Notes: generated by a model from the letters alone, not told the origin. A DNA stretch of 64,000 nucleotides from Thermoplasmata archaeon (GCA_027314915.1 DAHUZZ010000010.1:3221-67220), one strand, 5' to 3'. Shown: positions 1 through 64,000, counted from the stretch's first letter. A program made the numbers and translations.

Positions 1-699
1 TCCGATCGAGGGGAAGTCGAAGAGGCGCTCCGCGTACGAGCGAGCTTTTCCGGCGAGCCCCGGCAAGGTGGGCAGCCCCGCGCCGACCAAGACCATCGGG
101 AGTTGCTCCTGGGCGAGCCGGTGCATCGCCATCGTGAGGGAGCGTAGCTCGAGTTCGGAAATGTACTGGAGCTCGTCGATCAGGACCGCAACTCCCGTTC
201 GGCGGTCCTTCGCAGCCTCCGCCACGTTCACAAACAGATCCGCGAGATCGTTCTCAAGGTCGCCGCTATCGGCGACGCCGGGCTCGGCGTCCAGATCGAG
301 CCCCAGCTCCAACCCCGAGTACCCCACGCGAACCGCGGAGGCGAACGACTTCAACACCCCGAGGGCCCGGCGGACCCGGGCGCTCGCGCTTGCGATGCGA
401 TCGAGCTCCAACAGCAGACCGCGGATCTGCGGGGTAAGGTGGGAGAGCAGACCCGACTGCTCCGGAGTCTCGATCAGGATCACCCGGTATCCCGAGTTGG
501 CTGCCCTCCGCTTGATCTCATTGAGCAGGACCGTCTTCCCCACTCCACGAAGGCCGGTCATGAGGATACTCTTCGCGGCCCGCCCTTGAATGACCCGGCT
601 GAGCAGGACTTGGGCTCGTTCCAGCGTGTCTTGACGGCCCACGAGCTCCGGCGGTGGCGCCCCTGCTCCAGGGGAGAACGGGTTCGTGACCGGATCCAT
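1..699 (-). CDS. AAA-type ATPase (AAA_16 / archaeal-ATPase-like), partial; 3' end outside window
   Basis: Absent from the ORF track because it runs off the left edge. My minus-strand translation from the ATG at 699 reads MDPVTNPFSPGAGAPPPELVGRQDTLERAQVLLSRVIQGRAAKSILMTGLRGVGKTVLLNEI...TGVAVLIDELQYIS. Walker A is GLRGVGKT and Walker B-like is VLIDE. Confidence 0.75.
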   Translation of the reverse strand, partial: MDPVTNPFSPGAGAPPPELVGRQDTLERAQVLLSRVIQGRAAKSILMTGLRGVGKTVLLNEIKRRAANSGYRVILIETPEQSGLLSHLTPQIRGLLLELDRIASASARVRRALGVLKSFASAVRVGYSGLELGLDLDAEPGVADSGDLENDLADLFVNVAEAAKDRRTGVAVLIDELQYISELELRSLTMAMHRLAQEQLPMVLVGAGLPTLPGLAGKARSYAERLFDFPSIG

Positions 700-1649
700 C
701 GGCTCCCCGATGTATTGGAACTTATTTGAGATTATTGGGCAAATACACAATAAATGGCAATAAACGGCCATACACGGGAGGGCGAAGGTTCAGAGGGATT
801 CGCCTCACCAGCAGATCATTCCTTGGGGGGGCACCTACGACCCTCCGAGTTGAACCGGCGTCGATCTTTAGACCCCCATCCATCGTCGGGAAGAAGTCGC
901 GTCACGCTTCCCCGCACGGTCGGTTCCTCCCGCGTTGCAGGGTGAACGGCGCCGCCGGAAGATGCCAATCAAGGTCTAGGATCCCTCGCCGGTGCGCTCG
1001 GACTCCGTGGTCCATGAAAGGGTGGAGGAGGAGCTCGACGGGGAGGCGCGTGGGCGGCGGAACGGGCGGATGGGCGTGGTGGCCTTTGGCGCCACCTCCA
1101 CCGCGGCGTTCCTCTACTACGTCGCGGTCGTCACGTCCCCCGGGACCGTGGCTGTCGGTCCCTGGTTCTTGAACCACTTCGTCTTGCGGGCGCTTGCGGG
1201 GAGAAGGGGTCGGAAGGTCCGAGACGACGAGGACGGGTCCGCTCCGTTGCCTCCGGGTCCGAACGAGCGATCGACCGGACCTTGGTTCCGGGTTCGAAGA
1301 ACGGCCGGGCGCCGGACGTGTAGTCGAGGGGCAGCTTGGCTGATTTCTCCGGCCCGCGTTACCCTAGGCCAGACGTGATCTGCCGCCGATCTCTTGACGC
1401 GTCTCCCCGCACGAACCTCCTCCGTTGCTCGACGAGAGGGGGCGACCCCCGGGGCCGAATCCTATCGTGGGGCCCCCACGCGCGCGCCCTCTCGCAACGG
1501 CCGCCGCGTCGCTCCCAAGGGGGAGGAGCTTCGGATCGCTCCTCGAGAGTTTCCACGGATCGAGATCGGAGCGGGGATCGTCGCTCCGGGGATTCGAGCT
1601 TCTGTTGGCGAAAGATTCTACCTCCGGGAGACTTACCTTGGAGGTCAGG

Positions 1650-2861
1650 ATGGGCGCGTCCGTGCGGATAGGAGGGCTGGTTCTGTCGATCGGTCTGGTC
1701 CTGGGTGTCCTCCTCGTCGCGCCGGCCAGCCCGCCCGGCCCCTGGAACGCCGGATCACCGGAGCCGTCAACCTCAGCCCCCCGGTACCTGAGCCCCCGTC
1801 CCATGCTCCTTTCGCCGACCCCCACGAACGTGAGTCTGACCGCGGGCTATCCGGTGAATCAAAGCCTACGCTACTGCGGGGCCGCGGACCTGGGGCTTGC
1901 CGTCCCGGGAGGAGCGATCGACCCGGGGACCACCCGAGAGACCTCGGCGAGTCTCACGGCCCCACCTACCATCGCGCTCAATGCCACACGATGGTGCCAC
2001 AGTTTCGTCCCGCCGACGTTCCCGAGCGTCACGGTCCCGACGCTCGGGAACTCCAGCCCGCAGACCGTTCCCTGGACGGACCCGCACGATCAGTACGGGA
2101 CTCCGTCGGGCTGCCACACGATCGCTTCCGTCTCGGTCCGGAGCGATGCGTTCTTCTCGGGAACTACGGCGGTCTTCGCTTCCAACGGGACCGGGACCCG
2201 CTCGACGGTGATCTGGCGTTCGGTGGGCTCGGAGCCGATCGCGGTCTCCGCGCCCGACCGCGCTCAGCCGGGGTCCTCGGTGTTCGCCTCCGTCACGGAT
2301 CTGACGTACACGCTGTCCCTGTGGATCACGCTCCACGGGGACGACGTGAACTGCACCGACGGGGAGGTCCTGGCCTCCAATTGGTCGCTGAATCTGACCG
2401 AGGGCCAGCCCAGCCCTTCGTCGGCGAGCATCCCGTCGATCAACGGCACCTTCCTCGTCGCGCCCCGACTCGCGGTGGACGAGGTCGCGGTGACTCCGGC
2501 GTTCCCGTCGGTGGGAGGGACGTTCGACCTTCGGGCGGAAGCGGGGGGCGGAGTTCCCCCGCTCTCGTACGACTGGCAACAACTCCCGACCGGATGTGCA
2601 CCGGCCAATGCCCCCAACATCACCTGCGTGGCGGGGGCGGCCGGGGCGTGGCATCCGGGCGTGTGGGTCACCGATTCCGAGGGGCTCCAGGGCCAGAACT
2701 CCACCTGGGTCAACGTGGCCCCGACCCCACCCCATTCGACCGCCGAACCGGCCAGAGCAACCCCCCTTGGTTCGCCCGCGATCGTAGCCCTGTTCCTCGG
2801 CCTACTGGCCGCGATGATCCTGACCGTGTATTGGGCCTCCCGGCGTCGGATCCCAAGGTAG
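1650..2861 (+). CDS. secreted / membrane-anchored surface glycoprotein (hypothetical)
   Basis: In-frame part of ORF 1425..2861. Start moved to ATG 1650, which is preceded by GGAGGT. Signal-like N-terminus MGASVRIGGLVLSIGLVLGVLLVAPASP, many N-x-S/T sequons, and a C-terminal TM helix followed by RRRIPR. Confidence 0.65.
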   Translation: MGASVRIGGLVLSIGLVLGVLLVAPASPPGPWNAGSPEPSTSAPRYLSPRPMLLSPTPTNVSLTAGYPVNQSLRYCGAADLGLAVPGGAIDPGTTRETSASLTAPPTIALNATRWCHSFVPPTFPSVTVPTLGNSSPQTVPWTDPHDQYGTPSGCHTIASVSVRSDAFFSGTTAVFASNGTGTRSTVIWRSVGSEPIAVSAPDRAQPGSSVFASVTDLTYTLSLWITLHGDDVNCTDGEVLASNWSLNLTEGQPSPSSASIPSINGTFLVAPRLAVDEVAVTPAFPSVGGTFDLRAEAGGGVPPLSYDWQQLPTGCAPANAPNITCVAGAAGAWHPGVWVTDSEGLQGQNSTWVNVAPTPPHSTAEPARATPLGSPAIVALFLGLLAAMILTVYWASRRRIPR

Positions 2862-3171
2862 GGGGACGGCGGCCACCCGGGCCTCCAGATTCTCCCGGAC
2901 CGAACCCGAGCGGCCGCCGGGGTCCCGGCCGGGAGGGGTCGAGCGATGGTCGCACCCGGCGAGCCCTCTGCGTTGCCCACGGAGCGCTCCTCGTGGCGGC
3001 CCGAAACCCTCCGGCGTTCCCGGACCGGGGAGCCCCGGTCGGGCCGAACTCCGGGGGCCGGCTTCCCCCGATCTGCGGAGCCGGGGGTCGGCCGACCCGC
3101 GCCGGGGGCGCCCGCTCGGGGGCTCGCACCTGCAACGGGCGGGCGGACTTCGAACTCCGCGCGGCCGAGGC

Positions 3172-4307
3172 CTACAGGATCTTTCCCGCGCGGACGACGG
3201 GGGTCCCGTCGACCGAGATCTCGGCGCCCGCGAGCGAGAACCACGTAACGAAGCTCGATCTGTTGGACCCGCCCAACCCTCGGTACCCCCGATCTGAAGG
3301 GAGACGCAGCCCCGTTCCCACTTTTCCGGGTAGGGCACCTCCCGGGCGGCCGGGTTGAGCCCGAGGGTGAGCGCGCGGGTCCGGTCCTTTCCGGCGGAGG
3401 CGCGCCGGTACTGCCGGACGAACGCCTCCTCTCCGTCCTGGAACGAGTACGAGCTCAGCTGGCCGCCCGAGAACTCGACCGTGCCCCCGGCGTGCCAGCT
3501 CCACCAGATGTTCGTCCGCCGGTTCGCACGGAAGCGCCCCTCGGCGGTCCGGGAGTCGAGGACAACGTCGGTGGACCCCGCGGGGAGGTTCGTCAGCCTG
3601 CCGTAGGGGGAGTCCCCCTGGGTCCAGGAGTGGGGCCTCCCGTCCTGCACCCGGGGAGCCGCCCCGGACCGCGCGACCTCGAGGTCGGTCCCGTTGGGGT
3701 GGGTGATCCGCACCTTCGATCCGCGGGCGAGCGCCCTCCCGAGCCGGGCCCCGCTCCGGGCGAGCACGTCCGGGTCGACGAGCGAGGCCCGGAGGAAGCG
3801 CTCCTGCCACGGATCGAGCTCCGGGCCCCACGCGCGGGCCCGCACTTCCATCGCGAAGCCGGCGGTCATCCTCACCCCTCGGAGCCCCGTCTTCCGGGAC
3901 ACCTCGTACCAGGGCCAGTTCCCGTCGAAGGCGGCGTCGGCGCTTTCGGGGAGCCGATCGATGCGGTCGGGGTCGCCCGGTCCCCAGAAGTTCACGTACA
4001 CGTCCGCGGCCTGGAGCGCCGCCCACTCGGGGGCGCTCGACCGGCCGAGGAGGCGGCTCTGCTTCCGGTCGATCGCGCGCCACCACGCGTCCTCGTCGTT
4101 GTAGATCAGGAGGGCCCGGCCCCCCACCCGGCGGACCTCGTCGAGCAGGGCCGTGGCCATCGGCAGGGTGTGGTTCCACGACTCGATGATCGTGTTCTCC
4201 CCGGAGCGGACCTTGAGGTACTGGGTCACGAGGTGACGTGCCGCGTGGCGCTCGAGCTTCGAGGGCGGTGCCCTGAGGGAGATGCGGCCATGGGACAGCC
4301 CGTACAC
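3172..4307 (-). CDS. M29-family (aminopeptidase T/PepS-like) aminopeptidase, interrupted by an apparent frameshift
   Basis: ORF 2802..4430 carries the body (THPNGTDLEV, NLPAGSTDVV, LTLGLNP, GCVSLQIGG). The expected C-terminus (GGSNRSSFVTWFSLAGAEISVDGTPVVRAGKIL) is in the frame of ORF 3172..4179. The frames switch near the C5 run at 3286-3290. Start is uncertain (GTG 4307 proposed). Confidence 0.6.
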
Positions 4308-4405
4308 GAGTGCCCCGGCCCCGGTAGGACGCCTACCCGTTCGGGACCGCGGAGGGCGGGCCGTCGGGGGGGGACGATTCATACCGGGCGGCCCTGGCGG
4401 GGATC

Positions 4406-4858
4406 GTGCCACGGGGTCGCGGACCTGCACCGAAGTCTGCGGGGGCTTCGCACCCGGACCGACGGGCTCCCGGTCGCCGATCGGGCGCCTCGCCCGGAGC
4501 GTCGGCCGACTGGCGCGACGGAAAGCTGGCCCAGTTGCGCGACCTGATCCGGGAGGCGGACCCCACCGCGGTCGAGGAGGTGAAGTGGAGGAGGCCCAGC
4601 AACCCCGACGGGGTCCCCGTCTGGTCCCACGACGGGATCCTCTGCATCGGCAACACCCTCAAGGCCTCCGTACGGCTGACCTTCCCCAAGGGGGCCCGGA
4701 TCCGCGATCCGGGGGGCCTCTTCAACGCCCGGATGGACAGCCGGACGGTGCGCGCCATCGACTTCCACGCGGAGGATGAGGTGAACGCCCCCGCGGTGAC
4801 GGCGATCCTTCGCGAGGCGGTGGCGCTGAACACCGCCCGATCGCGGGGTCCGGACTGA
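4406..4858 (+). CDS. DUF1801 (YdhG-like) domain protein
   Basis: ORF track. LAQLRDLIREADPTAVEEVKWRRPSNPDGVPVWSHDG fits the DUF1801 pattern. GTG start with the TATA-like attcatac about 25 nt upstream. Confidence 0.7.
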   Translation: MPRGRGPAPKSAGASHPDRRAPGRRSGASPGASADWRDGKLAQLRDLIREADPTAVEEVKWRRPSNPDGVPVWSHDGILCIGNTLKASVRLTFPKGARIRDPGGLFNARMDSRTVRAIDFHAEDEVNAPAVTAILREAVALNTARSRGPD

Positions 4859-4913
4859 GACGGCGCCGCCCTGGACCCGGGGGTCCCGCCGCGCGCCGGA
4901 CCGGCGACGGGCG

Positions 4914-5342
4914 TCAGTCCTTCCAGGGGAGTCGGGCCGAGGCGTGGCCGAGCACGTACTTCCAGGAACCGGGGGTGCGCGCGTAGGTGTCCGAGAACCA
5001 TGCCCGATAGGCGAAGGGGACCCCCGCTTCGACGCCCTTCGCCCACCGGAGCGCCGTCACGACGGCGGTGTCCCCCCAGATGCGGACGATCCGGTCGGTG
5101 TCGTCCTGCCGCTCGTACGTGATCGCCCCCCCGCGCGCCTCCTCGAGGAGGTCGGGCTTGGTGACCACGCGACCGGTGCTCGAGATGAGGACGAAATCGT
5201 CGTCGAGGATCCGGTCCATGGTCTCCCAGTCGTTCCGGCCCACCGCGGCCTGGTACTCCGTGTCCAACCGGGCCAGCTCCTGCTCGTCGAGCACGGTCGA
5301 GTCGGCGGGGAGCGTCACCATGGGCGCCGACGACCGCTCCAC
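4914..5342 (-). CDS. SnoaL-like / DUF4440 (NTF2-fold) protein
   Basis: ORF track, 142 aa. The EYQAAVGRNDWETMDRILDDDFVLISSTGRVVTKPDLL pattern is typical of DUF4440. Confidence 0.75.
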   Translation of the reverse strand: MERSSAPMVTLPADSTVLDEQELARLDTEYQAAVGRNDWETMDRILDDDFVLISSTGRVVTKPDLLEEARGGAITYERQDDTDRIVRIWGDTAVVTALRWAKGVEAGVPFAYRAWFSDTYARTPGSWKYVLGHASARLPWKD

Positions 5343-5538
5343 CGGTAGGTATGGATTTACCGAGGTGGGCGCCGCCGGACACTCCAGTTGACGGCTCTTC
5401 CCATCGGGTCCCGCGGCCGGAATCTAGGGTCCGGGACACCTCCAGGGAGGATCCCGGCGCGGAGCGCGGGTCGCGTGCCGAAGGGACCCGCGAGGGCTGG
5501 GTAAACACGTATCTCGGAGCGCAACGTGCGGGACGCCG

Positions 5539-6240
5539 ATGACGCGATTCGTGCTCGTCCCCGGCGCCTGGCTGGGCGCCTGGGCCTGGAAATCCGTGGT
5601 CCCCCTGCTCGAGAGCGCTGGACATGAGACCTATCCGGTCACCCTGACCGGGATGGGCGAGCGGGTCCACCTGGCGTCGAAGGAGGTCGGGATGGAGACC
5701 GCGATCCAGGACGTCCTCAACGTCGTCCAGTACCATGAGATCCCGGAGTTCGTGCTGGTGGGCCACAGCTTCGCGGGCAAGGTGGCCGCCGCGGTCGCCG
5801 ACCGCGCCCATGCCCAGGTCCAGCGGGTGATCTACCTGGACTCGTTCCGCCCCGAACGGGTCCGCACCCCGCAGGGCGGCTTCGACCCGAGCGGAGAGTT
5901 CGGCCCGCAGCCGCCCGGCACCCTCGGCGTCCCCCTGACGACGGAGACCCTCGACCGGATCGGCCCGGACATCCAGGGGGCGAACCGGGCCCGCATGATG
6001 GCGCTCGCCACGCCCTGGCCGATCAAGCTCGCGATGGACTCCATCACCCTCTCGAAGAACTACGACTCGGTCAAGGAGGCCTACATCTTCTGCCCGCTCA
6101 GCGGCGATCCCGTCGACGAGATCATCGCGGGGAAGTGGGGGAAGCTCGAGGGGCCGCACCGGGTGATCGAGGCGGGCCACTGGCCGATGATCTCCCGTCC
6201 GGAGGACCTCGCCCGGGACCTCATCGCCCTGTCGAAGTGA
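5539..6240 (+). CDS. alpha/beta hydrolase (methylesterase/salicylate-esterase-like)
   Basis: ORF track. FVLVPGAWLGAWAWKSVVPLLESAGHE and the nucleophile elbow VGHSFAG. Confidence 0.85.
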   Translation: MTRFVLVPGAWLGAWAWKSVVPLLESAGHETYPVTLTGMGERVHLASKEVGMETAIQDVLNVVQYHEIPEFVLVGHSFAGKVAAAVADRAHAQVQRVIYLDSFRPERVRTPQGGFDPSGEFGPQPPGTLGVPLTTETLDRIGPDIQGANRARMMALATPWPIKLAMDSITLSKNYDSVKEAYIFCPLSGDPVDEIIAGKWGKLEGPHRVIEAGHWPMISRPEDLARDLIALSK

Positions 6241-6339
6241 GCCGCACCCCCTCGTCGTCCCGGGACGTCGCGGCGGCGCGCGCACGCCCGGGACCGCGGC
6301 CTTCCCGCGCGGTCGGGGCGGGCCCATGAGGGGGCCTTC

Positions 6340-7323
6340 GTGACGCCGTCCCCCGCCGGGACGGGACCCGGCCGGTTCGGGGCGTTCGAGCTCGTGCTGC
6401 TGGCGACCGTGAGCCTCGTCTGGGGCGCCGCCTACGTGTTCATCCGGCAGGGCCTCCTCCTCGGCGCCGCGCCGCTCGCCTACGCGGCGGTCCGGTACGG
6501 GCTCGCCGCGGTGGCTTTCGCGGGCCTCGCCGCGTTCCGTCGGCAGGCGCTCCCCGCGCGGGGGCCCTGGATCGCCTCGGCGGTCATCGGCGGGCTCCTG
6601 ATCATCGGCCTGTACGGGGGCCTGCTCTACTGGGGGGAGCAGTACACCACCGGCGGGTACGCGGCGGTCCTCGCATCGACCGTGCCGCTCCTCACGGTCG
6701 GATTCGGCGCGGTCCTCCTGCCCGCCGAGCGGCTCGGGATCCGCGGGATCACGGGCATGGCCATCGGCTTCGGGGGCGCGGTGGTCCTCGTCCTGCCCGA
6801 GCTCCTCGGGAGCCCGCTCGGCTCGGCGGAGGGCCCGCTCTTCGTCCTCCTGGCCATGATCTCGGCCTCCGCGGGGACGGTCCTCCTCCGGCGGTACGGG
6901 GGCGGTCCCCAGGGGCTCTGGCAGATCGGGACGCAGTTCCTCGTCGCCGGTCTCCTCCTCGGGCTCGCCGCCCTGGTGCTCCCCGGACAGACGGCGCTCC
7001 CCGGGTCCCCCCCGCTCCTCCTCGACCTGGCGGCGCTCGTCGGTCTCTCCTCGGTGCTCGGCTACTTCTCCTACTTCGCGCTCCACCACCGGGTCGGCCC
7101 GGTGCAGGCGAACGTCGTGACCTACCTCTCGCCCCTGGTCGGGCTCGCGATCGGCACCGGGCTCTACGGCGAGCCGGTGACCACGTTCGAGCTCGGCGGC
7201 ATCGTCATCGTGTTCGGCGGGGTCACCCTCGTGCTATGGGAGGCCGGCCTGCGCGCCCGGAGATCGTCGGTCCGTCCGTCGGAGGCCCCCCGGCCGATCG
7301 ACCGGAATCCCGGGCGCCCGTAG
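6340..7323 (+). CDS. EamA/DMT-family transporter
   Basis: ORF track, 327 aa. About 10 hydrophobic helices in a two-EamA-repeat organisation. Confidence 0.85.
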   Translation: MTPSPAGTGPGRFGAFELVLLATVSLVWGAAYVFIRQGLLLGAAPLAYAAVRYGLAAVAFAGLAAFRRQALPARGPWIASAVIGGLLIIGLYGGLLYWGEQYTTGGYAAVLASTVPLLTVGFGAVLLPAERLGIRGITGMAIGFGGAVVLVLPELLGSPLGSAEGPLFVLLAMISASAGTVLLRRYGGGPQGLWQIGTQFLVAGLLLGLAALVLPGQTALPGSPPLLLDLAALVGLSSVLGYFSYFALHHRVGPVQANVVTYLSPLVGLAIGTGLYGEPVTTFELGGIVIVFGGVTLVLWEAGLRARRSSVRPSEAPRPIDRNPGRP

Positions 7324-7324
7324 T

Positions 7325-7978
7325 ATGCGCGCAGGACGGGCGGGCCGGGGGGCCCCGGGCGTTCCCGACCCGGTCGCGGGACCCCCCGCGACGCCGACGG
7401 GCGCCTTCGACCTCCCCGGGTGGCACCTCATCGCCCGCGTGATGCGCCTTCGCCGCACCCTTCCCCGGTCCCCGCCCCGGCTCCTCGACCTCGGTATGGG
7501 TCGGGGCCGGGACCTGATCTACTTCGCCCGGCGCGGGTTCCGGGTCCACGGCATCGACCTCGATCCGGTCGCCGTGGAGCGCGCCCGCCGTCGGGCGGGC
7601 CGGCGGGGGGTACCGCTCTCGCTCGCCGTCGCCGATCTCCGGTCGGTCCGGTTCCGCGGCCGCTTCGACGTGGTGTTCTCGAGCTCGGCGCTGAACTTCC
7701 TCCCGGCCGGCGTGCGGAGGGCCCGGTTCGCCTGCTACCGGGCCGTCACCTGGCCGGGGGGACTCCACGCGGTGAACGCGTTCGTGACCCCCGGGGGCGC
7801 GCGTCCGTTCCCCGCCCTCGGGACGGGCGCCGTGGGGTTCCGGCCGGGCGAGCTCCGGGGGTACTACCGGGGCTGGGAGATCGTCGAGCAGGGCGCCGAG
7901 GAGTTCGTCCCGCCCGCCGCCCTGGGGGGCGGACGGGCGCGCCTCGAGGTGGTCGTGGCGCGGCGGCCCGTCAGGTGA
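7325..7978 (+). CDS. class I SAM-dependent methyltransferase
   Basis: ORF track. Motif I LLDLGMGRGRD followed by GFRVHGIDLD. Confidence 0.75.
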   Translation: MRAGRAGRGAPGVPDPVAGPPATPTGAFDLPGWHLIARVMRLRRTLPRSPPRLLDLGMGRGRDLIYFARRGFRVHGIDLDPVAVERARRRAGRRGVPLSLAVADLRSVRFRGRFDVVFSSSALNFLPAGVRRARFACYRAVTWPGGLHAVNAFVTPGGARPFPALGTGAVGFRPGELRGYYRGWEIVEQGAEEFVPPAALGGGRARLEVVVARRPVR

Positions 7979-8855
7979 AGAGGTCCTCGAGCGGGTTCTC
8001 CATCTCCCGGACCTCCCGGAGCTGGACCCCCTTCTCCTCGAGCTCGCGGAGGAGCCCGGGCACCGCCTCCGGCCCGGGGAGCTCCCGGAGGTAGTACTCT
8101 CCCTGGCGCGCGTAGCCGGCGAGCGCGTCGTTCGGCCCCAGGACCCGGAGCCCCACGACGAACCGGGCGGCGCGGAGGTTCTCGATCCGGTCGAAGAGCG
8201 CGAGCGCGCCCGCCCGGATCGCGAGGACGTACTCGCCGATCTCGCGGGCCTCGAAGAGGTTGTGCGAGGAGTACAGCACGATCTTCTCCCGGCTCAGGTC
8301 CAGGATCAGCGTGCGGATCTCCCGGGCGAGCCGGGGATCCAGGTTCGCGGTGGGCTCGTCGAGGAGGTAGATCTCCCGCTCGCGCAGGAAGATCCTCGCG
8401 ATCGAGACGCGCTTCTTCTGGCCGGCGCTCAGCCGGGCGAGGAAGTGGTCGGCGAACGGCCGGAGCTCGAGCCGTTCCAGGACCCGGTCGACGTCCGCGG
8501 GGGCCGCGCGCTCGACCCGCGCGTAGAACTCGAGCGCCTCGCGCACGGTGAGCCCGTCGGGCATCCCGTCGATGTGCGAGAGGTAGTGCAGCCGGTCGCG
8601 GGCCCGGGGGCGGTCGATGGGCTCGCCGGCGATGAGGACCTCACCCTCGTAGGGCTCGAGGATGCCGGAGAGCGTCCGGAAGAGGGTCGTCTTGCCGGCG
8701 CCGTTCGGCCCGAGGACGACGTAGATGCCGGGCCGGTCGATCTCGAAGGTGATGCCCTTCAGGACCCGGGTGCCGAGGTACCCCGAGCTCACCGCCCGGC
8801 AGGAGATGCTGGTCGCGGCGCCGTTCGCGCCGCTCCCGCCCCGGCCCGCCGCCAC
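7971..8855 (-). CDS. ABC transporter ATP-binding protein (ABC-2 type)
   Basis: ORF track. Walker A GPNGAGKTT, signature LSAGQKKR, Walker B IYLLDEP. Confidence 0.9.
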   Translation of the reverse strand: MAAGRGGSGANGAATSISCRAVSSGYLGTRVLKGITFEIDRPGIYVVLGPNGAGKTTLFRTLSGILEPYEGEVLIAGEPIDRPRARDRLHYLSHIDGMPDGLTVREALEFYARVERAAPADVDRVLERLELRPFADHFLARLSAGQKKRVSIARIFLREREIYLLDEPTANLDPRLAREIRTLILDLSREKIVLYSSHNLFEAREIGEYVLAIRAGALALFDRIENLRAARFVVGLRVLGPNDALAGYARQGEYYLRELPGPEAVPGLLRELEEKGVQLREVREMENPLEDLFT

Positions 8856-8868
8856 CCGTCCCCCTCCC

Positions 8869-9573
8869 TCAGGTCGGCGAGAGGAGCCGCTCGCGCGGCA
8901 TCAGCCGTTCCATGAACCGCAGGAGAAGCAGCACGAGGAGGACCACGACCAGCACCGCCGCGCCGGGGAGGGCGAGCGAGTCGGCGCGGCCGGTGGCGAT
9001 CGCGGCGATGAGCGTGAGCAGCGACGGCGCGACCCCGAGGATGGGCACGAGCCCGATGGGGCTGTTCATCCCCTCCCGCGGGGAGGAGAGGGAGGTCCAG
9101 AACATCCCGACGGTCGCCGCGAACGCGACGGAGGCGAACGACATCGGGAGGGAGTAGCCGAGGAGGAGCTCGGTGACGGAAAGCGGGAACGGCCGGCCCC
9201 GGCCCAGCGAGAGGAGGAGCGCGACCGACATGCTGACCGCGAGGACGATCGCGACCAGGATGCAGCTCGCCCCGAGGACGTTCGCGAAGAGCCGCCGGGG
9301 GGAGATCCCGTAGGCGATCAGGTACTCGAAGACGCCCTTGATCCGGTCGCTGGTGAAGACCATGAGGGCGCCCATGCCGCCGAGCGCGGCATACACCGGG
9401 ACGAGGAGGGCGCCGTACCCGCCGAAGCTCTCGGCCGCGAACCCGAGCCCCACCGCGAAGAGCGAGGAGAAGACGCAGCCGAGGACGAGGTAGACCCGAC
9501 CGCTGGTGATCGCCCGCCGTACCGTGATCCCGAAGAGCGAGGGCGGGGCGTCCGCGGGGTCGGGGCTCGTCAT
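8869..9573 (-). CDS. ABC-2 type transporter permease
   Basis: ORF track, 234 aa and polytopic. Lies directly upstream of the ATPase on the same strand. Confidence 0.75.
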   Translation of the reverse strand: MTSPDPADAPPSLFGITVRRAITSGRVYLVLGCVFSSLFAVGLGFAAESFGGYGALLVPVYAALGGMGALMVFTSDRIKGVFEYLIAYGISPRRLFANVLGASCILVAIVLAVSMSVALLLSLGRGRPFPLSVTELLLGYSLPMSFASVAFAATVGMFWTSLSSPREGMNSPIGLVPILGVAPSLLTLIAAIATGRADSLALPGAAVLVVVLLVLLLLRFMERLMPRERLLSPT

Positions 9574-9639
9574 CCGGACCCCGGTGCAGCCCCGGGAGCG
9601 ATAAGGCGTTCGTGGCGGAGGCCTTCCCGTCGGGATGCC

Positions 9640-10507
9640 CCGGGGCCGGCCCGCCGGCCGGAGCGGCCGCTAGGTACCGGTAGCTGTACACGGGCCGCCG
9701 CGCGAGGATCGGGAGGAGCAGGCAGAGGGCGATGAGCGGGATCAGGAAGAGGACGTAGACCACGGCGTGGCCGAACCTCCAGAAGACGACCTGGTGGGTG
9801 AGCGGGCTCAGCGACCAGCCGCCGTAGGCGGCCCCCAGGTCCCAGAGGGCGGCGACGAGGAGCGGCACGTAGGTGAGCGGCAGAAGGACGAGGGGGCCCG
9901 TGACGAACCACAGGAAGACCGGGCACCGGAACCCGGAGGCGAGCGCGCGGCTCGGGCGGAACCACTCCACGGGGTGCAGGACGACCCACCCCGTCCAGAG
10001 GAGGACGGCCGCCGCGAGGGCGATCCAGCCCCGGAAGAAGAGGGGGCTCACGACGTCGGCGCTCTGGCCGGCCACGCCGAGGGGCGAGAGGAAGTACCAG
10101 CCGATGGCCGGGAAGTAGTTGTCGTTCAAGGGCGCGAGGTAGACCGGGCCCTGGAGGAGGAGCCCCCCGTCGAAGAGCCCGGCCACCGCCTCGAGCGTCC
10201 ACTTCCGCCGCGGCACGAGGCTGAGGGCGTGGATTACGAGGAGCCCGGGGACCGCGAGCTCGATCTGCTGGGCGAAGCCGAAGAGCTCGCGGATGCCGTG
10301 GAGGGTGAGCGAGGAGTAGATCTCCTGCCTCGAGGGGTGGAGCTCGGAGCCGTGCGCGCAGGCGACCACCTGGCTCGGGTACCCGAAGGCGTCGAAGCCC
10401 CCCACCGCGCCCCAGAAGAACCCGGCGTTGAGCATCCGCATCGAGATGCGGGTCATCCCGTCGCGCTCGAGCAGGAAGATCCGGCGCAGCGGCCGGAGCT
10501 GGGCCAC
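9640..10507 (-). pseudogene. truncated heme-copper oxidase subunit I-like remnant (helices I to VI/VII only)
   Basis: N-terminal ~280 aa of ORF 8789..10507. YSSLTLHGIRELFGF resembles YNxxxTxHGxxMIFF. HQVVFWRFGHAVVYVLFLIP resembles LFWFFGHPEVYILILP. The His-to-His spacing is about 177 aa. Homology stops before the HH motif, and the rest of the ORF is R/P/G-rich and overlaps the permease. Confidence 0.6.
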
Positions 10508-10723
10508 CCGGCTCCGGATCGCCTCCTCGGTGCGGTCGAGGAACTGGACGAGCGCCGGCGGCCGCTCGACGACCGGGACCCCGGGGCCCTCGACGCCGGT
10601 CGGGGATGGCCTTCGATCCGCGCTCGCCCTGCGCCCCCGGGCTCGCGGAGCTCGGGGTCCATCGCACCGCGAGGTATCCCGACGCGGGTCGACCTTCGAC
10701 GGATCTCCGGGGCCGCCCGGGCG

Positions 10724-11398
10724 CTACCTCCGGCGGCCGGGGGGCCGCACGGGAGCGGCGGCGGCCGCCTGGAGCCCGCGGACCACCGCGAGCACGCTCG
10801 GCACGTCGTCGTTGCCGACGTAGAGCAAGAGCTCCGGGCTCGCCGTGAGGAGCTCGCGGATCAGGACGTCGCGCAGCGCGAGCTCGCGGGTGACCCACGA
10901 GAGGATGCCCCGGGTGTCCCGCGCCGGCTCGGGGAAGAGGAGGCTCACTTCCGTGATCTCGTCGAGGCGGGCCTGGGGACGGTGGGGCTCGAGGAGGTGG
11001 CGGACCGAGCCCTCCTTCCGCGCATCCACGACGAGCTTGACCGTCGCGCTCCCGACCACGATCTTGAGCGTCTCCCCGCGCCCGACGTCCACCTGCGCGA
11101 GCAGCCGCTCGATCCGGCCGAGGAGCCCCTTCTCGCGCTCGAAGTCGAGGATCAGGATGCGGTCTTTCAGGCCGAGCCGGACCTCGCGGAACGCCTCCCG
11201 GTCCTCGAGCTCGCCCGTCCCGAAGTCCCGGCGGCGGAGCAGGGCGACCACCGCGTCGAACTGGTCGGGACGTGCGACCCCAGAGTCGATCAGGAATCGC
11301 GCGAGCGCGCGGCGGTTGATGAGCCCCTCCCGGTAGCACTTCTCGATCTCGGGCCGGCGGTTGAGGAGCGCCTCGAGGGCGAGTTCCATTTGGGACAT
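10724..11398 (-). CDS. ACT-domain-containing putative regulator of amino-acid metabolism (COG2150-like)
   Basis: C-terminal 224 aa of ORF 10724..13576, starting at ATG 11398 (MSQMELALEALL...). Two ACT-like beta-alpha-beta-beta-alpha-beta segments. Divergent from trpB2. Confidence 0.7.
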   Translation of the reverse strand: MSQMELALEALLNRRPEIEKCYREGLINRRALARFLIDSGVARPDQFDAVVALLRRRDFGTGELEDREAFREVRLGLKDRILILDFEREKGLLGRIERLLAQVDVGRGETLKIVVGSATVKLVVDARKEGSVRHLLEPHRPQARLDEITEVSLLFPEPARDTRGILSWVTRELALRDVLIRELLTASPELLLYVGNDDVPSVLAVVRGLQAAAAAPVRPPGRRR

Positions 11399-11425
11399 GG
11401 TCGACCCGTATGAGAACCCGCGCGC

Positions 11426-11460
11426 GTACATGTACCTTCCATGACATGGGGGAGATGTAC
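11426..11460. promoter_or_regulatory. GTACATGTAC palindrome plus a second ATGTAC box (TRP-box-like) in the divergent promoter region
   Basis: gtacatgtac at 11426-11435 and atgtac at 11455-11460, between the starts at 11398 (-) and 11492 (+). Confidence 0.35.
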
Positions 11461-11491
11461 CCGCCGGGGGGCATGACGCCCAGGACGTCCC

Positions 11492-12841
11492 ATGGTGGAA
11501 CCGATCCGAGTCGTGCTGGATGCCGACGAGCTGCCGAAGTCCTGGTACAACCTGCCCGCCGACCTTCCCGAGCCGCTCCCGCCGCCCCTCGATCCGGAGC
11601 GGCGGGAGCCGATCGGGCCGGAAGCGCTCGAGCCGATCTTCCCGAAGGAGCTGATCCGCCAGGAGGTGAGCCGGGAGCGGTTCCTCCCCATCCCCGAGGA
11701 GGTCCGCGAGGCCTACCTGCTGCTCAACCGACCCTCCCCGCTGCAGCGGGCCCACCGGCTCGAGCGCTACCTGCGCACGCCGGCCCGGATCTACTTCAAG
11801 CGGGAGGACCTGAGCCCGACCGGCAGCCACAAGTCCAACACCGCCTTCGCGCAGGCCTACTACAACCGGCGCGAGGGCACGGAGCGGCTGGTGACCGAGA
11901 CCGGCGCCGGCCAGTGGGGGACCGCCCTCGCGCTCGCGGCCAAGCAGTTCGGGCTCGCCTGCACGGTGTTCATGGTCCGCGCGAGCTACGACCAGAAGCC
12001 CTACCGGCGGGTCGTCATGAACCTCTACGGGGCGGAGGTGACGCCCTCGCCGAGCGAGCGGACCGAGTTCGGCCGGGGCCTCCTCGCCCGGCAGCCCGAC
12101 CACCCGGGGTCGCTCGGGATCGCCATCAGCGAGGCGCTCGAGCACGCGCTCGGCTCGCCGGGGACGAAGTATGCCCTCGGCAGCGTCCTCAACCACGTGC
12201 TGCTGCACCAGAGCGTGATCGGGCTCGAGGCCCAGCGGCAGTTCGAGAAGATCGACGTGCGCCCGGACTACATCATCGGCTGCGTGGGCGGCGGGAGCAA
12301 CTTCGCCGGCTTCGCGTATCCGTTCCTGGGCGAGCGGCTGCGGAGCGGCCGCGGCGAGGACGGCCCCCAGTTCCTCGCCGTGGAGCCCGTCGACATCCCC
12401 TCCATGACCCGGGGACGGTACGAGTACGACTTCGGCGACTCGGCCCAGCGCACCCCGCTCCTCAAGATGTACACCCTGGGCTCCTCCTTCGTACCCTCGC
12501 CCATCCACGCGGGGGGGCTCCGCTACCACGGCGCGGCGCCGAGCCTGAGTGCCCTCGTCGACCGGGGGCTCGTACGGGCGATCGCGGTGGGCGAGGCCGA
12601 GAGCTTCGAGGCCGGGCGGATCTTCGCCGCCACGGAAGGGATCGTCCCCGCCCCCGAGTCGAACCATGCCGTCCGGGCGGCCATCGACCTCGCGATCGCG
12701 GCCAAGCGGAGCGGCGAGCCGACCACGATCGCCTTCAACCTCTCCGGCGGCGGGCTCCTCGACCTGGCCGGGTACGCCGAGCACCTCCGGGACGCGCCGA
12801 CGCTCGAGGCGGCCGCCGGACCGGTCGCCGTCCGGGCGTGA
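11492..12841 (+). CDS. trpB2: TrpB-like PLP-dependent enzyme (tryptophan synthase beta, type 2)
   Basis: ORF track. N-terminal [13 protein letters not shown] and the PLP-lysine motif GSHKSNTA. Confidence 0.92.
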
Positions 12842-13018
12842 ACCGCTCGCCGGTGGGGGTCGTAGCGGCCAGGGCACCGAGCGGACCTCGTCGCCGCGGA
12901 ACGGCGGACGCGGGCGCATCCTCCCCCTGACGTCACGGCCGCCCCGCCCCCGCTCCGCGCCCCGAACGATGGCGTCGGCACGAGCGCGATCCGTTCGCGG
13001 AGCGGGATCGACCGGGGG

Positions 13019-13372
13019 GTGCTCGAACAGCTGAAACCGGCGCGGCCGTACCGGTCGGTTGTTCGCCGTGCCTCCTGGAGCGGCCTGGTGGTGGCGGGCC
13101 TCGCGATGTCGTGGCTCGGGGCGGTACTCTCCTACGAAGGCGGGACACCCCCCGGCTGCGCCCGTTGTAGCCCGGGGGACGTTGGCCCCGCGCTCTGCTC
13201 GAGCGGGGTGCCGCGGTGTCCCGGTCTGCTCCTGCTCCTGGCGGGAGTCGCGAACGCCGTGGCGGGAGTACTGCGGATACGCCGGAGCCTCGCCTATCCG
13301 CCCCGGCCCCCGTTCCCCGGAGGGTGCCGAGTACCCACTCCCCAAGGGAGCCCGGTCTACCGACCTCGGTAG
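13019..13372 (+). CDS. hypothetical small membrane protein (Cys-rich loop)
   Basis: ORF track, 117 aa. High third-position GC in the first two thirds and two hydrophobic segments. Weak call. Confidence 0.3.
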   Translation: MLEQLKPARPYRSVVRRASWSGLVVAGLAMSWLGAVLSYEGGTPPGCARCSPGDVGPALCSSGVPRCPGLLLLLAGVANAVAGVLRIRRSLAYPPRPPFPGGCRVPTPQGSPVYRPR

Positions 13373-14058
13373 ACGGGCACGTCCCGATCCGGGCAGCGGG
13401 CCCGAACTACCGACGGCCGCTGCGTGACCTTCCCAAGGTGGTCGTGTACGTTCCCTTTCGCGTCGGAAGCGTCTTCCTACTGGTCCTGGCGCACCCGTAC
13501 GGAACGATCCTCGACCGTACCGGTGGCCGGGTGTGCATCCAAGCCGGGCGTGCCGGGACCATCGTGATGATGGCACTGCGGAATCGCCGCCGTGGCGCGC
13601 AGGACGGTCTCCGCGCCGGCGCGAGTCCCTAGTGGACGAAGAGCACCAGGGCGAGGGCGCAGCCCGCGAGCACGATGAGGAGGCTCACTCGGATCGCGTG
13701 GCGGAACTCCCCGCGCTCCTCCTCCGATTCCGCGAGCACCTCGTCTGCCACGGACCTCGCCCAGCCTTCGGGCGGCGGGGAGATGGGCCTATGTAAGCCC
13801 TTTCCGCGCAGTGCCGTGGCATGACATAGGGCCGCCGGACGGGGCGGTCCGGCGGTGCCGGAGGGCTCCGGCCGGGGGTTCTCCCGCAGCGCGCCCCCCC
13901 GATCGTGCGCCGAGGAAGGCGAGCGCCGCGGACCGGGGTCCGGTCCTACCGATCACGACCTGGGCGGCCGCGGTCTGGCGGCGACCGGCGAGCCGCGTGG
14001 GCCGGGCCGGCGGAGGGCGAGCTTCGAGCTCATATCCGACCGGCCCCCTCGCGGAGAC

Positions 14059-14490
14059 ATGCCGGCCGAATCGACGCCGACCTACCGCACGCTCACCCGG
14101 GAGGAAGAGCGGGTCATCGTCCACCACGGCACCGAGGCGCCCTTCTCCGGCGAGTACGAGCGCCACTTCCGCCCGGGCACCTACCTCTGCAAGCGGTGCG
14201 GCACGGAGCTCTACCGCTCCGACACGAAGTTCGACGCCCAGTGCGGCTGGCCGAGCTTCGATGCCGAGGTCCCGGGCGCGGTGCGCCGACTGCCGGATCC
14301 GGACGGACGACGGGTCGAGATCCGCTGCGTGCGCTGCGACGCGCACCTCGGCCACGTGTTCACGGGCGAGGGGTTCACGCCGAAGAACACGCGGCACTGC
14401 GTGAACTCGATCTCGCTCGTGTTCCGGCCGGAGACCGCTCCGAGCGATCCGGGCCGGGGCGCCCCGCCCGGCCGCGCGGAGCGGCCGTGA
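14059..14490 (+). CDS. msrB: peptide-methionine (R)-S-oxide reductase
   Basis: In frame in ORF 13855..14490, with start moved to ATG 14059 (TATA-like ctcatatcc about 28 nt upstream). Motifs YLCKRCGTELY, GWPSF, CVRCDAHLGHVF, RHCVNS. Confidence 0.9.
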   Translation: MPAESTPTYRTLTREEERVIVHHGTEAPFSGEYERHFRPGTYLCKRCGTELYRSDTKFDAQCGWPSFDAEVPGAVRRLPDPDGRRVEIRCVRCDAHLGHVFTGEGFTPKNTRHCVNSISLVFRPETAPSDPGRGAPPGRAERP

Positions 14491-14858
14491 CCGAGGAGCT
14501 CTCGCCCGCCGAGCTCGCCGAGATGGTCCCGCTCCTGGCCTCGGTCCGGTCGGGCCGGGTGCGGATCACGATGGGCGGGGCCCCGCTCGCGGCGGTCGAG
14601 GCCGAGCCGCACACGATCCGGATCGACGTCCGGCCGTTCGTCTCCGAGTGGCACCGCTTCCTGAGCTCCGCCCGGGACGCCCGCGGAGGCCTGCACGGTG
14701 CCCACGGCCTGCCCCGCGCCCTCGCGGAGGCCGGCTGGCAGGTCGTCCTCTACCGGGGCCCGACGGAGATCGCCCGCATCGGGCGCGGGACGAGCGCCCT
14801 CCTGGGGCACGTCCACCTCGACCTGGCCGCGCTCGGCCTGCTGCGGGACCTGTTCTGA
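14487..14858 (+). CDS. hypothetical protein, translationally coupled to msrB
   Basis: Tail of ORF 13905..14858. GTG 14487 overlaps the msrB stop (GTGA). 123 aa with no family recognised. Confidence 0.5.
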   Translation: MTEELSPAELAEMVPLLASVRSGRVRITMGGAPLAAVEAEPHTIRIDVRPFVSEWHRFLSSARDARGGLHGAHGLPRALAEAGWQVVLYRGPTEIARIGRGTSALLGHVHLDLAALGLLRDLF

Positions 14859-14888
14859 GCCGGACCCCGGGGGGTCCGGCCCCCCGGC

Positions 14889-15125
14889 CTAGGTCTTCAG
14901 GGCGGCGACGTTGTGCTGGACGTGCGCGGCGCGCTCCTCGTCGGCGAGCTCGCGCATATGCACCTGGACCGTGATCGTTCCCGACATGGTGACGCTCATG
15001 CCCGTCCCGCCCGCGGACAGGGTGAGGTCCTCGAACCGGAGGTCCATCTGACCGTGCTTGTCGGACAGCGCCTCGATCATGCTCACGAACATGTTCCGGC
15101 CCACGCGGGTTGCATCCTCGGCCAT
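14889..15125 (-). CDS. hypothetical small protein
   Basis: ORF track, 78 aa. Balanced, non-low-complexity composition. Confidence 0.55.
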   Translation of the reverse strand: MAEDATRVGRNMFVSMIEALSDKHGQMDLRFEDLTLSAGGTGMSVTMSGTITVQVHMRELADEERAAHVQHNVAALKT

Positions 15126-15250
15126 TGGATCACCGTGCGGGGCATACCCCGGGTGCTATTCAGCGCTGCGCCCGGGCGGAGCCGGGGCCCGGTTCGCGGT
15201 CGCCCGGCCGCGGGGGACCCCCGGGCGCCCAGAGTACTACCGTTCGAGAA

Positions 15251-15265
15251 AAGCGCATAACGCTT
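15251..15265. promoter_or_regulatory. inverted repeat AAGCG-CATAA-CGCTT upstream of the NiCoT-nikR operon (candidate operator/promoter)
   Basis: aagcgcataacgctt at 15251-15265, about 40 nt upstream of the proposed GTG start at 15302. Overlaps the AT-richest patch of the intergenic region. Confidence 0.3.
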
Positions 15266-15301
15266 ATCCGACCGCGTCCGCTCGCCGCGCGGGGAGACCG
15301 C

Positions 15302-16426
15302 GTGGCGACGTCCGGGACCGGGCCCGATCTCCGCCTGACCCGCGCCGAGAAGGCCCGGGTGGCCGTCCTGTATGTGGCGATCCTGGGCGCGACCCTCCTC
15401 GGCTTCCTCCTCGCCTTCGCCTACCTGCCGCACCAGGTCGCGGGGGCGGCCTGGTCCGGAGGGCTCCTCTTCACCGGGCTCGCCCTCACCGCCTACGTCC
15501 TCGGGCTCCGGCACGGGTTCGACGCCGACCACATCGCGGCGATCGACAACACCACCCGCAAGCTCCTCCGGGAGGGGAAGCGGCCGCTCACCGTCGGCAC
15601 CTGGTTCTCCCTCGGGCACTCCACCGTCGTCTGCGGGATGATCGTGGCCCTCGTCGTCGCCTTCGGCTTCGTCTCGCGCCAGTACCACCTCTTCGCGCAG
15701 GTGGGCAGCGTCGTGGGGACGGTCATCTCCGGCGTCTTCCTGGTCCTCATCGGGATCGTCAACCTGGTCATCGTCGCCGAGGTCTACGCCCTCTTCCGGG
15801 GGCTCAAGGAGCGCCGGTTCGACCGCGCGGCGCTGGACGCCCAGATGGACCAGCGGGGGTTCCTCTACCGCTACTTCGGCCGGCTCTTCCGCATGATCGA
15901 GGAGCCGAGGCAGATCTACCCCGTCGGCATCCTCTTCGGGCTCGGCTTCGACACCGCCACGGAGGTCATCATCATCGCGATCTCGACCGGGCTCGCCTTC
16001 TCCGGTGCCTTCCCGCTCTGGGCCGTGCTGATCCTCCCGCTGCTCTTCACCTGCGGGATGGTGCTCTCGGACACCACCGACGGGATCGCCATGCGCTACG
16101 CCTACGGCTGGGCGTTCCTGCGCCCGATCCGGAAGGTCTACTACAACCTCACCCTCACGCTCATCTCGGTCCTCGTCGCCTTCGCGGTCGGCGGCATCGA
16201 GCTGCTCCAGGTCCTCGCCCGGGAGCTCGGGCTCACCGGCCCCCTCTGGTCGTTCGTGGGCGGCCTCGACTTCGAGGAGGTGGGGATCGCGATCGTGCTG
16301 CTCTTCGTGGGCGCGTGGCTCGTGTCGCTCGTGATCTACCGCTGGAAGCGGTACGAGGAGATCGACCTCCGGGAGGAGCCCGAGCCCCGGGCGGTGGGAC
16401 CGGGGGGGACGCCCGACTCCCCATGA
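15302..16426 (+). CDS. nickel/cobalt transporter, NiCoT (HoxN/NixA) family
   Basis: In frame in ORF 15110..16426. Signature RHGFDADHIAAIDNTTR and about 8 TM helices. Start (GTG 15302) is uncertain. Confidence 0.85.
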   Translation: MATSGTGPDLRLTRAEKARVAVLYVAILGATLLGFLLAFAYLPHQVAGAAWSGGLLFTGLALTAYVLGLRHGFDADHIAAIDNTTRKLLREGKRPLTVGTWFSLGHSTVVCGMIVALVVAFGFVSRQYHLFAQVGSVVGTVISGVFLVLIGIVNLVIVAEVYALFRGLKERRFDRAALDAQMDQRGFLYRYFGRLFRMIEEPRQIYPVGILFGLGFDTATEVIIIAISTGLAFSGAFPLWAVLILPLLFTCGMVLSDTTDGIAMRYAYGWAFLRPIRKVYYNLTLTLISVLVAFAVGGIELLQVLARELGLTGPLWSFVGGLDFEEVGIAIVLLFVGAWLVSLVIYRWKRYEEIDLREEPEPRAVGPGGTPDSP

Positions 16427-16887
16427 GCCGCCGGGTCGTCCGCACCGCGGTCTCGCTCGAACCGGAGCTGCTGCGCGAGCTCGACCGGTGGTCGCGGATG
16501 CGCAACGCGAAGAGCCGTTCCGACGCCATCCGGGCGTTGGTCCGCCGGGAGGTCGCGGAGGAGCGGCTCGAGGACCCGACGGCCGACGCCGTCGGGACGG
16601 TGATGGTCCTCTACGACCACCGCTCGCGCGACGTGCAGCGCCGGCTCACCGTGGCGCAGCACCGCTGGGGCGAGCACATCCGGTCCTCGAACCACGTCCA
16701 CCTGGAGGGCGACCTCTGCCTCGAGGTGATGGTCCTCGTGGGCGCACGCGAGGAGATCGTCCGGGCCTCGACCGACCTCCGCGGCGTGAAGGGGGTCCAG
16801 CAGGGAGGGTTCCTCCTCGCGACCCCCGAGGCGGCCGGAGGACGGAGCGGGCACGTGCACCCCCACCGGTCGCCCGGCCCTTCCTAG
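16423..16887 (+). CDS. nikR: nickel-responsive transcriptional regulator NikR
   Basis: Tail of ORF 15058..16887. ATG 16423 overlaps the NiCoT stop (ATGA). Ribbon-helix-helix N-terminus VSLEPELLRELD...RSDAIRALV and a His-rich C-terminal metal-binding domain. Confidence 0.85.
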   Translation: MSRRVVRTAVSLEPELLRELDRWSRMRNAKSRSDAIRALVRREVAEERLEDPTADAVGTVMVLYDHRSRDVQRRLTVAQHRWGEHIRSSNHVHLEGDLCLEVMVLVGAREEIVRASTDLRGVKGVQQGGFLLATPEAAGGRSGHVHPHRSPGPS

Positions 16888-17855
16888 GCGGCCCCGGGGC
16901 CCCAGGAACGCTCGCGGTCGAACCGCACGCCGACCCGGCTCCCCTCCTCGGGGGCCGGCCCGCCCCGGGGGAAGCGCGAGGAGAGGACCGTGCCGTCCTC
17001 GAGGCGCAGCCGGACCCACCAGTCCCGGCCCACCGGGCCGATCGCCTCGACCGTGGCCGGGCGGCGGCCCGGCCCGGGGCGGTCGATCGCCACGTCCTCC
17101 GGCGCCACGGCGGTCGTGCGGGGGCCCTCGGTCACCAGGTTGTAGCCCAGGAACCGGGCCACCTCGGGCGAGGCCGGGCGGTCGAAGACCTCCGAGGGGC
17201 TCCCCACCTGGGCCACGCGGCCCGCGAGGAGGAGGATCGTCCGCTCGCCCAGGTAGAGCCCCTCCTCCCGGTCGTGCGTGACGTGGAGGGCGGCCGTGCC
17301 CTGGTCGCGGAGGATGCGCCGGAAGTCGCTCCGCAGCTCGGCGCGGTACTCCGGGTCGACGGAGGCGAACGGCTCGTCCAGCAGCACGAGCTCCGGATCG
17401 GGCGCGAGCGCGCGGGCGAGCGCGACCCGCTGCTGCTCGCCGCCGGAGAGCTCGGCCGGGTACCGCGCGGCGAACCGGCCGAGGTCCAGCCGCTCGAGCA
17501 GCTCCGCGACCCGCGCGCGCACCTCGGGATCGGGCCGCCGCTGGACCAGGAGCCCGTAGGCCACGTTCTCGACCACGGTGCGGTGCGGGAAGAGCGACGG
17601 CTCCTGCGGCACCATCCCGATCCCCCGGCGGTGCGTGGGGAGCGCCCCGATCTCCCGCCCCCCGAGCCGGATCGATCCCGACCGGGGCCGCTCGAGCCCG
17701 GCGAGGCACCGGAGCAGCGTGGTCTTGCCCGAGCCGTTGGGACCGAGCAGGGTCACGAGCTCGTGCGGCCCCACGTCGAGGTCCACGTCGCGGAGCACCG
17801 GGACCCGGTCCCACTCGGCCGAGAGCCCGCGGACGACGAGGAGCTCAGAGCTCAA
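16884..17855 (-). CDS. ABC transporter ATP-binding protein (thiamine/iron-type importer, with C-terminal TOBE-like domain)
   Basis: ORF track. Walker A GPNGSGKTT, signature LSGGEQQR, Walker B LVLLDEP. Confidence 0.9.
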   Translation of the reverse strand: MSSELLVVRGLSAEWDRVPVLRDVDLDVGPHELVTLLGPNGSGKTTLLRCLAGLERPRSGSIRLGGREIGALPTHRRGIGMVPQEPSLFPHRTVVENVAYGLLVQRRPDPEVRARVAELLERLDLGRFAARYPAELSGGEQQRVALARALAPDPELVLLDEPFASVDPEYRAELRSDFRRILRDQGTAALHVTHDREEGLYLGERTILLLAGRVAQVGSPSEVFDRPASPEVARFLGYNLVTEGPRTTAVAPEDVAIDRPGPGRRPATVEAIGPVGRDWWVRLRLEDGTVLSSRFPRGGPAPEEGSRVGVRFDRERSWGPGAA

Positions 17856-19470
17856 TCCGCCGCCCTCCCACCTCGATCAGGGCGAACACCCCGAGGCTCA
17901 GCAGCACGAGCAGCGCGCCCGCCGCGGCCTCGGCGAGCGGCAGCCGGAGCTCCCCCAGGCGGAGCAGCTCCACGGGGACGGTCGTGAACTCCGGCAGGTA
18001 GAGGAAGAAGGTGGCGGTGAACTCGCCGAGCCCGATCGCGAAGGCGAAGAGCGCCGCCGAGAGGAGGCCGCGCCGGGCCCGGGGGAGGTCGATGTCGAGG
18101 AAGGCCGCCCAGGGGGAGCTCCCCAGCGCCTGGGCGGCCTCCCACGGCGCGGGGCCGATCCGGTCGACCGCCAGCGTGAGCGACTGGAGGACGAAGGGGA
18201 GCGCGACCGTCGCCTGGGCGAGGAGGAGGAGCGCCCAGGTGTCCCCGGGACCCCCGAGCGCCGGCCGCCAGAGGGTCGCGAGCCCGAAGGCGAGGAGCAC
18301 CGGGGAGACCAGGACGGGGAGGAAGACGACGAACTCGAGCCCCCGGTTCCGCCGACGGGACACCCGGCGCGCGAAGACGGTCAGGAGGGCGAGGAGGAGG
18401 GCGAGGATCGCCGCCCCCGTGGCCAGGAAGAGGCTGTTGCCGATCGCCCCGGCGGTGGTGATCCCGAGCCGGTCCGCGAGCCCGGGGTCGAAGAGCTCGC
18501 GCCACCCCGCGAGGGTGACCGCGCCGGCGGGGGTGAGGACGCTCCGCAGGAGCACCGCGGCGAGCAGCCCGACGATCGCGAGCACGAAGAGGACGGTGTA
18601 GGCGAGCCCGGCCCAGGCGAGCGGGCCGGCGCGGCGGAGGGAGCGTTCCGGCGCGGCCGACGGGGCGACCCGCCGGTGGGCCCGGTCGCGGACGAGCAGG
18701 TAGGCGACGGTGGGGACGGCGAGGAGGAGGAGGGCGAGGAGGCCGAGCACGCCGGCGGCCGCCGGTTGACCGAGCACCTCGGCGAGCGACCAGATCCTCA
18801 CCTCGAGGGTGTAGCAGCTCGCCCCGCAGATCACGAGCGGCGCGGCGAACCCCATGGCGCTCAGGAGGAAGGTGAGGAGCATCCCCGCGCCCGCGCCGAG
18901 CCACGAGAGCGGTCCCCAGATCTCCGCGTAGCCCCGCGCGGGCGAGCCCCCGAGGAGCGCGACCGCCTCCTCCTGGGTCCGGGAGCCGCCCGCGACCGCC
19001 GTCGCCGTGAGCAGCGCGACCAGGCTCGAATCGAAGTAGGCGTTCACCGCGAGGATGCCGACCAGGCCGTGGCCGAGCGCGCCGAGCGGCGGGAGCGCCC
19101 CCGCGACCCATCCGCCGGGCCCGAAGAGCTGGCCGAAGCCGAGGATGACGACCAGGCTCGGCAGCAGGAAGGGCACGAGGAGGAAGGCGCTCAGCGCCTC
19201 CCGGCCGGGGAAAATGTACCGGCCGAGCGTGAGCCCCACGGGGTAGCCGATCGCCCCGGCGAGGGCGGCGCTCAGGCCGCCCTGGAGGAGCGAGTTCGAG
19301 AGCGCGGCCCGGTCGAGCGGGTCGCCGGCGACCCGGGCCACCTCCCCCGCGCCGCCGCCCGCGAGCAGGGACCCGCCCAGGACGACGGCGAGCGGGAGCC
19401 CCACGAACGCCGCGACGAAGATCAGGACGGGGAGCAGCGACCGGTCCGGCGCGGGGGATCCCCGGTTCAT
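17845..19470 (-). CDS. ABC importer permease with two fused transmembrane domains (ThiP/FbpB-like)
   Basis: In frame in ORF 17845..19635. Start at ATG 19470 overlaps the stop of the upstream binding-protein gene (ATGA). Confidence 0.85.
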
Positions 19471-20636
19471 CCCGCCGAGTTCACCGTGGCCTGCCACGTA
19501 TCGATCCAGCCCGGGAGCTGCGCGGCCACGCTCGAGGGAGGGATCGCGCCGTTCAGGGCCACGATCCCGCTCACGTTCGGGGCGTCCTGGTAGACGGGCG
19601 GCAGCGGGACCGTCGCGTTCGCCGGGTACTCCCACTCCTCCGTCGGGAGCCCGGCCTGGACCGGCCCCGCGAGGAGCGCCTGGAGGAACGCCTCATCGAG
19701 CCCCAGGTGCGGCGAGCCCCGCACGATCGCCGCGCCGTAGACGCTCCTCCAGCCGTACTCGGTCCCGTTCCACCAGCTCCCCGAGGAGGCGATCGAGCCC
19801 GGCGCCCCGTACGCGGCCGCGTAGGCGGGGTCCGTCAGGTAGCTCACCACCATCTGGGGGGCGGAGGGCGCGCAGGTGAACGCGGAGAAGGCGGTGCCCC
19901 ACGAGTCCGCCGTGGTCACGTGGGGCGCCACGGCGCTCCACCACGGGGCCCACGGGGCGTGGAGCACCTCGGTGTAGAACGCGATCTCCCAGAGGAGGAA
20001 CTCCTCCCCGGTGATGTCGGAGGTCGGGTCCTCGACGATGAGGTTGCCGGCGAGGGTCGAGTTCGCGGCGAACCCGGGGAAGCTCGGCTGCCGGGCCGGG
20101 AGGGTCGCGTTCGCGAACGGGCCGCAGGCATCGAAGCCCAGGTAGCCCCACTCGTAGGGGGTGGCGGCATGGTCCGGGCTGAGCTCCGAGGCGAGCGAGG
20201 GGCTCACCGACGCGAGGGCCGGGGGCGCGTACGGCACGAGCACGCCCGCGGCCTCCGCCTGCGGCGTGGTCACCTCATCGAGCCCGACGACCAGGTCCGC
20301 GACGGGGGCGGACTTCTCCGCGATGAGGGTCCCCGCGAGCGTGCCCGCCGGGCAGAGGAACCGGAGGCTCACGTCGTGCGCCCGCTCGAACCCCGCGAAG
20401 ACGGTCGAGGCGTTCTGCCCGCAGCCGCCGCCCAGGAAGGAGGGGTAGGTGTAGATCGTGAGGACCGTGCCGTGGCTCCGGGTCGCGAGGTACCCGTACG
20501 TGGCGTAGCCGGCCACGAGGACGATCAGGGCGACCACCGAGACCAGCAGGTACCGGCCGAGCCGCCCGCGCCGCAGCGGCCCGAGGGCCGTCGGGTCCGT
20601 GCCGCGTGCGCCCGCCCGTTCCGTCGCCGAGTTCAT
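19467..20636 (-). CDS. ABC importer substrate-binding protein, probably thiamine/TPP-related
   Basis: ORF track, 389 aa with an N-terminal TM/signal anchor. First gene downstream of the TPP riboswitch. Confidence 0.8.
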
Positions 20637-20655
20637 CCGGTCCCGCTGCCTGCGG

Positions 20656-20762
20656 GGGGAGCTGTTAGCCGCGGCACCGCGTTCCCTTCGCGGGGATTGC
20701 CCCGATCAGGTTCAAGGGGTCGACAGGTTGGGCCTGTCCTCTCAGCCGAGCCACAGCTCCCC
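20656..20762 (-). promoter_or_regulatory. TPP (THI-box) riboswitch
   Basis: The minus-strand RNA reads GGGGAGCUGUGGCUCGGCUGAGAGGACAGGCCCAACCUGUCGACCCCUUGAACCUGAUCGGGGCAAUCCCCGCGAAGGGAACGCGGUGCCGCGGCUAACAGCUCCCC. Conserved CUGAGA, ACCUGAUC and GCGAAGGGAA cores are present. P1 is a perfect 9 bp helix (GGGGAGCUG/CAGCUCCCC). Confidence 0.9.
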
Positions 20763-20787
20763 CAGCGTCCCCGGCAACGTGGGCGGG

Positions 20788-20795
20788 GTTATAGC
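20788..20795 (-). promoter_or_regulatory. TATA-like box for the riboswitch/thiamine-transporter transcript
   Basis: gttatagc (minus strand gctataac), about 27 nt upstream of the riboswitch P1 5' end at 20762. Confidence 0.5.
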
Positions 20796-20853
20796 GCTGC
20801 GCCGCCGCCGGGCCCGTCGCACGGAGTGGACGGCCGTCCACCGTTCGGCGCCC

Positions 20854-20859
20854 TTATAG
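20854..20859 (+). promoter_or_regulatory. TATA-like box of pdxS (leaderless spacing)
   Basis: ccTTATAGc, centred about 26 nt upstream of ATG 20883. Confidence 0.5.
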
Positions 20860-20882
20860 CACGCGAGGGAATTCCTCCACCC

Positions 20883-21812
20883 ATGGCCGCGAAGATCCCC
20901 GAGCTCACGCGCGGGTCGGAGCTGCTCAAGCGCGGCTTTGCCCGGATGCAGCAGGGGGGCGTCATCATGGACGTCACCACGGGCGACCAGGCGGCGATCG
21001 CCGAGGAGGCCGGGGCGGTCGCGGTGATGGCCCTCGAGCGCGTGCCGGCGGACATCCGCGCCGCCGGCGGCGTCGCCCGGATGGCCGACCCCGCGAAGGT
21101 CCAGGAGATCCGGGACCGGGTCTCGATACCGGTGATGGCCAAGTGCCGGATCGGGCACACCGCCGAGGCCCAGATCCTGCAGGTGCTCGGCGTCGACATG
21201 ATCGACGAATCGGAGGTCCTCACGCCGGCGGACCCGTTCCGCCACGTCGACAAGCACCTCTTCCAGGTGCCCTTCGTCTGCGGGGCGCGGAACCTGGGCG
21301 AGGCGCTCCGCCGCATCGACGAGGGCGCCGCCATGATCCGGACCAAGGGCGAGGCGGGCACGGGCAACGTCATCGAGGCGGTCCGCCACATCCGCCAGAT
21401 CTCCGGCGAGATCGCCGGGCTGAAGTCCATGCCGCGGCGCGAGCTCGGCGGCTGGGCGAAGCGCGAGCGGGTCCCGGAGCGGCTCGTCGCCGAGGTGCGC
21501 GAGCTGGGCCGGCTCCCGGTGGTGAACTTCGCCGCCGGCGGCATCGCGACCCCCGCCGACGCCGCGCTCTGCCGGCTCCTGGGCGTCGACGGCAACTTCG
21601 TCGGCAGCGGGATCTTCAAGTCGGAGCACCCGCTCAAGGTGGCGCGCGCCATCGTCGAGGCCTCCCACCGCTTCGACGACCCGAAGGTGCTCGCGCACGT
21701 CGCGACGGGGCTCGGCGAGATGATGCGCGGGATCGAGATCTCCTCGATCGCGCCCGCGGAGCTCCTCCAGGAGCGCGAGTCGGGCGAGCCGCGCGGCGCG
21801 GCCGAGCCATGA
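20883..21812 (+). CDS. pdxS: pyridoxal 5'-phosphate synthase lyase subunit PdxS
   Basis: In frame in ORF 19707..21812 from ATG 20883. Sequence [35 protein letters not shown]...[19 protein letters not shown]. Confidence 0.95.
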
Positions 21813-21870
21813 GGCGCGGCGGCGGCCCGGGCGCCGGGCGGGGCGTTTAGCGGGGAGGCCCAGGGCGCCC

Positions 21871-23004
21871 GTGCGCATCGTCCAGGTCGCACCGTACTTC
21901 CACCCGCACGCCGGCGGCGTCGAGTCGCACGTCCGGGCCATCGCCCGGGAGTTCGCCCGCACGGGCCACGAGGTCACCATCCTCACCTCGCGGTACGACC
22001 GCCGCCTCCCCGAGGAGGAGCGGTTCGAGGGCTACCGCATCCTGAGGGCCCGGACCTACGGCGTATGGTTCAACACCCCCATCGATCCCGGCGTCCGCCG
22101 GCGGCTGGGGGAGATCGACGGGGACATCGTCCACCTGCACTACCCGCCGCCGCTCACGAGCTACTTCGCGACCCACCCCGGCCCCCGGGTCGGGCGGCCG
22201 ACCTGCCTCACCTACCACTGCGACCTCTATCTGCCGACGCCGATCGGCGCCGTCCTCACCGGTCTGTACGACCGGATCCTCCTGCCGAGCACGCTCCGGA
22301 AGGTCGGGCGGATCATCGTCCACACCCGGAGCTACGCGCTCACCTCGCGCGCGCTCCGGGCCCGGCCCCTCGAGATCATCCCGTCCTCCGTCGACCTCGA
22401 CCGGTTCCGGCCCGGGGTGGACGGCGCCGCGATCCGGAGGCGGCTCCAGATCGAGGACCGGCGCGTCATCGCCTTCGCCGGCCGGCTGGTCCCGCACAAG
22501 GGCGTGGACACGATCCTCCGGGCGCTCGCGCGCCTTCCCTCCGACGTCGTCCTGCTCGTGATCGGCCGGGGCCCGGACCTCGCCTCGCTGACGGAGCTCG
22601 CCCGGCGGCTCGACGTCCTCGACCGGGTCCGGTTCTGCCCCCGGGTCGACGACGACGAGCTCCCGCAGTACCTCCGGGCCGCGGACCTCTTCGTCTTCCC
22701 CTCCCAGAACCGGCTCGAGGGGTTCGGGCTCGCCGTCGCCGAGGCGCTCGCCTGCGGCCTGCCGGTCGTCGTGGCGGACATCCCCGGGGTGCGCGAGGTG
22801 ATCGAGCCCGGCCGCGAGGGGCTGCTCGCCGAGCCGCTGCTCGAGGGCAGCCTCGCCGACCGGATCCGGGAGCTCCTCGACGACCCCGCGCGCCGCGCTC
22901 AGATGGGCCGCGCCGCGCGCGCCCGGGCCGAGGAGCGGTACGGCGTCGCGACCGTCACGTCCTCGCTCATCGCCCTCTACCAACGCCTGATCGCAGCTGG
23001 TTGA
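21871..23004 (+). CDS. glycosyltransferase family 4 (GT-B)
   Basis: ORF track. MRIVQVAPYFHPHAGGVESH N-terminus and the C-terminal EGFGLAVAEALACGLPVV motif. Confidence 0.85.
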   Translation: MRIVQVAPYFHPHAGGVESHVRAIAREFARTGHEVTILTSRYDRRLPEEERFEGYRILRARTYGVWFNTPIDPGVRRRLGEIDGDIVHLHYPPPLTSYFATHPGPRVGRPTCLTYHCDLYLPTPIGAVLTGLYDRILLPSTLRKVGRIIVHTRSYALTSRALRARPLEIIPSSVDLDRFRPGVDGAAIRRRLQIEDRRVIAFAGRLVPHKGVDTILRALARLPSDVVLLVIGRGPDLASLTELARRLDVLDRVRFCPRVDDDELPQYLRAADLFVFPSQNRLEGFGLAVAEALACGLPVVVADIPGVREVIEPGREGLLAEPLLEGSLADRIRELLDDPARRAQMGRAARARAEERYGVATVTSSLIALYQRLIAAG

Positions 23005-23821
23005 CCTGGGTCGCGAGCCGGCGGGCCTCCTCGCCGGCCGCCCGGGCCCAGTCCTCCCCGGCGGCGGCGTAGAGGATGGAACGGGAGGCGCTGACGAGGA
23101 GCCCCCGGCCCCGGGCGTCGACGCCGTCGCGGACGGTCGCCGAGAGCGCGCCGCCCTGGGCCCCGACCCCCGGGACCAGGATGGGGACGCCGTTGCCCAG
23201 GATCTCGCGGGCCTGCCGGACCGCCTCGGGGTACGTCGCGCCGATCACCACCCCGGCGTTGCCGCCCCGGTGCGCGAGCTCGCGCACCTCGCCGACCACC
23301 GCCTGCCAGAGGGGGCCGCGCGGCGTGGGGATCTCCTGGAAGTCGGGCGCCCCCGGGTTCGAGGAGTGGGCGACCACGAAGAAGCCGTGGGCGGGGTCGT
23401 CGAGCAGCGGACCGAAGCTCTCCCAGCCGAGCCAGGGGGTCACGGTCATGGCGTCGAACCGGAGCCCGCGGATGATCCCCGCGTGGTAGAGCCGCATCGT
23501 GTTGGGGATGTCGTTCGCCTTGAGGTCGAGGATCTTGATCCGGTCCGGCCCGATCGAGCGGACCACCCGCTCGAGCTCCTCGATCCCCTTGGCCCCGAAC
23601 TGGAGGAACGCCCCGAGCTGCATCTTGTAGGCCGCGGCGTAGGGCCGCGTCGCGCGCACGATGCCGTCGAGGAAGGCCCGGTGGCGCCGGCCGGCGGCCA
23701 TCCGGGCGATCGGGCGGGGGTACTTCGCGGGGTCCGGGTCGAGCCCGACGCAGAGCAGCGAGTCGCGCTGCTTGAGGAGCCGGTCGACCCGCTCGTTGAA
23801 CCGGAGGGGCACGCTAGCCAC
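22967..23821 (-). CDS. pyrF: orotidine 5'-phosphate decarboxylase (type 2)
   Basis: ORF track. LCVGLDPDP, DLKANDIPNT and VPGVGAQGG motifs. Confidence 0.88.
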   Translation of the reverse strand: MASVPLRFNERVDRLLKQRDSLLCVGLDPDPAKYPRPIARMAAGRRHRAFLDGIVRATRPYAAAYKMQLGAFLQFGAKGIEELERVVRSIGPDRIKILDLKANDIPNTMRLYHAGIIRGLRFDAMTVTPWLGWESFGPLLDDPAHGFFVVAHSSNPGAPDFQEIPTPRGPLWQAVVGEVRELAHRGGNAGVVIGATYPEAVRQAREILGNGVPILVPGVGAQGGALSATVRDGVDARGRGLLVSASRSILYAAAGEDWARAAGEEARRLATQVNQLRSGVGRGR

Positions 23822-23925
23822 GGTGGCGGTCTCCCCCTGAAAAGTCTTCCGCCGGAGACGGGGGTCGTGGGGAGGGCCGGGGCCGGGCCGCGCCGAGCAG
23901 CGCCCGGTGCTCCGGCTAGGTTCTT

Positions 23926-25113
23926 ATGGAATCCGTCCCCCTCGAGGCCGAAATGGACTCCCCCGAACCCACGGGCCTCCCGACGGAGACCCGGCTCAAG
24001 GACCTCCGCGTGGGGAGCGCGCCCGTGGCGATCACCGCCCGGCTCGTCACCGCGCAGCGGCGGGAGATCGCCCGGAAGAGCGATGGCGGCCGGCGCACGA
24101 TCCTCTCGGGGCTCCTCACCGACGGCACCGCCACGGTCCGGTTCACCTGGTGGGACCCGCCCGCGGAGGAGATCGACCCCGGCACGGTCCTCCGGGCCGT
24201 CCCGGTGGAGATCCGGGAGTACCGGGGCCGCGCGGAGCTCTCCTTCGGATGGCGCACCCGGGTGGCGCCGGCCAGCGAGCACGAGCTGCCCGTGGTCCCT
24301 CCGGAGGAGCTGCCGCTCCGGTCGCTGCGCGAGCTCCGGGCCGGGAGCGACGGGTTCCGCCTCGAGGTGCGGGTCGCCGAGGTCGCGCCCAAGATGGTGA
24401 CCGTGGGGACCGAGCGCCGCGAGATCCACGAGGGGCTCCTCCACGACCGCTCGGGCCTCGCGGCGTTCACCTCCTGGACCGACTTCCGGCTGCGGCCGGG
24501 GGAGGCGCTCCGGATCACCGGGGCCTACGTCCGGGAGTTCCGGGCCCGGCCGCAACTCGTGCTCGACCAGCGCGCGTCGGTCGAGCGGATCGCCGGCACC
24601 GAACTGCCGGCCGCGGAGGAGCGCCCCGGCACCACGGTGGAACCGATGGGCGCGATCCTCGGCCCGGGCGGCCGGGAGCGCGTCACGCTCGAAGGTCGCG
24701 CGGTCGGGGTCCAGCCGCCGAGCGGGCTCATCTTCCGTTGCCCGAGCTGCCCGAAGAGCCTCCGGGGCGGGGTCTGCCCCACCCATGGCGCCGTGGAGGG
24801 GCGACCGGACCTCCGCCTCCGGCTCATCCTGGACGACGGTACGGGTGCGGTGACGGTGAACCTCGAACGGGCGCAGGTCGAGCGGCTCACCGGGGAGACG
24901 CTCGCCGGCGCGCTCCAGTTCGCCCGGGAGCACCCGGATCCCGCGGCCGTCGGCTACGAGCTCTCCGACCGTCTCTTCGGGCGGCGCTTCCGTGCGCGCG
25001 GGCCGCTCCGGATCGACGACTTCGGGGCGTCGATGTACCCGACCGAGATCGGTCCGGCGGAGCCGGGACCGGACCGGGCGGCGCTCGACCTCCGCTGGAG
25101 GCGTTCGCCGTGA
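23926..25113 (+). CDS. rpa: replication protein A (ssDNA-binding, OB folds plus zinc finger)
   Basis: ORF track, 395 aa. Repeated OB-like segments and the CPSCPKSLRGGVCPTHG zinc finger. An alternative start at ATG 23953 fits the TATA-like ttcttatgg better. Confidence 0.8.
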   Translation: MESVPLEAEMDSPEPTGLPTETRLKDLRVGSAPVAITARLVTAQRREIARKSDGGRRTILSGLLTDGTATVRFTWWDPPAEEIDPGTVLRAVPVEIREYRGRAELSFGWRTRVAPASEHELPVVPPEELPLRSLRELRAGSDGFRLEVRVAEVAPKMVTVGTERREIHEGLLHDRSGLAAFTSWTDFRLRPGEALRITGAYVREFRARPQLVLDQRASVERIAGTELPAAEERPGTTVEPMGAILGPGGRERVTLEGRAVGVQPPSGLIFRCPSCPKSLRGGVCPTHGAVEGRPDLRLRLILDDGTGAVTVNLERAQVERLTGETLAGALQFAREHPDPAAVGYELSDRLFGRRFRARGPLRIDDFGASMYPTEIGPAEPGPDRAALDLRWRRSP

Positions 25114-26036
25114 CGGGCCGGGAGCCCGCCTGGCGGGTGTTCGCCTTCGAGCTCACCGGAGCGACCGTCGAGCAGCGCGGCCCGGGCGAGCGGGACCCGA
25201 CCTACCTGCTCTCCCCGCTCGGGGCTCGGATGAACCGGGTGCTGCTCGCCGGGGTGCTGAGCGCCCCCACGAGCGCCGGACGGGACCCGGCGCAGCCGTT
25301 CTACCGGAGCCGGCTCCTCGATCCCACCGGCGAGGTCGAGCTCACCGCCGGAAGCTTCCAGCCCCGGGCGCTGGAGGCGCTGCGGCGGATCGCCCAACCC
25401 ACGGGCGCGATCGTGCTCGGGAAGGCGCAACGGTACGCCGGCCGCGACGGCCGCCCGGTGGTCGCGCTCCGGGCGGAGGAGATCCGCCCGGCGACCGACG
25501 AGGAGGTCCGGGCGGTCCAGGACGAGGCGCTCGCCCACACGCTCGACCGGATCGAGCTCGCCGAGCGGCTGCGCGAGGCCCCCGATACGGCGGCCGACGC
25601 TCCAACCTCCTCGGGGGTCCCCCGGCTCTGGGTCGAGTCGGCCCGCACGGCCCGGACCCAGTACCACGATCCCGATCCCGCCCGGTTCCGCGCCGCCCTG
25701 GCGCCGCTCTTCGGGTCGCCGCCGGGGGAGCCCCCGGCGATCCCCGAAACGGCCCCTCCGGTCCCACCGGCGCCCTCCCCCTCGGTGCGTCGGACCGAGA
25801 CCCGGAGCCTCCCGCCCCCACGGCCCCCCCGCGACCATGCGCAGGAGTCGATCCTGCTCGAGCTCGTGGACGAGCTCATCGAGGGCTCGGAGGACGGCTA
25901 TGCGGACCTACGGGAGCTCACCCAGTCCGCGGCCAGCCGGGGCGTGGGGGAGCACCGACTGGAGGAGCTGCTCACCGGCCTCGAGGAAGAGGGGGTCCTC
26001 GAGGAGCCCATCGTCGGGAAACTGCGGCGCTCCTGA
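25110..26036 (+). CDS. RPA-associated protein (COG3390/RPA32-like OB-fold protein)
   Basis: Tail of ORF 23907..26036. GTG 25110 overlaps the rpa stop (GTGA). N-terminal OB-like region (RMNRVLLAGVL...GEVELTAGSFQP) and an acidic C-terminal winged-helix-like tail. Confidence 0.6.
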   Translation: MTGREPAWRVFAFELTGATVEQRGPGERDPTYLLSPLGARMNRVLLAGVLSAPTSAGRDPAQPFYRSRLLDPTGEVELTAGSFQPRALEALRRIAQPTGAIVLGKAQRYAGRDGRPVVALRAEEIRPATDEEVRAVQDEALAHTLDRIELAERLREAPDTAADAPTSSGVPRLWVESARTARTQYHDPDPARFRAALAPLFGSPPGEPPAIPETAPPVPPAPSPSVRRTETRSLPPPRPPRDHAQESILLELVDELIEGSEDGYADLRELTQSAASRGVGEHRLEELLTGLEEEGVLEEPIVGKLRRS

Positions 26037-26120
26037 CGGCCGCCCCCCGCGGGGCTCCGAGATCCGTGCGAGGGCACGACACGACCTTTATCGCCCGGGA
26101 GCCGTATCTGCGCCCTTCCT

Positions 26121-26921
26121 GTGAAGGACCTACCGGGGGCCCGAGCACCTAACTCTAGGGTCATCCGGTGCGCTCAATGTGGCCAGCTCCTGACGGAGGC
26201 CACCGCCCGGGCGGCCGGGCGCCCCGTGCTCTGCAGCCCCTGTCGGCGGAACCCCCGGGCCCGTCTCCCCCCGGCGACGCGGCCCGTCGCCGGCGCGGTC
26301 CGGATCGGGGGCTCGTCCCGGGGGACCCTCGCCCCGCCCGGGCCGACGGTCCTCCGCCGGGCCGGGCCCCCGCCCGGGGCCCCCCCTCGCCCGGCGGGCG
26401 CCCCACGACGCCCGGTGCCGCTCCCGAAGGGGAGCTTCGGCACCGTCCCGATGTCGATCTTCGAACGGCCCCCGCTCGGGTATGCCGCGGTCCACTGCTT
26501 CCGGTGCGGCCGCCGGGGGCTCGTCCCCTCCCGGATCCTGATCACGCGCAACTCCCGGGACGTCACCTGCCCCACCTGCCGCGGCGTCGGCGCCCCGCAG
26601 TTCCCCGGGTCCCGCCCCGCTCCGCGCCGCGGGCCGGTGCCCGCCGGGCACCCGAAGCCGCTCCTGGGCCGGCCCCCGCTCATCCTGGTCCGCAGCAAGG
26701 AGCTCGCCGCCGCGCCGGTCGCGGCGGGCGGGATGGTCGCGGTCCGGTGCTTCCTGTGCGGGCGGGCGGGCCGTCTTCCGCTCCAGACCAACAGCTCGCT
26801 ACGGCCCGAGGACGTCATCTGCCCGACGTGCCGCGCCCGCGCCGGGCCCGAGGCGCTGGGGCGGGCGGCGCGGCATCGCCCCCGCCCGGCCCCGTCGCCC
26901 ACGGCGAACCTCGGCGCGTGA
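26121..26921 (+). CDS. hypothetical protein with three CxxC...CxxC zinc-ribbon modules separated by P/R-rich linkers
   Basis: ORF track, 266 aa. The three modules are IRCAQCGQ..VLCSPCRR, VHCFRCGRRG..DVTCPTCRG and VRCFLCGRAG..DVICPTCRA. Confidence 0.6.
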   Translation: MKDLPGARAPNSRVIRCAQCGQLLTEATARAAGRPVLCSPCRRNPRARLPPATRPVAGAVRIGGSSRGTLAPPGPTVLRRAGPPPGAPPRPAGAPRRPVPLPKGSFGTVPMSIFERPPLGYAAVHCFRCGRRGLVPSRILITRNSRDVTCPTCRGVGAPQFPGSRPAPRRGPVPAGHPKPLLGRPPLILVRSKELAAAPVAAGGMVAVRCFLCGRAGRLPLQTNSSLRPEDVICPTCRARAGPEALGRAARHRPRPAPSPTANLGA

Positions 26922-26924
26922 GGG

Positions 26925-26931
26925 TTTATAT
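26925..26931 (+). promoter_or_regulatory. TATA-like box upstream of the candidate C/D-box sRNA
   Basis: tttatat, 24-28 nt upstream of the G-run that begins the predicted sRNA. Confidence 0.45.
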
Positions 26932-26950
26932 CCCCCGCCGTTTCGGGGGG

Positions 26951-27015
26951 CGGGGGAATGAGGAGCACCTGTCTCTCCGAACTCGTGACGAGACCAGCGA
27001 CGAACTGACCCCCCT
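26951..27015 (+). ncRNA. candidate C/D-box sRNA (2'-O-methylation guide)
   Basis: C box AUGAGGA (26958-64), 12-nt spacer, D' CCGA (26977-80), 4-nt loop, C' GUGACGA (26985-91), 13-nt spacer, D CUGA (27005-08). All GA dinucleotides are retained. A terminal stem is possible between GGGGG 26952-56 and CCCCC 27009-13. Confidence 0.55.
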
Positions 27016-27042
27016 CGTCCCGAGAGTGAAGTAGAGCAGCGC

Positions 27043-27999
27043 ATGGCCGAAGCTCCCCGTCCTTGGCTCGCCATCGTGGTCATCCTCGTCCTGATCGCCG
27101 CCGGCGGAGGGCTCTCGGGCTACCTCTGGTACACCCAGCGGCCCCAGGGGCCCACCAGCGTCCTCACCGTCCAGGTGGGGGACAACGTGACGGTGAACTA
27201 CATCGGGACCTTCGGGAGCGGGCCGCAGCTCGGCCGGGTGTTCGACACCTCGGTCTACTCCGTCGCGATCAACGACGGCGCCTGGCCGAAGGGGCTCGAG
27301 TACACGCCCCGGGGCGCGGAAGCCAACTACACGCCCCTGCCGGTGTACGTGGGATCGAACGCCCCGAGCGGCGGGTACTCGCTCGCCAACCAGTCCTTCG
27401 TGAGCGTCGTCACGGGCTTCTGGCAGGGGCTCCTCGGGCTCCCGGGCAACCAGACCCGGACGATCCGGGTGCCCCCCTCGCTCGGCTACGGGCCCTCGAA
27501 CCCGGCCTGCATCGTGGAGCGCCCGATCGTGGAGAACTTCCCGATCCTGCAGACGTTCAGCCGGGTGGGCTTCTCCTCCGCCTACCCGGGCGTGAACCCC
27601 GCCACGGGGGCCACCTTCGCCGACCCCCACTATCCGTGGAACATCCTGATCTACAGCACCAACGCCTCCTCCATCACCACGATGAACCTGGCCCAGGTGG
27701 GCGCGACCACCTCCCCCGGCGGGTGGCCGATCGTGGTCACGAACGTCTCGAGCTCCACGACGGGGAGCGGCACCATCACGGTCCGCAACGAGCTCAACCC
27801 GAACCAGGCCGGGCTGATCCTGGGCTACGACTTCCAGGGCAACGGGCCGTGCCGCACCCAGACCAACGGGAAGTTCATCGTGACCTCGGTCAACGTCGGG
27901 GCGGGCACCTACACCGCCGACTTCAACACCGAGGTGACCGGGCAGACGCTCCTCTTCACGGTGACCCCCGTGAACATCTTCCCGCCGGGCAAGGGCTAG
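27043..27999 (+). CDS. membrane-anchored FKBP-type peptidyl-prolyl cis-trans isomerase
   Basis: ORF track. N-terminal TM anchor, then VQVGDNVTVNYIGTF...GRVFDTS (FKBP signature) with an insert-in-flap region. Confidence 0.8.
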   Translation: MAEAPRPWLAIVVILVLIAAGGGLSGYLWYTQRPQGPTSVLTVQVGDNVTVNYIGTFGSGPQLGRVFDTSVYSVAINDGAWPKGLEYTPRGAEANYTPLPVYVGSNAPSGGYSLANQSFVSVVTGFWQGLLGLPGNQTRTIRVPPSLGYGPSNPACIVERPIVENFPILQTFSRVGFSSAYPGVNPATGATFADPHYPWNILIYSTNASSITTMNLAQVGATTSPGGWPIVVTNVSSSTTGSGTITVRNELNPNQAGLILGYDFQGNGPCRTQTNGKFIVTSVNVGAGTYTADFNTEVTGQTLLFTVTPVNIFPPGKG

Positions 28000-28029
28000 G
28001 CCCCCCGGGGGCGCCGGTCGGGTCGGGGA

Positions 28030-28965
28030 TCACCCGCGGAGGGTGACCTTCCCGTTCTTCATCAGCTGCTCGAACTGCTCGTCGGCGGTCTGGGCCGCGA
28101 CGACGGAGCTCTGGGACTCCCGTCCCCGGTGGCTGTACTCCTGGATCGTGATCCGGGCCTCGCTGCGCCGGGCCCGCGACGCGACGAGCGTGTCCCGGAT
28201 CTCCCGGTCCACCTCGGCGATCTGCCGGTTGACCTCGTCGGCGCGCTTGAACAGCTCGCCCCGGGCCTGCGCCTTCTCCCGGATCTGCGAGATCTCCTGG
28301 CCGACCTCGACGAGCTTCGCCTTCATCGAGCTCATCCGGGCGTCCCGCTCGGCCCGGACCTTGCGCATCTCCTCGCCGAGCGCCTCGAACTCGGCCCGGA
28401 GGGTACGGAACTCCTTCTCCTTCTCCTGGTGCGCCGCCTCGACCTGGGCGCGCTCGCCCTCGAGCTTCTCCGCCGCCTCGAGCTCCTTCCGCAGGGCGCG
28501 GAGCCGGTCGATGAGGGCGTTCTCCTCGGGGAGCTTGAGCGCCTGCGTCTGCTGCGCGAGCTCGAGCGCGGCCATCTCGCGGCGGATCTGGTCGGGACGT
28601 AGGGGGGCGCCGCGGCGCCCTCCGCGCTCGGCGGGCCCGTGGCCCCCGCCCGACGGGGCGGGGCGCGGGCGAGCGGCCGCGAGCGCCGCGTCGAGCTGGC
28701 CGCGGAGCTTCTCCCGGCGGGCCCGGAGCTCGCTGAGCCGGTGCCCCAGGTCCCGGTACTCCAGATGCGCGTCCTCGACCCGGTCGCGGTCCGGGGCCAT
28801 CCGCTCGTGCAGCTCGTGCTGCTCGTCGGAGAGCTGGCGGATCTGCTGGAGGATCATCCCGCGCCGGTCCCGGAGGTCCCAAAGGCGGGACTGCGCGTGG
28901 CGCAGCCGCTCCCGCGACTCCGCCTCGGCGCGCTCATCCTCTTCCGTGAGGTAGCGACCCGGCAC
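28030..28965 (-). CDS. archaeal coiled-coil protein (COG1340-like)
   Basis: ORF track, 311 aa. Heptad-rich E/R/L/A composition throughout. Confidence 0.75.
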   Translation of the reverse strand: MPGRYLTEEDERAEAESRERLRHAQSRLWDLRDRRGMILQQIRQLSDEQHELHERMAPDRDRVEDAHLEYRDLGHRLSELRARREKLRGQLDAALAAARPRPAPSGGGHGPAERGGRRGAPLRPDQIRREMAALELAQQTQALKLPEENALIDRLRALRKELEAAEKLEGERAQVEAAHQEKEKEFRTLRAEFEALGEEMRKVRAERDARMSSMKAKLVEVGQEISQIREKAQARGELFKRADEVNRQIAEVDREIRDTLVASRARRSEARITIQEYSHRGRESQSSVVAAQTADEQFEQLMKNGKVTLRG

Positions 28966-29267
28966 GGCCCCGCGAGGCCGGCGACCGTTCTAATAGATTT
29001 GGGTGTTGAGGCCCCCGTACTTCTCGACGGTAGAATCGCGGAAAGGGGCTTACTTTCCCGGTCACGGCCCGACCGCGTAGGGGGCGCGACGGTCCGGCGC
29101 GCGCCGGGTCGGCGGACGAGGGGCCCCACCTCGCCCGGGGCGGCGCCGGGGGGAGCGCGGGCGGCGCGCCCGCCCCGGAGAAGGCCGGGGGACGCCGTGG
29201 GGGGGGGTCGCGTCGTCGTCCCTCGCGGACGGGCGGACCCGCGGGGCGGCGGTGCCCTGACCTGACC

Positions 29268-30006
29268 TCAGCCGCGGGGGGCCCCGGGGGTGGCCCGCAT
29301 CAGCTGCACGGCGAAGAGGGCCGCCGGAACGCCCGCGTCGATGTTCACGACCGCGATCGGGGCGCAGGACTGCAGCATGGCGTTCAGGGCCGCCTCGCCG
29401 CGTCCCCCGCGCCCGTAGCCCTGGGAGGTGGGGATGCCGAGCACCGGCGCCCGGACGAGCCCCGCCACGACGGTCGGCAGGGCGCCCTCGCGTCCGGCGA
29501 AAACGAGGTACAACCGGGGGTGTCGTCGCTCGATCCCGGGGAGCGCCCGGAGCAGCCGGTGGAGCCCGGCGACGCCCACGTCGTAGGCCGGGAGGACCTC
29601 GACCCCGAGGGCGACGAGCACCTCCCGGGTCTCGTCCGCGACCGACCGGTCCGAGGTCCCCGCGGTGAGGAGCGCGACGGGACCCCGGGCCGCGGGGGGC
29701 TCGAACTCCCCGTCCAGTCGGGCGATCCGGCCGCTCGGCAGGGTCTCGATCGGGAGCCCCCCCGCTCGCGCGCGTGCGAGCGCCCGCCGGTGCGCCGCGG
29801 AGAGCCGGGAGACGAGGACGCCGCGGCCGGCCGCGTGCAGCTCCTCGAGCATCGCCACGAGCACCTCCGGCGGCTTGCCCTCGGCGAGCACGATCTCGGG
29901 CGCCCCGGTCCGGGCGACCCGTCCGAGATCGAACCGCGACAGATCGCCGATCCGGAGCTCGCTCCCGGGACGCGGCCGGGGGGCGCGGCCGCGCCGGACC
30001 GTCATG
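29268..30006 (-). CDS. larB: nickel-pincer cofactor biosynthesis protein LarB (PurE-like carboxylase/hydrolase)
   Basis: C-terminal 246 aa of ORF 29268..31223, from ATG 30006. Sequence GAPEIVLAEGK...VALLTAGTSDRSVADE...GVAGLHRLL...VFAGREGALPTVVAGL...VLGIPTSQGYG. Confidence 0.85.
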
Positions 30007-30031
30007 CATCGGGGTCGAGGGCCGAACGACT

Positions 30032-30037
30032 TATAGC
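30032..30037. promoter_or_regulatory. TTATAG element shared by the divergent larB and acyl-CoA dehydrogenase genes
   Basis: cTTATAGc lies 26-31 nt upstream of the larB ATG (30006, minus strand) and about 40 nt upstream of ATG 30076. Confidence 0.4.
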
Positions 30038-30075
30038 GCGTCCCCCGATGGCCGCGCTCCCCGCGGGGTTTGGGA

Positions 30076-31226
30076 TGCCGGAGTTCGATCTCACGGAAGA
30101 CCAGCGCGCCCTCCAGGAGATGGCCCGGAAGTTCGCGCGGAGCGTCATGGCCCCCCGCGCGGCCGAGTGCGACCGGAAGGGGCTCTTCCCGGAGGACATC
30201 TACCGGAAGGGCTGGGAGCTCGGGCTCATGAACCTGAACGTCCCGAGCGAGTACGGCGGCAGCGGGCTCTCGCTCTTCGACCAGTGCATGATCGTGGAGG
30301 AGCTCGCCTACGGCTGCGGCGGGATGACCACGAGCATCATCGCGAACTGCCTCGCCCTCGAGCCCATCCTGCTCGGCGGCACCGAGGACCAGCGCCGCAG
30401 CGTCCTCACGCCCTTCTGCCGGGAGTACCAGATGGCCTCGTTCTGCCTCACCGAGCCCGGCGGGGGGAGCGACGCCGGCGGGCTCCAGACGCTCGCCCGG
30501 AAGGACGGCGACAGCTACGTCGTCTCGGGCGAGAAGTGCTTCATCACCAACGCCCCCCACGCCAAGCTGTTCACGGTCTTCACCACCGTGGACCCCGCGC
30601 TCCGGCACAAGGGGATCACCGCCTTCTACGTGCCCCGCGACACCGAGGGGATCGTCCCCGGCAAGGACGAGGAGAAGATGGGGCACCGCGCCTCCTCGAC
30701 GAGCACCGTACGGTTCGAGAACGTCCGCATCCCGGTGAGCCAGCGGCTCGGGGCCGAGGGCGACGGCTTCTCGGTGGCGATGCGGACCCTCGACATGACC
30801 CGGACCCCCATCGGCGCCCTCGCGACCGGCATCGGCCAGGCCGCGCTCGATCACGCCGCCGCCTACAGCCTCCAGCGCCGCTCCTTCGGGAAGCCCATCG
30901 GGGAGCACCAGGCGATCCAGATGAAGCTCGCCCGGATGGCGACGCTCCTCCACGCCTCCCGGCTCCTGACCCGGCACGCCGCCCGGCTCATCGACGGGGG
31001 CCAGAACGCGACGCTCGAGTCCTCCATGGCGAAGAGCTTCGCCTCCGATGCGGCGATGGAGGTCACCGACGAGGCGATCCAGATCTTCGGCGGGTACGGC
31101 TACATGAAGGAGTACCCGGTCGAGAAGCTGCACCGGGACGCGAAGCTCACCCAGATCTACGAGGGGTCGAACGAGATCCAGCGGATCGTCATCGCCCGCG
31201 AGCTCCTGAAGAAGTACCAGCACTAG
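30076..31226 (+). CDS. acyl-CoA dehydrogenase
   Basis: In frame in ORF 29520..31226 ([21 protein letters not shown]...). An alternative ATG at 30049 is too close to the TATA element. Typical ACAD motifs throughout, C-terminal end [17 protein letters not shown]. Confidence 0.9.
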
Positions 31227-31240
31227 GGGCGGCGGGCACC

Positions 31241-32032
31241 GTGGAGATCCTGGTCCTCGTCAAGCCGGTCCCCGAATCGGAGAGCCGGCTCCGCCCGTCC
31301 CCGGACGGACGGCAGCTCGATACCGAGGGCGTGAAGTTCGTCCTCGCCGGGTACGACGAGAGCGCGGTCGAGCAGGCGCTGCTCCTCAAGGAGTCGGTGC
31401 CGGGCTCGAAGGTCCGCGCGGTCGCCCTCGGTCCCGCGGCCCGGGCCGAGGAGGTGCTCCGGGCGACGCTCGCCCTCGGCTGCGACGCCGCGACGCTCCT
31501 CGAGGCGCCGCCGGGCCGCGAGCTCGACGGCGCGGAGACGGCCCGCGCCCTCGCGCTCGCCGCGGCGAAGGGCCCGGCGGACCTCATCCTCCTCGGCAAG
31601 CAGTCCGGCGATCAGGAGACCGGGATCCTCCCGACCGCGCTCGCCGCGCGGATCGGCCGGCCCGGCTTCTCGAACGTCCTCGACCTGCGGTGGGACCCCG
31701 GCTCGAACCGGTTCCGTTTCGCGCGCGCGACCGAGGCCGGAGAGGAGCGCTGGGAGGTCCCCGCGCCCCTCGTGGTCGGGCTCCAGCAGGCGTGGAACGA
31801 TCCCCGGACCGCGAAGCTCCAGAACATCCTCAGGTCGCGCAAGCTCCCCATCGACCGGATCCCCGCGGCCGAGGTGGCCGCGGCGCTCGGCCCGGCGCCG
31901 CGCGAGTCGGCCACGAAGTTCCTGCTCCCCCCGCCCCGGACGGGGGCGAAGATGATCGAGTACGGCCGTCCCGAGGAGGCCGCCGAGCAGCTCGTGCGGA
32001 TCCTGCGCGACACGGCCAGGGTGCTGCCGTGA
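31241..32032 (+). CDS. etfB: electron transfer flavoprotein beta subunit
   Basis: Tail of ORF 29774..32032 from GTG 31241 ([17 protein letters not shown]...). Confidence 0.88.
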
Positions 32033-33042
32033 GCCGGGGGGTCCTCGCCGTCGCCGAGAGCGTGGACGGCCACCTGGCCGCATCCGGCCGGGAGGCGGCG
32101 GCCGCCGCCCGGAGCCTGTCGGAGGGCGGGACGGTCACCGGCCTCGTGCTCGGGACCGCGCTCGCGGGCCCGGCGGGCGAGCTTTCCCGCGCCGGGGTCG
32201 ACCGGGTCCTCACGATGGAGGCCCCGGCGCTCGAGGGCCGCCGCGCGCTGCCGTGGGCCGCGGGGATCGCCGCGGCCGCGGCGGCCACTTCGGCGAGCGT
32301 CGTCGTCCTGCCCGGGACCGCCTTCGGACGGGAGCTCGCCGGCGCCGTGGGCTCGCTGTGGGACGCTCCCGCGACCGCCGGGGTCACCGAGATCGTCGGC
32401 TCCGATGCCGAGGGGATCGAGGTCGCGCGACCGGCGTTCGGGGGCCGGGCGACGCAGCGACTCAAGCTCACGGGACCCCGGATCGTGCTCGCGCTCCGGG
32501 CGAACTCCGTCCCGCCCGCCCCGCCGGCCGCGGTACCGGCGCCGATCGAGCCGATCCCGGCCCCCGAGCTCGCGGCGGGGATCCTCGCCGGCGAGCCGGT
32601 GGGCTTCGCCGCGGCGGCCTCCACGGGGGGGCCCGAGCTCACCCAGGCCGCGATCGTGGTCTCGGGCGGGCGCGGCCTCAAGGCCCCCGAGAACTTCGCC
32701 CTCCTCGAGGAGCTCGCCCGGTCGCTCGGGGCGGCCGTGGGCGCCTCGCGCGCGGTGACGGACGCGGGATGGAAACCCTCGTCCTACCAGGTCGGGCAGA
32801 CCGGGAAGTCGGTCGCTCCCCAGCTCTACGTCGCCGTGGGGATCTCCGGGGCGATCCAGCACCTGGTCGGGATGATGAGCTCGCGGGTGATCGTCGCGAT
32901 CAACTCCGACCCGAACGCGCCGATCTTCCGGGTCGCGGACTTCGGGATCGTGGGCGACCTCTTCCAGATCGTGCCCGCGCTGACGGCGGAGATCCGCCGC
33001 GTCCGCGGCCTCGCCGAGCCCGGTCGGTCCCCCGGGGCTTGA
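32029..33042 (+). CDS. etfA: electron transfer flavoprotein alpha subunit
   Basis: In frame in ORF 31690..33042. GTG 32029 overlaps the etfB stop (GTGA). C-terminal FAD domain: VSGGRGL...[29 protein letters not shown]. Confidence 0.88.
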
Positions 33043-33484
33043 GCTCGAGCCGCATCTCCCGGGTGCGCGCAAAGCCGAGCCGCGCGTACACCGGCCGCCC
33101 GTCGGTCGACGCGTGGAGGAGGACCCGGCCCGCGCCGCCCGCCCGGGCGCGGCGGATCATCGCCCGGACGATCCGGCGCGCGACCCCCCGTCGCCGGAAC
33201 CGCGGCTCGGTGTACATCGCGAAGATGTAGGGGGAGTGCCGCCCCGTGAGGTCCGGGCGCGGGAGCTCCTCGCGCCACCACAGGCAGCCCGAGCCCGCGA
33301 CCTCCGATCCGCGGAACACGAGGAAGGGCTCGATCTCGCCGGAGGCCAGCTTCCTCAAGAGCCACGGGCGGTACGCCGCGTCCGCGGGGGCGAGGAGCCG
33401 CTCGGGCCACGCCCGGAGCTCCGACCACATCGCGTGGCGGTGCCGGACGAGCACCGGAACGTCCTCGAGCGTGCCGGGCCGCAT
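32900..33484 (-). CDS. GNAT-family N-acetyltransferase
   Basis: ORF track. Acetyl-CoA motif [18 protein letters not shown]. The last ~45 aa are an R/G/S-rich tail encoded antisense to the etfA 3' end. Confidence 0.75.
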
Positions 33485-33506
33485 CCACCAGCCGCGCCGT
33501 ACGCGG

Positions 33507-34808
33507 TCAGAAGTAGCGGAGAAGGTCCCACCCCTCCTGGAGGAGCGCGCGGGTCGAGAGCCCGGCGGCGCGCTGCGCGCGCCGGAGGGTGCGACGGAGC
33601 GGTTCCTTGGGGCGCCCCGACTCGGTCATCATGCCGTGGAAGAACTCCGCGGCGAACCGGGGGTACCGGCCGTAGAACTCGGGGTTCCACTTGACCCGGT
33701 CCATGTCGGCGAAGTCCCGGAAGTCGGGCAGCACGTGGGAGGACTCGAGCCGGGCGACGTAGCCGGCGAGCGCGCCCGGGCCCGAGCGGGAGGCGGCCTT
33801 CGCCTCGAGCGCGGTCTCGGCCGCGAGGAGGCCGGTGCGGAGCGCGTAGTTCATGCCCTGGATCACGACCCCGTTCGAGAAGACGAAGCCGGCCGCGTCG
33901 CCGGCGACCATCCAGCCGTCGCCCGCGAACGCCGCGGGCCGGCTCGCCCAGCCCGAGCTGATGAGCTTCGCGCCGTACTCGACGAGCTCGGCGCCCCTGA
34001 GCCGGGAGGCGATCGCCGGGTGGAGCTTGAACTTCTCCATCAGGTCGTGCGACTGGACGTTCTTCCCGAACATCGAACCGAGGTGGAGGATGAGCCCGAC
34101 CGAGAGGGTGTCGCGGTTGGTGTAGAGGAATCCGCCGCCCATGACCCCCGGGGGCAGGGTGCCCGCGACCCACTCCTCCGCGTGGCCCTCCCCGGGCCCC
34201 ACCCCGAACCGGTCCTCGAGGACGCCGGCCTCGAGCCGGTAGACCTCCTTCATGCCGAGCTCGGTCGCGTCCCGGGAGAGCCGCGGGGCGGGCCGGATGG
34301 GGGTGCCGAGCGCGAGCCGGGAATTCGCGCCGTCGCAGAGGATCGTCGCGGGGGCGGTCATCGTCTCGCCGCCCTGGACGACGCCGTGCGCGCGGGACCC
34401 TTCCCAGTGGAGCCGTTCGACGGGGACGCCCGTCACGACGGTCGCCCCGGCCTCTTCCGCCTTCTTCGCGAGCCACGCGTCGGTCCGGACCCGGAGCACC
34501 GAGTGGGCCACGTACGGCGCGCGGGCCCAACGGTGGTCCTGGAAGTCGAAGGAGACCGCGTCGTCCGGGGTCAGCACGCCGAACCGCTTCCGGACGATGT
34601 GCCGCTCGACCGGCATCTCCTCCCACCAGTTCGGGAGGATCTCGTCGAGGTCGTGGCCCCAGAGGATGCCTCCGGAGAGGTTCTTCACGCCGGCCTCGGC
34701 GCCCCGCTCGAGGAGGAGGACGTTCGCCCCGCCGCGGGCCGCCCGGATCGCCGCGGCGCACCCCGCCATGCCCGCGCCGACCACGATCAGGTCGAAGTCG
34801 TCGCCCAT
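33507..34808 (-). CDS. fixC: FAD-dependent oxidoreductase FixC (ETF:quinone oxidoreductase-like)
   Basis: ORF track. FDLIVVGAGMAGCAAAIRAARGG dinucleotide-binding motif; 433 aa. Confidence 0.88.
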   Translation of the reverse strand: MGDDFDLIVVGAGMAGCAAAIRAARGGANVLLLERGAEAGVKNLSGGILWGHDLDEILPNWWEEMPVERHIVRKRFGVLTPDDAVSFDFQDHRWARAPYVAHSVLRVRTDAWLAKKAEEAGATVVTGVPVERLHWEGSRAHGVVQGGETMTAPATILCDGANSRLALGTPIRPAPRLSRDATELGMKEVYRLEAGVLEDRFGVGPGEGHAEEWVAGTLPPGVMGGGFLYTNRDTLSVGLILHLGSMFGKNVQSHDLMEKFKLHPAIASRLRGAELVEYGAKLISSGWASRPAAFAGDGWMVAGDAAGFVFSNGVVIQGMNYALRTGLLAAETALEAKAASRSGPGALAGYVARLESSHVLPDFRDFADMDRVKWNPEFYGRYPRFAAEFFHGMMTESGRPKEPLRRTLRRAQRAAGLSTRALLQEGWDLLRYF

Positions 34809-34869
34809 GGGCGGGCCGTCGCACCGTCCGCCGCGATTTAAGGTTCGGGTCGGGGGCCCGCGGCGGATC

Positions 34870-35508
34870 TCAGCGCTGGCGCGTGTACCGCTGCGCGGCG
34901 GCGTCCACGAGCTTCGAGAACTCCCACGGGTGCGGGATCCCGTGCCACGCCTCGTTCGCGATGGGGTTGTCCCCCTCGGAGGAGATCTTGATCGTGCCGT
35001 AGCGCAGGATCCGCTCGAAGCCGGTCTGGTGGACGTCCACGGCCCGGACCTTGCTCACCGGGACCTCGTCGAAGTCCACGGTGACCACCCCGCGCTGCAG
35101 GATCACCCGGTCGGTCGTGACGGCGTAGGCGGTGCGCCGCCACCGCAGGTAGCGGACCAGGAGCCAGAGGGCCGCGAGGAGCGTGAGCAGGCCGAAGAAG
35201 TAGGCGAAGTAGCGCGGTCCGGCGTCGCCGAACAGGTTCTGGAGCTCGGTCCCGACCCGGCCGAAACCGTCCGTGAGGCCCGGGACCCCCGGCCAGCCGT
35301 GCCGCCAGGACTCGAGCCCGTAGTCCAAGAGGAGCAGGATCACGAGGGCGAACGTGGGGCCCGGGAGATGGTACCATCGCGTGGACCGGGTCTCCCGGAG
35401 CATCGCCTCGCCCGGGGCCATGAAGGAGGCCCGGATGTACCGGGGCCTCGGCTCGGGGGACGCCGGGTTCGGGGGGTACATGGGGTCGCCCGCGGGAGTG
35501 CCCGCCAT
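34870..35508 (-). CDS. membrane protein with bacterial PH (bPH_2/YdbS-like) domain
   Basis: In frame in ORF 34870..35637. Two TM helices, then YAVTTDRVILQRGVVTVDFDEVPVSKVRAVDVHQTGFERILRYGTIKI. Start set to ATG 35508 to avoid the divergent gene. Confidence 0.7.
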   Translation of the reverse strand: MAGTPAGDPMYPPNPASPEPRPRYIRASFMAPGEAMLRETRSTRWYHLPGPTFALVILLLLDYGLESWRHGWPGVPGLTDGFGRVGTELQNLFGDAGPRYFAYFFGLLTLLAALWLLVRYLRWRRTAYAVTTDRVILQRGVVTVDFDEVPVSKVRAVDVHQTGFERILRYGTIKISSEGDNPIANEAWHGIPHPWEFSKLVDAAAQRYTRQR

Positions 35509-35604
35509 CGGCGAAGGCTCAGCGGTGGCGGCGGATAAATGCTCCTTCCGCCGGGAAAACCCGCGGCCCCCGGGCCCAAATACCCCACCGGGTGTCGGCC
35601 GCCC

Positions 35605-36457
35605 GATGGGGGTCACCGACTGCCACGTGCACATCAACCCGCTCTGGGAGATGCTCCCGGAGGTCCGGGCGATGATGGGCTCCCACGGACCCGCGGCCGA
35701 GGCGGAGCAGTACCTGCGCGACCCGCCCCGGTTCCTCGAGTACCTCGACCGTTCCGGCGTCGAGCGGGCGGTCCTCGTGAACTACGTGAGCCCCGAGGTG
35801 ATCGGCTACAGCGAGCGCTCGAACGACTTCGTCCTCGAGTACTGCCGGGCGGACCCGGACCGTCTGGTCGCCGTCGGCGGCGTGCTGCCCGGCCGCCCCG
35901 CGCCGGGGGAGGAGGTGGAGCGGCTCCACGGGCTCGGCCTCCGGGCGATCAAGATCCATCCCCCGCACCAGCTGTTCAGCCCGAACGACTACCTCGGGTC
36001 CCGTCCCGCGCTCCGGGAGATCTACGCCGCGTGCGAGCGGCTCGGGATGCCGGTCATCTTCCACACCGGCACCTCGATCTTCCCCCGCGCCCGCAACCGG
36101 TACGGGCAGCCGATGCTGGTCGAGGACGTCGCGATCGACTTCCCCGACCTCACCATCGTCCTCGCCCACGGCGGCCGTCCGCTCTGGATGAACGAGGCGG
36201 TCTTCCTCGCGCGCCGCTTCCCCCACGTCTACCTCGAGCTCTCGAGCATCCCGCCCACGCGGATCCCGGCCTACTTCCCGAACCTGGAGACGATCGGGGA
36301 GAAGCTCCTCTGGGGCTCCGACTGGCCCGGGCCGGGCGTGCGGGACATCGGGTACAACCTCGAGGCGCTCCGGGCGAGCGGGCTTTCGACCCAGCTCCTC
36401 GACCGGATGCTCCACGAAACCCCCCTCCGGGTGTTCCCCCGGAGGTCCTCGGGCTAG
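35605..36457 (+). CDS. amidohydrolase-family (TIM-barrel metal-dependent hydrolase, PF04909-like)
   Basis: In frame in ORF 35354..36457 from ATG 35605 (MGVTDCHVHINP...IKIHPPHQ...VIFHTG...AHGG...WGSDWP). Confidence 0.8.
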
Positions 36458-36572
36458 GGCGCGACCCACGAACGGCCCCGATCCTCGCCGGCTTCCCCGA
36501 ACCCGCCGGTGGGTCCCGTCGGGGCCCGCGGCGGCCCCCGGACCTCAAATAGGGGGGACCGGTGCGCCGCTC

Positions 36573-37007
36573 GTGGACGAGACACCGCCCGACCGCACGG
36601 GCTCCGCGCCGGGGCCCGCCCCGGCGACGGCACCCGGGCCCGGTCCGGTCACGGAGGTCGTCGAGGGGGGCGAGGAGCTCGGTCGGCTGCCGGTCCCCCG
36701 GCGTCCCCGCGGCGAGATCTTCGCCGTGGCGAGCCAGCTCATGGGCGCGGCCCGGATCCGGGTGATGGGCGAGGATTCGATCGCCCGCATGGGGCGGATC
36801 ACGGGGAAGATGAAGAAGAAGATGTGGATCCGCGAGGGCGACCTCCTCATCATCCGGCCCTGGGGATTCCAGGAGGGCAAGGCGGACATCCTCTTCCGCT
36901 ACAGCCGGACCCAGGCGCAGTACCTCGCGCGGCGCAACGCGCTTCCGCCCTCGGTCAATCTGTTCGGCCCCACGGAAGCCCCTCCCGAGACCCCCGGGAC
37001 CAGCTAG
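36573..37007 (+). CDS. eif1a: translation initiation factor aIF-1A
   Basis: ORF track. S1-like OB core GEIFAVASQLMGAARIRVMGEDSIARMGRITGKMKKKMWIREGDLLIIRPW. TATA-like ctcaaatag about 25 nt upstream. Confidence 0.88.
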   Translation: MDETPPDRTGSAPGPAPATAPGPGPVTEVVEGGEELGRLPVPRRPRGEIFAVASQLMGAARIRVMGEDSIARMGRITGKMKKKMWIREGDLLIIRPWGFQEGKADILFRYSRTQAQYLARRNALPPSVNLFGPTEAPPETPGTS

Positions 37008-37015
37008 GCGGCGCG

Positions 37016-38485
37016 ATGGACGAGCTCCGCCGGTCGGCGGGCGAGATGGCCGTCCTCGAGGCGAACGCCGTGGCCGCGGGCGCGACCCTCGCGGGGCTCA
37101 TGGAGAACGCCGGCCGCGCGGTGGCGGAGGAGGCGCTCCGGCTCCTCCCCGGGAAGGGCGCCCCCGTCGCGATCCTCGCGGGCGCCGGCAACAACGGCGG
37201 CGACGGGACCTGCGCGGCCCACTACCTCGAACAGGGGGGCGCCCGGCCCGAGGTCTGGCTGCCGCGCCCCGGACGGGAGGTCCGTTCGGCGGCCGCCCGC
37301 CGCTGCCTCGACCGGATCGCCCACCGGATCCCCGTCCACGAGGGGGTCCCGGCGGCCGAGGAGCTCCGCCGCTTCCCGCTCCTCCTCGACGCGCTCCTCG
37401 GCACCGGGCAGTCGGGGGCGCCCCGGCCGCCGTACTCCGAGGCGGTGCGGGCGATCACCGCGAGCGGGGTCCCGGTCCTCAGCATCGACGAGCCCACCGG
37501 GCTCGGTTCCGCCGTCGCGGTGCATCCCCGGGCCACCGTCACCTTCACCTCGCTCAAGGAGGGGATGGACGACGCCAACTCCGGCCGCATCGTCCTCCGC
37601 GACATCGGCATCCCCGAGTCGGCGAAGGAGGAGGTCGGGCCGGGGGAGTTCCACCTCTACCCGCTGGCCCCGGCGGACCCGCGGGTCGCCCGGATCCTCG
37701 TCCTCGCCGGGGGCCCGTTCGCGGGCGCAGCGGCGTTGACGGCCCTCGCCGCGCTCCGCGCCGGCGCCGAGCGCGCGACCGTGATCTGCCCGCGGTCGGC
37801 GCTCCACGAGATCCGGGGCTACTCGCCGAACCTCGTGGTCGTCGGCCTCGGGGAGGAGCGCTTCCGGGCCGAGGACGCCCCGGAGATCCTGCGGTTCCTT
37901 TCGGAGAACCGGCACCATGCGCTCGCGACGGGGATGGGCGCCGGCCGGGACCCCGGCACGATCGCCTGCCTCGCCCGCGTGCTCTCCGGGCAGCCGCCGG
38001 ACCGGCCCGCGGTCATCGACGCCGACGGGCTCGAGTCCGCGCTCGAGGCCGCCTCCGGCGTGGACCGGCCCTGGGTCCTCACCCCGAACGCCGGGGAGCT
38101 CCTGCGCCTGACGGGGCTGCCGGAGGGCGCGGACCTCGCCGCGCGACGGGAGGCGGTCCGAAAGCTCGCCCAGCGGCACGGGGTCACCTTCCTCGCCAAG
38201 GGCGACCCGGACCTCCTCGTCGACGGACGCCGGACGCTCGTGAACCGCCACCATGTCACCTCCGCGATGGTCTCGGGGGTGGGGGACGTGCTCTCGGGGG
38301 TCGTGGCGGCGCTCCTCGGCGAGGGGGCGCCTCCGCTCGCCGCGGCCCGGCTCGCCGCCTACTGGGTCGGGGACGCGGGGATCCGGGCGGGCCGGCACCG
38401 GGGCCATGGCACGCTCGCGACGGACGTCCTCGAGGAGCTCCCGCACGCCCTGGTCGAGGGCCGGGCTAGGCTCGCCGGCGCGTGA
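37016..38485 (+). CDS. nnr: bifunctional NAD(P)H-hydrate repair enzyme (epimerase/ADP-dependent dehydratase)
   Basis: In frame in ORF 36509..38485 from ATG 37016. YjeF-N motif AGAGNNGGDG and a C-terminal carbohydrate-kinase-like domain with SGVGDVLSG. Confidence 0.88.
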   Translation: MDELRRSAGEMAVLEANAVAAGATLAGLMENAGRAVAEEALRLLPGKGAPVAILAGAGNNGGDGTCAAHYLEQGGARPEVWLPRPGREVRSAAARRCLDRIAHRIPVHEGVPAAEELRRFPLLLDALLGTGQSGAPRPPYSEAVRAITASGVPVLSIDEPTGLGSAVAVHPRATVTFTSLKEGMDDANSGRIVLRDIGIPESAKEEVGPGEFHLYPLAPADPRVARILVLAGGPFAGAAALTALAALRAGAERATVICPRSALHEIRGYSPNLVVVGLGEERFRAEDAPEILRFLSENRHHALATGMGAGRDPGTIACLARVLSGQPPDRPAVIDADGLESALEAASGVDRPWVLTPNAGELLRLTGLPEGADLAARREAVRKLAQRHGVTFLAKGDPDLLVDGRRTLVNRHHVTSAMVSGVGDVLSGVVAALLGEGAPPLAAARLAAYWVGDAGIRAGRHRGHGTLATDVLEELPHALVEGRARLAGA

Positions 38486-38494
38486 TCCCGCTTC

Positions 38495-39151
38495 TCAGGC
38501 GTAGCGGATCCGGCCCTTGATCTCGCGGGCCCGCTGACGGACGTCCTTCGCCCCGGCGGGGTTCCCCTCCTCGTAGCCCTCGAGGAACCCCTGGTAGAGC
38601 GCCTCGCCCTGGGCGTGGAGCCCCTTCAGGTCCTCCTCGACCAGGTGGAGGTCGATCCCGCGCTCCTCGAGGCTCGAGTTCCGGGCCCCCATGGAGAGGT
38701 CGAGGAGCGCCGCGTGCCCCGTCGGCCCCTCCGGGAAGAGGACGTTCGAGCTCGTGAGATCGCCGTGGGAGATCCCGCCGGCGTGGAGCCGGCCCAGCGC
38801 CCGGCCGAACGCGCGCATCGGGGCCGCCACCGGCTCCGTCGCCCCGGCGCTCTGCTCGAGCAGCTCCTTGAGCGTGGGACCGGGCAGGTGCTCCAAGATG
38901 ATCCGGTACTGGGCCAGGTCCACGTCGTAGACGACCGGCGTGCGCACGCCGAGCCGCCGGGCCTCGGCGAGCAGCCGGACCTCGTTCTTCGTCCGCTCGC
39001 GCCGCAGCCGGACGTCGAGCGCCTTGGGCCGGTAGCTCTTCTCGTCGCGCTCCTTGCGCAGCGCGTCCAGGCCGAGCCAGCTCACCTGGTGGAGGTGCGC
39101 CTCCGCGCCGCGCGCGACCGGCCGACCTTCCTCGCGGTGCTCCGTCGTCAT
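38495..39151 (-). CDS. bud32: KEOPS complex kinase/ATPase Bud32
   Basis: ORF track. GAEAHL...RKERDEKSYRPKALDVRLRRERTKNEVRLLAEARRLGV...ISHGDLTSSNVLF. Confidence 0.85.
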   Translation of the reverse strand: MTTEHREEGRPVARGAEAHLHQVSWLGLDALRKERDEKSYRPKALDVRLRRERTKNEVRLLAEARRLGVRTPVVYDVDLAQYRIILEHLPGPTLKELLEQSAGATEPVAAPMRAFGRALGRLHAGGISHGDLTSSNVLFPEGPTGHAALLDLSMGARNSSLEERGIDLHLVEEDLKGLHAQGEALYQGFLEGYEEGNPAGAKDVRQRAREIKGRIRYA

Positions 39152-39164
39152 CGGGCCGACCTCC

Positions 39165-40037
39165 TCAGCTCCGGTGGTGCGCGGCGTGGTGCCGGACGAT
39201 CGCCTCGCGCGCGAGCCGGGCCGCGAGCGCGCTCGTGTTGCCCTGGTCGTAGTGCGGCGCGACCTCCATGATGTCGAAGCCGGCGAGCCGCGGAGCGACC
39301 TCGTCGAGCGCGAACTTCACGTCCCTCGGCGTGAGCCCGAAGGTCTCGGGCGTGCCGGTCCCCGCGGCGTAGGCGGGATCGATCACGTCGATGTCGAGGG
39401 AGACGTACACCTTCTCGGTCGTGAGGGCGGCGAGCGCCCGGCCCACCGTCGCCTGGATCCCGGAGCGCGCGACCTCGTGGGCGCTGATGTACTGCATCCC
39501 GATCCTCCGGTTGTCCTCGATCTCCTCCCGGGAGACGGAGCGCACGCCGAGCACGACGATGTTCTCGGCGCCCACGCGCTCGAGCATCCGCCGGGCCGAG
39601 CAGCCGTGGCTCCGCGGGTCGCCGAGGTAGCTCGACCGGAAGTCCATGTGGGCGTCCAAGTACAGGACGCCGAGCGACCGGTCCTCCGGGTAGGCCTCCA
39701 CGCAGGGCGGCGCGCAGGCGTGGTCCCCGCCGAGCGTGATGGGGATCTTCCCGGCGCGGTAGACCCGGCGGAGCTCCTGGCGGACCGACTCCACCATGTC
39801 CTGCGAGCTGCCGAACTCCTCCGTGTCGCCGAGGTCGTGGATCCTGAGGTCGCCCAGGTCGACCCCGGTCTCGAGGTCGTAGCTCTCGAAGTTCCAGGAG
39901 TGCTGCCGGATCGAGCCCGGCCCGAAGCGGGCGCCCGGCCGGAAGGAGGTGGTCCGGTCGAAGGGCACGCCGGCGATGACGTACTCCGACTCGTCGAAGT
40001 CCGCGTTCGCGTCCGCGAAGCGCCCGGGGATTTGCAC
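39165..40037 (-). CDS. speB: agmatinase (ureohydrolase family)
   Basis: ORF track. Mn-binding motifs GGDHA, DAHMDF and SLDIDVIDPA. Confidence 0.9.
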   Translation of the reverse strand: MQIPGRFADANADFDESEYVIAGVPFDRTTSFRPGARFGPGSIRQHSWNFESYDLETGVDLGDLRIHDLGDTEEFGSSQDMVESVRQELRRVYRAGKIPITLGGDHACAPPCVEAYPEDRSLGVLYLDAHMDFRSSYLGDPRSHGCSARRMLERVGAENIVVLGVRSVSREEIEDNRRIGMQYISAHEVARSGIQATVGRALAALTTEKVYVSLDIDVIDPAYAAGTGTPETFGLTPRDVKFALDEVAPRLAGFDIMEVAPHYDQGNTSALAARLAREAIVRHHAAHHRS

Positions 40038-40092
40038 GGCGCCGCGAGCGGGGCCGGGGTTAATAGCGCCTACGCCGGCGGCCGGGACCCCG

Positions 40093-41307
40093 TCACGGGG
40101 CGGCGCGCTCGGGGGCGGCCGGGACCGCGCCCGCCGTGCGGGGGCGGCCCGGCCGCCGGTACACCCCCTCGATCGCCGCGACGGAGACGAGGGTGGTCGC
40201 GACCGCGAAGCCGAAGAGCGCGGGAGCGCCGCCCAAGCCGAAGGCGACGCTGCCCAGGAACGGCCCGACGCTCCACATGGTGGAGTTGATGAGCGCGAAG
40301 ACGCCCAGGTACTCCGCCCGGTGCCCGGCGGGCGCGAGCCGGCTCACGAAGGAGAGCATCCCGGGCCCGAGCAGCGCGAAGCCGATCTGGCGGAGCGCCT
40401 GGCCGGGGAGGAACCAGAGCCAGGAGCTCGTGATGGCGAAGAAGGCGATGCCCACGAGCATGATGAGCGTCCCGTAGAAGATGCCGCGGATCTCCCCGCG
40501 CCGGTCGATGTAGCGGCCGGCGGGGAGGGAGAAGATCCCCGAGGCCGCCATCCCCGCGATGGCGATCAGGCCCACGTCGAAGTCGCTCGCCCCCAGCGAC
40601 ACGGCGTAGATGCCGAAGAAGGTCCCGACGGCCCCGGCGCCGAGGGAGCGGACCGAGACCACCGTGGAGAAGATGGTGAGCTCGCGGTACTCCCGCCACG
40701 GCCGGCGCGTCGGGGCGGGCGGCTGCCGCGCGTCGGGGACCCAGCGCAGGATCACCGTGACGGTGCCGACCATCACGGCGGCGACGAAGTAGAAGAGGGC
40801 GTTGAGCCCGAACGGGACGATGAGGAGGGCCGCCGCCACGAACCCGGCGATCCCGCCCCAGGCGGCCGTCGCGTTGAGCAGGGCGTACCCCTCGCCGCGG
40901 GCCGCGTGGCTGCTCACGTCGGAGACGAAGGCGTTGAGCGCGGGGGCCGCGACGGAGAGGACGACCTCGGCGGCCACGAAGGCGAGCCCGGCGCCGACCA
41001 CCCCGGGGAGGAACGGGATCGCGAGGAAGAGCGGGAACGAGCCGAGCTCGCCGGCCAGCAGGAACGCCTTGCGGCGGCCCAGGCGGTCCGACCAGCGGCC
41101 GGCGAGCGGGCCCGTGAGGCTCGCCCCCACGTAGCCGGCGGAGACGATCGCCAGCGCGGCCGTGACGCTCGCGCCCCGGGCCTCCACGAGGAAGACCGGC
41201 ATGTAGACGAGGAAGAGGCCGCCCCGGTTGTTCGCGAGGAGCTGGTAGAGGGCGAGCGCCCACAACGTGGAGGAGCGGCCGGCGGTCGGGCTCGGTTCGG
41301 GGCTCAC
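40093..41307 (-). CDS. MFS transporter
   Basis: ORF track, 404 aa, about 12 TM helices. Contains the GPLAGRWSDRLGRR loop motif. Confidence 0.85.
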   Translation of the reverse strand: MSPEPSPTAGRSSTLWALALYQLLANNRGGLFLVYMPVFLVEARGASVTAALAIVSAGYVGASLTGPLAGRWSDRLGRRKAFLLAGELGSFPLFLAIPFLPGVVGAGLAFVAAEVVLSVAAPALNAFVSDVSSHAARGEGYALLNATAAWGGIAGFVAAALLIVPFGLNALFYFVAAVMVGTVTVILRWVPDARQPPAPTRRPWREYRELTIFSTVVSVRSLGAGAVGTFFGIYAVSLGASDFDVGLIAIAGMAASGIFSLPAGRYIDRRGEIRGIFYGTLIMLVGIAFFAITSSWLWFLPGQALRQIGFALLGPGMLSFVSRLAPAGHRAEYLGVFALINSTMWSVGPFLGSVAFGLGGAPALFGFAVATTLVSVAAIEGVYRRPGRPRTAGAVPAAPERAAP

Positions 41308-41342
41308 GTGCGGCTCGCCCGCTCGGAACGGGCCCCGACTTC

Positions 41343-42194
41343 ATGCTTTCCGCCCGGGGGCGGCTCCACGATACCCGTAAATCGAGGACCTCCCTCGGCG
41401 CGCCGGTGAGGGACGTGAGCGCGAGCGAACTCGTCATCCGGAAGAGCGAGGAGGACGGCGTCGAGATCCTGGTCCTGCGCAACCCCCCCGTGAACGCGCT
41501 CCGTCGGGCGCTCCTCGACGAGCTCGACCGGAAGCTGGGCGAGCTCGGGGGATCGGTCCGAGCGGTCGTGCTGACGGGCGACGGCACCTACTTCAGCGCG
41601 GGCGCCGACCTCAAGGAGATCGCGGCCACGGGGCTCGAGGAGGCCCCCGCGGCGGTCGCCCGCGGCCAGGCGACGTTCGCCCGGATCGCCGGCTTCCGGG
41701 CCCCCGTGATCGCGGCCATCAACGGGCTCGCGGTGGGCGGCGGCCTCGAGCTCGCGCTGGCCTGCGACCTGCGCCTCGCCGGCGAGTCGGCCAAGCTCGG
41801 GGCGCCCGAGGTGAACTACGGTCTCATGCCCGCCTACGGGGGCACCCAGCGGCTGCCCCGGGTGGTCGGGCTCGCGCGGGCGAAGGAGCTCATCTTCACC
41901 GGCGCGCTCATCTCGGCCGCCGAGGCGCTCCGGATCGGGCTCGTGAACCGGACGGTGCCCGCCGGGCAGGAGCTCCGCGCGGCCCGCGATCTCGCCCACA
42001 CCATCGCGCAGCGCGCCCCGCGGGCGGTCGCCGCCGCCAAGCGGGCGATCCAGTCCGGGCTCGAGCGGCCGCTCGCGGACGGGCTCCGGCTCGAGGGAGA
42101 GGAGTTCGAGCGGGAGGTCCTCCCGAGCCACGACCTCCTCGAGGGGATCGCCTCCTTCGTGGAGCGCCGGCCGCCGAAGTTCACCGGCGAGTAG
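41343..42194 (+). CDS. enoyl-CoA hydratase/isomerase (crotonase family)
   Basis: ORF track. FSAGADLKE and AAINGLAVGGGLELALACD motifs. Start could instead be GTG 41406. Confidence 0.85.
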   Translation: MLSARGRLHDTRKSRTSLGAPVRDVSASELVIRKSEEDGVEILVLRNPPVNALRRALLDELDRKLGELGGSVRAVVLTGDGTYFSAGADLKEIAATGLEEAPAAVARGQATFARIAGFRAPVIAAINGLAVGGGLELALACDLRLAGESAKLGAPEVNYGLMPAYGGTQRLPRVVGLARAKELIFTGALISAAEALRIGLVNRTVPAGQELRAARDLAHTIAQRAPRAVAAAKRAIQSGLERPLADGLRLEGEEFEREVLPSHDLLEGIASFVERRPPKFTGE

Positions 42195-42196
42195 CC

Positions 42197-43390
42197 ATGC
42201 CGATCGAGTTCACCTTCACCCCCGAACAGGAGGCGCTGCGCTCGGCGGTCCGGCAGTTCCTCGAGAAGGAGGTGGCGCCGGTCGTCGCCGCCATGGACGA
42301 ATCCGAGAGCTTCCCGGAGGCGACCGTGCGGCGGATGCGGGAGGAGGGGTACTTCGGCGTGCCCATCCCGGAGGAGTACGGCGGGCTCGGGCTCGGGAAG
42401 GTGGGCTACTGTATCCTGCTCGAGGAGCTCGGGCGCGTCGACGCCTCCCACGGGGCGATCGTGGGGGCGCACACCTCCCTCGGGACGACACCGCTGCTCT
42501 CCTACGGGACCGAGGAGCAGAAGCGGCGGTGGCTCGTCCCCGCCGCCCGCGGGGAACGGCTCCTCGCCTTCAGCCTCACGGAACCGGGCTCGGGGAGCGA
42601 CTCGGGGGCCGTCCAGACGGTGGCGGAGCGCCGCGGCGACGGGTTCGTCCTCACCGGCACCAAGATCTACGTCACCAACGGGCGCGAGGCGGACACGGTC
42701 ATCGTCATGGCCGGCACCGACGTGAAGCTCGGGCCGAGCGGCGGCGTGACCGCCTTCCTCCTCGACAAGGGGCTGCCCGGCTTCACCGTCGGGCGGTGCG
42801 AGAAGAAGATGGGGCTCCACGGCACGTCGACGGCCGAGCTCGTCCTGGACCACGTCGAGGTCGGCCCGGAGCGGGTCCTCGGCGAGGTGGGCAAGGGCTT
42901 CCACGTGGCGATGACCGCCCTCGACGTCGGGCGGGTCTCGCTCGGGGCCGCCTCGCTGGGCGGCATCGACGCGGCGTGCGCGCAGGCGCTCACCTTCGCC
43001 CAGGAGCGCACCCAGTTCGGGCTGCCCATCAGCGAGTACGAGGCGATCCAGTTCAAGCTCTCCGACATGGCGATGCACGCCCACGCGCTGCGCTTCATGG
43101 TCTACCACGCGGCGGCGCGCCAGGACCGGATGGGCCCCGATCCGAAGAAGTGGGGCCGGCTCGAACGCGCCCAGAAGACCCGCGAGGCGGCGACGATCAA
43201 GTGCCTCGGGTCCGAGTGGGCGAGCGAGGCGATCGACGAGGCGCTCCAGATCCACGGGGGGCTCGGCTACATCCGGGGCACCCCGATCGAGCGGGCCTAC
43301 CGGGACGCCCGGATCAGCGAGATCTTCGAGGGGACGAACGAGATCCAGCGGCTCGTGATCGCCCGGGACCTCCTCGCGCGGGGGCTCTGA
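42197..43390 (+). CDS. acyl-CoA dehydrogenase
   Basis: ORF track, 397 aa. Contains LTEPGSGSD and IFEGTNEIQRLVIARDL. Confidence 0.9.
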   Translation: MPIEFTFTPEQEALRSAVRQFLEKEVAPVVAAMDESESFPEATVRRMREEGYFGVPIPEEYGGLGLGKVGYCILLEELGRVDASHGAIVGAHTSLGTTPLLSYGTEEQKRRWLVPAARGERLLAFSLTEPGSGSDSGAVQTVAERRGDGFVLTGTKIYVTNGREADTVIVMAGTDVKLGPSGGVTAFLLDKGLPGFTVGRCEKKMGLHGTSTAELVLDHVEVGPERVLGEVGKGFHVAMTALDVGRVSLGAASLGGIDAACAQALTFAQERTQFGLPISEYEAIQFKLSDMAMHAHALRFMVYHAAARQDRMGPDPKKWGRLERAQKTREAATIKCLGSEWASEAIDEALQIHGGLGYIRGTPIERAYRDARISEIFEGTNEIQRLVIARDLLARGL

Positions 43391-43393
43391 TCC

Positions 43394-44254
43394 CTAGGGC
43401 ATCCCGCTCGGGTCCCACGTCGTCCGGAACGCGGCGTCGAGCCCGTCGAGCGTCCGCATCTCGTGGGGCGTGAGCTCGAAGTCGAAGAGCCGGGCGTTCT
43501 CGGCGATCCGCTCCCGCCGGGACGACTTCGGGATGACCACGACCCCGTGCTCGAGCCCCCAGCGGAGCACCACCTGGGCCGCGGTGCGGCCGTGCGCGGA
43601 GGCGATCCGTTCCACGGCCGGATCGTCGAGCCGGCGCCCCCGGGTGAGCGGCGCGTAGGCCTCGAGCTGGATGCGGTGCGCCCGGCAGTACGCGAGGAGC
43701 TCGCGCTGGAAGAGAAAGGGGCTGAACTCCACCTGGTCCACGACCGGGACCTCGTCGCTCGCGGCGAGGAGCTCCTCGAGGTGCGCGACGGTGAAGTTGC
43801 TCACGCCGATGGAGCGGACCCGGCCCTCCTTCCGGAGGGTCCGGAGCGCGCGCCAGCTCTCGAGCCGGCGACCGGGGACGGGCCAGTGGACGAGGTAGAG
43901 GTCGATCGGCCCCAGTCCGAGGTTCCGCTCGCTCCGTTCGAACGCCCGGAGCGCCGGCTCGTAGCCCTGGTCGTCGTTCCACAGCTTCGTGGTCACGAAG
44001 ACCTCCTCCCGCGGGATCCCCGAGGCGCGCACGGCGGCCCCGACGTCGGACTCGTTGCCGTACAGCGTCGCGGTGTCGACGAGCCGGTACCCCAGCTCGA
44101 GCGCGGCGCCGACCGCCTCGCGGCATGCCCGCCCGCTCGGGGTCTGCCAGACGCCGAGCCCGAGCACGGGCATGCGCGCCGCATCGCGGAGCTCGACGCG
44201 CGAGGCGGTCCCCTTCCCGAGGTCGAAGGCGCCCGGCGCCGACGGCCCGACCAT
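43394..44254 (-). CDS. aldo/keto reductase
   Basis: ORF track. MPVLGLGVWQ, LVDTATLYGNE and LYLVHWP motifs. Confidence 0.88.
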   Translation of the reverse strand: MVGPSAPGAFDLGKGTASRVELRDAARMPVLGLGVWQTPSGRACREAVGAALELGYRLVDTATLYGNESDVGAAVRASGIPREEVFVTTKLWNDDQGYEPALRAFERSERNLGLGPIDLYLVHWPVPGRRLESWRALRTLRKEGRVRSIGVSNFTVAHLEELLAASDEVPVVDQVEFSPFLFQRELLAYCRAHRIQLEAYAPLTRGRRLDDPAVERIASAHGRTAAQVVLRWGLEHGVVVIPKSSRRERIAENARLFDFELTPHEMRTLDGLDAAFRTTWDPSGMP

Positions 44255-44302
44255 GGGCGCGCGAGCCCCCGGCGGTATTTGGCCGCCCGGGCCCGCGCCC
44301 CG

Positions 44303-46075
44303 CTACGCGGCCGGCGCCGTCGCCGGCTCGCCGGGAGCGGGCGGCCCACCGGCCGCGGGGGCGGCCGGGGTCCGGAGCAGCTCCTCCTTGAGGACCCGGC
44401 GGAGCACCTTCTGCACCGCGCTCCGCGGGAGGCTCTCGCGGAACTCGATCCGCCGGGGGGCCTTGAAGTGCGCGATCCGGTCGCGGACGAAATCGTGGAG
44501 CTGCTGCTCGGTGACGTCGGCGCCGGGGCGCTTGACGACCACGGCCGCGACGATCTCCCCGAGCGTCCGGTCGGGGAGCCCCACGACCCCCGCCTCCTGG
44601 ACCGCCGGGTGCTGGTAGAGCACCTCCTCCACCTCGCGCGGGTAGACGTTGAAGCCGCCGACGATGATCAAATCCTTCTTCCGGTCGACGATGTAGGCGA
44701 ACCCGTCCGGGTCGAGCCGGGCGATGTCCCCGGTGAGGAGCCATCCGTCCCGGAGCACGTTCTCGGTCTCCTCCGACTGCCGGAAGTAGCCCGCCATCAC
44801 CTGGGGCCCCCGGACGCAGAGCTCCCCGACCTCGCCCACGGGCAGGACCCGGGTGCCGGTCGCGGAGTCGACGATCCGCTGGGAGGTCTCCGGGAGCGGG
44901 AGACCGATCGAGCCTTCCCGGGACTCCCCGTCGACCGGGTTCGCGTGGGTGACGGGCGAGGCCTCGGTGACCCCGTACCCCTCGATGAGGTGGGCGCCGG
45001 TGAGCGCCCGGAACCGCTGGGCCACCTCGAGCGGGAGCGGCGCCGATCCGCTCACGCAGACCCGGATCGAGCGCAGGTCGTACTTCGGGGTCTCGGGATG
45101 GGCGTTGATCGCCTGGTAGAGCGCGGGGACGCCGGGGAACTCCGTCGGCCGGTACTTCCGGACGAGCTTCAGGATCTCCGGCACGTCCGGCCGGGTCTGC
45201 AGCACGATCGTCGCGCCCACCGAGATGGGGTAGGTCATCGCGACCGTCATGCCGTAGACGTGGAAGAACGGGATCGAGGCGAGGACCACCCCGGTGCCCG
45301 GCGGCTGGATCGCGAACCAGGCCGAGCACTGGAGCGCGTTGGCGACCAGGTTGCGGTGGGTCAGCATCGCCGCCTTCGGCTTCCCGGTCGTCCCGCCCGT
45401 GTACTGGAAGACCGCGACGGTCCGCGCCGGATCCTGCGCGACCTCCGGCGGGCGGCCGGCCTGCTCGAGCTCCCGGAAGGGGTGCACCCCGGGGGCCCGG
45501 GGGAACTCCGTGGGATGGCCGCCCCGGCGGAGCACCGAGTTCACGAACAGCCGGGTGGGGAAGGGGTAGGAGTCGCGCAGCCGCGCGACGTAGTGGAGCC
45601 GCACCGGCGCCTCCCGGGCCACGGCGGCCAGCTGCGGATAGTGGATCTCGAGGAGGACGATCGCCTGGGGCTCGGCGTCGTGGATCACCCGCGCGAGGTC
45701 CTGCTGGATGTAGAGCGGGCTCACCTGGATGACGGTGAGCCCGGCGCGGAGCGCCCCGAAGAAGGCGATCACGTAGGGCGGGCAGTTCGGGAGGTAGAGC
45801 GCGAGCCGGTCCCCGGGGTGGAGGCCGGCCCGGGCGAAGCCCGCCGCGGCGCGCCCCGTCGCCTCCCAGAGCGCCCGGTAGCTCCACGTCCGGCCGTAGT
45901 AGATGATCGCCGTGCGGTCCGGCCAGCGCTCCGCCGAGCGCTCGAGGAGCTGGGGCAGCGTGATCGGCGGGACCTCGAGGGAGCGGGGCACGTACTTCGG
46001 GTAGCTGGAAAGCCAGGGGGCCTCGGGATCGCGGGGGGGAGCCGGGGGGGTCGCGGGGGCGGCCGGGCGGCTCAC
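44303..46075 (-). CDS. long-chain-fatty-acid--CoA ligase (AMP-binding enzyme)
   Basis: In frame in ORF 44303..46393. GTG 46075 overlaps the stop of the upstream DUF35 gene (GTGA). Motifs FQYTGGTTGKPKAAMLTHRN, GYGVTE and TGDIARLDPDGF. Confidence 0.88.
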   Translation of the reverse strand: MSRPAAPATPPAPPRDPEAPWLSSYPKYVPRSLEVPPITLPQLLERSAERWPDRTAIIYYGRTWSYRALWEATGRAAAGFARAGLHPGDRLALYLPNCPPYVIAFFGALRAGLTVIQVSPLYIQQDLARVIHDAEPQAIVLLEIHYPQLAAVAREAPVRLHYVARLRDSYPFPTRLFVNSVLRRGGHPTEFPRAPGVHPFRELEQAGRPPEVAQDPARTVAVFQYTGGTTGKPKAAMLTHRNLVANALQCSAWFAIQPPGTGVVLASIPFFHVYGMTVAMTYPISVGATIVLQTRPDVPEILKLVRKYRPTEFPGVPALYQAINAHPETPKYDLRSIRVCVSGSAPLPLEVAQRFRALTGAHLIEGYGVTEASPVTHANPVDGESREGSIGLPLPETSQRIVDSATGTRVLPVGEVGELCVRGPQVMAGYFRQSEETENVLRDGWLLTGDIARLDPDGFAYIVDRKKDLIIVGGFNVYPREVEEVLYQHPAVQEAGVVGLPDRTLGEIVAAVVVKRPGADVTEQQLHDFVRDRIAHFKAPRRIEFRESLPRSAVQKVLRRVLKEELLRTPAAPAAGGPPAPGEPATAPAA

Positions 46076-46497
46076 GGCCGGCCCTCCGGGGCCGCCCCGT
46101 CGTCCCGCTCGAAGATCACGCCGGGCTTGTACGACGGCCTCCACCGCACCCGGTCGCCGAGGTGGAGGTCGGCGTCGCGGCGCACGCCGGGCATCCAGCC
46201 GGTCATCCGGCCGCCCTCGTCGAGCTCGACCACGACGTAGGCGTACGGGGCGTCGTTGAGGAACTCGTCGCTGGGGACCGTCTGGACCGTGCCGGCCACG
46301 ATCCGTCCCCGCCCCGAGAGCGCATGCTCGGCGAGGTCCCGGGCGCCGCACGCGGGGCAGACGAGCCCCCACGTCGCGGTCACGAAGCCGCACGCCGAGC
46401 GGAACCCGCGGAGCCGGGACTCCTCCTCGTAGCCGTGCTCGAACTCGCGGATGGTGTGGGCGGCGGGCGGGAGCTCCTCCGGTCCGGTTCCGGCCAT
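46072..46497 (-). CDS. DUF35 Zn-ribbon/OB-fold protein (thiolase-associated)
   Basis: ORF track. CGFVTATWGLVCPACGA rubredoxin-like ribbon followed by an OB-fold segment. Lies directly downstream of the thiolase. Confidence 0.8.
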   Translation of the reverse strand: MAGTGPEELPPAAHTIREFEHGYEEESRLRGFRSACGFVTATWGLVCPACGARDLAEHALSGRGRIVAGTVQTVPSDEFLNDAPYAYVVVELDEGGRMTGWMPGVRRDADLHLGDRVRWRPSYKPGVIFERDDGAAPEGRP

Positions 46498-46501
46498 GGT
46501 C

Positions 46502-47656
46502 CTACCGGTGCCCGAAGATGTGCACGGAGCAGGAGCTGCCGGTCGCGCCGACGTTGTGGGCGAGGGCGAGCTCGGTCTTCGGGACCTGCCGGGCCCCGGC
46601 GTGGTGATTGAACTGCTCGAAGATCTCGGCCACCTGCGAGGCGCCGGTCGCGCTCACGGGATGGCCCTTGGCCTTGAGCCCCCCGGAGGGGTTCACCGGG
46701 AGCTGGCCGTCCCGGGCGGTCAGCCCCTCGCGGGTCGCCCGGCCCGCCTCCCCCGCCGGGAAGAACCCGAGGTCCTCGAGCGCGACGAGCTCGGCGATGG
46801 TGAAGCAGTCGTGCACCTCGGCGAAGTCGATCTGGCCGGGCCGGACCCCCGCCGCCCGGTACGCCTTCTCGGCGGCGAGCCGCGCCGCCGGGAGGCTCGT
46901 CATGGAGGACCGGTCGTGGATGTCGCCGAGGGAGCCGGCGCGCGCCGAGGCCCGGATCACGAGCGGCTCCGACGCGGGGGAGGGGAACGTCTCCCGGGCG
47001 GTCACGACGAGCGCGGCCGCGCCGTCGGAGAAGGGGCAGCAGTCGTAGAGCCTGAGCGGCGAGGCGATCATGGGCGAGTTGAGGTAGGTCTCGTAGGAGA
47101 TCTCCTTCTGGAAGTGGGCGTGCGGATTCCGCGCGGCGTTCGCGTGGTTCTTCACGGCCACGGCGCCGAGCTCCTCGGTCCGGGTCCCGTACCGGCGCGC
47201 GTGCGCGCTCGCGATCGTCGCGTAGAGCCCGGGGAAGGTCGCCCCGTTGTGCGCCTCGAAGGGGTAGTCCGCCCCGACGGCGAAGTAACTCGTCGCCGCG
47301 AGCGTGTCCAGGTGCGAGAGCTTCTCGAAGCCGACCACGAGCGCCGCCTCCTCGAACCCGGCGGCGACGTGGACGAAGGCCTCGTGGAGCGCGGCGCTCG
47401 ACGAGGAGCAGGCCGACTCGATCGTGCACGAGGGGACCTCGGGGATCCCGAGGGCGGAGTTGAGGAGCGGGCCCACGTGCGCCTGCCGCTCGGCGATGCC
47501 GAAGGCGTTCGCCACGAAGGTGACGCCGATGTCCTGCGGCCGGAGCCCCGCACGGTCGAGCGCGGCGAGCGCGACCCGGGCCCCCGCTTCCCGCCCGGAC
47601 TCCGCCATCTTGCCGAACCGGTTGGTGGCCGCCCCGGCGACCCAGGTCTCCCGCAT
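46502..47656 (-). CDS. thiolase (archaeal-type acetyl-CoA acetyltransferase / SCP-x-like)
   Basis: ORF track, 384 aa. Active-site Cys context TIESACSSSSAAL and C-terminal NPSGGLKAKGHPVSATG. Confidence 0.9.
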   Translation of the reverse strand: MRETWVAGAATNRFGKMAESGREAGARVALAALDRAGLRPQDIGVTFVANAFGIAERQAHVGPLLNSALGIPEVPSCTIESACSSSSAALHEAFVHVAAGFEEAALVVGFEKLSHLDTLAATSYFAVGADYPFEAHNGATFPGLYATIASAHARRYGTRTEELGAVAVKNHANAARNPHAHFQKEISYETYLNSPMIASPLRLYDCCPFSDGAAALVVTARETFPSPASEPLVIRASARAGSLGDIHDRSSMTSLPAARLAAEKAYRAAGVRPGQIDFAEVHDCFTIAELVALEDLGFFPAGEAGRATREGLTARDGQLPVNPSGGLKAKGHPVSATGASQVAEIFEQFNHHAGARQVPKTELALAHNVGATGSSCSVHIFGHR

Positions 47657-47818
47657 GGTGCCCCCGTCCCCGAAGGCCGCCGCCGGGGAAGAAGGTTGCC
47701 CCCGGGGGTGCGCTCCGGGGGTCCCGCGGGGTTCCGTCCGCCCCCGGTCACGTCGTGGAGTCCGTCCTCGACGAGCCCGGGGGATGATCCCGGGACCGCC
47801 CCGGGCCGGGGCGCCCGA

Positions 47819-48091
47819 TCAGCCGGAGCCGAGGTGGAGCCGCCGCTGGAGATCGTCGAAGAGCCGCCTGGCCTCGGCCGGGTCGCGGCTCTTGATGAGC
47901 ACCCGGCCGTCCCGGCTGATCGTGACCTCGCGCTCGAGGGCCACGATGAGCATCACCCGGGCATCGATGACCGGGATCTTCTCGGCCTCGAGGCGGCCCC
48001 GGATCGCGACCAGGTCGAGCTTGAGCTTCGGCTCGGGGATCGCCTCGTAGCCGCCCCCGCCCGAGCAGAGGCGGACCGTGGAGTAGCTCAT
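47819..48091 (-). CDS. hypothetical 90-aa protein, translationally coupled to the ThiI-like gene
   Basis: C-terminal part of ORF 47819..48460. ATG 48091 overlaps the upstream stop (ATGA). Sequence: MSYSTVRLCSGGGGYEAIPEPKLKLDLVAIRGRLEAEKIPVIDARVMLIVALEREVTISRDGRVLIKSRDPAEARRLFDDLQRRLHLGSG. Confidence 0.5.
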   Translation of the reverse strand: MSYSTVRLCSGGGGYEAIPEPKLKLDLVAIRGRLEAEKIPVIDARVMLIVALEREVTISRDGRVLIKSRDPAEARRLFDDLQRRLHLGSG

Positions 48092-48711
48092 AGCACCTGG
48101 GCGTGGCGGATCACGTCGTCGACGATCTGGTTCACGTCGAGCGCCGTCTCCTCCGCCTGGATCTGGACGAGCGAGCTCCGGGTCGCCGGCCGGTCCGGCA
48201 CCGCCTGGCAGCAGAGGCCCGGGCGGATCGAGATCCCGTAGGTCCCGATGGACCGGGCGAGCTCCTCGATCTCGTGCTTGTCGTAGCCGATCAGCGGCCG
48301 GACGATGGGGAGCCCGACGGCGGAGGTGGCCGAGCGCATGTTCGAGAGCGTCTGCGAGGCGACCTGGCCGAGCGCCTCGCCGGTGACCAGCACCTGGGCG
48401 CCCTCGCGCTCCGCGATCCGCTCGGCGGACCGCCACATGAAGCGCCGGCAGAGGACGCACCCGACGTGCCGGTCGGTCGAGCGCATGAGGGTGATCTGGG
48501 TCGGCCCGTGGGGCAGGACGTAGAGCGGGATCTTCTGCTGGAACCGCTCGCGGAGGAGCTGGATGTGGTCGGTCACCTTCCCCATCGGGGATTCGTCGGT
48601 GAACGGCCGGTTGTCCATGTGCACCGCGATCATCTCGTGTCCCTGGCGGAGCATCAGGTAGAGCGCGACGGGCGAGTCGATCCCCCCGCTCATGAGCATC
48701 ACGCCGCGCAT
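48088..48711 (-). CDS. stand-alone ThiI-type PP-loop (AANH) sulfurtransferase domain protein
   Basis: ORF track, 207 aa. PP-loop LMSGGIDSPVA, TGEALGQVASQT and the CCQAVPDRPAT motif. No N-terminal ferredoxin-like/THUMP region and no rhodanese domain. Confidence 0.8.
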   Translation of the reverse strand: MRGVMLMSGGIDSPVALYLMLRQGHEMIAVHMDNRPFTDESPMGKVTDHIQLLRERFQQKIPLYVLPHGPTQITLMRSTDRHVGCVLCRRFMWRSAERIAEREGAQVLVTGEALGQVASQTLSNMRSATSAVGLPIVRPLIGYDKHEIEELARSIGTYGISIRPGLCCQAVPDRPATRSSLVQIQAEETALDVNQIVDDVIRHAQVL

Positions 48712-48814
48712 GCGACCCCCTACCGCCCTGCCGGGTATTAGAGGTCGGCCGGGGCCGCCGGGCCCCCGGCGTCCCGGGCGGAACGCCGTACCGACGGCGC
48801 CGGGCCCGCCCCGG

Positions 48815-48823
48815 TTTAAATAG
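48815..48823 (+). promoter_or_regulatory. TATA-like box of the 48844 hydrolase gene
   Basis: tttaaatag, centred about 25 nt upstream of ATG 48844. Confidence 0.5.
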
Positions 48824-48843
48824 ACCCGCCCCTACCCGCCCGC

Positions 48844-49671
48844 ATGGCGGGCCCGCCCCCGGCCATCGCCGAGCTCCACCTCCGGGAGGAGGGCTCGGGC
48901 GAGCCGGTGCTGCTCCTACATGGCCTGGGCGGGGACCACACCGTCTTCAACGCCCAGATCCGCCCCCTCGCGGAGCGGTTCCACGTCCTCGCGCCGGACC
49001 TGAGGGGCCACGGCCGGAGCCCCACCCCGGACGGCTCGACGTTCACCTTCGACGAGCTCGAGCAGGACCTGGATGCGCTCGTGGAGGCGCGCGGGACCGG
49101 GCCGGTCCACCTCGTCGGCCTGAGCGCGGGCGGGTTCCTCGCCCTCCGGTGGGTCCTCGACCGGCCGGAACGGGTCCGGAGCCTGGTCCTCCTCTCGACC
49201 GCCGCGCAGTGCGACGGCCATACGCGCGCCATCGCGCAGCACTGGGCCGAGGTCTACCGCGACCAGGGCTACGACGCCTACGTGATGCGGCTGCTCAAGG
49301 ACCTCTACCAGGCGGAGTGGCTCGAGCAGCACCTCGAGGTGATCGACCACGCGCTCGCGACGCTGCGCGGGCAGGACCTCCGCGCCGCGGTGCAGTGGGG
49401 CCTCGCCGTCCGGAACTTCGACGTGAGGAACCGGATCTCCCAGATCCGCGCGCCCACGTCGGTCGCCCACGGCATGGAGGACCGGGTGATCGACGCCTCC
49501 CACGCCCGGTTCCTGCGCCAGGCGATCCCGGGCACCGAGCTCAAGCTCTTCCCGTTCACCGGCCACATGCTGCCCGTGGAGCGGGCGGAGGAGACCACGC
49601 GGCTCCTCCTCGAGTGGCTCGCGCGGCCCCCGCGACGCCCCGGGTCCGCGGGCCCGGCCCCCTCCCCGTGA
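48844..49671 (+). CDS. alpha/beta hydrolase (3-oxoadipate enol-lactonase-like)
   Basis: ORF track. VLLLHGLGGDH, nucleophile elbow VGLSAGG and C-terminal GHMLPVE. Confidence 0.85.
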   Translation: MAGPPPAIAELHLREEGSGEPVLLLHGLGGDHTVFNAQIRPLAERFHVLAPDLRGHGRSPTPDGSTFTFDELEQDLDALVEARGTGPVHLVGLSAGGFLALRWVLDRPERVRSLVLLSTAAQCDGHTRAIAQHWAEVYRDQGYDAYVMRLLKDLYQAEWLEQHLEVIDHALATLRGQDLRAAVQWGLAVRNFDVRNRISQIRAPTSVAHGMEDRVIDASHARFLRQAIPGTELKLFPFTGHMLPVERAEETTRLLLEWLARPPRRPGSAGPAPSP

Positions 49672-49738
49672 CCCGGCGGCGGGCCGGTCAGCGGTGAGCT
49701 TACAACCTTGGGCGCCCGTAGGGGGACGGTCGGGCACG

Positions 49739-49909
49739 ATGGACGAAAGCGTGGAAGCGCTCCGTGCGCAACTCCAGCGGCTCGAGGCGAAGGTCCGCGA
49801 GCTCACGGACCGGATCGGGAACCTGGAGCGGTACAACGTCCCTCGGGTCGAGAACCCGATCGACCAGGCCTCCGTCCGCCAGAAGGTCACCTACGACTGG
49901 CAGTCCTAG
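49739..49909 (+). CDS. hypothetical small coiled-coil protein
   Basis: In frame in ORF 49694..49909 from ATG 49739 (MDESVEALRAQLQRLEAKVRELTDRIGNLERYN...). Confidence 0.4.
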   Translation: MDESVEALRAQLQRLEAKVRELTDRIGNLERYNVPRVENPIDQASVRQKVTYDWQS

Positions 49910-50009
49910 TCGGGCCCGGTCCGCCCCCACTGCGGACCGCGGGCTCTCCGGTTGGCTCCGCACGCTACCGGAAGCCCCCCCACCGCTCGCCGCGGCGGGC
50001 GCGGCCGTC

Positions 50010-50522
50010 GTGGCCGTGCTCCGCGACGGCCCGGAGGGGATCGAGTCGCTCCTCATCCAGCGGTCGGTCCGGGAGGGGGACCCGGCCTCCGGCCAGGTGG
50101 GGCTCCCCGGGGGACGCAAGGACCCGGGCGACGTCACGCTCCTCGGGACCGCGCTCCGCGAGGCGGCCGAGGAGGTCGGGCTCGCGCCCGGCGACCTCGC
50201 CGCCCCTCCCCGTTCCCTCGGGGTCTTCGCGGCGAGCGCCTTCGGGCTCGACGTCGCCGTCTTCGTGGCCGAGCTCGGACCGGGGTCACCCCATCTGAGG
50301 GCGGCGGATCCGGAGGAGGTCGAGAGCATCTTCTGGCTGCCGAGCGCCCGGCTCCGGGCCCCCGAGCCCGTCGTCCGCACGACGCGGCTCGGGCCGCTCA
50401 CGGTCGCCGCGGTGCGCCACGAGGGCCACGTCGTCTGGGGGTTCACCCTCCGGGTGCTGCAGGAGCTGCGGGGCCATCTCGAGGGGTCGGCGGGCGGCCC
50501 GCCGACGGCCCAGCCCCGGTAG
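50010..50522 (+). CDS. NUDIX hydrolase (CoA pyrophosphatase-like)
   Basis: In frame in ORF 49764..50522. Nudix box GLPGGRKDPGDVTLLGTALREAAEEVGL. Start placed at GTG 50010, downstream of the preceding small ORF, and is uncertain. Confidence 0.7.
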   Translation: MAVLRDGPEGIESLLIQRSVREGDPASGQVGLPGGRKDPGDVTLLGTALREAAEEVGLAPGDLAAPPRSLGVFAASAFGLDVAVFVAELGPGSPHLRAADPEEVESIFWLPSARLRAPEPVVRTTRLGPLTVAAVRHEGHVVWGFTLRVLQELRGHLEGSAGGPPTAQPR

Positions 50523-50537
50523 GCCGCTTAAAAAGCG

Positions 50538-50556
50538 TTTATATAGGCCTTATAAA
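50538..50556 (+). promoter_or_regulatory. two tandem TATA boxes (with an A-rich BRE-like stretch) upstream of tbp
   Basis: cttaaaaagcgTTTATATAggcCTTATAAAttcg. The second box is centred about 24 nt upstream of ATG 50577. Confidence 0.6.
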
Positions 50557-50576
50557 TTCGCGGCGTAGGGAGCGTC

Positions 50577-51125
50577 ATGCCGAAGATTCGCATCGAGAAC
50601 GTGGTCGCTTCGACCTCGCTGGGGGACGAACTCGACCTGCAGTCGATCGCGCTGGGGCTCGATGGGGCGGAGTACGAGCCCGAGCAGTTCCCCGGTCTCA
50701 TCTACCGGCTCAAGGAGCCGAAGACGGCGATCCTCCTCTTCCGGTCGGGCAAGGTGGTCTGCACCGGCGCGAAGAGCATGCGGGAGGTGGAGGACTCGAT
50801 CCACACCGTCGCCCAGCAGATCAAGAAGGGCGGCCAGAAGATCAACATGCGCCCGAAGATCGAGGTGCAGAACATCGTCGCGAGCTCCGATCTGGAGTCG
50901 GAGATCAACCTCAACGCCATCGCGGTCACGCTGGGGCTCGACCGGGTCGAGTACGAGCCCGAGCAGTTCCCCGGTCTCGTCTGCCGGATCGAGGAGCCCC
51001 GGGTCGTGGTGCTGCTCTTCGGCAGCGGGAAGCTCGTCTGCACGGGCGCCCGGAAGCCCTCCGACGTCGAGGTCGCCGTGAAGAAGATCACGGCGGAGCT
51101 GCGCGGCGCCGGGCTGCTGAGGTAG
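50577..51125 (+). CDS. tbp: TATA-box binding protein
   Basis: ORF track, 182 aa. Two symmetrical repeats, each with EYEPEQFPGL and LLF.SGK.VCTGA. Confidence 0.95.
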   Translation: MPKIRIENVVASTSLGDELDLQSIALGLDGAEYEPEQFPGLIYRLKEPKTAILLFRSGKVVCTGAKSMREVEDSIHTVAQQIKKGGQKINMRPKIEVQNIVASSDLESEINLNAIAVTLGLDRVEYEPEQFPGLVCRIEEPRVVVLLFGSGKLVCTGARKPSDVEVAVKKITAELRGAGLLR

Positions 51126-51148
51126 CCGTCGCCGCGTCCGAGGCGCTC

Positions 51149-52027
51149 GTGGCCGCCACCGCGGCCGGCCTGCCGGTCGTCGACCACCACTGCCACCTCT
51201 CGCCCACCGGCGAGGGGATCGGGGCCGCCCGCCGGTTCCGCGCGGCCGGCGGCACCCACCTCTTCCTCGCGACCCAGAACTACGAGGCCGGCGTGCCGCT
51301 CTCCCCCGAGGCCTACGAGCGCCAGTTCGAGACGACGCTCGGGCTCGCCCGGGCGGTGGAGGCGGAGGCCGGGGTCCGCGCCTACGCGGTCCTCGGCCCC
51401 TACCCCGTCGACCTGGTGGGCCAGGTCGAGCGGCTCGGGGCCCCGGCGGCGATCGAGCTCCAGGGGCGGGCGATGGAGTCCGCCGGACGGCTCATCGAGG
51501 AGCAGCGGGCGGTCGCCCTCGGCGAGGTGGGCCGCCCGCACTTCCCCACCGCCCCCGAGCTCGCGGGCCCCGTGGAGGAGGTCCTGCGACGGGCGCTCGA
51601 GGTGGCCCGGGACGTCGGCTGCCCGGTGGTCCTGCACGCGGAGGAGCTCGGGCCGGAGGGGTTCCGCGGCCTGGTCGGCCTGGCCGCCCAGGTGGAGTTC
51701 CCGGTCGGGCGGCTCATCAAGCACTACCACCGGAGCGTGCTTCCGACCCCCGAGTACCAGGGGATGGTCCCCTCCTACCTCGCGCGGCGGGAGACGGTGG
51801 CCGCCGCGCTCGCGACCCCGGGGCCGTGGTTCCTCGAGACCGACTTCCTGGACGATCCCGCGCGCCCCGGCGCGGTGCTGGACCTGCCGACGGTGGCCCG
51901 CCGCGCGCACCACGACCTCGCGCAGCACCCCGACCACCTCGCGCTCTGGGAGGTGCCGTTCCAGCGCTCGATCCAGCAGGTCTACGGCTTCACGCCCGAG
52001 ATCGACGCCCGGGGGAACCCGCGATGA
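51149..52027 (+). CDS. TatD-related metal-dependent hydrolase/deoxyribonuclease
   Basis: Tail of ORF 49952..52027 from GTG 51149 (MAATAAGLPVVDHHCHL...VVLHAEE...). Confidence 0.75.
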   Translation: MAATAAGLPVVDHHCHLSPTGEGIGAARRFRAAGGTHLFLATQNYEAGVPLSPEAYERQFETTLGLARAVEAEAGVRAYAVLGPYPVDLVGQVERLGAPAAIELQGRAMESAGRLIEEQRAVALGEVGRPHFPTAPELAGPVEEVLRRALEVARDVGCPVVLHAEELGPEGFRGLVGLAAQVEFPVGRLIKHYHRSVLPTPEYQGMVPSYLARRETVAAALATPGPWFLETDFLDDPARPGAVLDLPTVARRAHHDLAQHPDHLALWEVPFQRSIQQVYGFTPEIDARGNPR

Positions 52028-52674
52028 CCGTCCGGAGGAGCCGAGGGATCCTCATCGCGATCGAGGGGATCGACGGCGCGGGGAAGTCGACGCTGCAGCG
52101 GAACCTGGCCGCGCGCTACCGCCGGCGCGGCTGGCGGGTCGCGATCGCCCGGGAGCCCGCCGACCCGACCCTCGGACGGGCCGCGCAGCGGGCGACGCCG
52201 AAGGACCCGGTCGCGGGCGCGCTGCTCTTCACGTTGGACCGGGCGCTCGCCCGCCCGGGGATCGCCGCCGCGCTCGCGCGCGGGGCGATCGTCCTGCAGG
52301 ACCGGTCCTACTACTCCACGCTCGCCTACCAGGGGAGCGCGCTCCCGGCCGCGCAGGAGCGCTCGCTCGTGACGCTGCAGCGGCAGGTCACGCTCGAGCC
52401 CGACCGGATCCTCTGGGTCGACCTCCCGCCGGCGCGCGCGCTCGCCCGGGTCCGGGGCCGGGGACGGGAGCGCTCGCCGCTCGAGCGGATCCCGACGCTG
52501 AGGAAGGTGCGGCGGGCCTACCGCGGACTGCTCCGGCCCCCCCGGTGGATCCGGCTCGACGGCGGGGCCTCGCCCCCGGAGGTCGCGGAGGCGGCGGAGC
52601 GGGCGCTCGAGCGGTTCGTGGCCGCGCGGATGCGACGCGCCCGCCGGACCCCACGGGGGCGGTCGGCCGCGTGA
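52024..52674 (+). CDS. tmk: thymidylate kinase
   Basis: In frame in ORF 51826..52674. ATG 52024 overlaps the upstream stop (ATGA). P-loop IAIEGIDGAGKST; DRSYYSTLAYQG. Confidence 0.88.
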   Translation: MTVRRSRGILIAIEGIDGAGKSTLQRNLAARYRRRGWRVAIAREPADPTLGRAAQRATPKDPVAGALLFTLDRALARPGIAAALARGAIVLQDRSYYSTLAYQGSALPAAQERSLVTLQRQVTLEPDRILWVDLPPARALARVRGRGRERSPLERIPTLRKVRRAYRGLLRPPRWIRLDGGASPPEVAEAAERALERFVAARMRRARRTPRGRSAA

Positions 52675-52721
52675 GCAAGTACCCATAATGTAGGCCACGG
52701 GCTCCCTCCGCCGGACGATCG

Positions 52722-53873
52722 ATGGCCGACGTGCTCATCCACGAGGAGACGCTCGACGCGGGGTACTTCCCGCCCCGGCTGCCCGGCCGGGAGAAGGAGC
52801 TCGCCCTCCTCTCGAAGCGGTACCGCGAGGGGCTGCTCAAGGGGCTGCCGCAGAACCTCCTCCTGACCGGCGGCATCGGCAGCGGGAAGACCGCGGTGGG
52901 CAACTGGCTCGGGGACCAGCTCCGGAGCGCCGGACGGATCAAGGGGCTGCCCGTCTTCCCGATGTACGTCAACTGCTGGCGGCGGTCGAACGACCGGTCG
53001 ATCCTGCTCGACCTCCTCCGCGGGGTGGGCGTCCACCTGCCCGACCGCGGCTACAGCCTCTCCGAGATGCTCGACATCTTCGAGCAGGGGATCCGGAAGA
53101 ACCCCGGGCACCGGCTCATCGTGCTCGACGAGGTGAGCGCGCTCGTCCGCCAGGGTACCCGGCTCGTCTACCTTCTCGCCCGGTCCCGCGAGGTCTCCCT
53201 GGGGGTGATCTCGCTGTTCCTGATCGCGCCCGAGGACATCCTGCCCTACCTGGATCCCGCGAGCCGCTCGAGCTTCGGCGTGACGCACCGGATGGCGCTC
53301 GCCCCGTACGACGCGGCGGCGCTCCTCGGGATCCTCGCGAGCCGCGCCGAGCTCGCGCTCCGGCCGGGCAGCTACTCGGCCGAGCGGCTCCGCCCCCTCG
53401 CCGAGGCGGCCGCCGGCCGGGGCGGCGATGCCCGGTTCGCCCTCGAGCTGCTGCTCAACGCCGCCCGTTCCGCGGAGTCGGAGGGGCGGGCCGAGATCAC
53501 CGCCGAGGACGTGCGGGCGGCCCGGAGCTCGCTCCTCCCCCCGGAGAACGAGCGGGCGCTCGATGACCTCCCGATCGGGTCGCTCTTCATCCTGCTCGCG
53601 GCGGCCCGGTCGCTCCGCGGTCCGAAGGGCAGCGTGCCCACGGACCGGGCGCGGCAGGCCTACCAGGCGCTCGCGGAGGAGCACGGTGCGAAGCCCATGA
53701 GCCGCGTCACCTTCTGGAGGACCGTGAAGCTCCTCGAGCGGGACGGGCTCATCGAGGTCGAGCCGGCCACCGTGGGACGGCCTTCCCGGCTCCGCCTCGA
53801 CGACCTCCCCGTGAGCCGCCTCGAGCTCCTCCTCGAGGAGCGGGTCGCCGCGAAGCCCCGGGGCAAACGATAA
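52722..53873 (+). CDS. cdc6: Orc1/Cdc6-type DNA replication initiator
   Basis: ORF track, 383 aa. LPGREKELALL, Walker A TGGIGSGKT, Walker B LIVLDEV and a C-terminal winged helix. Confidence 0.92.
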   Translation: MADVLIHEETLDAGYFPPRLPGREKELALLSKRYREGLLKGLPQNLLLTGGIGSGKTAVGNWLGDQLRSAGRIKGLPVFPMYVNCWRRSNDRSILLDLLRGVGVHLPDRGYSLSEMLDIFEQGIRKNPGHRLIVLDEVSALVRQGTRLVYLLARSREVSLGVISLFLIAPEDILPYLDPASRSSFGVTHRMALAPYDAAALLGILASRAELALRPGSYSAERLRPLAEAAAGRGGDARFALELLLNAARSAESEGRAEITAEDVRAARSSLLPPENERALDDLPIGSLFILLAAARSLRGPKGSVPTDRARQAYQALAEEHGAKPMSRVTFWRTVKLLERDGLIEVEPATVGRPSRLRLDDLPVSRLELLLEERVAAKPRGKR

Positions 53874-53897
53874 GCTCGCGTCCCGGCTGGAACGCGC

Positions 53898-54812
53898 ATG
53901 GCGACGGAGCCCCTCGCCGCGCCGTTGCCCGTGGTCGGCGCGGGCCGGCTGCCGTCGTGGATCTCCGTGCGCCCGCCGCGCGGGCAGTACCCCGAAGTGC
54001 GGTCCCTCCTCGACGGGCTCGCCCTCGGCACCGTGTGCCGGGAGGCGCACTGCCCGAACCTCTCCGAGTGCTGGTCGGCCGGCACGGCGACGCTCCTGCT
54101 GCTCGGCACCGACTGCACCCGGCGCTGCGGTTTCTGCGCGGTCCGGACCCGGTCGCCCCATGGCCGCCTCGACCCGACGGAGCCCGCGCGCGTCGCGGAG
54201 GGGGTCCGCCGCTGGGGGCTCCGGTACGTCGTGCTCACGCAGGTCTGCCGCGACGACCTCCCCGATGGCGGGGCCGGGATCCTGGCGGAGACCGTGGCGC
54301 GGATCCGGAGGGAGTCGCCCGGGACGCTCATCGAGCTCCTCGTCGGGGACCTCGGCGGATCGCCGGAGAACCTGCGCACCCTCCTCGCGGAGCCGCCGGA
54401 CGTCCTCGCGCACAACCTCGAGACGGTCCGGCGCCTGAGCCCGACGGTGCGGGACCGCCGGGCGGGCTATGCGAGGTCGCTCGAGCTCCTCGCGCAGGTG
54501 AAGGAGCTCGGGGGACCCGGGCAGGTCACCAAGAGCTCGATCATGCTCGGGCTCGGCGAGGACCGCGGGGAGCTCACCGAGAGCTTCCGCGACCTCCGGG
54601 GGAGCGGCGTCGACCTCCTCACCCTCGGGCAGTACCTCCGGCCCTCGGCCGGGCACGTGGCCGTGGAGCGGTACGTGACGCCGGGGGAGTTCGACGAGCT
54701 GCGGTCGGGCGCGCTCGCGGAGGGGTTCTCGGGGGTCGAAGCGGGCCCCCTGGTGCGGAGCTCGTACCGGGCCGAGGAGCTATATCGTCGCGCGGCCGCC
54801 CGGGGCCGTTAG
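53898..54812 (+). CDS. lipA: lipoyl synthase
   Basis: ORF track. CPNLSECWSAGTAT and the radical SAM motif CTRRCGFCAV. Confidence 0.92.
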   Translation: MATEPLAAPLPVVGAGRLPSWISVRPPRGQYPEVRSLLDGLALGTVCREAHCPNLSECWSAGTATLLLLGTDCTRRCGFCAVRTRSPHGRLDPTEPARVAEGVRRWGLRYVVLTQVCRDDLPDGGAGILAETVARIRRESPGTLIELLVGDLGGSPENLRTLLAEPPDVLAHNLETVRRLSPTVRDRRAGYARSLELLAQVKELGGPGQVTKSSIMLGLGEDRGELTESFRDLRGSGVDLLTLGQYLRPSAGHVAVERYVTPGEFDELRSGALAEGFSGVEAGPLVRSSYRAEELYRRAAARGR

Positions 54813-54815
54813 CTG

Positions 54816-55193
54816 ATGGCGAAGAAGGTACGCTCCCGGCCCGAGGCGACCGAGGAGAGCAAGTTCGAGTTCCCCGTCTTCGATGAGCGGGCGTTCATCC
54901 GGCACGAGCTCTCGCTGACCACCGGGTCCGTCCTCGCCATCGGCTGGGCGCTCCTCGCGGCGGTCCTCTCCAGCATCATCAGCCTGATCGGCGGCGGCAC
55001 CCTCCACCTGGTCGGCGCCGCGTCCCTGGGGCTCCTGGTGGTCGTCAGCTCCGGCGTCCTCTTCCCCCGGATCGACCGGGACTTCGCGACCTACACGCGG
55101 GGCGACTGGGCGAGCGTCTTCCTGCTCGAGATCTTCGCCTGGCTCGGCATCTGGCTGCTCCTCGCCGGGGCCTTCGGGCACCTCACGAGCTAG
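54816..55193 (+). CDS. hypothetical membrane protein
   Basis: ORF track, 125 aa. Charged N-terminus followed by about 3 TM helices. Confidence 0.6.
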   Translation: MAKKVRSRPEATEESKFEFPVFDERAFIRHELSLTTGSVLAIGWALLAAVLSSIISLIGGGTLHLVGAASLGLLVVVSSGVLFPRIDRDFATYTRGDWASVFLLEIFAWLGIWLLLAGAFGHLTS

Positions 55194-56604
55194 CGGCGCC
55201 GTCCGGGACGAGCCAGGGGAGCCGCTTGACGAGCAGCTCGCCCAGCGCGAGCTCGAGCTCCGGGACCTCGTGCGCCCGGTCGAGCGGGACGAACCGGTCC
55301 TCCGCGCGGAGCGATCGCGTGAGGTCGCGCCCGAGCGAGATCCGGTCCATGTGCCGGTTCAGCGCCGCCTCGAGCCCCGGCTCCCCCCGGCGCGTCTCCA
55401 CGGCGAGCCGTCCGTCCTCGGCGACGAACGGCCCCTGGAGGACCGGCGCCGAGGGATCGGTCCACTTGGCGAGGAACTGGGCGACGCGATCCGGCCCGGG
55501 CGGCGGGCCGTCCTGGGACCGCACCTCGGAGAGCGCCGCGGGGTCCGCCTCGAGCAGGATCGTGACCGTCGCCTCGCTCGCCGCGAACGCGCTCCCCACG
55601 ACGGTGAAGCCGGCCCGGCGGGCCTCCTCCGCGATGGCCCGGGCCCCCTTGGCGAGCTGCGGGTAGACGATGTCGTCGACCAGCCTCGGGCGGGGGAGGG
55701 TGAGCGCCACGACGTGGGTCCGGCGGGCGCGGATCCGTTCGAGGGCGCCCGCGCGGCCGAGCCGGGCGGCCGGGCGGGGCCGGAAGAACCTCGGGTCCGG
55801 CGCGGCGAGGTAGGCCTGCGCCGCGAGGAGGAGGAGGGTGAAGTTCCGGCGCGAGAGCGCGCTCGTCACGTTCCGGTGGGGGTCGACCGGGTCGTCGAGG
55901 AGGAGCGGTACCTCGGCCGGGACCCTCGGGGAGGAGCCCGGGGTGAACACGATCCGGACCGGCGGGGTGAAGGTGCGGGCCGCGGCGAGCAGCTCGTCCA
56001 GGGACCCGTACTTGAGGATCAGGAGCTCGACGGCGTACCCGGAGAGCCCCTGGGTCTTGGCCTCGGAGCCGTAGATCCCCTGCGCCCGGAGGAACTGCTT
56101 GGCGAGCCGGGTCTCCTCGATGAGCTCCGGGGTCTGGTGGGTCCGCAGGTACTCGTGGTGGAACGGGGTGCGGTCGACCGCCGTCTGCGGGTGCGAGGGG
56201 TCGCGGATGGCGTAGCCGGGAACGGCGTCGACCTGGAACCCCTCGTACGTCCCGCGCAGGTAGGGGTGCTCCGCGTACCGCGTCTCCGCGGTCTCGAAGA
56301 GGAGGCCCGCGAGCTGGAGCCCGTGCGACTCGAGGTCGGCCCGGGGCAGCTCGGGCGGGAAGAGCAGGAAGAGGTCGATGTCCACCCGGTCGCTGAGGAA
56401 GGTGCCGCGCGCGGCGCTGCCGGCCACGACGGCGCGCACGAGCGGCAGGTGGTGCTCGTGCGCCTTCCGGGCGGCGAGATCGAGGAGCCGTCCACGGACG
56501 CCGGCGACCCGGTCGAGCATCTCCGCCGTCGGGGCGATCTCCCGGCGCACCTCCGCCTCGATCGACGCGAGCTTCGGGGGCCGACCCCCGGTGGGACCCG
56601 GCAC
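55183..56604 (-). CDS. cca: CCA-adding enzyme (archaeal class I tRNA nucleotidyltransferase)
   Basis: ORF track, 473 aa. GSAARGTFLSDRVDIDLFLLF nucleotidyltransferase motif; AEHPYLRG...VDAVPGY. Confidence 0.9.
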   Translation of the reverse strand: MPGPTGGRPPKLASIEAEVRREIAPTAEMLDRVAGVRGRLLDLAARKAHEHHLPLVRAVVAGSAARGTFLSDRVDIDLFLLFPPELPRADLESHGLQLAGLLFETAETRYAEHPYLRGTYEGFQVDAVPGYAIRDPSHPQTAVDRTPFHHEYLRTHQTPELIEETRLAKQFLRAQGIYGSEAKTQGLSGYAVELLILKYGSLDELLAAARTFTPPVRIVFTPGSSPRVPAEVPLLLDDPVDPHRNVTSALSRRNFTLLLLAAQAYLAAPDPRFFRPRPAARLGRAGALERIRARRTHVVALTLPRPRLVDDIVYPQLAKGARAIAEEARRAGFTVVGSAFAASEATVTILLEADPAALSEVRSQDGPPPGPDRVAQFLAKWTDPSAPVLQGPFVAEDGRLAVETRRGEPGLEAALNRHMDRISLGRDLTRSLRAEDRFVPLDRAHEVPELELALGELLVKRLPWLVPDGAASS

Positions 56605-56720
56605 GACGGGCGGGAGGGCCCCGGGGGCTTAGGACTTTGGATGGCGGGCCGGAGCCCTCCCGAGCGGCCGCCACGAAACCGTCATTCCCCGCCGGGGGCT
56701 GCGTCCCCGCGGGGGGATCC

Positions 56721-57797
56721 ATGGCCGAGGCCGCGCCGGCACCCGAGCACGAAGCGATCCTCTACGAGCCGCTGCCCGAGGGCAAGGTGCGCTGCACGGC
56801 CTGCGCCCGCTACTGCATCATCCCCCCCGGGTCCCACGGGTTCTGCTACGTCCGAGCGAACGTCGGCGGAAAGCTCGACCTGCTCGTCTACGGCCGGGTC
56901 GCGGCGCTCCAGGTCGACCCGGTCGAGAAGAAGCCGCTCTCGCACTTCCACCCCGGCACCCGGGTGCTCTCCCTGGGGACGGTCGGGTGCAACTGGCGGT
57001 GCCGGTACTGCCAGAACGCCGAGATCTCGCAGGAGAGCGCGGTCGCGGGCCGTTCCTACTCGCCGCGGCAGATCGTCCGCCGGGCGGTCGAGCTCGGCTG
57101 CCAGGGGGTCACCTTCACCTACAACGAGCCCACGATCTTCCTCGAGTACGCCCTGGACGTCATCGAGGCGGCGCACGCGGAGGGGCTCTTCACGAACTTC
57201 GTGACGAACGGCTACCTGACGCCGGAGGCGGTCGGGCTCCTCGGACCGAAGCTCGACGCCATCTCCGTCGACTTCAAGGGGAGCGGCGAGGAGCGCTTCA
57301 TGCGGAAGTACATCACCGCGAAGGGCCCCGCCCCCATCCTCTCGACGCTGACCGATCTGCGGCGCCACGGGGTCCACATCGAGGTCACCGACCTGATCGT
57401 CCCGGAGGTCGGGGAGGACGACGCGGCGCTCCAGGAGCTCGCGCGGTTCGTCGTCCGCGAGCTCGGACCGGCGACGCCGTTCCATCTCCTGAGGTGGCAC
57501 CCGGACTACCGGATGTTGGAGTTCCCGGTCACCCCGATCCCGACGCTCGAACGGCTCCACCGGCTCGCCGTCGCCGAGGGGCTCGAGTACGTCTACCTCG
57601 GCAACGTCTGGGGCCACCCGCTCGAGCACACCTACTGCCCGGCGTGCCACGCGGTCGCCATCGAGCGCTACGGGTTCATGATCCGGGCCTGGAACCTGGA
57701 TGCGGGCCATCGGTGCCGGGCGTGCGGCCATACGATCCCGATCGTCGGCCAGCTGCCTCCGGCGTACACTCCGGCCGGGGCGCTGCCGGTCCTGTGA
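56721..57797 (+). CDS. AmmeMemoRadiSam-system radical SAM enzyme
   Basis: In frame in ORF 56637..57797 from ATG 56721. N-terminal CTACARYCIIPPGSHGFC cluster motif, VDPVEKKPLSHFHPG, and the radical SAM motif GCNWRCRYCQN. Confidence 0.85.
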   Translation: MAEAAPAPEHEAILYEPLPEGKVRCTACARYCIIPPGSHGFCYVRANVGGKLDLLVYGRVAALQVDPVEKKPLSHFHPGTRVLSLGTVGCNWRCRYCQNAEISQESAVAGRSYSPRQIVRRAVELGCQGVTFTYNEPTIFLEYALDVIEAAHAEGLFTNFVTNGYLTPEAVGLLGPKLDAISVDFKGSGEERFMRKYITAKGPAPILSTLTDLRRHGVHIEVTDLIVPEVGEDDAALQELARFVVRELGPATPFHLLRWHPDYRMLEFPVTPIPTLERLHRLAVAEGLEYVYLGNVWGHPLEHTYCPACHAVAIERYGFMIRAWNLDAGHRCRACGHTIPIVGQLPPAYTPAGALPVL

Positions 57798-57856
57798 GCC
57801 GGGGCGAGCCTCATTACCTCCCGTCCGTCCGGGTCCCCCTGGCGGAGGATCCTCGG

Positions 57857-58186
57857 ATGCCCATCCTCTTCGGGGAGAGCGCGGTCACCGACGCCCAGCT
57901 CGACGAGATGCTGGAGGACTTCCGGTCCGGTCTCACGGGGCGGATCGACCTCGCCGACACCATGGCCGCCGACGGGAAGGACCCCCTGAGCTTCCTCACG
58001 GCCCGCGGCCTCGCCGGGGAGCTCGTCCGCCTCATCGATCTCGCGCGCGCGCCCGGGGCCGGACGCGAGCTCAAGATCCGCGCCGTGAACGTCGCCTACG
58101 AGGGCTTCCTCGCGGTCGTCGATCTGGTGAAGACGCACTCCGGCGGCCCGACGGTCCCCGCGGCCCGGACGCCGCGGGACGGCTAG
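57857..58186 (+). CDS. hypothetical protein
   Basis: Tail of ORF 56987..58186 from ATG 57857, preceded by GGCGGAGGAT. 109 aa with balanced composition. Confidence 0.5.
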   Translation: MPILFGESAVTDAQLDEMLEDFRSGLTGRIDLADTMAADGKDPLSFLTARGLAGELVRLIDLARAPGAGRELKIRAVNVAYEGFLAVVDLVKTHSGGPTVPAARTPRDG

Positions 58187-58287
58187 ATTCCGGCCGTTCC
58201 CCCCGGCGGAACGGTACCGCCCATGGCGGCGCGCTACCGCAGCCTCCCGCACACGAGCGTTAAGAACCCGCGCGGTCGTCGGGGCCC

Positions 58288-59109
58288 GTGGAGCCTCGTC
58301 GCGTCTCGATCCACTGCGAGGATCGGGAGCTGGCGGGCTACCTCGCCCTTCCGGAGCTCCCTCCGGGCCGGACCGCCCCGGGGGTCATCCTGATCCACGA
58401 GATCTTCGGGCCGGACGCCCACATCCAGGAGGTCGCCCGGCGGTTCGCCGCCGAGGGCTACGCCGCGCTCGCCCCGAACCTGTTCACCGGGGAGCTCGAG
58501 GCGATCCTGACCCCGGCGAACATCGCGCTCGCGATGCAGGCGTTCGCCCAGGCCCCGCCGGACCTCCGGCGGAACCCCGCCAAGTTCGCCGAGTTCGCCG
58601 CCACGCAACCGCCCGAGCGCCGTCCGGTGCTCGGGGCGTTCGCCCGGATCCAGAGCCCGGACGCGCTCGCGGGGTTCGCCCAGGACCTACTGGGCGTCCA
58701 CGCGTTCCTCGCGGAGCTGTCCGAGGTCGACACGGACCGGATCGGGTCGCTGGGATTCTGCTTCGGCGGGGCGATGTCCGCGCGGCTCGCCACCGTGGAC
58801 CCCGAGCTCCGGGCGGCGGTGATCTTCTACGGCCAGAACCCGCCGCTCGTGGACGTGCCCCGGATCCGGGCCGCTCTCCTCGGGCTCTACGGGGCCGAGG
58901 ACCCGGGGATCACCGGCACCGTCCCGGAGCTCGCCGAGGCCGTGCGGAAGGCGGGCGGGAGCTTCGAGTACCGCATCTACCCCGGGGCGCGGCACGCCTT
59001 CTTCAACGATACCCGGCCGAACTACCACGCCGACAGCGCCCGCGACGCATGGCCGCGGGTCCTCGACTTCTTCGCCCGGAGCCTCGCGCCCGGCGCGCCC
59101 CCCGGCTGA
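58288..59109 (+). CDS. dienelactone hydrolase family protein
   Basis: ORF track. GVILIHEIFG...; nucleophile context SLGFCFGG; C-terminal YPGARHAFFN. Confidence 0.85.
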   Translation: MEPRRVSIHCEDRELAGYLALPELPPGRTAPGVILIHEIFGPDAHIQEVARRFAAEGYAALAPNLFTGELEAILTPANIALAMQAFAQAPPDLRRNPAKFAEFAATQPPERRPVLGAFARIQSPDALAGFAQDLLGVHAFLAELSEVDTDRIGSLGFCFGGAMSARLATVDPELRAAVIFYGQNPPLVDVPRIRAALLGLYGAEDPGITGTVPELAEAVRKAGGSFEYRIYPGARHAFFNDTRPNYHADSARDAWPRVLDFFARSLAPGAPPG

Positions 59110-59131
59110 GCCCCCTCCGGAGTCCTCGGCG

Positions 59132-60931
59132 ATGGTGGCCTACAAGTGGACGGTCCTGTCCAACACCACGCTGGGCGGGCTCCTCGCCTCGATCGACGGA
59201 TCGATCCTGCTGATCAGCCTGCCGGTGGTCTTCCGGGGCATCGGGGTGAACCCGTTCGAGGAGGGGAACTTCCCGCTCCTCATCTGGCTCCTGCTCGGCT
59301 ACGGGATCGTCACCGCGACGCTCCTCGTGACCGTCGGCCGGCTCTCGGACATGTGGGGCCGGGCGCGGATGTACAACTTCGGCTTCGCCGTCTTCTCGAC
59401 CGGATCGATCCTCCTCTTCGTCGAGCCGTGGGCGGGCGCCATGGGCGGCTGGGCGCTCGTCTTCTTCCGGCTCATCCAGGCGGTCGGCGCCTCCTTCCTC
59501 TTCGCGAACTCCGCCGCGCTCCTCACCGATGCCTTCCCGCCGGAGGAGCGCGGGAAGGCGATGGGCGTGAACCAGATCGCGTTCATCGGCGGCTCCCTCG
59601 TGGGGCTCATCGTGGGCGGCCTCCTCGCGAGCGTGCCGGATCTCTCGATCGGGCCGTGGGTGCTCCCGACCTGGCGGCTCATCTTCCTGGTGAGCGTCCC
59701 GGTCGGGGTCTTCGGGACCGTCTGGGCGTACGCGAAGCTCCAGGAGACGAGCATCCGCGCGCCGAACCAGCGGATCGACCTCCCCGGCAACGTCACCTTC
59801 GCGGCCGGCCTCACGCTCCTGCTCGTCGGCGTGACCTACGGCCTCCTGCCCTACGGCGGGGCCTCGACGGGCTGGTCGTCGCCGTGGGTGCTCTCCGCGC
59901 TCGTCGCCGGCGCCGGGCTCCTTTTCGGGTTCGTCCTCATCGAGCTCCGGGTGCCGGACCCGATGTTCCGGCTCCACCTCTTCCGGGTCCGGTCGTTCGC
60001 GGCCGGCACGTCGGCCGCCCTCCTGGGATCGCTCGCCCGGGGCGGGCTCATGCTCCTGCTCGTCATCTGGTTCCAGGGGATCTGGCTGCCCCTCCACGGC
60101 TACAGCTTCCGGGAGACGCCCTTCTGGGCCGGCATCCTGATGATGCCGATGATCGCGGGCTTCCTCGTTGCCGGGCCGTTGAGCGGATGGCTCTCGGACC
60201 GCCGGGGGCCCCGGCTCCTGGCGACGGCCGGGATGTCGATCGGGGCGGCGGCCTTCTTCGGCCTCGCCCTCCTGCCGGTCGACTTCGCCTACTGGCAGAT
60301 GGGGCTCTTGCTCTTCGCGAACGGATGCGGCATGGGGATGTTCGCCTCCCCCAACGCGGCCGCCGTGATGAACTCGGTCCCGCCGGAGAACCGGGGCGCC
60401 GCGTCCGGGATGCTCGCGACGCTGCAGAACACCGGGCAGCAGATGTCGCTCGCGATCTTCTTCACCGTCGTGATCGTCGGCCTCGCCGCCGGCCTGGGGT
60501 CGAGCGTCCCGCCGGCCCTCGCCGTGGCCGGCGTGCCGGCCGTGGACTCGGCCCTCCTCGGCCACGTGATCGCGTCGAACCCGACCGGCGCGCTCTTCGG
60601 GGCGTTCCTCGGGGAGAATCCCATGACCGGCGTGCTCGCGGTCACCGCGACGCTCCCGGGATGGACCCCCTTGCCTCCGGGCGTCGAGGCGACGCTGCTC
60701 GGACCGCACTTCTTCGCCACCGCGATCCGGGGCGGCTTCGGCACGGCCATCTCCGGTGCGTTCGTCGTGGCCGGGTGCATCACCCTGGTGGCCGCCCTCG
60801 TCTCCGCCCTGCGGGGGGTACGGTACATCCATCCCGCCCCGATCCACGTGGGCGCCCCCGGCGAACCCCGCCCCCCGCCCGGACCCGATCCTGCCGCGGC
60901 GGCCGCCCGCCGGCTCGACCCTCGGCGCTGA
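59132..60931 (+). CDS. MFS transporter, DHA2/EmrB-like (14 TM)
   Basis: ORF track, 599 aa. Contains the GRLSDMWGRARMY loop motif and about 14 helices. Confidence 0.88.
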   Translation: MVAYKWTVLSNTTLGGLLASIDGSILLISLPVVFRGIGVNPFEEGNFPLLIWLLLGYGIVTATLLVTVGRLSDMWGRARMYNFGFAVFSTGSILLFVEPWAGAMGGWALVFFRLIQAVGASFLFANSAALLTDAFPPEERGKAMGVNQIAFIGGSLVGLIVGGLLASVPDLSIGPWVLPTWRLIFLVSVPVGVFGTVWAYAKLQETSIRAPNQRIDLPGNVTFAAGLTLLLVGVTYGLLPYGGASTGWSSPWVLSALVAGAGLLFGFVLIELRVPDPMFRLHLFRVRSFAAGTSAALLGSLARGGLMLLLVIWFQGIWLPLHGYSFRETPFWAGILMMPMIAGFLVAGPLSGWLSDRRGPRLLATAGMSIGAAAFFGLALLPVDFAYWQMGLLLFANGCGMGMFASPNAAAVMNSVPPENRGAASGMLATLQNTGQQMSLAIFFTVVIVGLAAGLGSSVPPALAVAGVPAVDSALLGHVIASNPTGALFGAFLGENPMTGVLAVTATLPGWTPLPPGVEATLLGPHFFATAIRGGFGTAISGAFVVAGCITLVAALVSALRGVRYIHPAPIHVGAPGEPRPPPGPDPAAAAARRLDPRR

Positions 60932-61190
60932 ACCGGGTCCGGGCCGCCCGGCCCCCGCCGACGGGGGCCCCGGGGACCCTTCGATCGAACGGCACGGTCC
61001 GGACCGCGTTCGGTCGTGCGATGTCGAACGAGGACGTTACCGGCGCGGCGAGGCCCCGTGGACGGGCTCGGTGATCCGGTCCCCGGGCCCCGCCCTCGGC
61101 CCCGAGCTCGGGACCCCCGGCCCCGGGGGGCCAGTACGCACCGCCTTTACTTCAACGGACCCCGGCATCCCTGAGGCCGGGGGGGGTCCC

Positions 61191-62306
61191 GTGGCATCCA
61201 CGGACGCGTCTCGGTTCGAGCAACGTCCCGTACTGGTCTTCTGGGAGCTGACCCGCGCCTGTCCCCTCGCGTGCGCGCACTGCCGGGCGTCGGCCATCCG
61301 AGAGCGGCTGCCGGGGGAGTTGAGTACGGCCCAGGGGAATACGCTGCTCGAGAGCCTGCGCGACTTCGGACCGCCGTATCCGACGCTCATCCTCACCGGA
61401 GGCGACCCGCTGTCCCATCCCGATCTCTGGGCGATCATCGCCCGTGCCCGGGCGCTCGGCCTCCATGTGGCGGTCTCGCCGGCCGTCTCCCCGCGGCTCT
61501 CTCGGGCCGTCCTGGACCGCTTTCGTGCGCTCGGCGTCGCGTCGATCTCCCTCAGCTTGGACGGCGCCCAGGCGTCGACCCACGAGACGCTCCGGCAGAG
61601 CCCGGGACACTTCGCGCAGACCCTGGAGGCCATCGACCTCGCCCAGGACGCCGGTCTGCGGGTCCAGGTCAACTCGACCGTCACCGGGGCGAGCGCGGCG
61701 GAATGGCCGGAGTTGTTCCAGCTCCTGCGCGACCGCGGGGTCCCCGTCTGGGAGGTCTTCTTCCTGATCCGGACCGGACGCGGGGCCGGTCTCAGCGAGC
61801 TCACCCCATCGGAGGCCGAGGACGTCTGCCACTTCCTCTACGACGCCTCCCAGTATGGGATGGTCATCCGGGCCGTCGAGGCCCCGTTCCTCCGCCGGGT
61901 CCTCCGCGCCCGGCAGGCCGGCGCGCCGCCGCCGCCGAGCCCGCTCTATCGGTCGCTCCGGAGCCGGCTCGAAGGGTCGGCCGGACCGGCCGCGCGTCCC
62001 AGCAGCCTCGCCCCCGTCGGCACCCTCGACGGGGACGGGATCCTCTTCATCGGGCATGATGGGACGATCCATCCCGGAGGACTCGCTCCCGAGGCGCTGG
62101 GCAGGTTCCCGGAACGGCGCCCGGCGGAGGTCTATCGGTCGTCGCCGACGCTGCGGTCGATCCGCCGCCGGGAGTTCCACGGAGCGTGCGGCCGCTGCGC
62201 GCATCGGGCGTACTGCGGCGGGAGCCGGGCCCGCGCGCTCGCGGCGACCGGCGACATCCTCGGGACGGATCCGGCATGCCTCCGGGCGGCATCCGCCGAG
62301 GCGTGA
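61191..62306 (+). CDS. radical SAM enzyme with C-terminal SPASM/Twitch-like Cys cluster (TIGR04053/AhbD-NirJ-like)
   Basis: In frame in ORF 60756..62306 from GTG 61191. FWELTRACPLACAHCRA (Cx3Cx2C). The C-terminal ACGRCAHRAYCGGS...DPAC provides 4 Cys. Confidence 0.85.
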   Translation: MASTDASRFEQRPVLVFWELTRACPLACAHCRASAIRERLPGELSTAQGNTLLESLRDFGPPYPTLILTGGDPLSHPDLWAIIARARALGLHVAVSPAVSPRLSRAVLDRFRALGVASISLSLDGAQASTHETLRQSPGHFAQTLEAIDLAQDAGLRVQVNSTVTGASAAEWPELFQLLRDRGVPVWEVFFLIRTGRGAGLSELTPSEAEDVCHFLYDASQYGMVIRAVEAPFLRRVLRARQAGAPPPPSPLYRSLRSRLEGSAGPAARPSSLAPVGTLDGDGILFIGHDGTIHPGGLAPEALGRFPERRPAEVYRSSPTLRSIRRREFHGACGRCAHRAYCGGSRARALAATGDILGTDPACLRAASAEA

Positions 62307-62803
62307 CCCCGGTGACGAACCTCCTCGACGCGGCGGTCCTGTACACCCACCTGGTCGCGGCGGTCCTGTTCGTCGGCGGCTCCTTCTTCATCTGGTTCGT
62401 CGTCGATCCGGTCTCCTACCAGCTGACCAGCGACGAGTCCTCGCGCACGGCGCTCGTCGGTCGGGTCGCGCGTCAGTTCGGTCGATGGGTGAACGTCCTG
62501 CTCCTCGTCCTCGTCCTCACCGGATTGTTCAACGCGTGGGTGTACCTGGCATCGCCCGGCACCGGGTGGGGCTCCGCCGCCGCGGACGTGCTGCTGGTGA
62601 AGATCGGGGTCGTCGGGCTCCTCATCGCGCTCATCTACCTCCACGGCGCCTACTACGGGCCACGGATCGTGCGGCTGGCCCGAGAAGGGAAGCTCGACCA
62701 ACTGCGAGCCCTGCGCCGTCGGAGCCGCGTCATCTCCTACGTGAACCTGGCCCTGATGCTGGCCGTTCTGTTCCTCGCCGTTCTCCTGCAGACGCCGCCG
62801 TGA
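62303..62803 (+). CDS. 4-TM CopD/HemJ-like membrane protein
   Basis: In frame in ORF 62186..62803. GTG 62303 overlaps the radical SAM stop (GTGA). His in TM1 (VLYTHLVAAVLFVGG) and His in TM3 (LIYLHGAYYG). Confidence 0.7.
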   Translation: MTPVTNLLDAAVLYTHLVAAVLFVGGSFFIWFVVDPVSYQLTSDESSRTALVGRVARQFGRWVNVLLLVLVLTGLFNAWVYLASPGTGWGSAAADVLLVKIGVVGLLIALIYLHGAYYGPRIVRLAREGKLDQLRALRRRSRVISYVNLALMLAVLFLAVLLQTPP

Positions 62804-63810
62804 CGGGTTCGATGGGGGCCTTACCGACGGCCGCACCGGGGACCCGCGGCCCCCTTCCGTCCGGGGGCGCCGCGGCGGGTCGCTCGACCTCCGCGGTCCT
62901 CCTCATGGCCTTGGGCGCGCCGACGTCGCTGGACGAGGTCGAGCCGTTCCTTCGCGATCTGCGGGGCGGACGGCCCACGCCACCCGAGCTCATCGAGGAG
63001 TTCCGGGAGCGCTATCGACGGATCGGGGGGGCGTCTCCGTTGCTCGAGGTCTCGCGGTCCCAGGCCGCCGCCCTCGAGCGTCGCCTCGCCGACCGTGGAT
63101 GGCCGGTCCCGTGCACGGTCGGGATGCGACACTGGGCGCCCCGGATCGATGCGGCGGTCCGCGAGCTCTCCGCGGCCGGCGTTCGCGACCTGGTGGCGCT
63201 CTCGCTGACCCCGTACTACTCGAACTGGAGCGTGGGCGGCTACCTGGACGCGCTGCGGGCCGCCGTCTCCGCGAGCGGCGCGTCTTTGAGGATCCATCCC
63301 GTCCGAAGCTGGCATCGCTCGCCGTCGCTCGCCGAGGCGTTCGCGGCCCGGGTGCGGGAGGGGAGGTCGGCCCTGGCCGCCTCGGGCGCTGCGGACCCTT
63401 ACGTCCTCTTCACCGCCCACAGCCTGCCGGAAGGACCGGAGAGCGACACCGAAACGTACGTGCGGCACCTGGACGAGGCGCGCGCGGCGATCCTGGGCCG
63501 GCTGCCCCCGGTCCGGTCCGCGATGGCCTACCAGAGCGTCGGTCGTCGGGGCGGCTCGTGGCTGGGCCCGTCGATGGAGGCCCGCCTGGACGAGCTGACC
63601 CACGCGGGGGAACGATCCGTGCTCGTGGTGCCGTACGGTTTCGTCTCGGACAATCTCGAGATCCTGTACGACATCGATATCGAGCTGCGGGCCCGGGCCG
63701 ACGAGCGCGGGATCCGGCTCGAACGGACCCCCTCCCTCAACGCAGACCCGGGTCTCGTCGAGGCCATGGCGGAGGCGGTGCTCGCGGTCCGGCCGGGACG
63801 TCCCGACTGA
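62800..63810 (+). CDS. hemH: ferrochelatase (HemH/CpfC type)
   Basis: Tail of ORF 61855..63810. GTG 62800 overlaps the upstream stop (GTGA); an alternative ATG is at 62812. Motifs VLLMALGAPTSLDEVEPFL, FTAHSLPE and VVPYGFVSDNLEILYDIDIE. Confidence 0.9.
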   Translation: MTGSMGALPTAAPGTRGPLPSGGAAAGRSTSAVLLMALGAPTSLDEVEPFLRDLRGGRPTPPELIEEFRERYRRIGGASPLLEVSRSQAAALERRLADRGWPVPCTVGMRHWAPRIDAAVRELSAAGVRDLVALSLTPYYSNWSVGGYLDALRAAVSASGASLRIHPVRSWHRSPSLAEAFAARVREGRSALAASGAADPYVLFTAHSLPEGPESDTETYVRHLDEARAAILGRLPPVRSAMAYQSVGRRGGSWLGPSMEARLDELTHAGERSVLVVPYGFVSDNLEILYDIDIELRARADERGIRLERTPSLNADPGLVEAMAEAVLAVRPGRPD

Positions 63811-63938
63811 ACTCGAAGATCGCTACCATCCAAGAGATGGCGTACGGATTCCGGAACGAGTCGCACTTCCGGACGGCGGTGCTGTTCCGTGGTGGAGGCC
63901 TATCACTCTACCCGGGGACCCCCGACAAGCCCGGATGA
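63810..63938 (+). mobile_element. C-terminal remnant (~42 codons) of a DDE transposase (ISL3-like AYGFRN motif)
   Basis: Reading from directly after the hemH stop: LNSKIATIQEMAYGFRNESHFRTAVLFRGGGLSLYPGTPDKPG*. There is no upstream transposase body. Sequence from here to 64000 is visibly less GC-rich. Confidence 0.5.
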
Positions 63939-64000
63939 ACCATCAACAGTGACTCTACCGTGCCGGAACGCTGCATTCCGCCCATCTTGCTGGGGAACCT

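Follow-up and report, generated by a model that had tools for sequence, protein, structure and literature searches.

Reviews treat archaeal heme synthesis as siroheme-dependent and the coproporphyrin (CPD) route as nearly limited to Gram-positive bacteria. In Firmicutes and Actinobacteria this canonical route comprises UroD, CgoX, CpfC and ChdC, together with the O2-independent CgoN. HemJ (PgdH2), found in cyanobacteria and many Gram-negatives, is a membrane-bound, heme b-containing protoporphyrinogen IX oxidase that is independent of O2. The copper proteins CopD and YcnJ, which are thought to move copper, usually have about eight helices and are paired or fused with CopC.

Among 2,978 archaeal genomes surveyed recently, the full CPD route was confined to some Halobacteria and a single Hydrothermarchaeota genome (PMC11459464). 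Thermoplasmatales possess hemE and hemH but lack ahb genes and any known porphyrinogen oxidase; how they make heme has been called unclear (PMC3004389). According to Haloferax genetics, ChdC serves aerobic growth and AhbD anaerobic growth; T. acidophilum has ChdC (3DTZ). AhbD is the radical SAM heme synthase of the siroheme route. Every AhbD keeps a CX3CX2C motif and a C-terminal CX2CX5CX20-38C motif (Fix et al. 2023), and an AhbD-like enzyme for anaerobic CPD has already been proposed in the literature. An initial annotation of the locus described here knew of no description of such a three-gene module; the proposal of an AhbD-like enzyme in the CPD route predates it. Likewise, a HemH-type ferrochelatase in an archaeon, which it had regarded as a departure, has been known together with hemE from Thermoplasmatales since 2002-2010.

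The window analyzed is a stretch of 64,000 nt from a Thermoplasmata archaeon (GCA_027314915.1 DAHUZZ010000010.1:3221-67220). Positions 61191-63810 contain three closely spaced open reading frames on the + strand, placed as in the initial annotation. Based on the TIGR04053 and AhbD models and on its Cys motifs, ORF1 (61191..62306, 371 aa) is a TIGR04053 radical SAM protein resembling AhbD. ORF2 (62303..62803, 166 aa) is a stand-alone four-helix membrane protein of the CopD/HemJ superfamily, as judged from Pfam, AlphaFold2 and synteny, and ORF3 (62800..63810, 336 aa) is a HemH-type ferrochelatase closest to CpfC, as judged from Pfam, TIGR00109 and solved relatives. The GTGA junctions reported between the genes are seen at 62303-62306 and 62800-62803. 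The N-termini of homologues favor the in-frame GTG at 62312 (MTNLLD...) over 62303 as the start of ORF2, which places it 5 nt past the ORF1 stop and shortens the protein to 163 aa. For ORF3 either GTG 62800 or ATG 62812 (332 aa) may serve, and public gene calls for a 99.8%-identical contig use starts at 61071, 62276 and 62812. With any choice of start the trio genes overlap or are spaced by less than 10 nt, and this close packing implies co-translation. The earlier reading of the trio as a heme unit is borne out by the family assignments, the conserved synteny and the heme clusters of relatives, and the trio is very probably a heme-synthesis module.

ORF1 scores 418.6 bits against the NCBIfam model TIGR04053 (cut-off 395), with residues 8-364 aligned on model positions 2-363. 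The AhbD model TIGR04545 ranks second at 224.7 bits, under its cut-off of 500. The radical SAM relatives in archaeal heme clusters all pass TIGR04053 and reach 261-346 bits with the AhbD model, again below cut-off. Both Cys sets described earlier were located: CPLACAHC at residues 24-31, which is the CX3CX2C radical SAM cluster motif, and CX2CX5CX20C (CGRCAHRAYC...X20...C) at residues 333-363, one auxiliary cluster motif. A Ser occupies the fourth SPASM Cys position, and the remaining Cys suffice for one auxiliary cluster. ORF1 carries both Cys motifs conserved among AhbDs, and its pattern, with the AuxI cysteines absent, equals the one assigned to AhbDs of non-methanogenic archaea (PMC10452713). 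The description of ORF1 as AhbD-like therefore stands, although its score remains under the AhbD cut-off and NCBI files its family apart, as the unnamed TIGR04053, for which no naming paper was found in the literature. Many of its homologues are annotated as AdoMet-dependent heme synthase at JGI. Unlike AhbD, the ORF1 family is found with uroD, cpfC and chdC instead of ahbABC. TIGR04053 members occur in CPD clusters of both bacteria and archaea, as anticipated for the AhbD-like CPD enzyme of the literature. On the strength of motifs and gene context, ORF1 is likely to act as an O2-independent coproheme decarboxylase that converts coproheme to heme b.

ORF3 scores 238.5 bits against Pfam Ferrochelatase (PF00762) and 187.9 bits against TIGR00109 (cut-off 124.6). 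The two ferrochelatase motifs initially reported, FTAHSLPE and VSDNLEILYDID, are both there, as are equivalents of the catalytic His182 and Glu263. Its best solved relatives are all coproporphyrin ferrochelatases (CpfC; E 6e-47), led by those of Listeria (163.6 bits) and B. subtilis (150.7 bits), in agreement with the coproporphyrin-dependent logic suggested before; human PpfC gives about 90 bits in a comparison set without bacterial PpfC. As subtype residues we considered T14, Y46, S53 and Y124, which bind propionates 2 and 4 in Listeria CpfC. ORF3 keeps Y46, S53 and Y124, and also R29 and R45. However, Listeria Tyr12/Thr14 are exchanged for Leu/Ala in ORF3 and its Thermoplasmata clade, which counts against a CpfC role; ferrochelatase relatives from Nitrososphaerota retain AYGTP. 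Taken together, ORF3 most probably inserts Fe2+ into coproporphyrin III to form coproheme.

The high-confidence AlphaFold2 model of ORF2 (pLDDT 91.5) consists of four long helices and places His16 in the first and His115 at the end of the third, matching the four transmembrane segments and the His residues in TM1 and TM3 described initially. Within the family His16 and Lys100 never vary, and 25 of 28 homologues have His115. ORF2 scores 46.6 bits against Pfam CopD (PF05425), above the gathering score of 32.1, and 29.8 bits against Pfam DUF4149; Pfam CopD is matched by all 28 homologues. It fails the full-length CopD equivalog NF033808 (about 295 aa, eight helices), reaching 30.7 bits with a cut-off of 195 and covering model positions 151-292 only. 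With CopC-CopD fusions, the ORF2 family profile aligns to their C-terminal four-helix module and scores about 88 bits. For HemJ, no PF03653 match was obtained in ORF2 up to E = 10, five other members of its family likewise lacked one, no HemJ model in NCBIfam matched ORF2 at E ≤ 0.01, and hhalign of the ORF2 family with HemJ was weak (E 0.0097, probability 4%). By these profile comparisons ORF2 lies nearer to copper-type CopD, in the form of the C-terminal CopC-CopD module, than it does to HemJ. The weak alignment pairs ORF2 His16/Lys100/His115 with HemJ His10/Lys91/His102. The same positions are found in CopC-CopD fusions too, and since the His and Lys residues are common to all three groups they give no pointer to function. 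A genuine HemJ, in turn, scores 35.7 bits against Pfam CopD, above threshold, and all 120 HemJ hits carry a precomputed CopD match. The placement of ORF2 in a superfamily that includes HemJ is thereby supported, and because HemJ, a porphyrinogen oxidase, passes Pfam CopD, a CopD match is not proof of a copper role.

Like HemJ, ORF2 is a small, stand-alone helical membrane protein of the CopD/HemJ superfamily; in the weak profile alignment, the paired residues are a His in the first helix and a Lys and a His in the third. It also resembles HemJ at the time of its discovery in being the sole conserved gene without an assigned role in heme clusters without a known porphyrinogen oxidase. The differences are the missing PF03653 match, the marginal profile comparison, the archaeal distribution of the ORF2 family and the substrate: HemJ acts on protoporphyrinogen IX, whereas the candidate substrate of ORF2 would be coproporphyrinogen III. 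CopD/YcnJ proteins are its best sequence match and have motifs in common with it, but ORF2 is half their size and corresponds to the C-terminal module alone, and its neighbors are heme enzymes rather than copper genes. A tblastn search with two queries each detected neither a CopC domain nor a CopD N-terminal module near the family, in the window or in loci L001-L164. Of the possibility raised earlier that ORF2 is a CopD protein next to copC, the sequence relationship was confirmed in part, as ORF2 is nearer to the CopC-CopD module, but no family member has copC nearby.

A genome scan seeded with ORF2 returned 73 loci, almost entirely archaeal. A TIGR04053 gene adjoins the ORF2-family gene in 31 of these, often overlapping or convergent, and a ferrochelatase gene is present too in 15; the other 16 TIGR04053-paired loci are without an adjacent ferrochelatase. 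In the clade of the window, the window included, the radical SAM gene is found in 13 of 13 members and the ferrochelatase in 12 of 13. The complete trio occurs in L001, L002, L010 and the sister contigs L005-L007, and GCA_027315845.1 is among the genomes that carry it; L008 and L009 have the ORF2-type and radical SAM pair alone. The synteny that the initial annotation had looked for across relatives thus recurs in many genomes and is more than chance. Two observations count against the explanation proposed below: the radical SAM gene is a tighter partner of the ORF2-family gene than the ferrochelatase gene is, and 42 of the 73 loci show no heme gene next to the ORF2-family gene. In Cuniculiplasma-type genomes it lies beside rpS7 and rpS12, and some genomes encode two or three ORF2-family paralogues.

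In six archaeal loci (L018, L020, L024, L030, L056 and L078) the ORF2-radical SAM pair abuts a heme cluster with the core order HemB-ChdC-HemL-UroD, plus HemC. All six clusters contain hemB, hemC, hemL, uroD (hemE) and chdC, and most contain hemA, hemD and a ferrochelatase gene as well. The cluster UroD scores 379 bits against TIGR01464 (cut-off 303), and the best match of the ChdC proteins is the HemQ model. UroD, CpfC and ChdC are encoded together in L018, L020, L024, L030 and L056; in L078, UroD and ChdC are present and the contig ends ahead of any ferrochelatase. L030 belongs to the window's own clade (ORF1 62% identical) and has uroD and chdC 3 kb from the trio. Heme clusters with uroD and chdC in relatives point to a CPD heme module rather than a free-standing hybrid. 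The earlier claim that the trio replaces ChdC does not hold as a rule, given that these six relatives carry chdC and uroD. With chdC beside the radical SAM gene or 3 kb from it, the radical SAM enzyme would be a second, probably anaerobic, decarboxylase.

As reported initially, CgoX/HemY and ChdC/HemQ are missing from the window, and no heme genes beyond those of the trio were found within its 64 kb. The window and the 8-kb regions flanking L001 and L002 yielded neither chdC, cgoX nor uroD, and a CgoX-like gene is likewise missing from all 73 ORF2-seeded loci. Among 80 ferrochelatase-seeded metagenome loci, CgoX was present in 28, the radical SAM gene in 12 and a CopD-like gene in 2; CgoX and a CopD-like gene were found together in none of the 80. 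Bacterial-type clusters contain UroD, ferrochelatase, CgoX and TIGR04053 without a CopD-like gene, in the orders UroD-FeCh-CgoX-rSAM (L085), UroD-FeCh-rSAM-CgoX (L157) and CgoX-rSAM-FeCh (Cryobacterium), all three with no chdC nearby. ORF2 fills the genomic slot that CgoX holds in the bacterial clusters. Compared to canonical CPD, the archaeal clusters are the same kind of operon and share UroD, a CpfC-like protein and ChdC, but have CopD-like and TIGR04053 genes instead of a CgoX-like gene.

In the proposed pathway, UroD, presumably encoded elsewhere in the genome, would supply coproporphyrinogen III. ORF2 would oxidize it to coproporphyrin III, handing six electrons to a membrane acceptor such as a bound heme or quinone and not to O2, an electron route modeled on that thought for HemJ/PgdH2 with protoporphyrinogen. 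ORF3 would then add Fe2+ to give coproheme. Using S-adenosylmethionine and [4Fe-4S] clusters, ORF1 would convert two coproheme propionates to vinyls without O2, yielding heme b, and would work beside the O2/H2O2-dependent ChdC where ChdC exists. That the trio constitutes the terminal part of a CPD heme pathway in this Thermoplasmata archaeon, with all roles as proposed, we consider an even call. ORF2 may be the absent coproporphyrinogen III oxidase or dehydrogenase; it is the best candidate, to which we assign slightly less than an even chance. Somewhat more tentatively still, the ORF2 family could represent a new archaeal type of coproporphyrinogen III oxidase/dehydrogenase, half-size, beside CgoX and CgoN. 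Against this, a CgoX, CgoN, HemG or HemJ may be encoded elsewhere in these genomes, and porphyrinogens also autoxidize in air.

The strong adjacency of the ORF2 family to TIGR04053 (31 of 73 loci, 16 of them without an adjacent ferrochelatase), together with the bare pairs in L008 and L009, would also be expected if ORF2 were a membrane partner of ORF1 that anchors it and takes up the electrons of decarboxylation. These would leave the auxiliary cluster for a bound heme or quinone, with coproporphyrinogen oxidized by another agent or by air; transfer of an electron by the auxiliary cluster to an external acceptor has been suggested for AhbD (PMC10452713). Yet bacterial TIGR04053 proteins in CPD clusters have no CopD-like neighbor, many ORF2-family members lie far from radical SAM genes and the archaeal clusters would still want an oxidase, and we regard a partner role as unlikely. 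A metal-handling function of CopD type, providing copper for heme-copper oxidase assembly or iron towards the ferrochelatase, carries a similarly low probability. The Pfam CopD score, the match to the CopC-CopD module and the common His/Lys pattern speak for it, and in one locus, L008, genes for a copper ATPase and an HMA protein lie at a distance of about 3 kb; against it stand the lack of a recurrent copper gene among the ORF2-family neighbors, the lack of CopC and CopD N-terminal domains in the searched loci and the fact that HemJ passes Pfam CopD too. It is rather improbable that ORF2 hands heme or porphyrin on, as a membrane chaperone or exporter delivering heme b from ORF1 or ChdC to membrane cytochromes. 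A membrane protein with an invariant His beside the last enzymes of the pathway would suit such a task, and precedents exist for dedicated heme chaperones that act after ferrochelatase; however, ORF2 resembles no known heme chaperone or transporter, and the complementary pattern with CgoX would be left unexplained.

Other alternatives concern the pathway as a whole. The trio could be self-sufficient, a hybrid standing in for CgoX as well as ChdC in this genome, which would agree with the absence of chdC, cgoX and uroD from the window and the flanks of L001 and L002, and with bacterial clusters that combine CgoX, radical SAM and ferrochelatase genes with no chdC nearby. L030, from the window's own clade and with uroD and chdC 3 kb from its trio, and the five other archaeal loci in which chdC belongs to the cluster of the radical SAM gene make this unlikely. 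Very improbable is a siroheme (Ahb) route in which ORF1 is an ordinary AhbD and the ferrochelatase serves another substrate, e.g., sirohydrochlorin. The non-methanogen Cys pattern of ORF1 and the JGI naming of its homologues would fit, and class II chelatases are mutually related, ORF3 matching CbiX weakly (E 0.00079). Nevertheless, the far stronger CpfC match of ORF3, the CPD enzymes UroD and ChdC encoded next to the pair in relatives and the lack of ahb-nir genes in cultured Thermoplasmatales all argue against it, as does the result that no second, AhbC-like radical SAM match was found beside the pair in loci L001-L084.

These loci reveal clusters of an almost complete coproporphyrin-type gene set in several archaeal phyla; in them coproporphyrinogen III oxidation is without a known gene and a conserved ORF2-type protein sits in that slot. 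The old gap in Thermoplasmatales thereby becomes a directly testable question; HemJ and CgoN were discovered along the same route. The loci also lend genomic backing to the proposal that the AhbD-like TIGR04053 protein is the O2-independent coproheme decarboxylase of CPD, often coexisting with ChdC. If the role suggested for ORF2 is true, its family would complete the CPD heme pathway in Thermoplasmatota, Nitrososphaerota and other archaea, and would explain how Thermoplasma and Picrophilus, with hemE and hemH and no known oxidase, make heme.

Downstream of the module, 63811..63938 on the + strand encodes a 43-residue peptide that weakly matches the last 24 positions of an ISL3 transposase model (PF01610 positions 216-239 of 240; E 0.001, 19.3 bits, below the cut-off of 23). 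This 3' remnant of an ISL3-family transposase gene lies outside the module and starts no more than about 3 nt from the stop codon of the ferrochelatase gene. It is missing from a 99.8%-identical sister contig: identity to L005 and L007 stops at window position 63812-63813, while L006 runs on through. The remnant is a strain-specific breakpoint, and the trio is kept throughout the clade; neither point speaks for horizontal transfer, and the horizontal acquisition suggested from the remnant is not supported. Upstream of ORF1, the AT-rich CTTTACTTCAA (61145..61155, + strand) accounts for the sole 8-mer with at least six A/T within 60900-61200; such 8-mers make up 0.33% of window positions. Located 36-46 nt upstream of the ORF1 start at 61191, it is, by its AT content, a possible archaeal TATA-like promoter element, and its placement favors 61191 as the start of ORF1.

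Three consecutive forward-strand genes, encoding a radical SAM protein (ORF1, 61191-62306), a CopD/HemJ-superfamily membrane protein (ORF2, 62303-62803) and a ferrochelatase (ORF3, 62800-63810), very probably form a heme module. The initial annotation had read the trio as a terminal heme module, and the core of that reading is borne out by the family assignments, the conserved linkage and the membership in heme clusters. Linkage had been proposed from start/stop overlaps in this 73% G+C sequence. The claimed GTGA is present at both junctions and the tight packing stands, but the exact starts are less certain than assumed. In an alignment of 28 ORF2 homologues, most N-termini lie 2-4 residues ahead of a conserved LL..VL..HL segment, so that the in-frame GTG at 62312, 5 nt past the ORF1 stop, fits as the start of ORF2. 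ORF3 may begin at GTG 62800 or ATG 62812, and the public annotation of a 99.8%-identical contig places the three starts at 61071, 62276 and 62812. Under every choice the genes overlap or lie less than 10 nt apart; the related locus L001 has a 6-nt gap and a 4-nt overlap, and L010 a 4-nt overlap. The element CTTTACTTCAA at 61145-61155, the sole AT-rich 8-mer within 60900-61200, is a possible TATA-like archaeal element and, read as such, would favor the ORF1 start at 61191.

Among the TIGR04053, AhbD, AhbC and NirJ models suggested for comparison, ORF1 matched the NCBIfam equivalog TIGR04053 best and above its cut-off (418.6 bits, cut-off 395); AhbD (heme b synthase) ranked next at 224.7 bits (cut-off 500), ahead of NirJ and AhbC. 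The protein carries a CX3CX2C motif and a C-terminal CX2CX5CX20C motif, with serine at the fourth SPASM cysteine position, a cysteine pattern identical in eight further family members examined. This is exactly the pattern of the AhbDs of non-methanogenic archaea, which keep the AuxII site alone and have Glu and Ser in place of AuxI cysteines (Fix et al. 2023, PMC10452713). We predict with reasonable confidence that ORF1 is a coproheme decarboxylase acting by radical SAM chemistry. Literature searches, in which coverage of key papers was incomplete, returned no paper mentioning TIGR04053.

ORF3 encodes a ferrochelatase of the HemH type, scoring 238.5 bits on Pfam and 187.9 bits on TIGR00109 (cut-off 124.6). 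The closest relatives with solved structures are without exception coproporphyrin ferrochelatases, namely those of Listeria (163.6 bits), B. anthracis and B. subtilis (150.7 bits), whereas the human protoporphyrin enzyme reaches about 90 bits. Compared with the residues that hold the substrate in Listeria (PMC9794026), ORF3 keeps R29, R45, Y46, S53, Y124, H182 and E263. Ferrochelatases of the Thermoplasmata clade have Leu for Listeria Y12 and Ala for T14 (ALGAP type), and their Nitrososphaerota relatives retain AYGTP. We predict with good confidence that ORF3 metalates coproporphyrin III. A recent ferrochelatase survey left out the archaeal enzymes. The Nitrososphaerales locus L018 encodes two ferrochelatase paralogues (9047-9880 and 11811-12674) flanking CopD-like and radical SAM genes; both exceed the TIGR00109 cut-off, at 36% and 38% identity to ORF3.

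ORF2 passes Pfam CopD (46.6 bits) and DUF4149 and falls below the full-length NCBIfam CopD model (30.7 vs 195 bits), its match covering the C-terminal half alone. AlphaFold2, run on the family alignment, predicts four long helices (pLDDT 91.5). A Foldseek search of the PDB with this confident model returned generic four-helix bundles alone (best E 0.54), and a PDB search by sequence profile found no match and hence no solved relative. His16 and Lys100 are invariant in the family, and His115 is kept in 25 of 28 homologues. Cyanobacterial HemJ proteins have precomputed matches to both PF03653 and the CopD model in 120 of 120 cases, and one HemJ scanned directly scored 167.9 bits on PF03653 and an above-threshold 35.7 bits on CopD; a Pfam CopD match thus need not mean copper. 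Aligned profile to profile, the ORF2 family and HemJ gave a marginal match (E 0.0097, probability 4%), in which His16, Lys100 and His115 are paired with the invariant HemJ His10, Lys91 and His102. Among 1.84 billion representative proteins, a profile search gave 869 relatives at E <= 1e-10, nearly all stand-alone proteins of 160-170 residues. Fusions of the module to heme enzymes were absent from this library, the only long matches being two CopC-CopD fusions (C-terminal module about 88 bits). Since a three-way alignment showed the His and Lys positions to be common to the ORF2 family, HemJ and these fusions, the conserved residues do not settle the function.

The trio recurs with unchanged order in L001, L002/L003 and L010/L011, and the named sequences nearest to ORF1 and ORF2 come from Thermoplasmata MAGs; contig DAHVBW010000035.1 (GCA_027315845.1) is 99.8% identical to the window across 11.5 kb. 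A genome scan seeded with the ORF2 family alignment, with one genome per species, yielded 73 loci, nearly all archaeal, from Thermoplasmatota (including Cuniculiplasma and Thermogymnomonas acidicola), Nitrososphaerota, Bathyarchaeia and Marsarchaeota. By tblastn, a TIGR04053-type gene adjoins the ORF2 homologue in 31 of these 73, with a ferrochelatase as well in 15. In a neighbour-joining tree, the clade of the window (window included) has the radical SAM gene adjacent in 13/13 and the ferrochelatase in 12/13, and other clades with such adjacency are dispersed across the tree; the trio's synteny thus held in relatives. In Thermoplasmatales proper, Bathyarchaeia and Marsarchaeota the ORF2-family gene sits elsewhere, adjoining ribosomal protein S7 and S12 genes in Cuniculiplasma-type genomes (by reading translations), and a 2.1-Mb contig with a family member has no heme genes near it. 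Cluster look-ups for cultured Thermoplasma or Picrophilus homologues gave MAG names alone. Two or three paralogues per genome occur in one Thaumarchaeota MAG (L033, L034, L067) and in another MAG (L043, L056), a single copy in each adjoining a radical SAM gene, so the family may have more than one function. In the draft assembly of T. acidicola JCM 13583, a cultured member of the Thermoplasmatales, the ORF2-family gene falls into two tblastn segments (L082, 10001-10472); a stop or frameshift here could reflect a pseudogene or a sequencing error.

The 64-kb window contains no other heme genes. Six archaeal loci, however, join trio-type genes to a heme cluster (L018, L020, L024, L056, L078 and L030). 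L018 has the order HemA-HemC-HemD-HemB-ChdC-HemL-UroD-ferrochelatase-CopD-like, with the radical SAM gene convergent and the second ferrochelatase beyond. L020, L024, L056 and L078 carry variants of this cluster; the contig of L078 ends within uroD, and so no ferrochelatase is visible. In L030, a Thermoplasmata MAG locus within the clade of the window, the trio is followed 3 kb on by UroD-HemL-ChdC-HemB plus HemC. UroDs of these clusters score 379 and 375 bits on TIGR01464 (NCBIfam, cut-off 303), the ChdC candidates match the HemQ model best, below its cut-off, and all radical SAM proteins tested meet TIGR04053. By gene content, the L018-type cluster accounts for the whole coproporphyrin route from glutamyl-tRNA to heme except coproporphyrinogen III oxidation. 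The L018 cluster has no room for an additional gene, and the archaeal heme cluster holds exactly one unassigned gene, the CopD-like one.

TIGR04053 is a regular member of coproporphyrin-dependent (CPD) clusters in archaea and bacteria. The proposal that the trio replaces ChdC does not hold as a rule, as TIGR04053 is sometimes accompanied by ChdC and chdC is present in L018- and L030-type clusters; the co-occurrence argues instead for a second decarboxylase. Haloferax offers a parallel: aerobic growth there requires a ChdC-domain protein, and anaerobic growth requires AhbD. An AhbD-like enzyme within the CPD route has been proposed in print before, so this element is not new.

In a metagenome scan seeded with the ferrochelatase, the closest 80 loci were ordinary CPD clusters, among which tblastn found CgoX in 28, a TIGR04053-type gene in 12 and a CopD-like gene in 2. 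All-against-all clustering of called ORFs grouped UroD-like proteins from 47 loci and ChdC-like proteins from 24. CgoX and a CopD-like gene occurred together in no locus examined, and CgoX was absent from all 73 CopD-seeded loci. Bacterial-type orders include UroD-ferrochelatase-CgoX-radical SAM (L085), UroD-ferrochelatase-radical SAM-CgoX (L157), radical SAM...UroD-ferrochelatase-CgoX-ChdC (L143, L149) and CgoX-radical SAM-ferrochelatase (Cryobacterium). By this complementary pattern, the CopD-like gene takes the slot that CgoX has elsewhere. A second group of heme clusters, with a G+C of about 0.52 and represented by L096, L104, L108 and L110 among other metagenome loci, has ChdC-UroD-ferrochelatase facing HemD-HemC-HemL-HemB-HemA; CgoX, CopD-like and radical SAM genes are all absent within 6 kb, leaving the oxidase step of these clusters likewise without an assigned gene. 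A gene filling a gap of ~1 kb in low-GC metagenome heme clusters lacking CgoX was rejected as a candidate, its translation reading as an aldo/keto reductase and not a membrane protein.

We propose that ORF2 would oxidize coproporphyrinogen III at the membrane without O2, passing electrons to a bound cofactor or quinone, that ORF3 would insert the metal into coproporphyrin III and that ORF1 would remove carboxyls from coproheme by radical SAM chemistry. The electron transfer is modeled on HemJ/PgdH2, described as O2-independent with electrons going to a bound cofactor or quinone; the substrate is protoporphyrinogen there and coproporphyrinogen III here. ORF2 is a tentative candidate for this oxidase, and three main rivals compete with this role. 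That the family pairs most tightly with the radical SAM gene favors ORF2 as an electron-accepting partner of that enzyme, and a heme hand-off protein is another reading. A metal-handling CopD-type protein would fit the sequence of ORF2, which is closer to copper-type CopD than to HemJ; the earlier CopD/HemJ-like label holds for the superfamily, with closeness to HemJ marginal. Against a copper role, searches of the window and of L001-L164 found neither CopC nor the N-terminal module of CopD, and no copper gene recurs among ORF2-family neighbours.

The candidate oxidase meets a gap in the literature. Picrophilus and Thermoplasma have hemE and hemH and lack hemF/N/G/Y and ahb-nir, and their heme route was termed unclear (Storbeck et al. 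2010, PMC3004389); the structure of T. acidophilum ChdC has been solved (3DTZ). A survey published in 2024 and covering 2,978 archaeal genomes scored a complete CPD route only for some Halobacteria and a single Hydrothermarchaeota genome (PMC11459464), which fits an unrecognized oxidase step in other archaea. Our searches found no description of the trio module and no paper tying a CopD-like protein to heme synthesis, although literature coverage was incomplete and absence is not proven. New here are the archaeal CPD-type cluster architecture and a concrete candidate, drawn from the CopD/HemJ superfamily, for the missing coproporphyrinogen oxidase.

Horizontal acquisition had been suggested from an adjacent IS remnant. 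Identity of the sister contigs L005 and L007 to the window stops at 63812-63813, whereas L006 carries on through the ISL3 transposase 3' remnant as the window does. As a sister strain lacks the remnant at the same junction, next to an operon conserved across the clade, the remnant is uninformative on how the trio was acquired. Directly past the ferrochelatase stop codon there is thus strain-level structural variation (window 63811-64000; L005 from 11533), L005 and L007 (99.8% identical) continuing into unrelated sequence with DUF2683, ParE toxin and Rpr2.

The window also encodes Orc1/Cdc6, an archaeal-type CCA-adding enzyme and a Kdo/APH-type kinase, which mark it as archaeal. On the reverse strand, a TPP riboswitch at 20665-20773 scores 57.3 bits on Rfam RF00059, exceeding the gathering score, and overlaps the 5' end of an ORF without Pfam match (19467-20705, stop-to-stop). 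Next come an ABC permease gene (17845-19692) and then an ABC ATPase gene (16884-17876); together these probably make up an archaeal uptake operon under thiamine regulation. Upstream of the trio and within 8 kb of it are two further forward-strand radical SAM genes (56397-57797 and 53874-54812), one with a lipoyl synthase N-terminal domain and the other with a Fer4_12 domain and no function assigned; these neighbours are retained in L005 and, in part, in L001. In two distinct Thermoplasmata lineages, Peptidase_U32 and chorismate mutase (CM_2) genes flank the trio (L001, 10729-12579; L010, 7204-8755). U32 proteins include prephenate-using O2-independent hydroxylases and, provided that this holds, the two genes may be a further anaerobic cofactor-synthesis pair near anaerobic heme genes.
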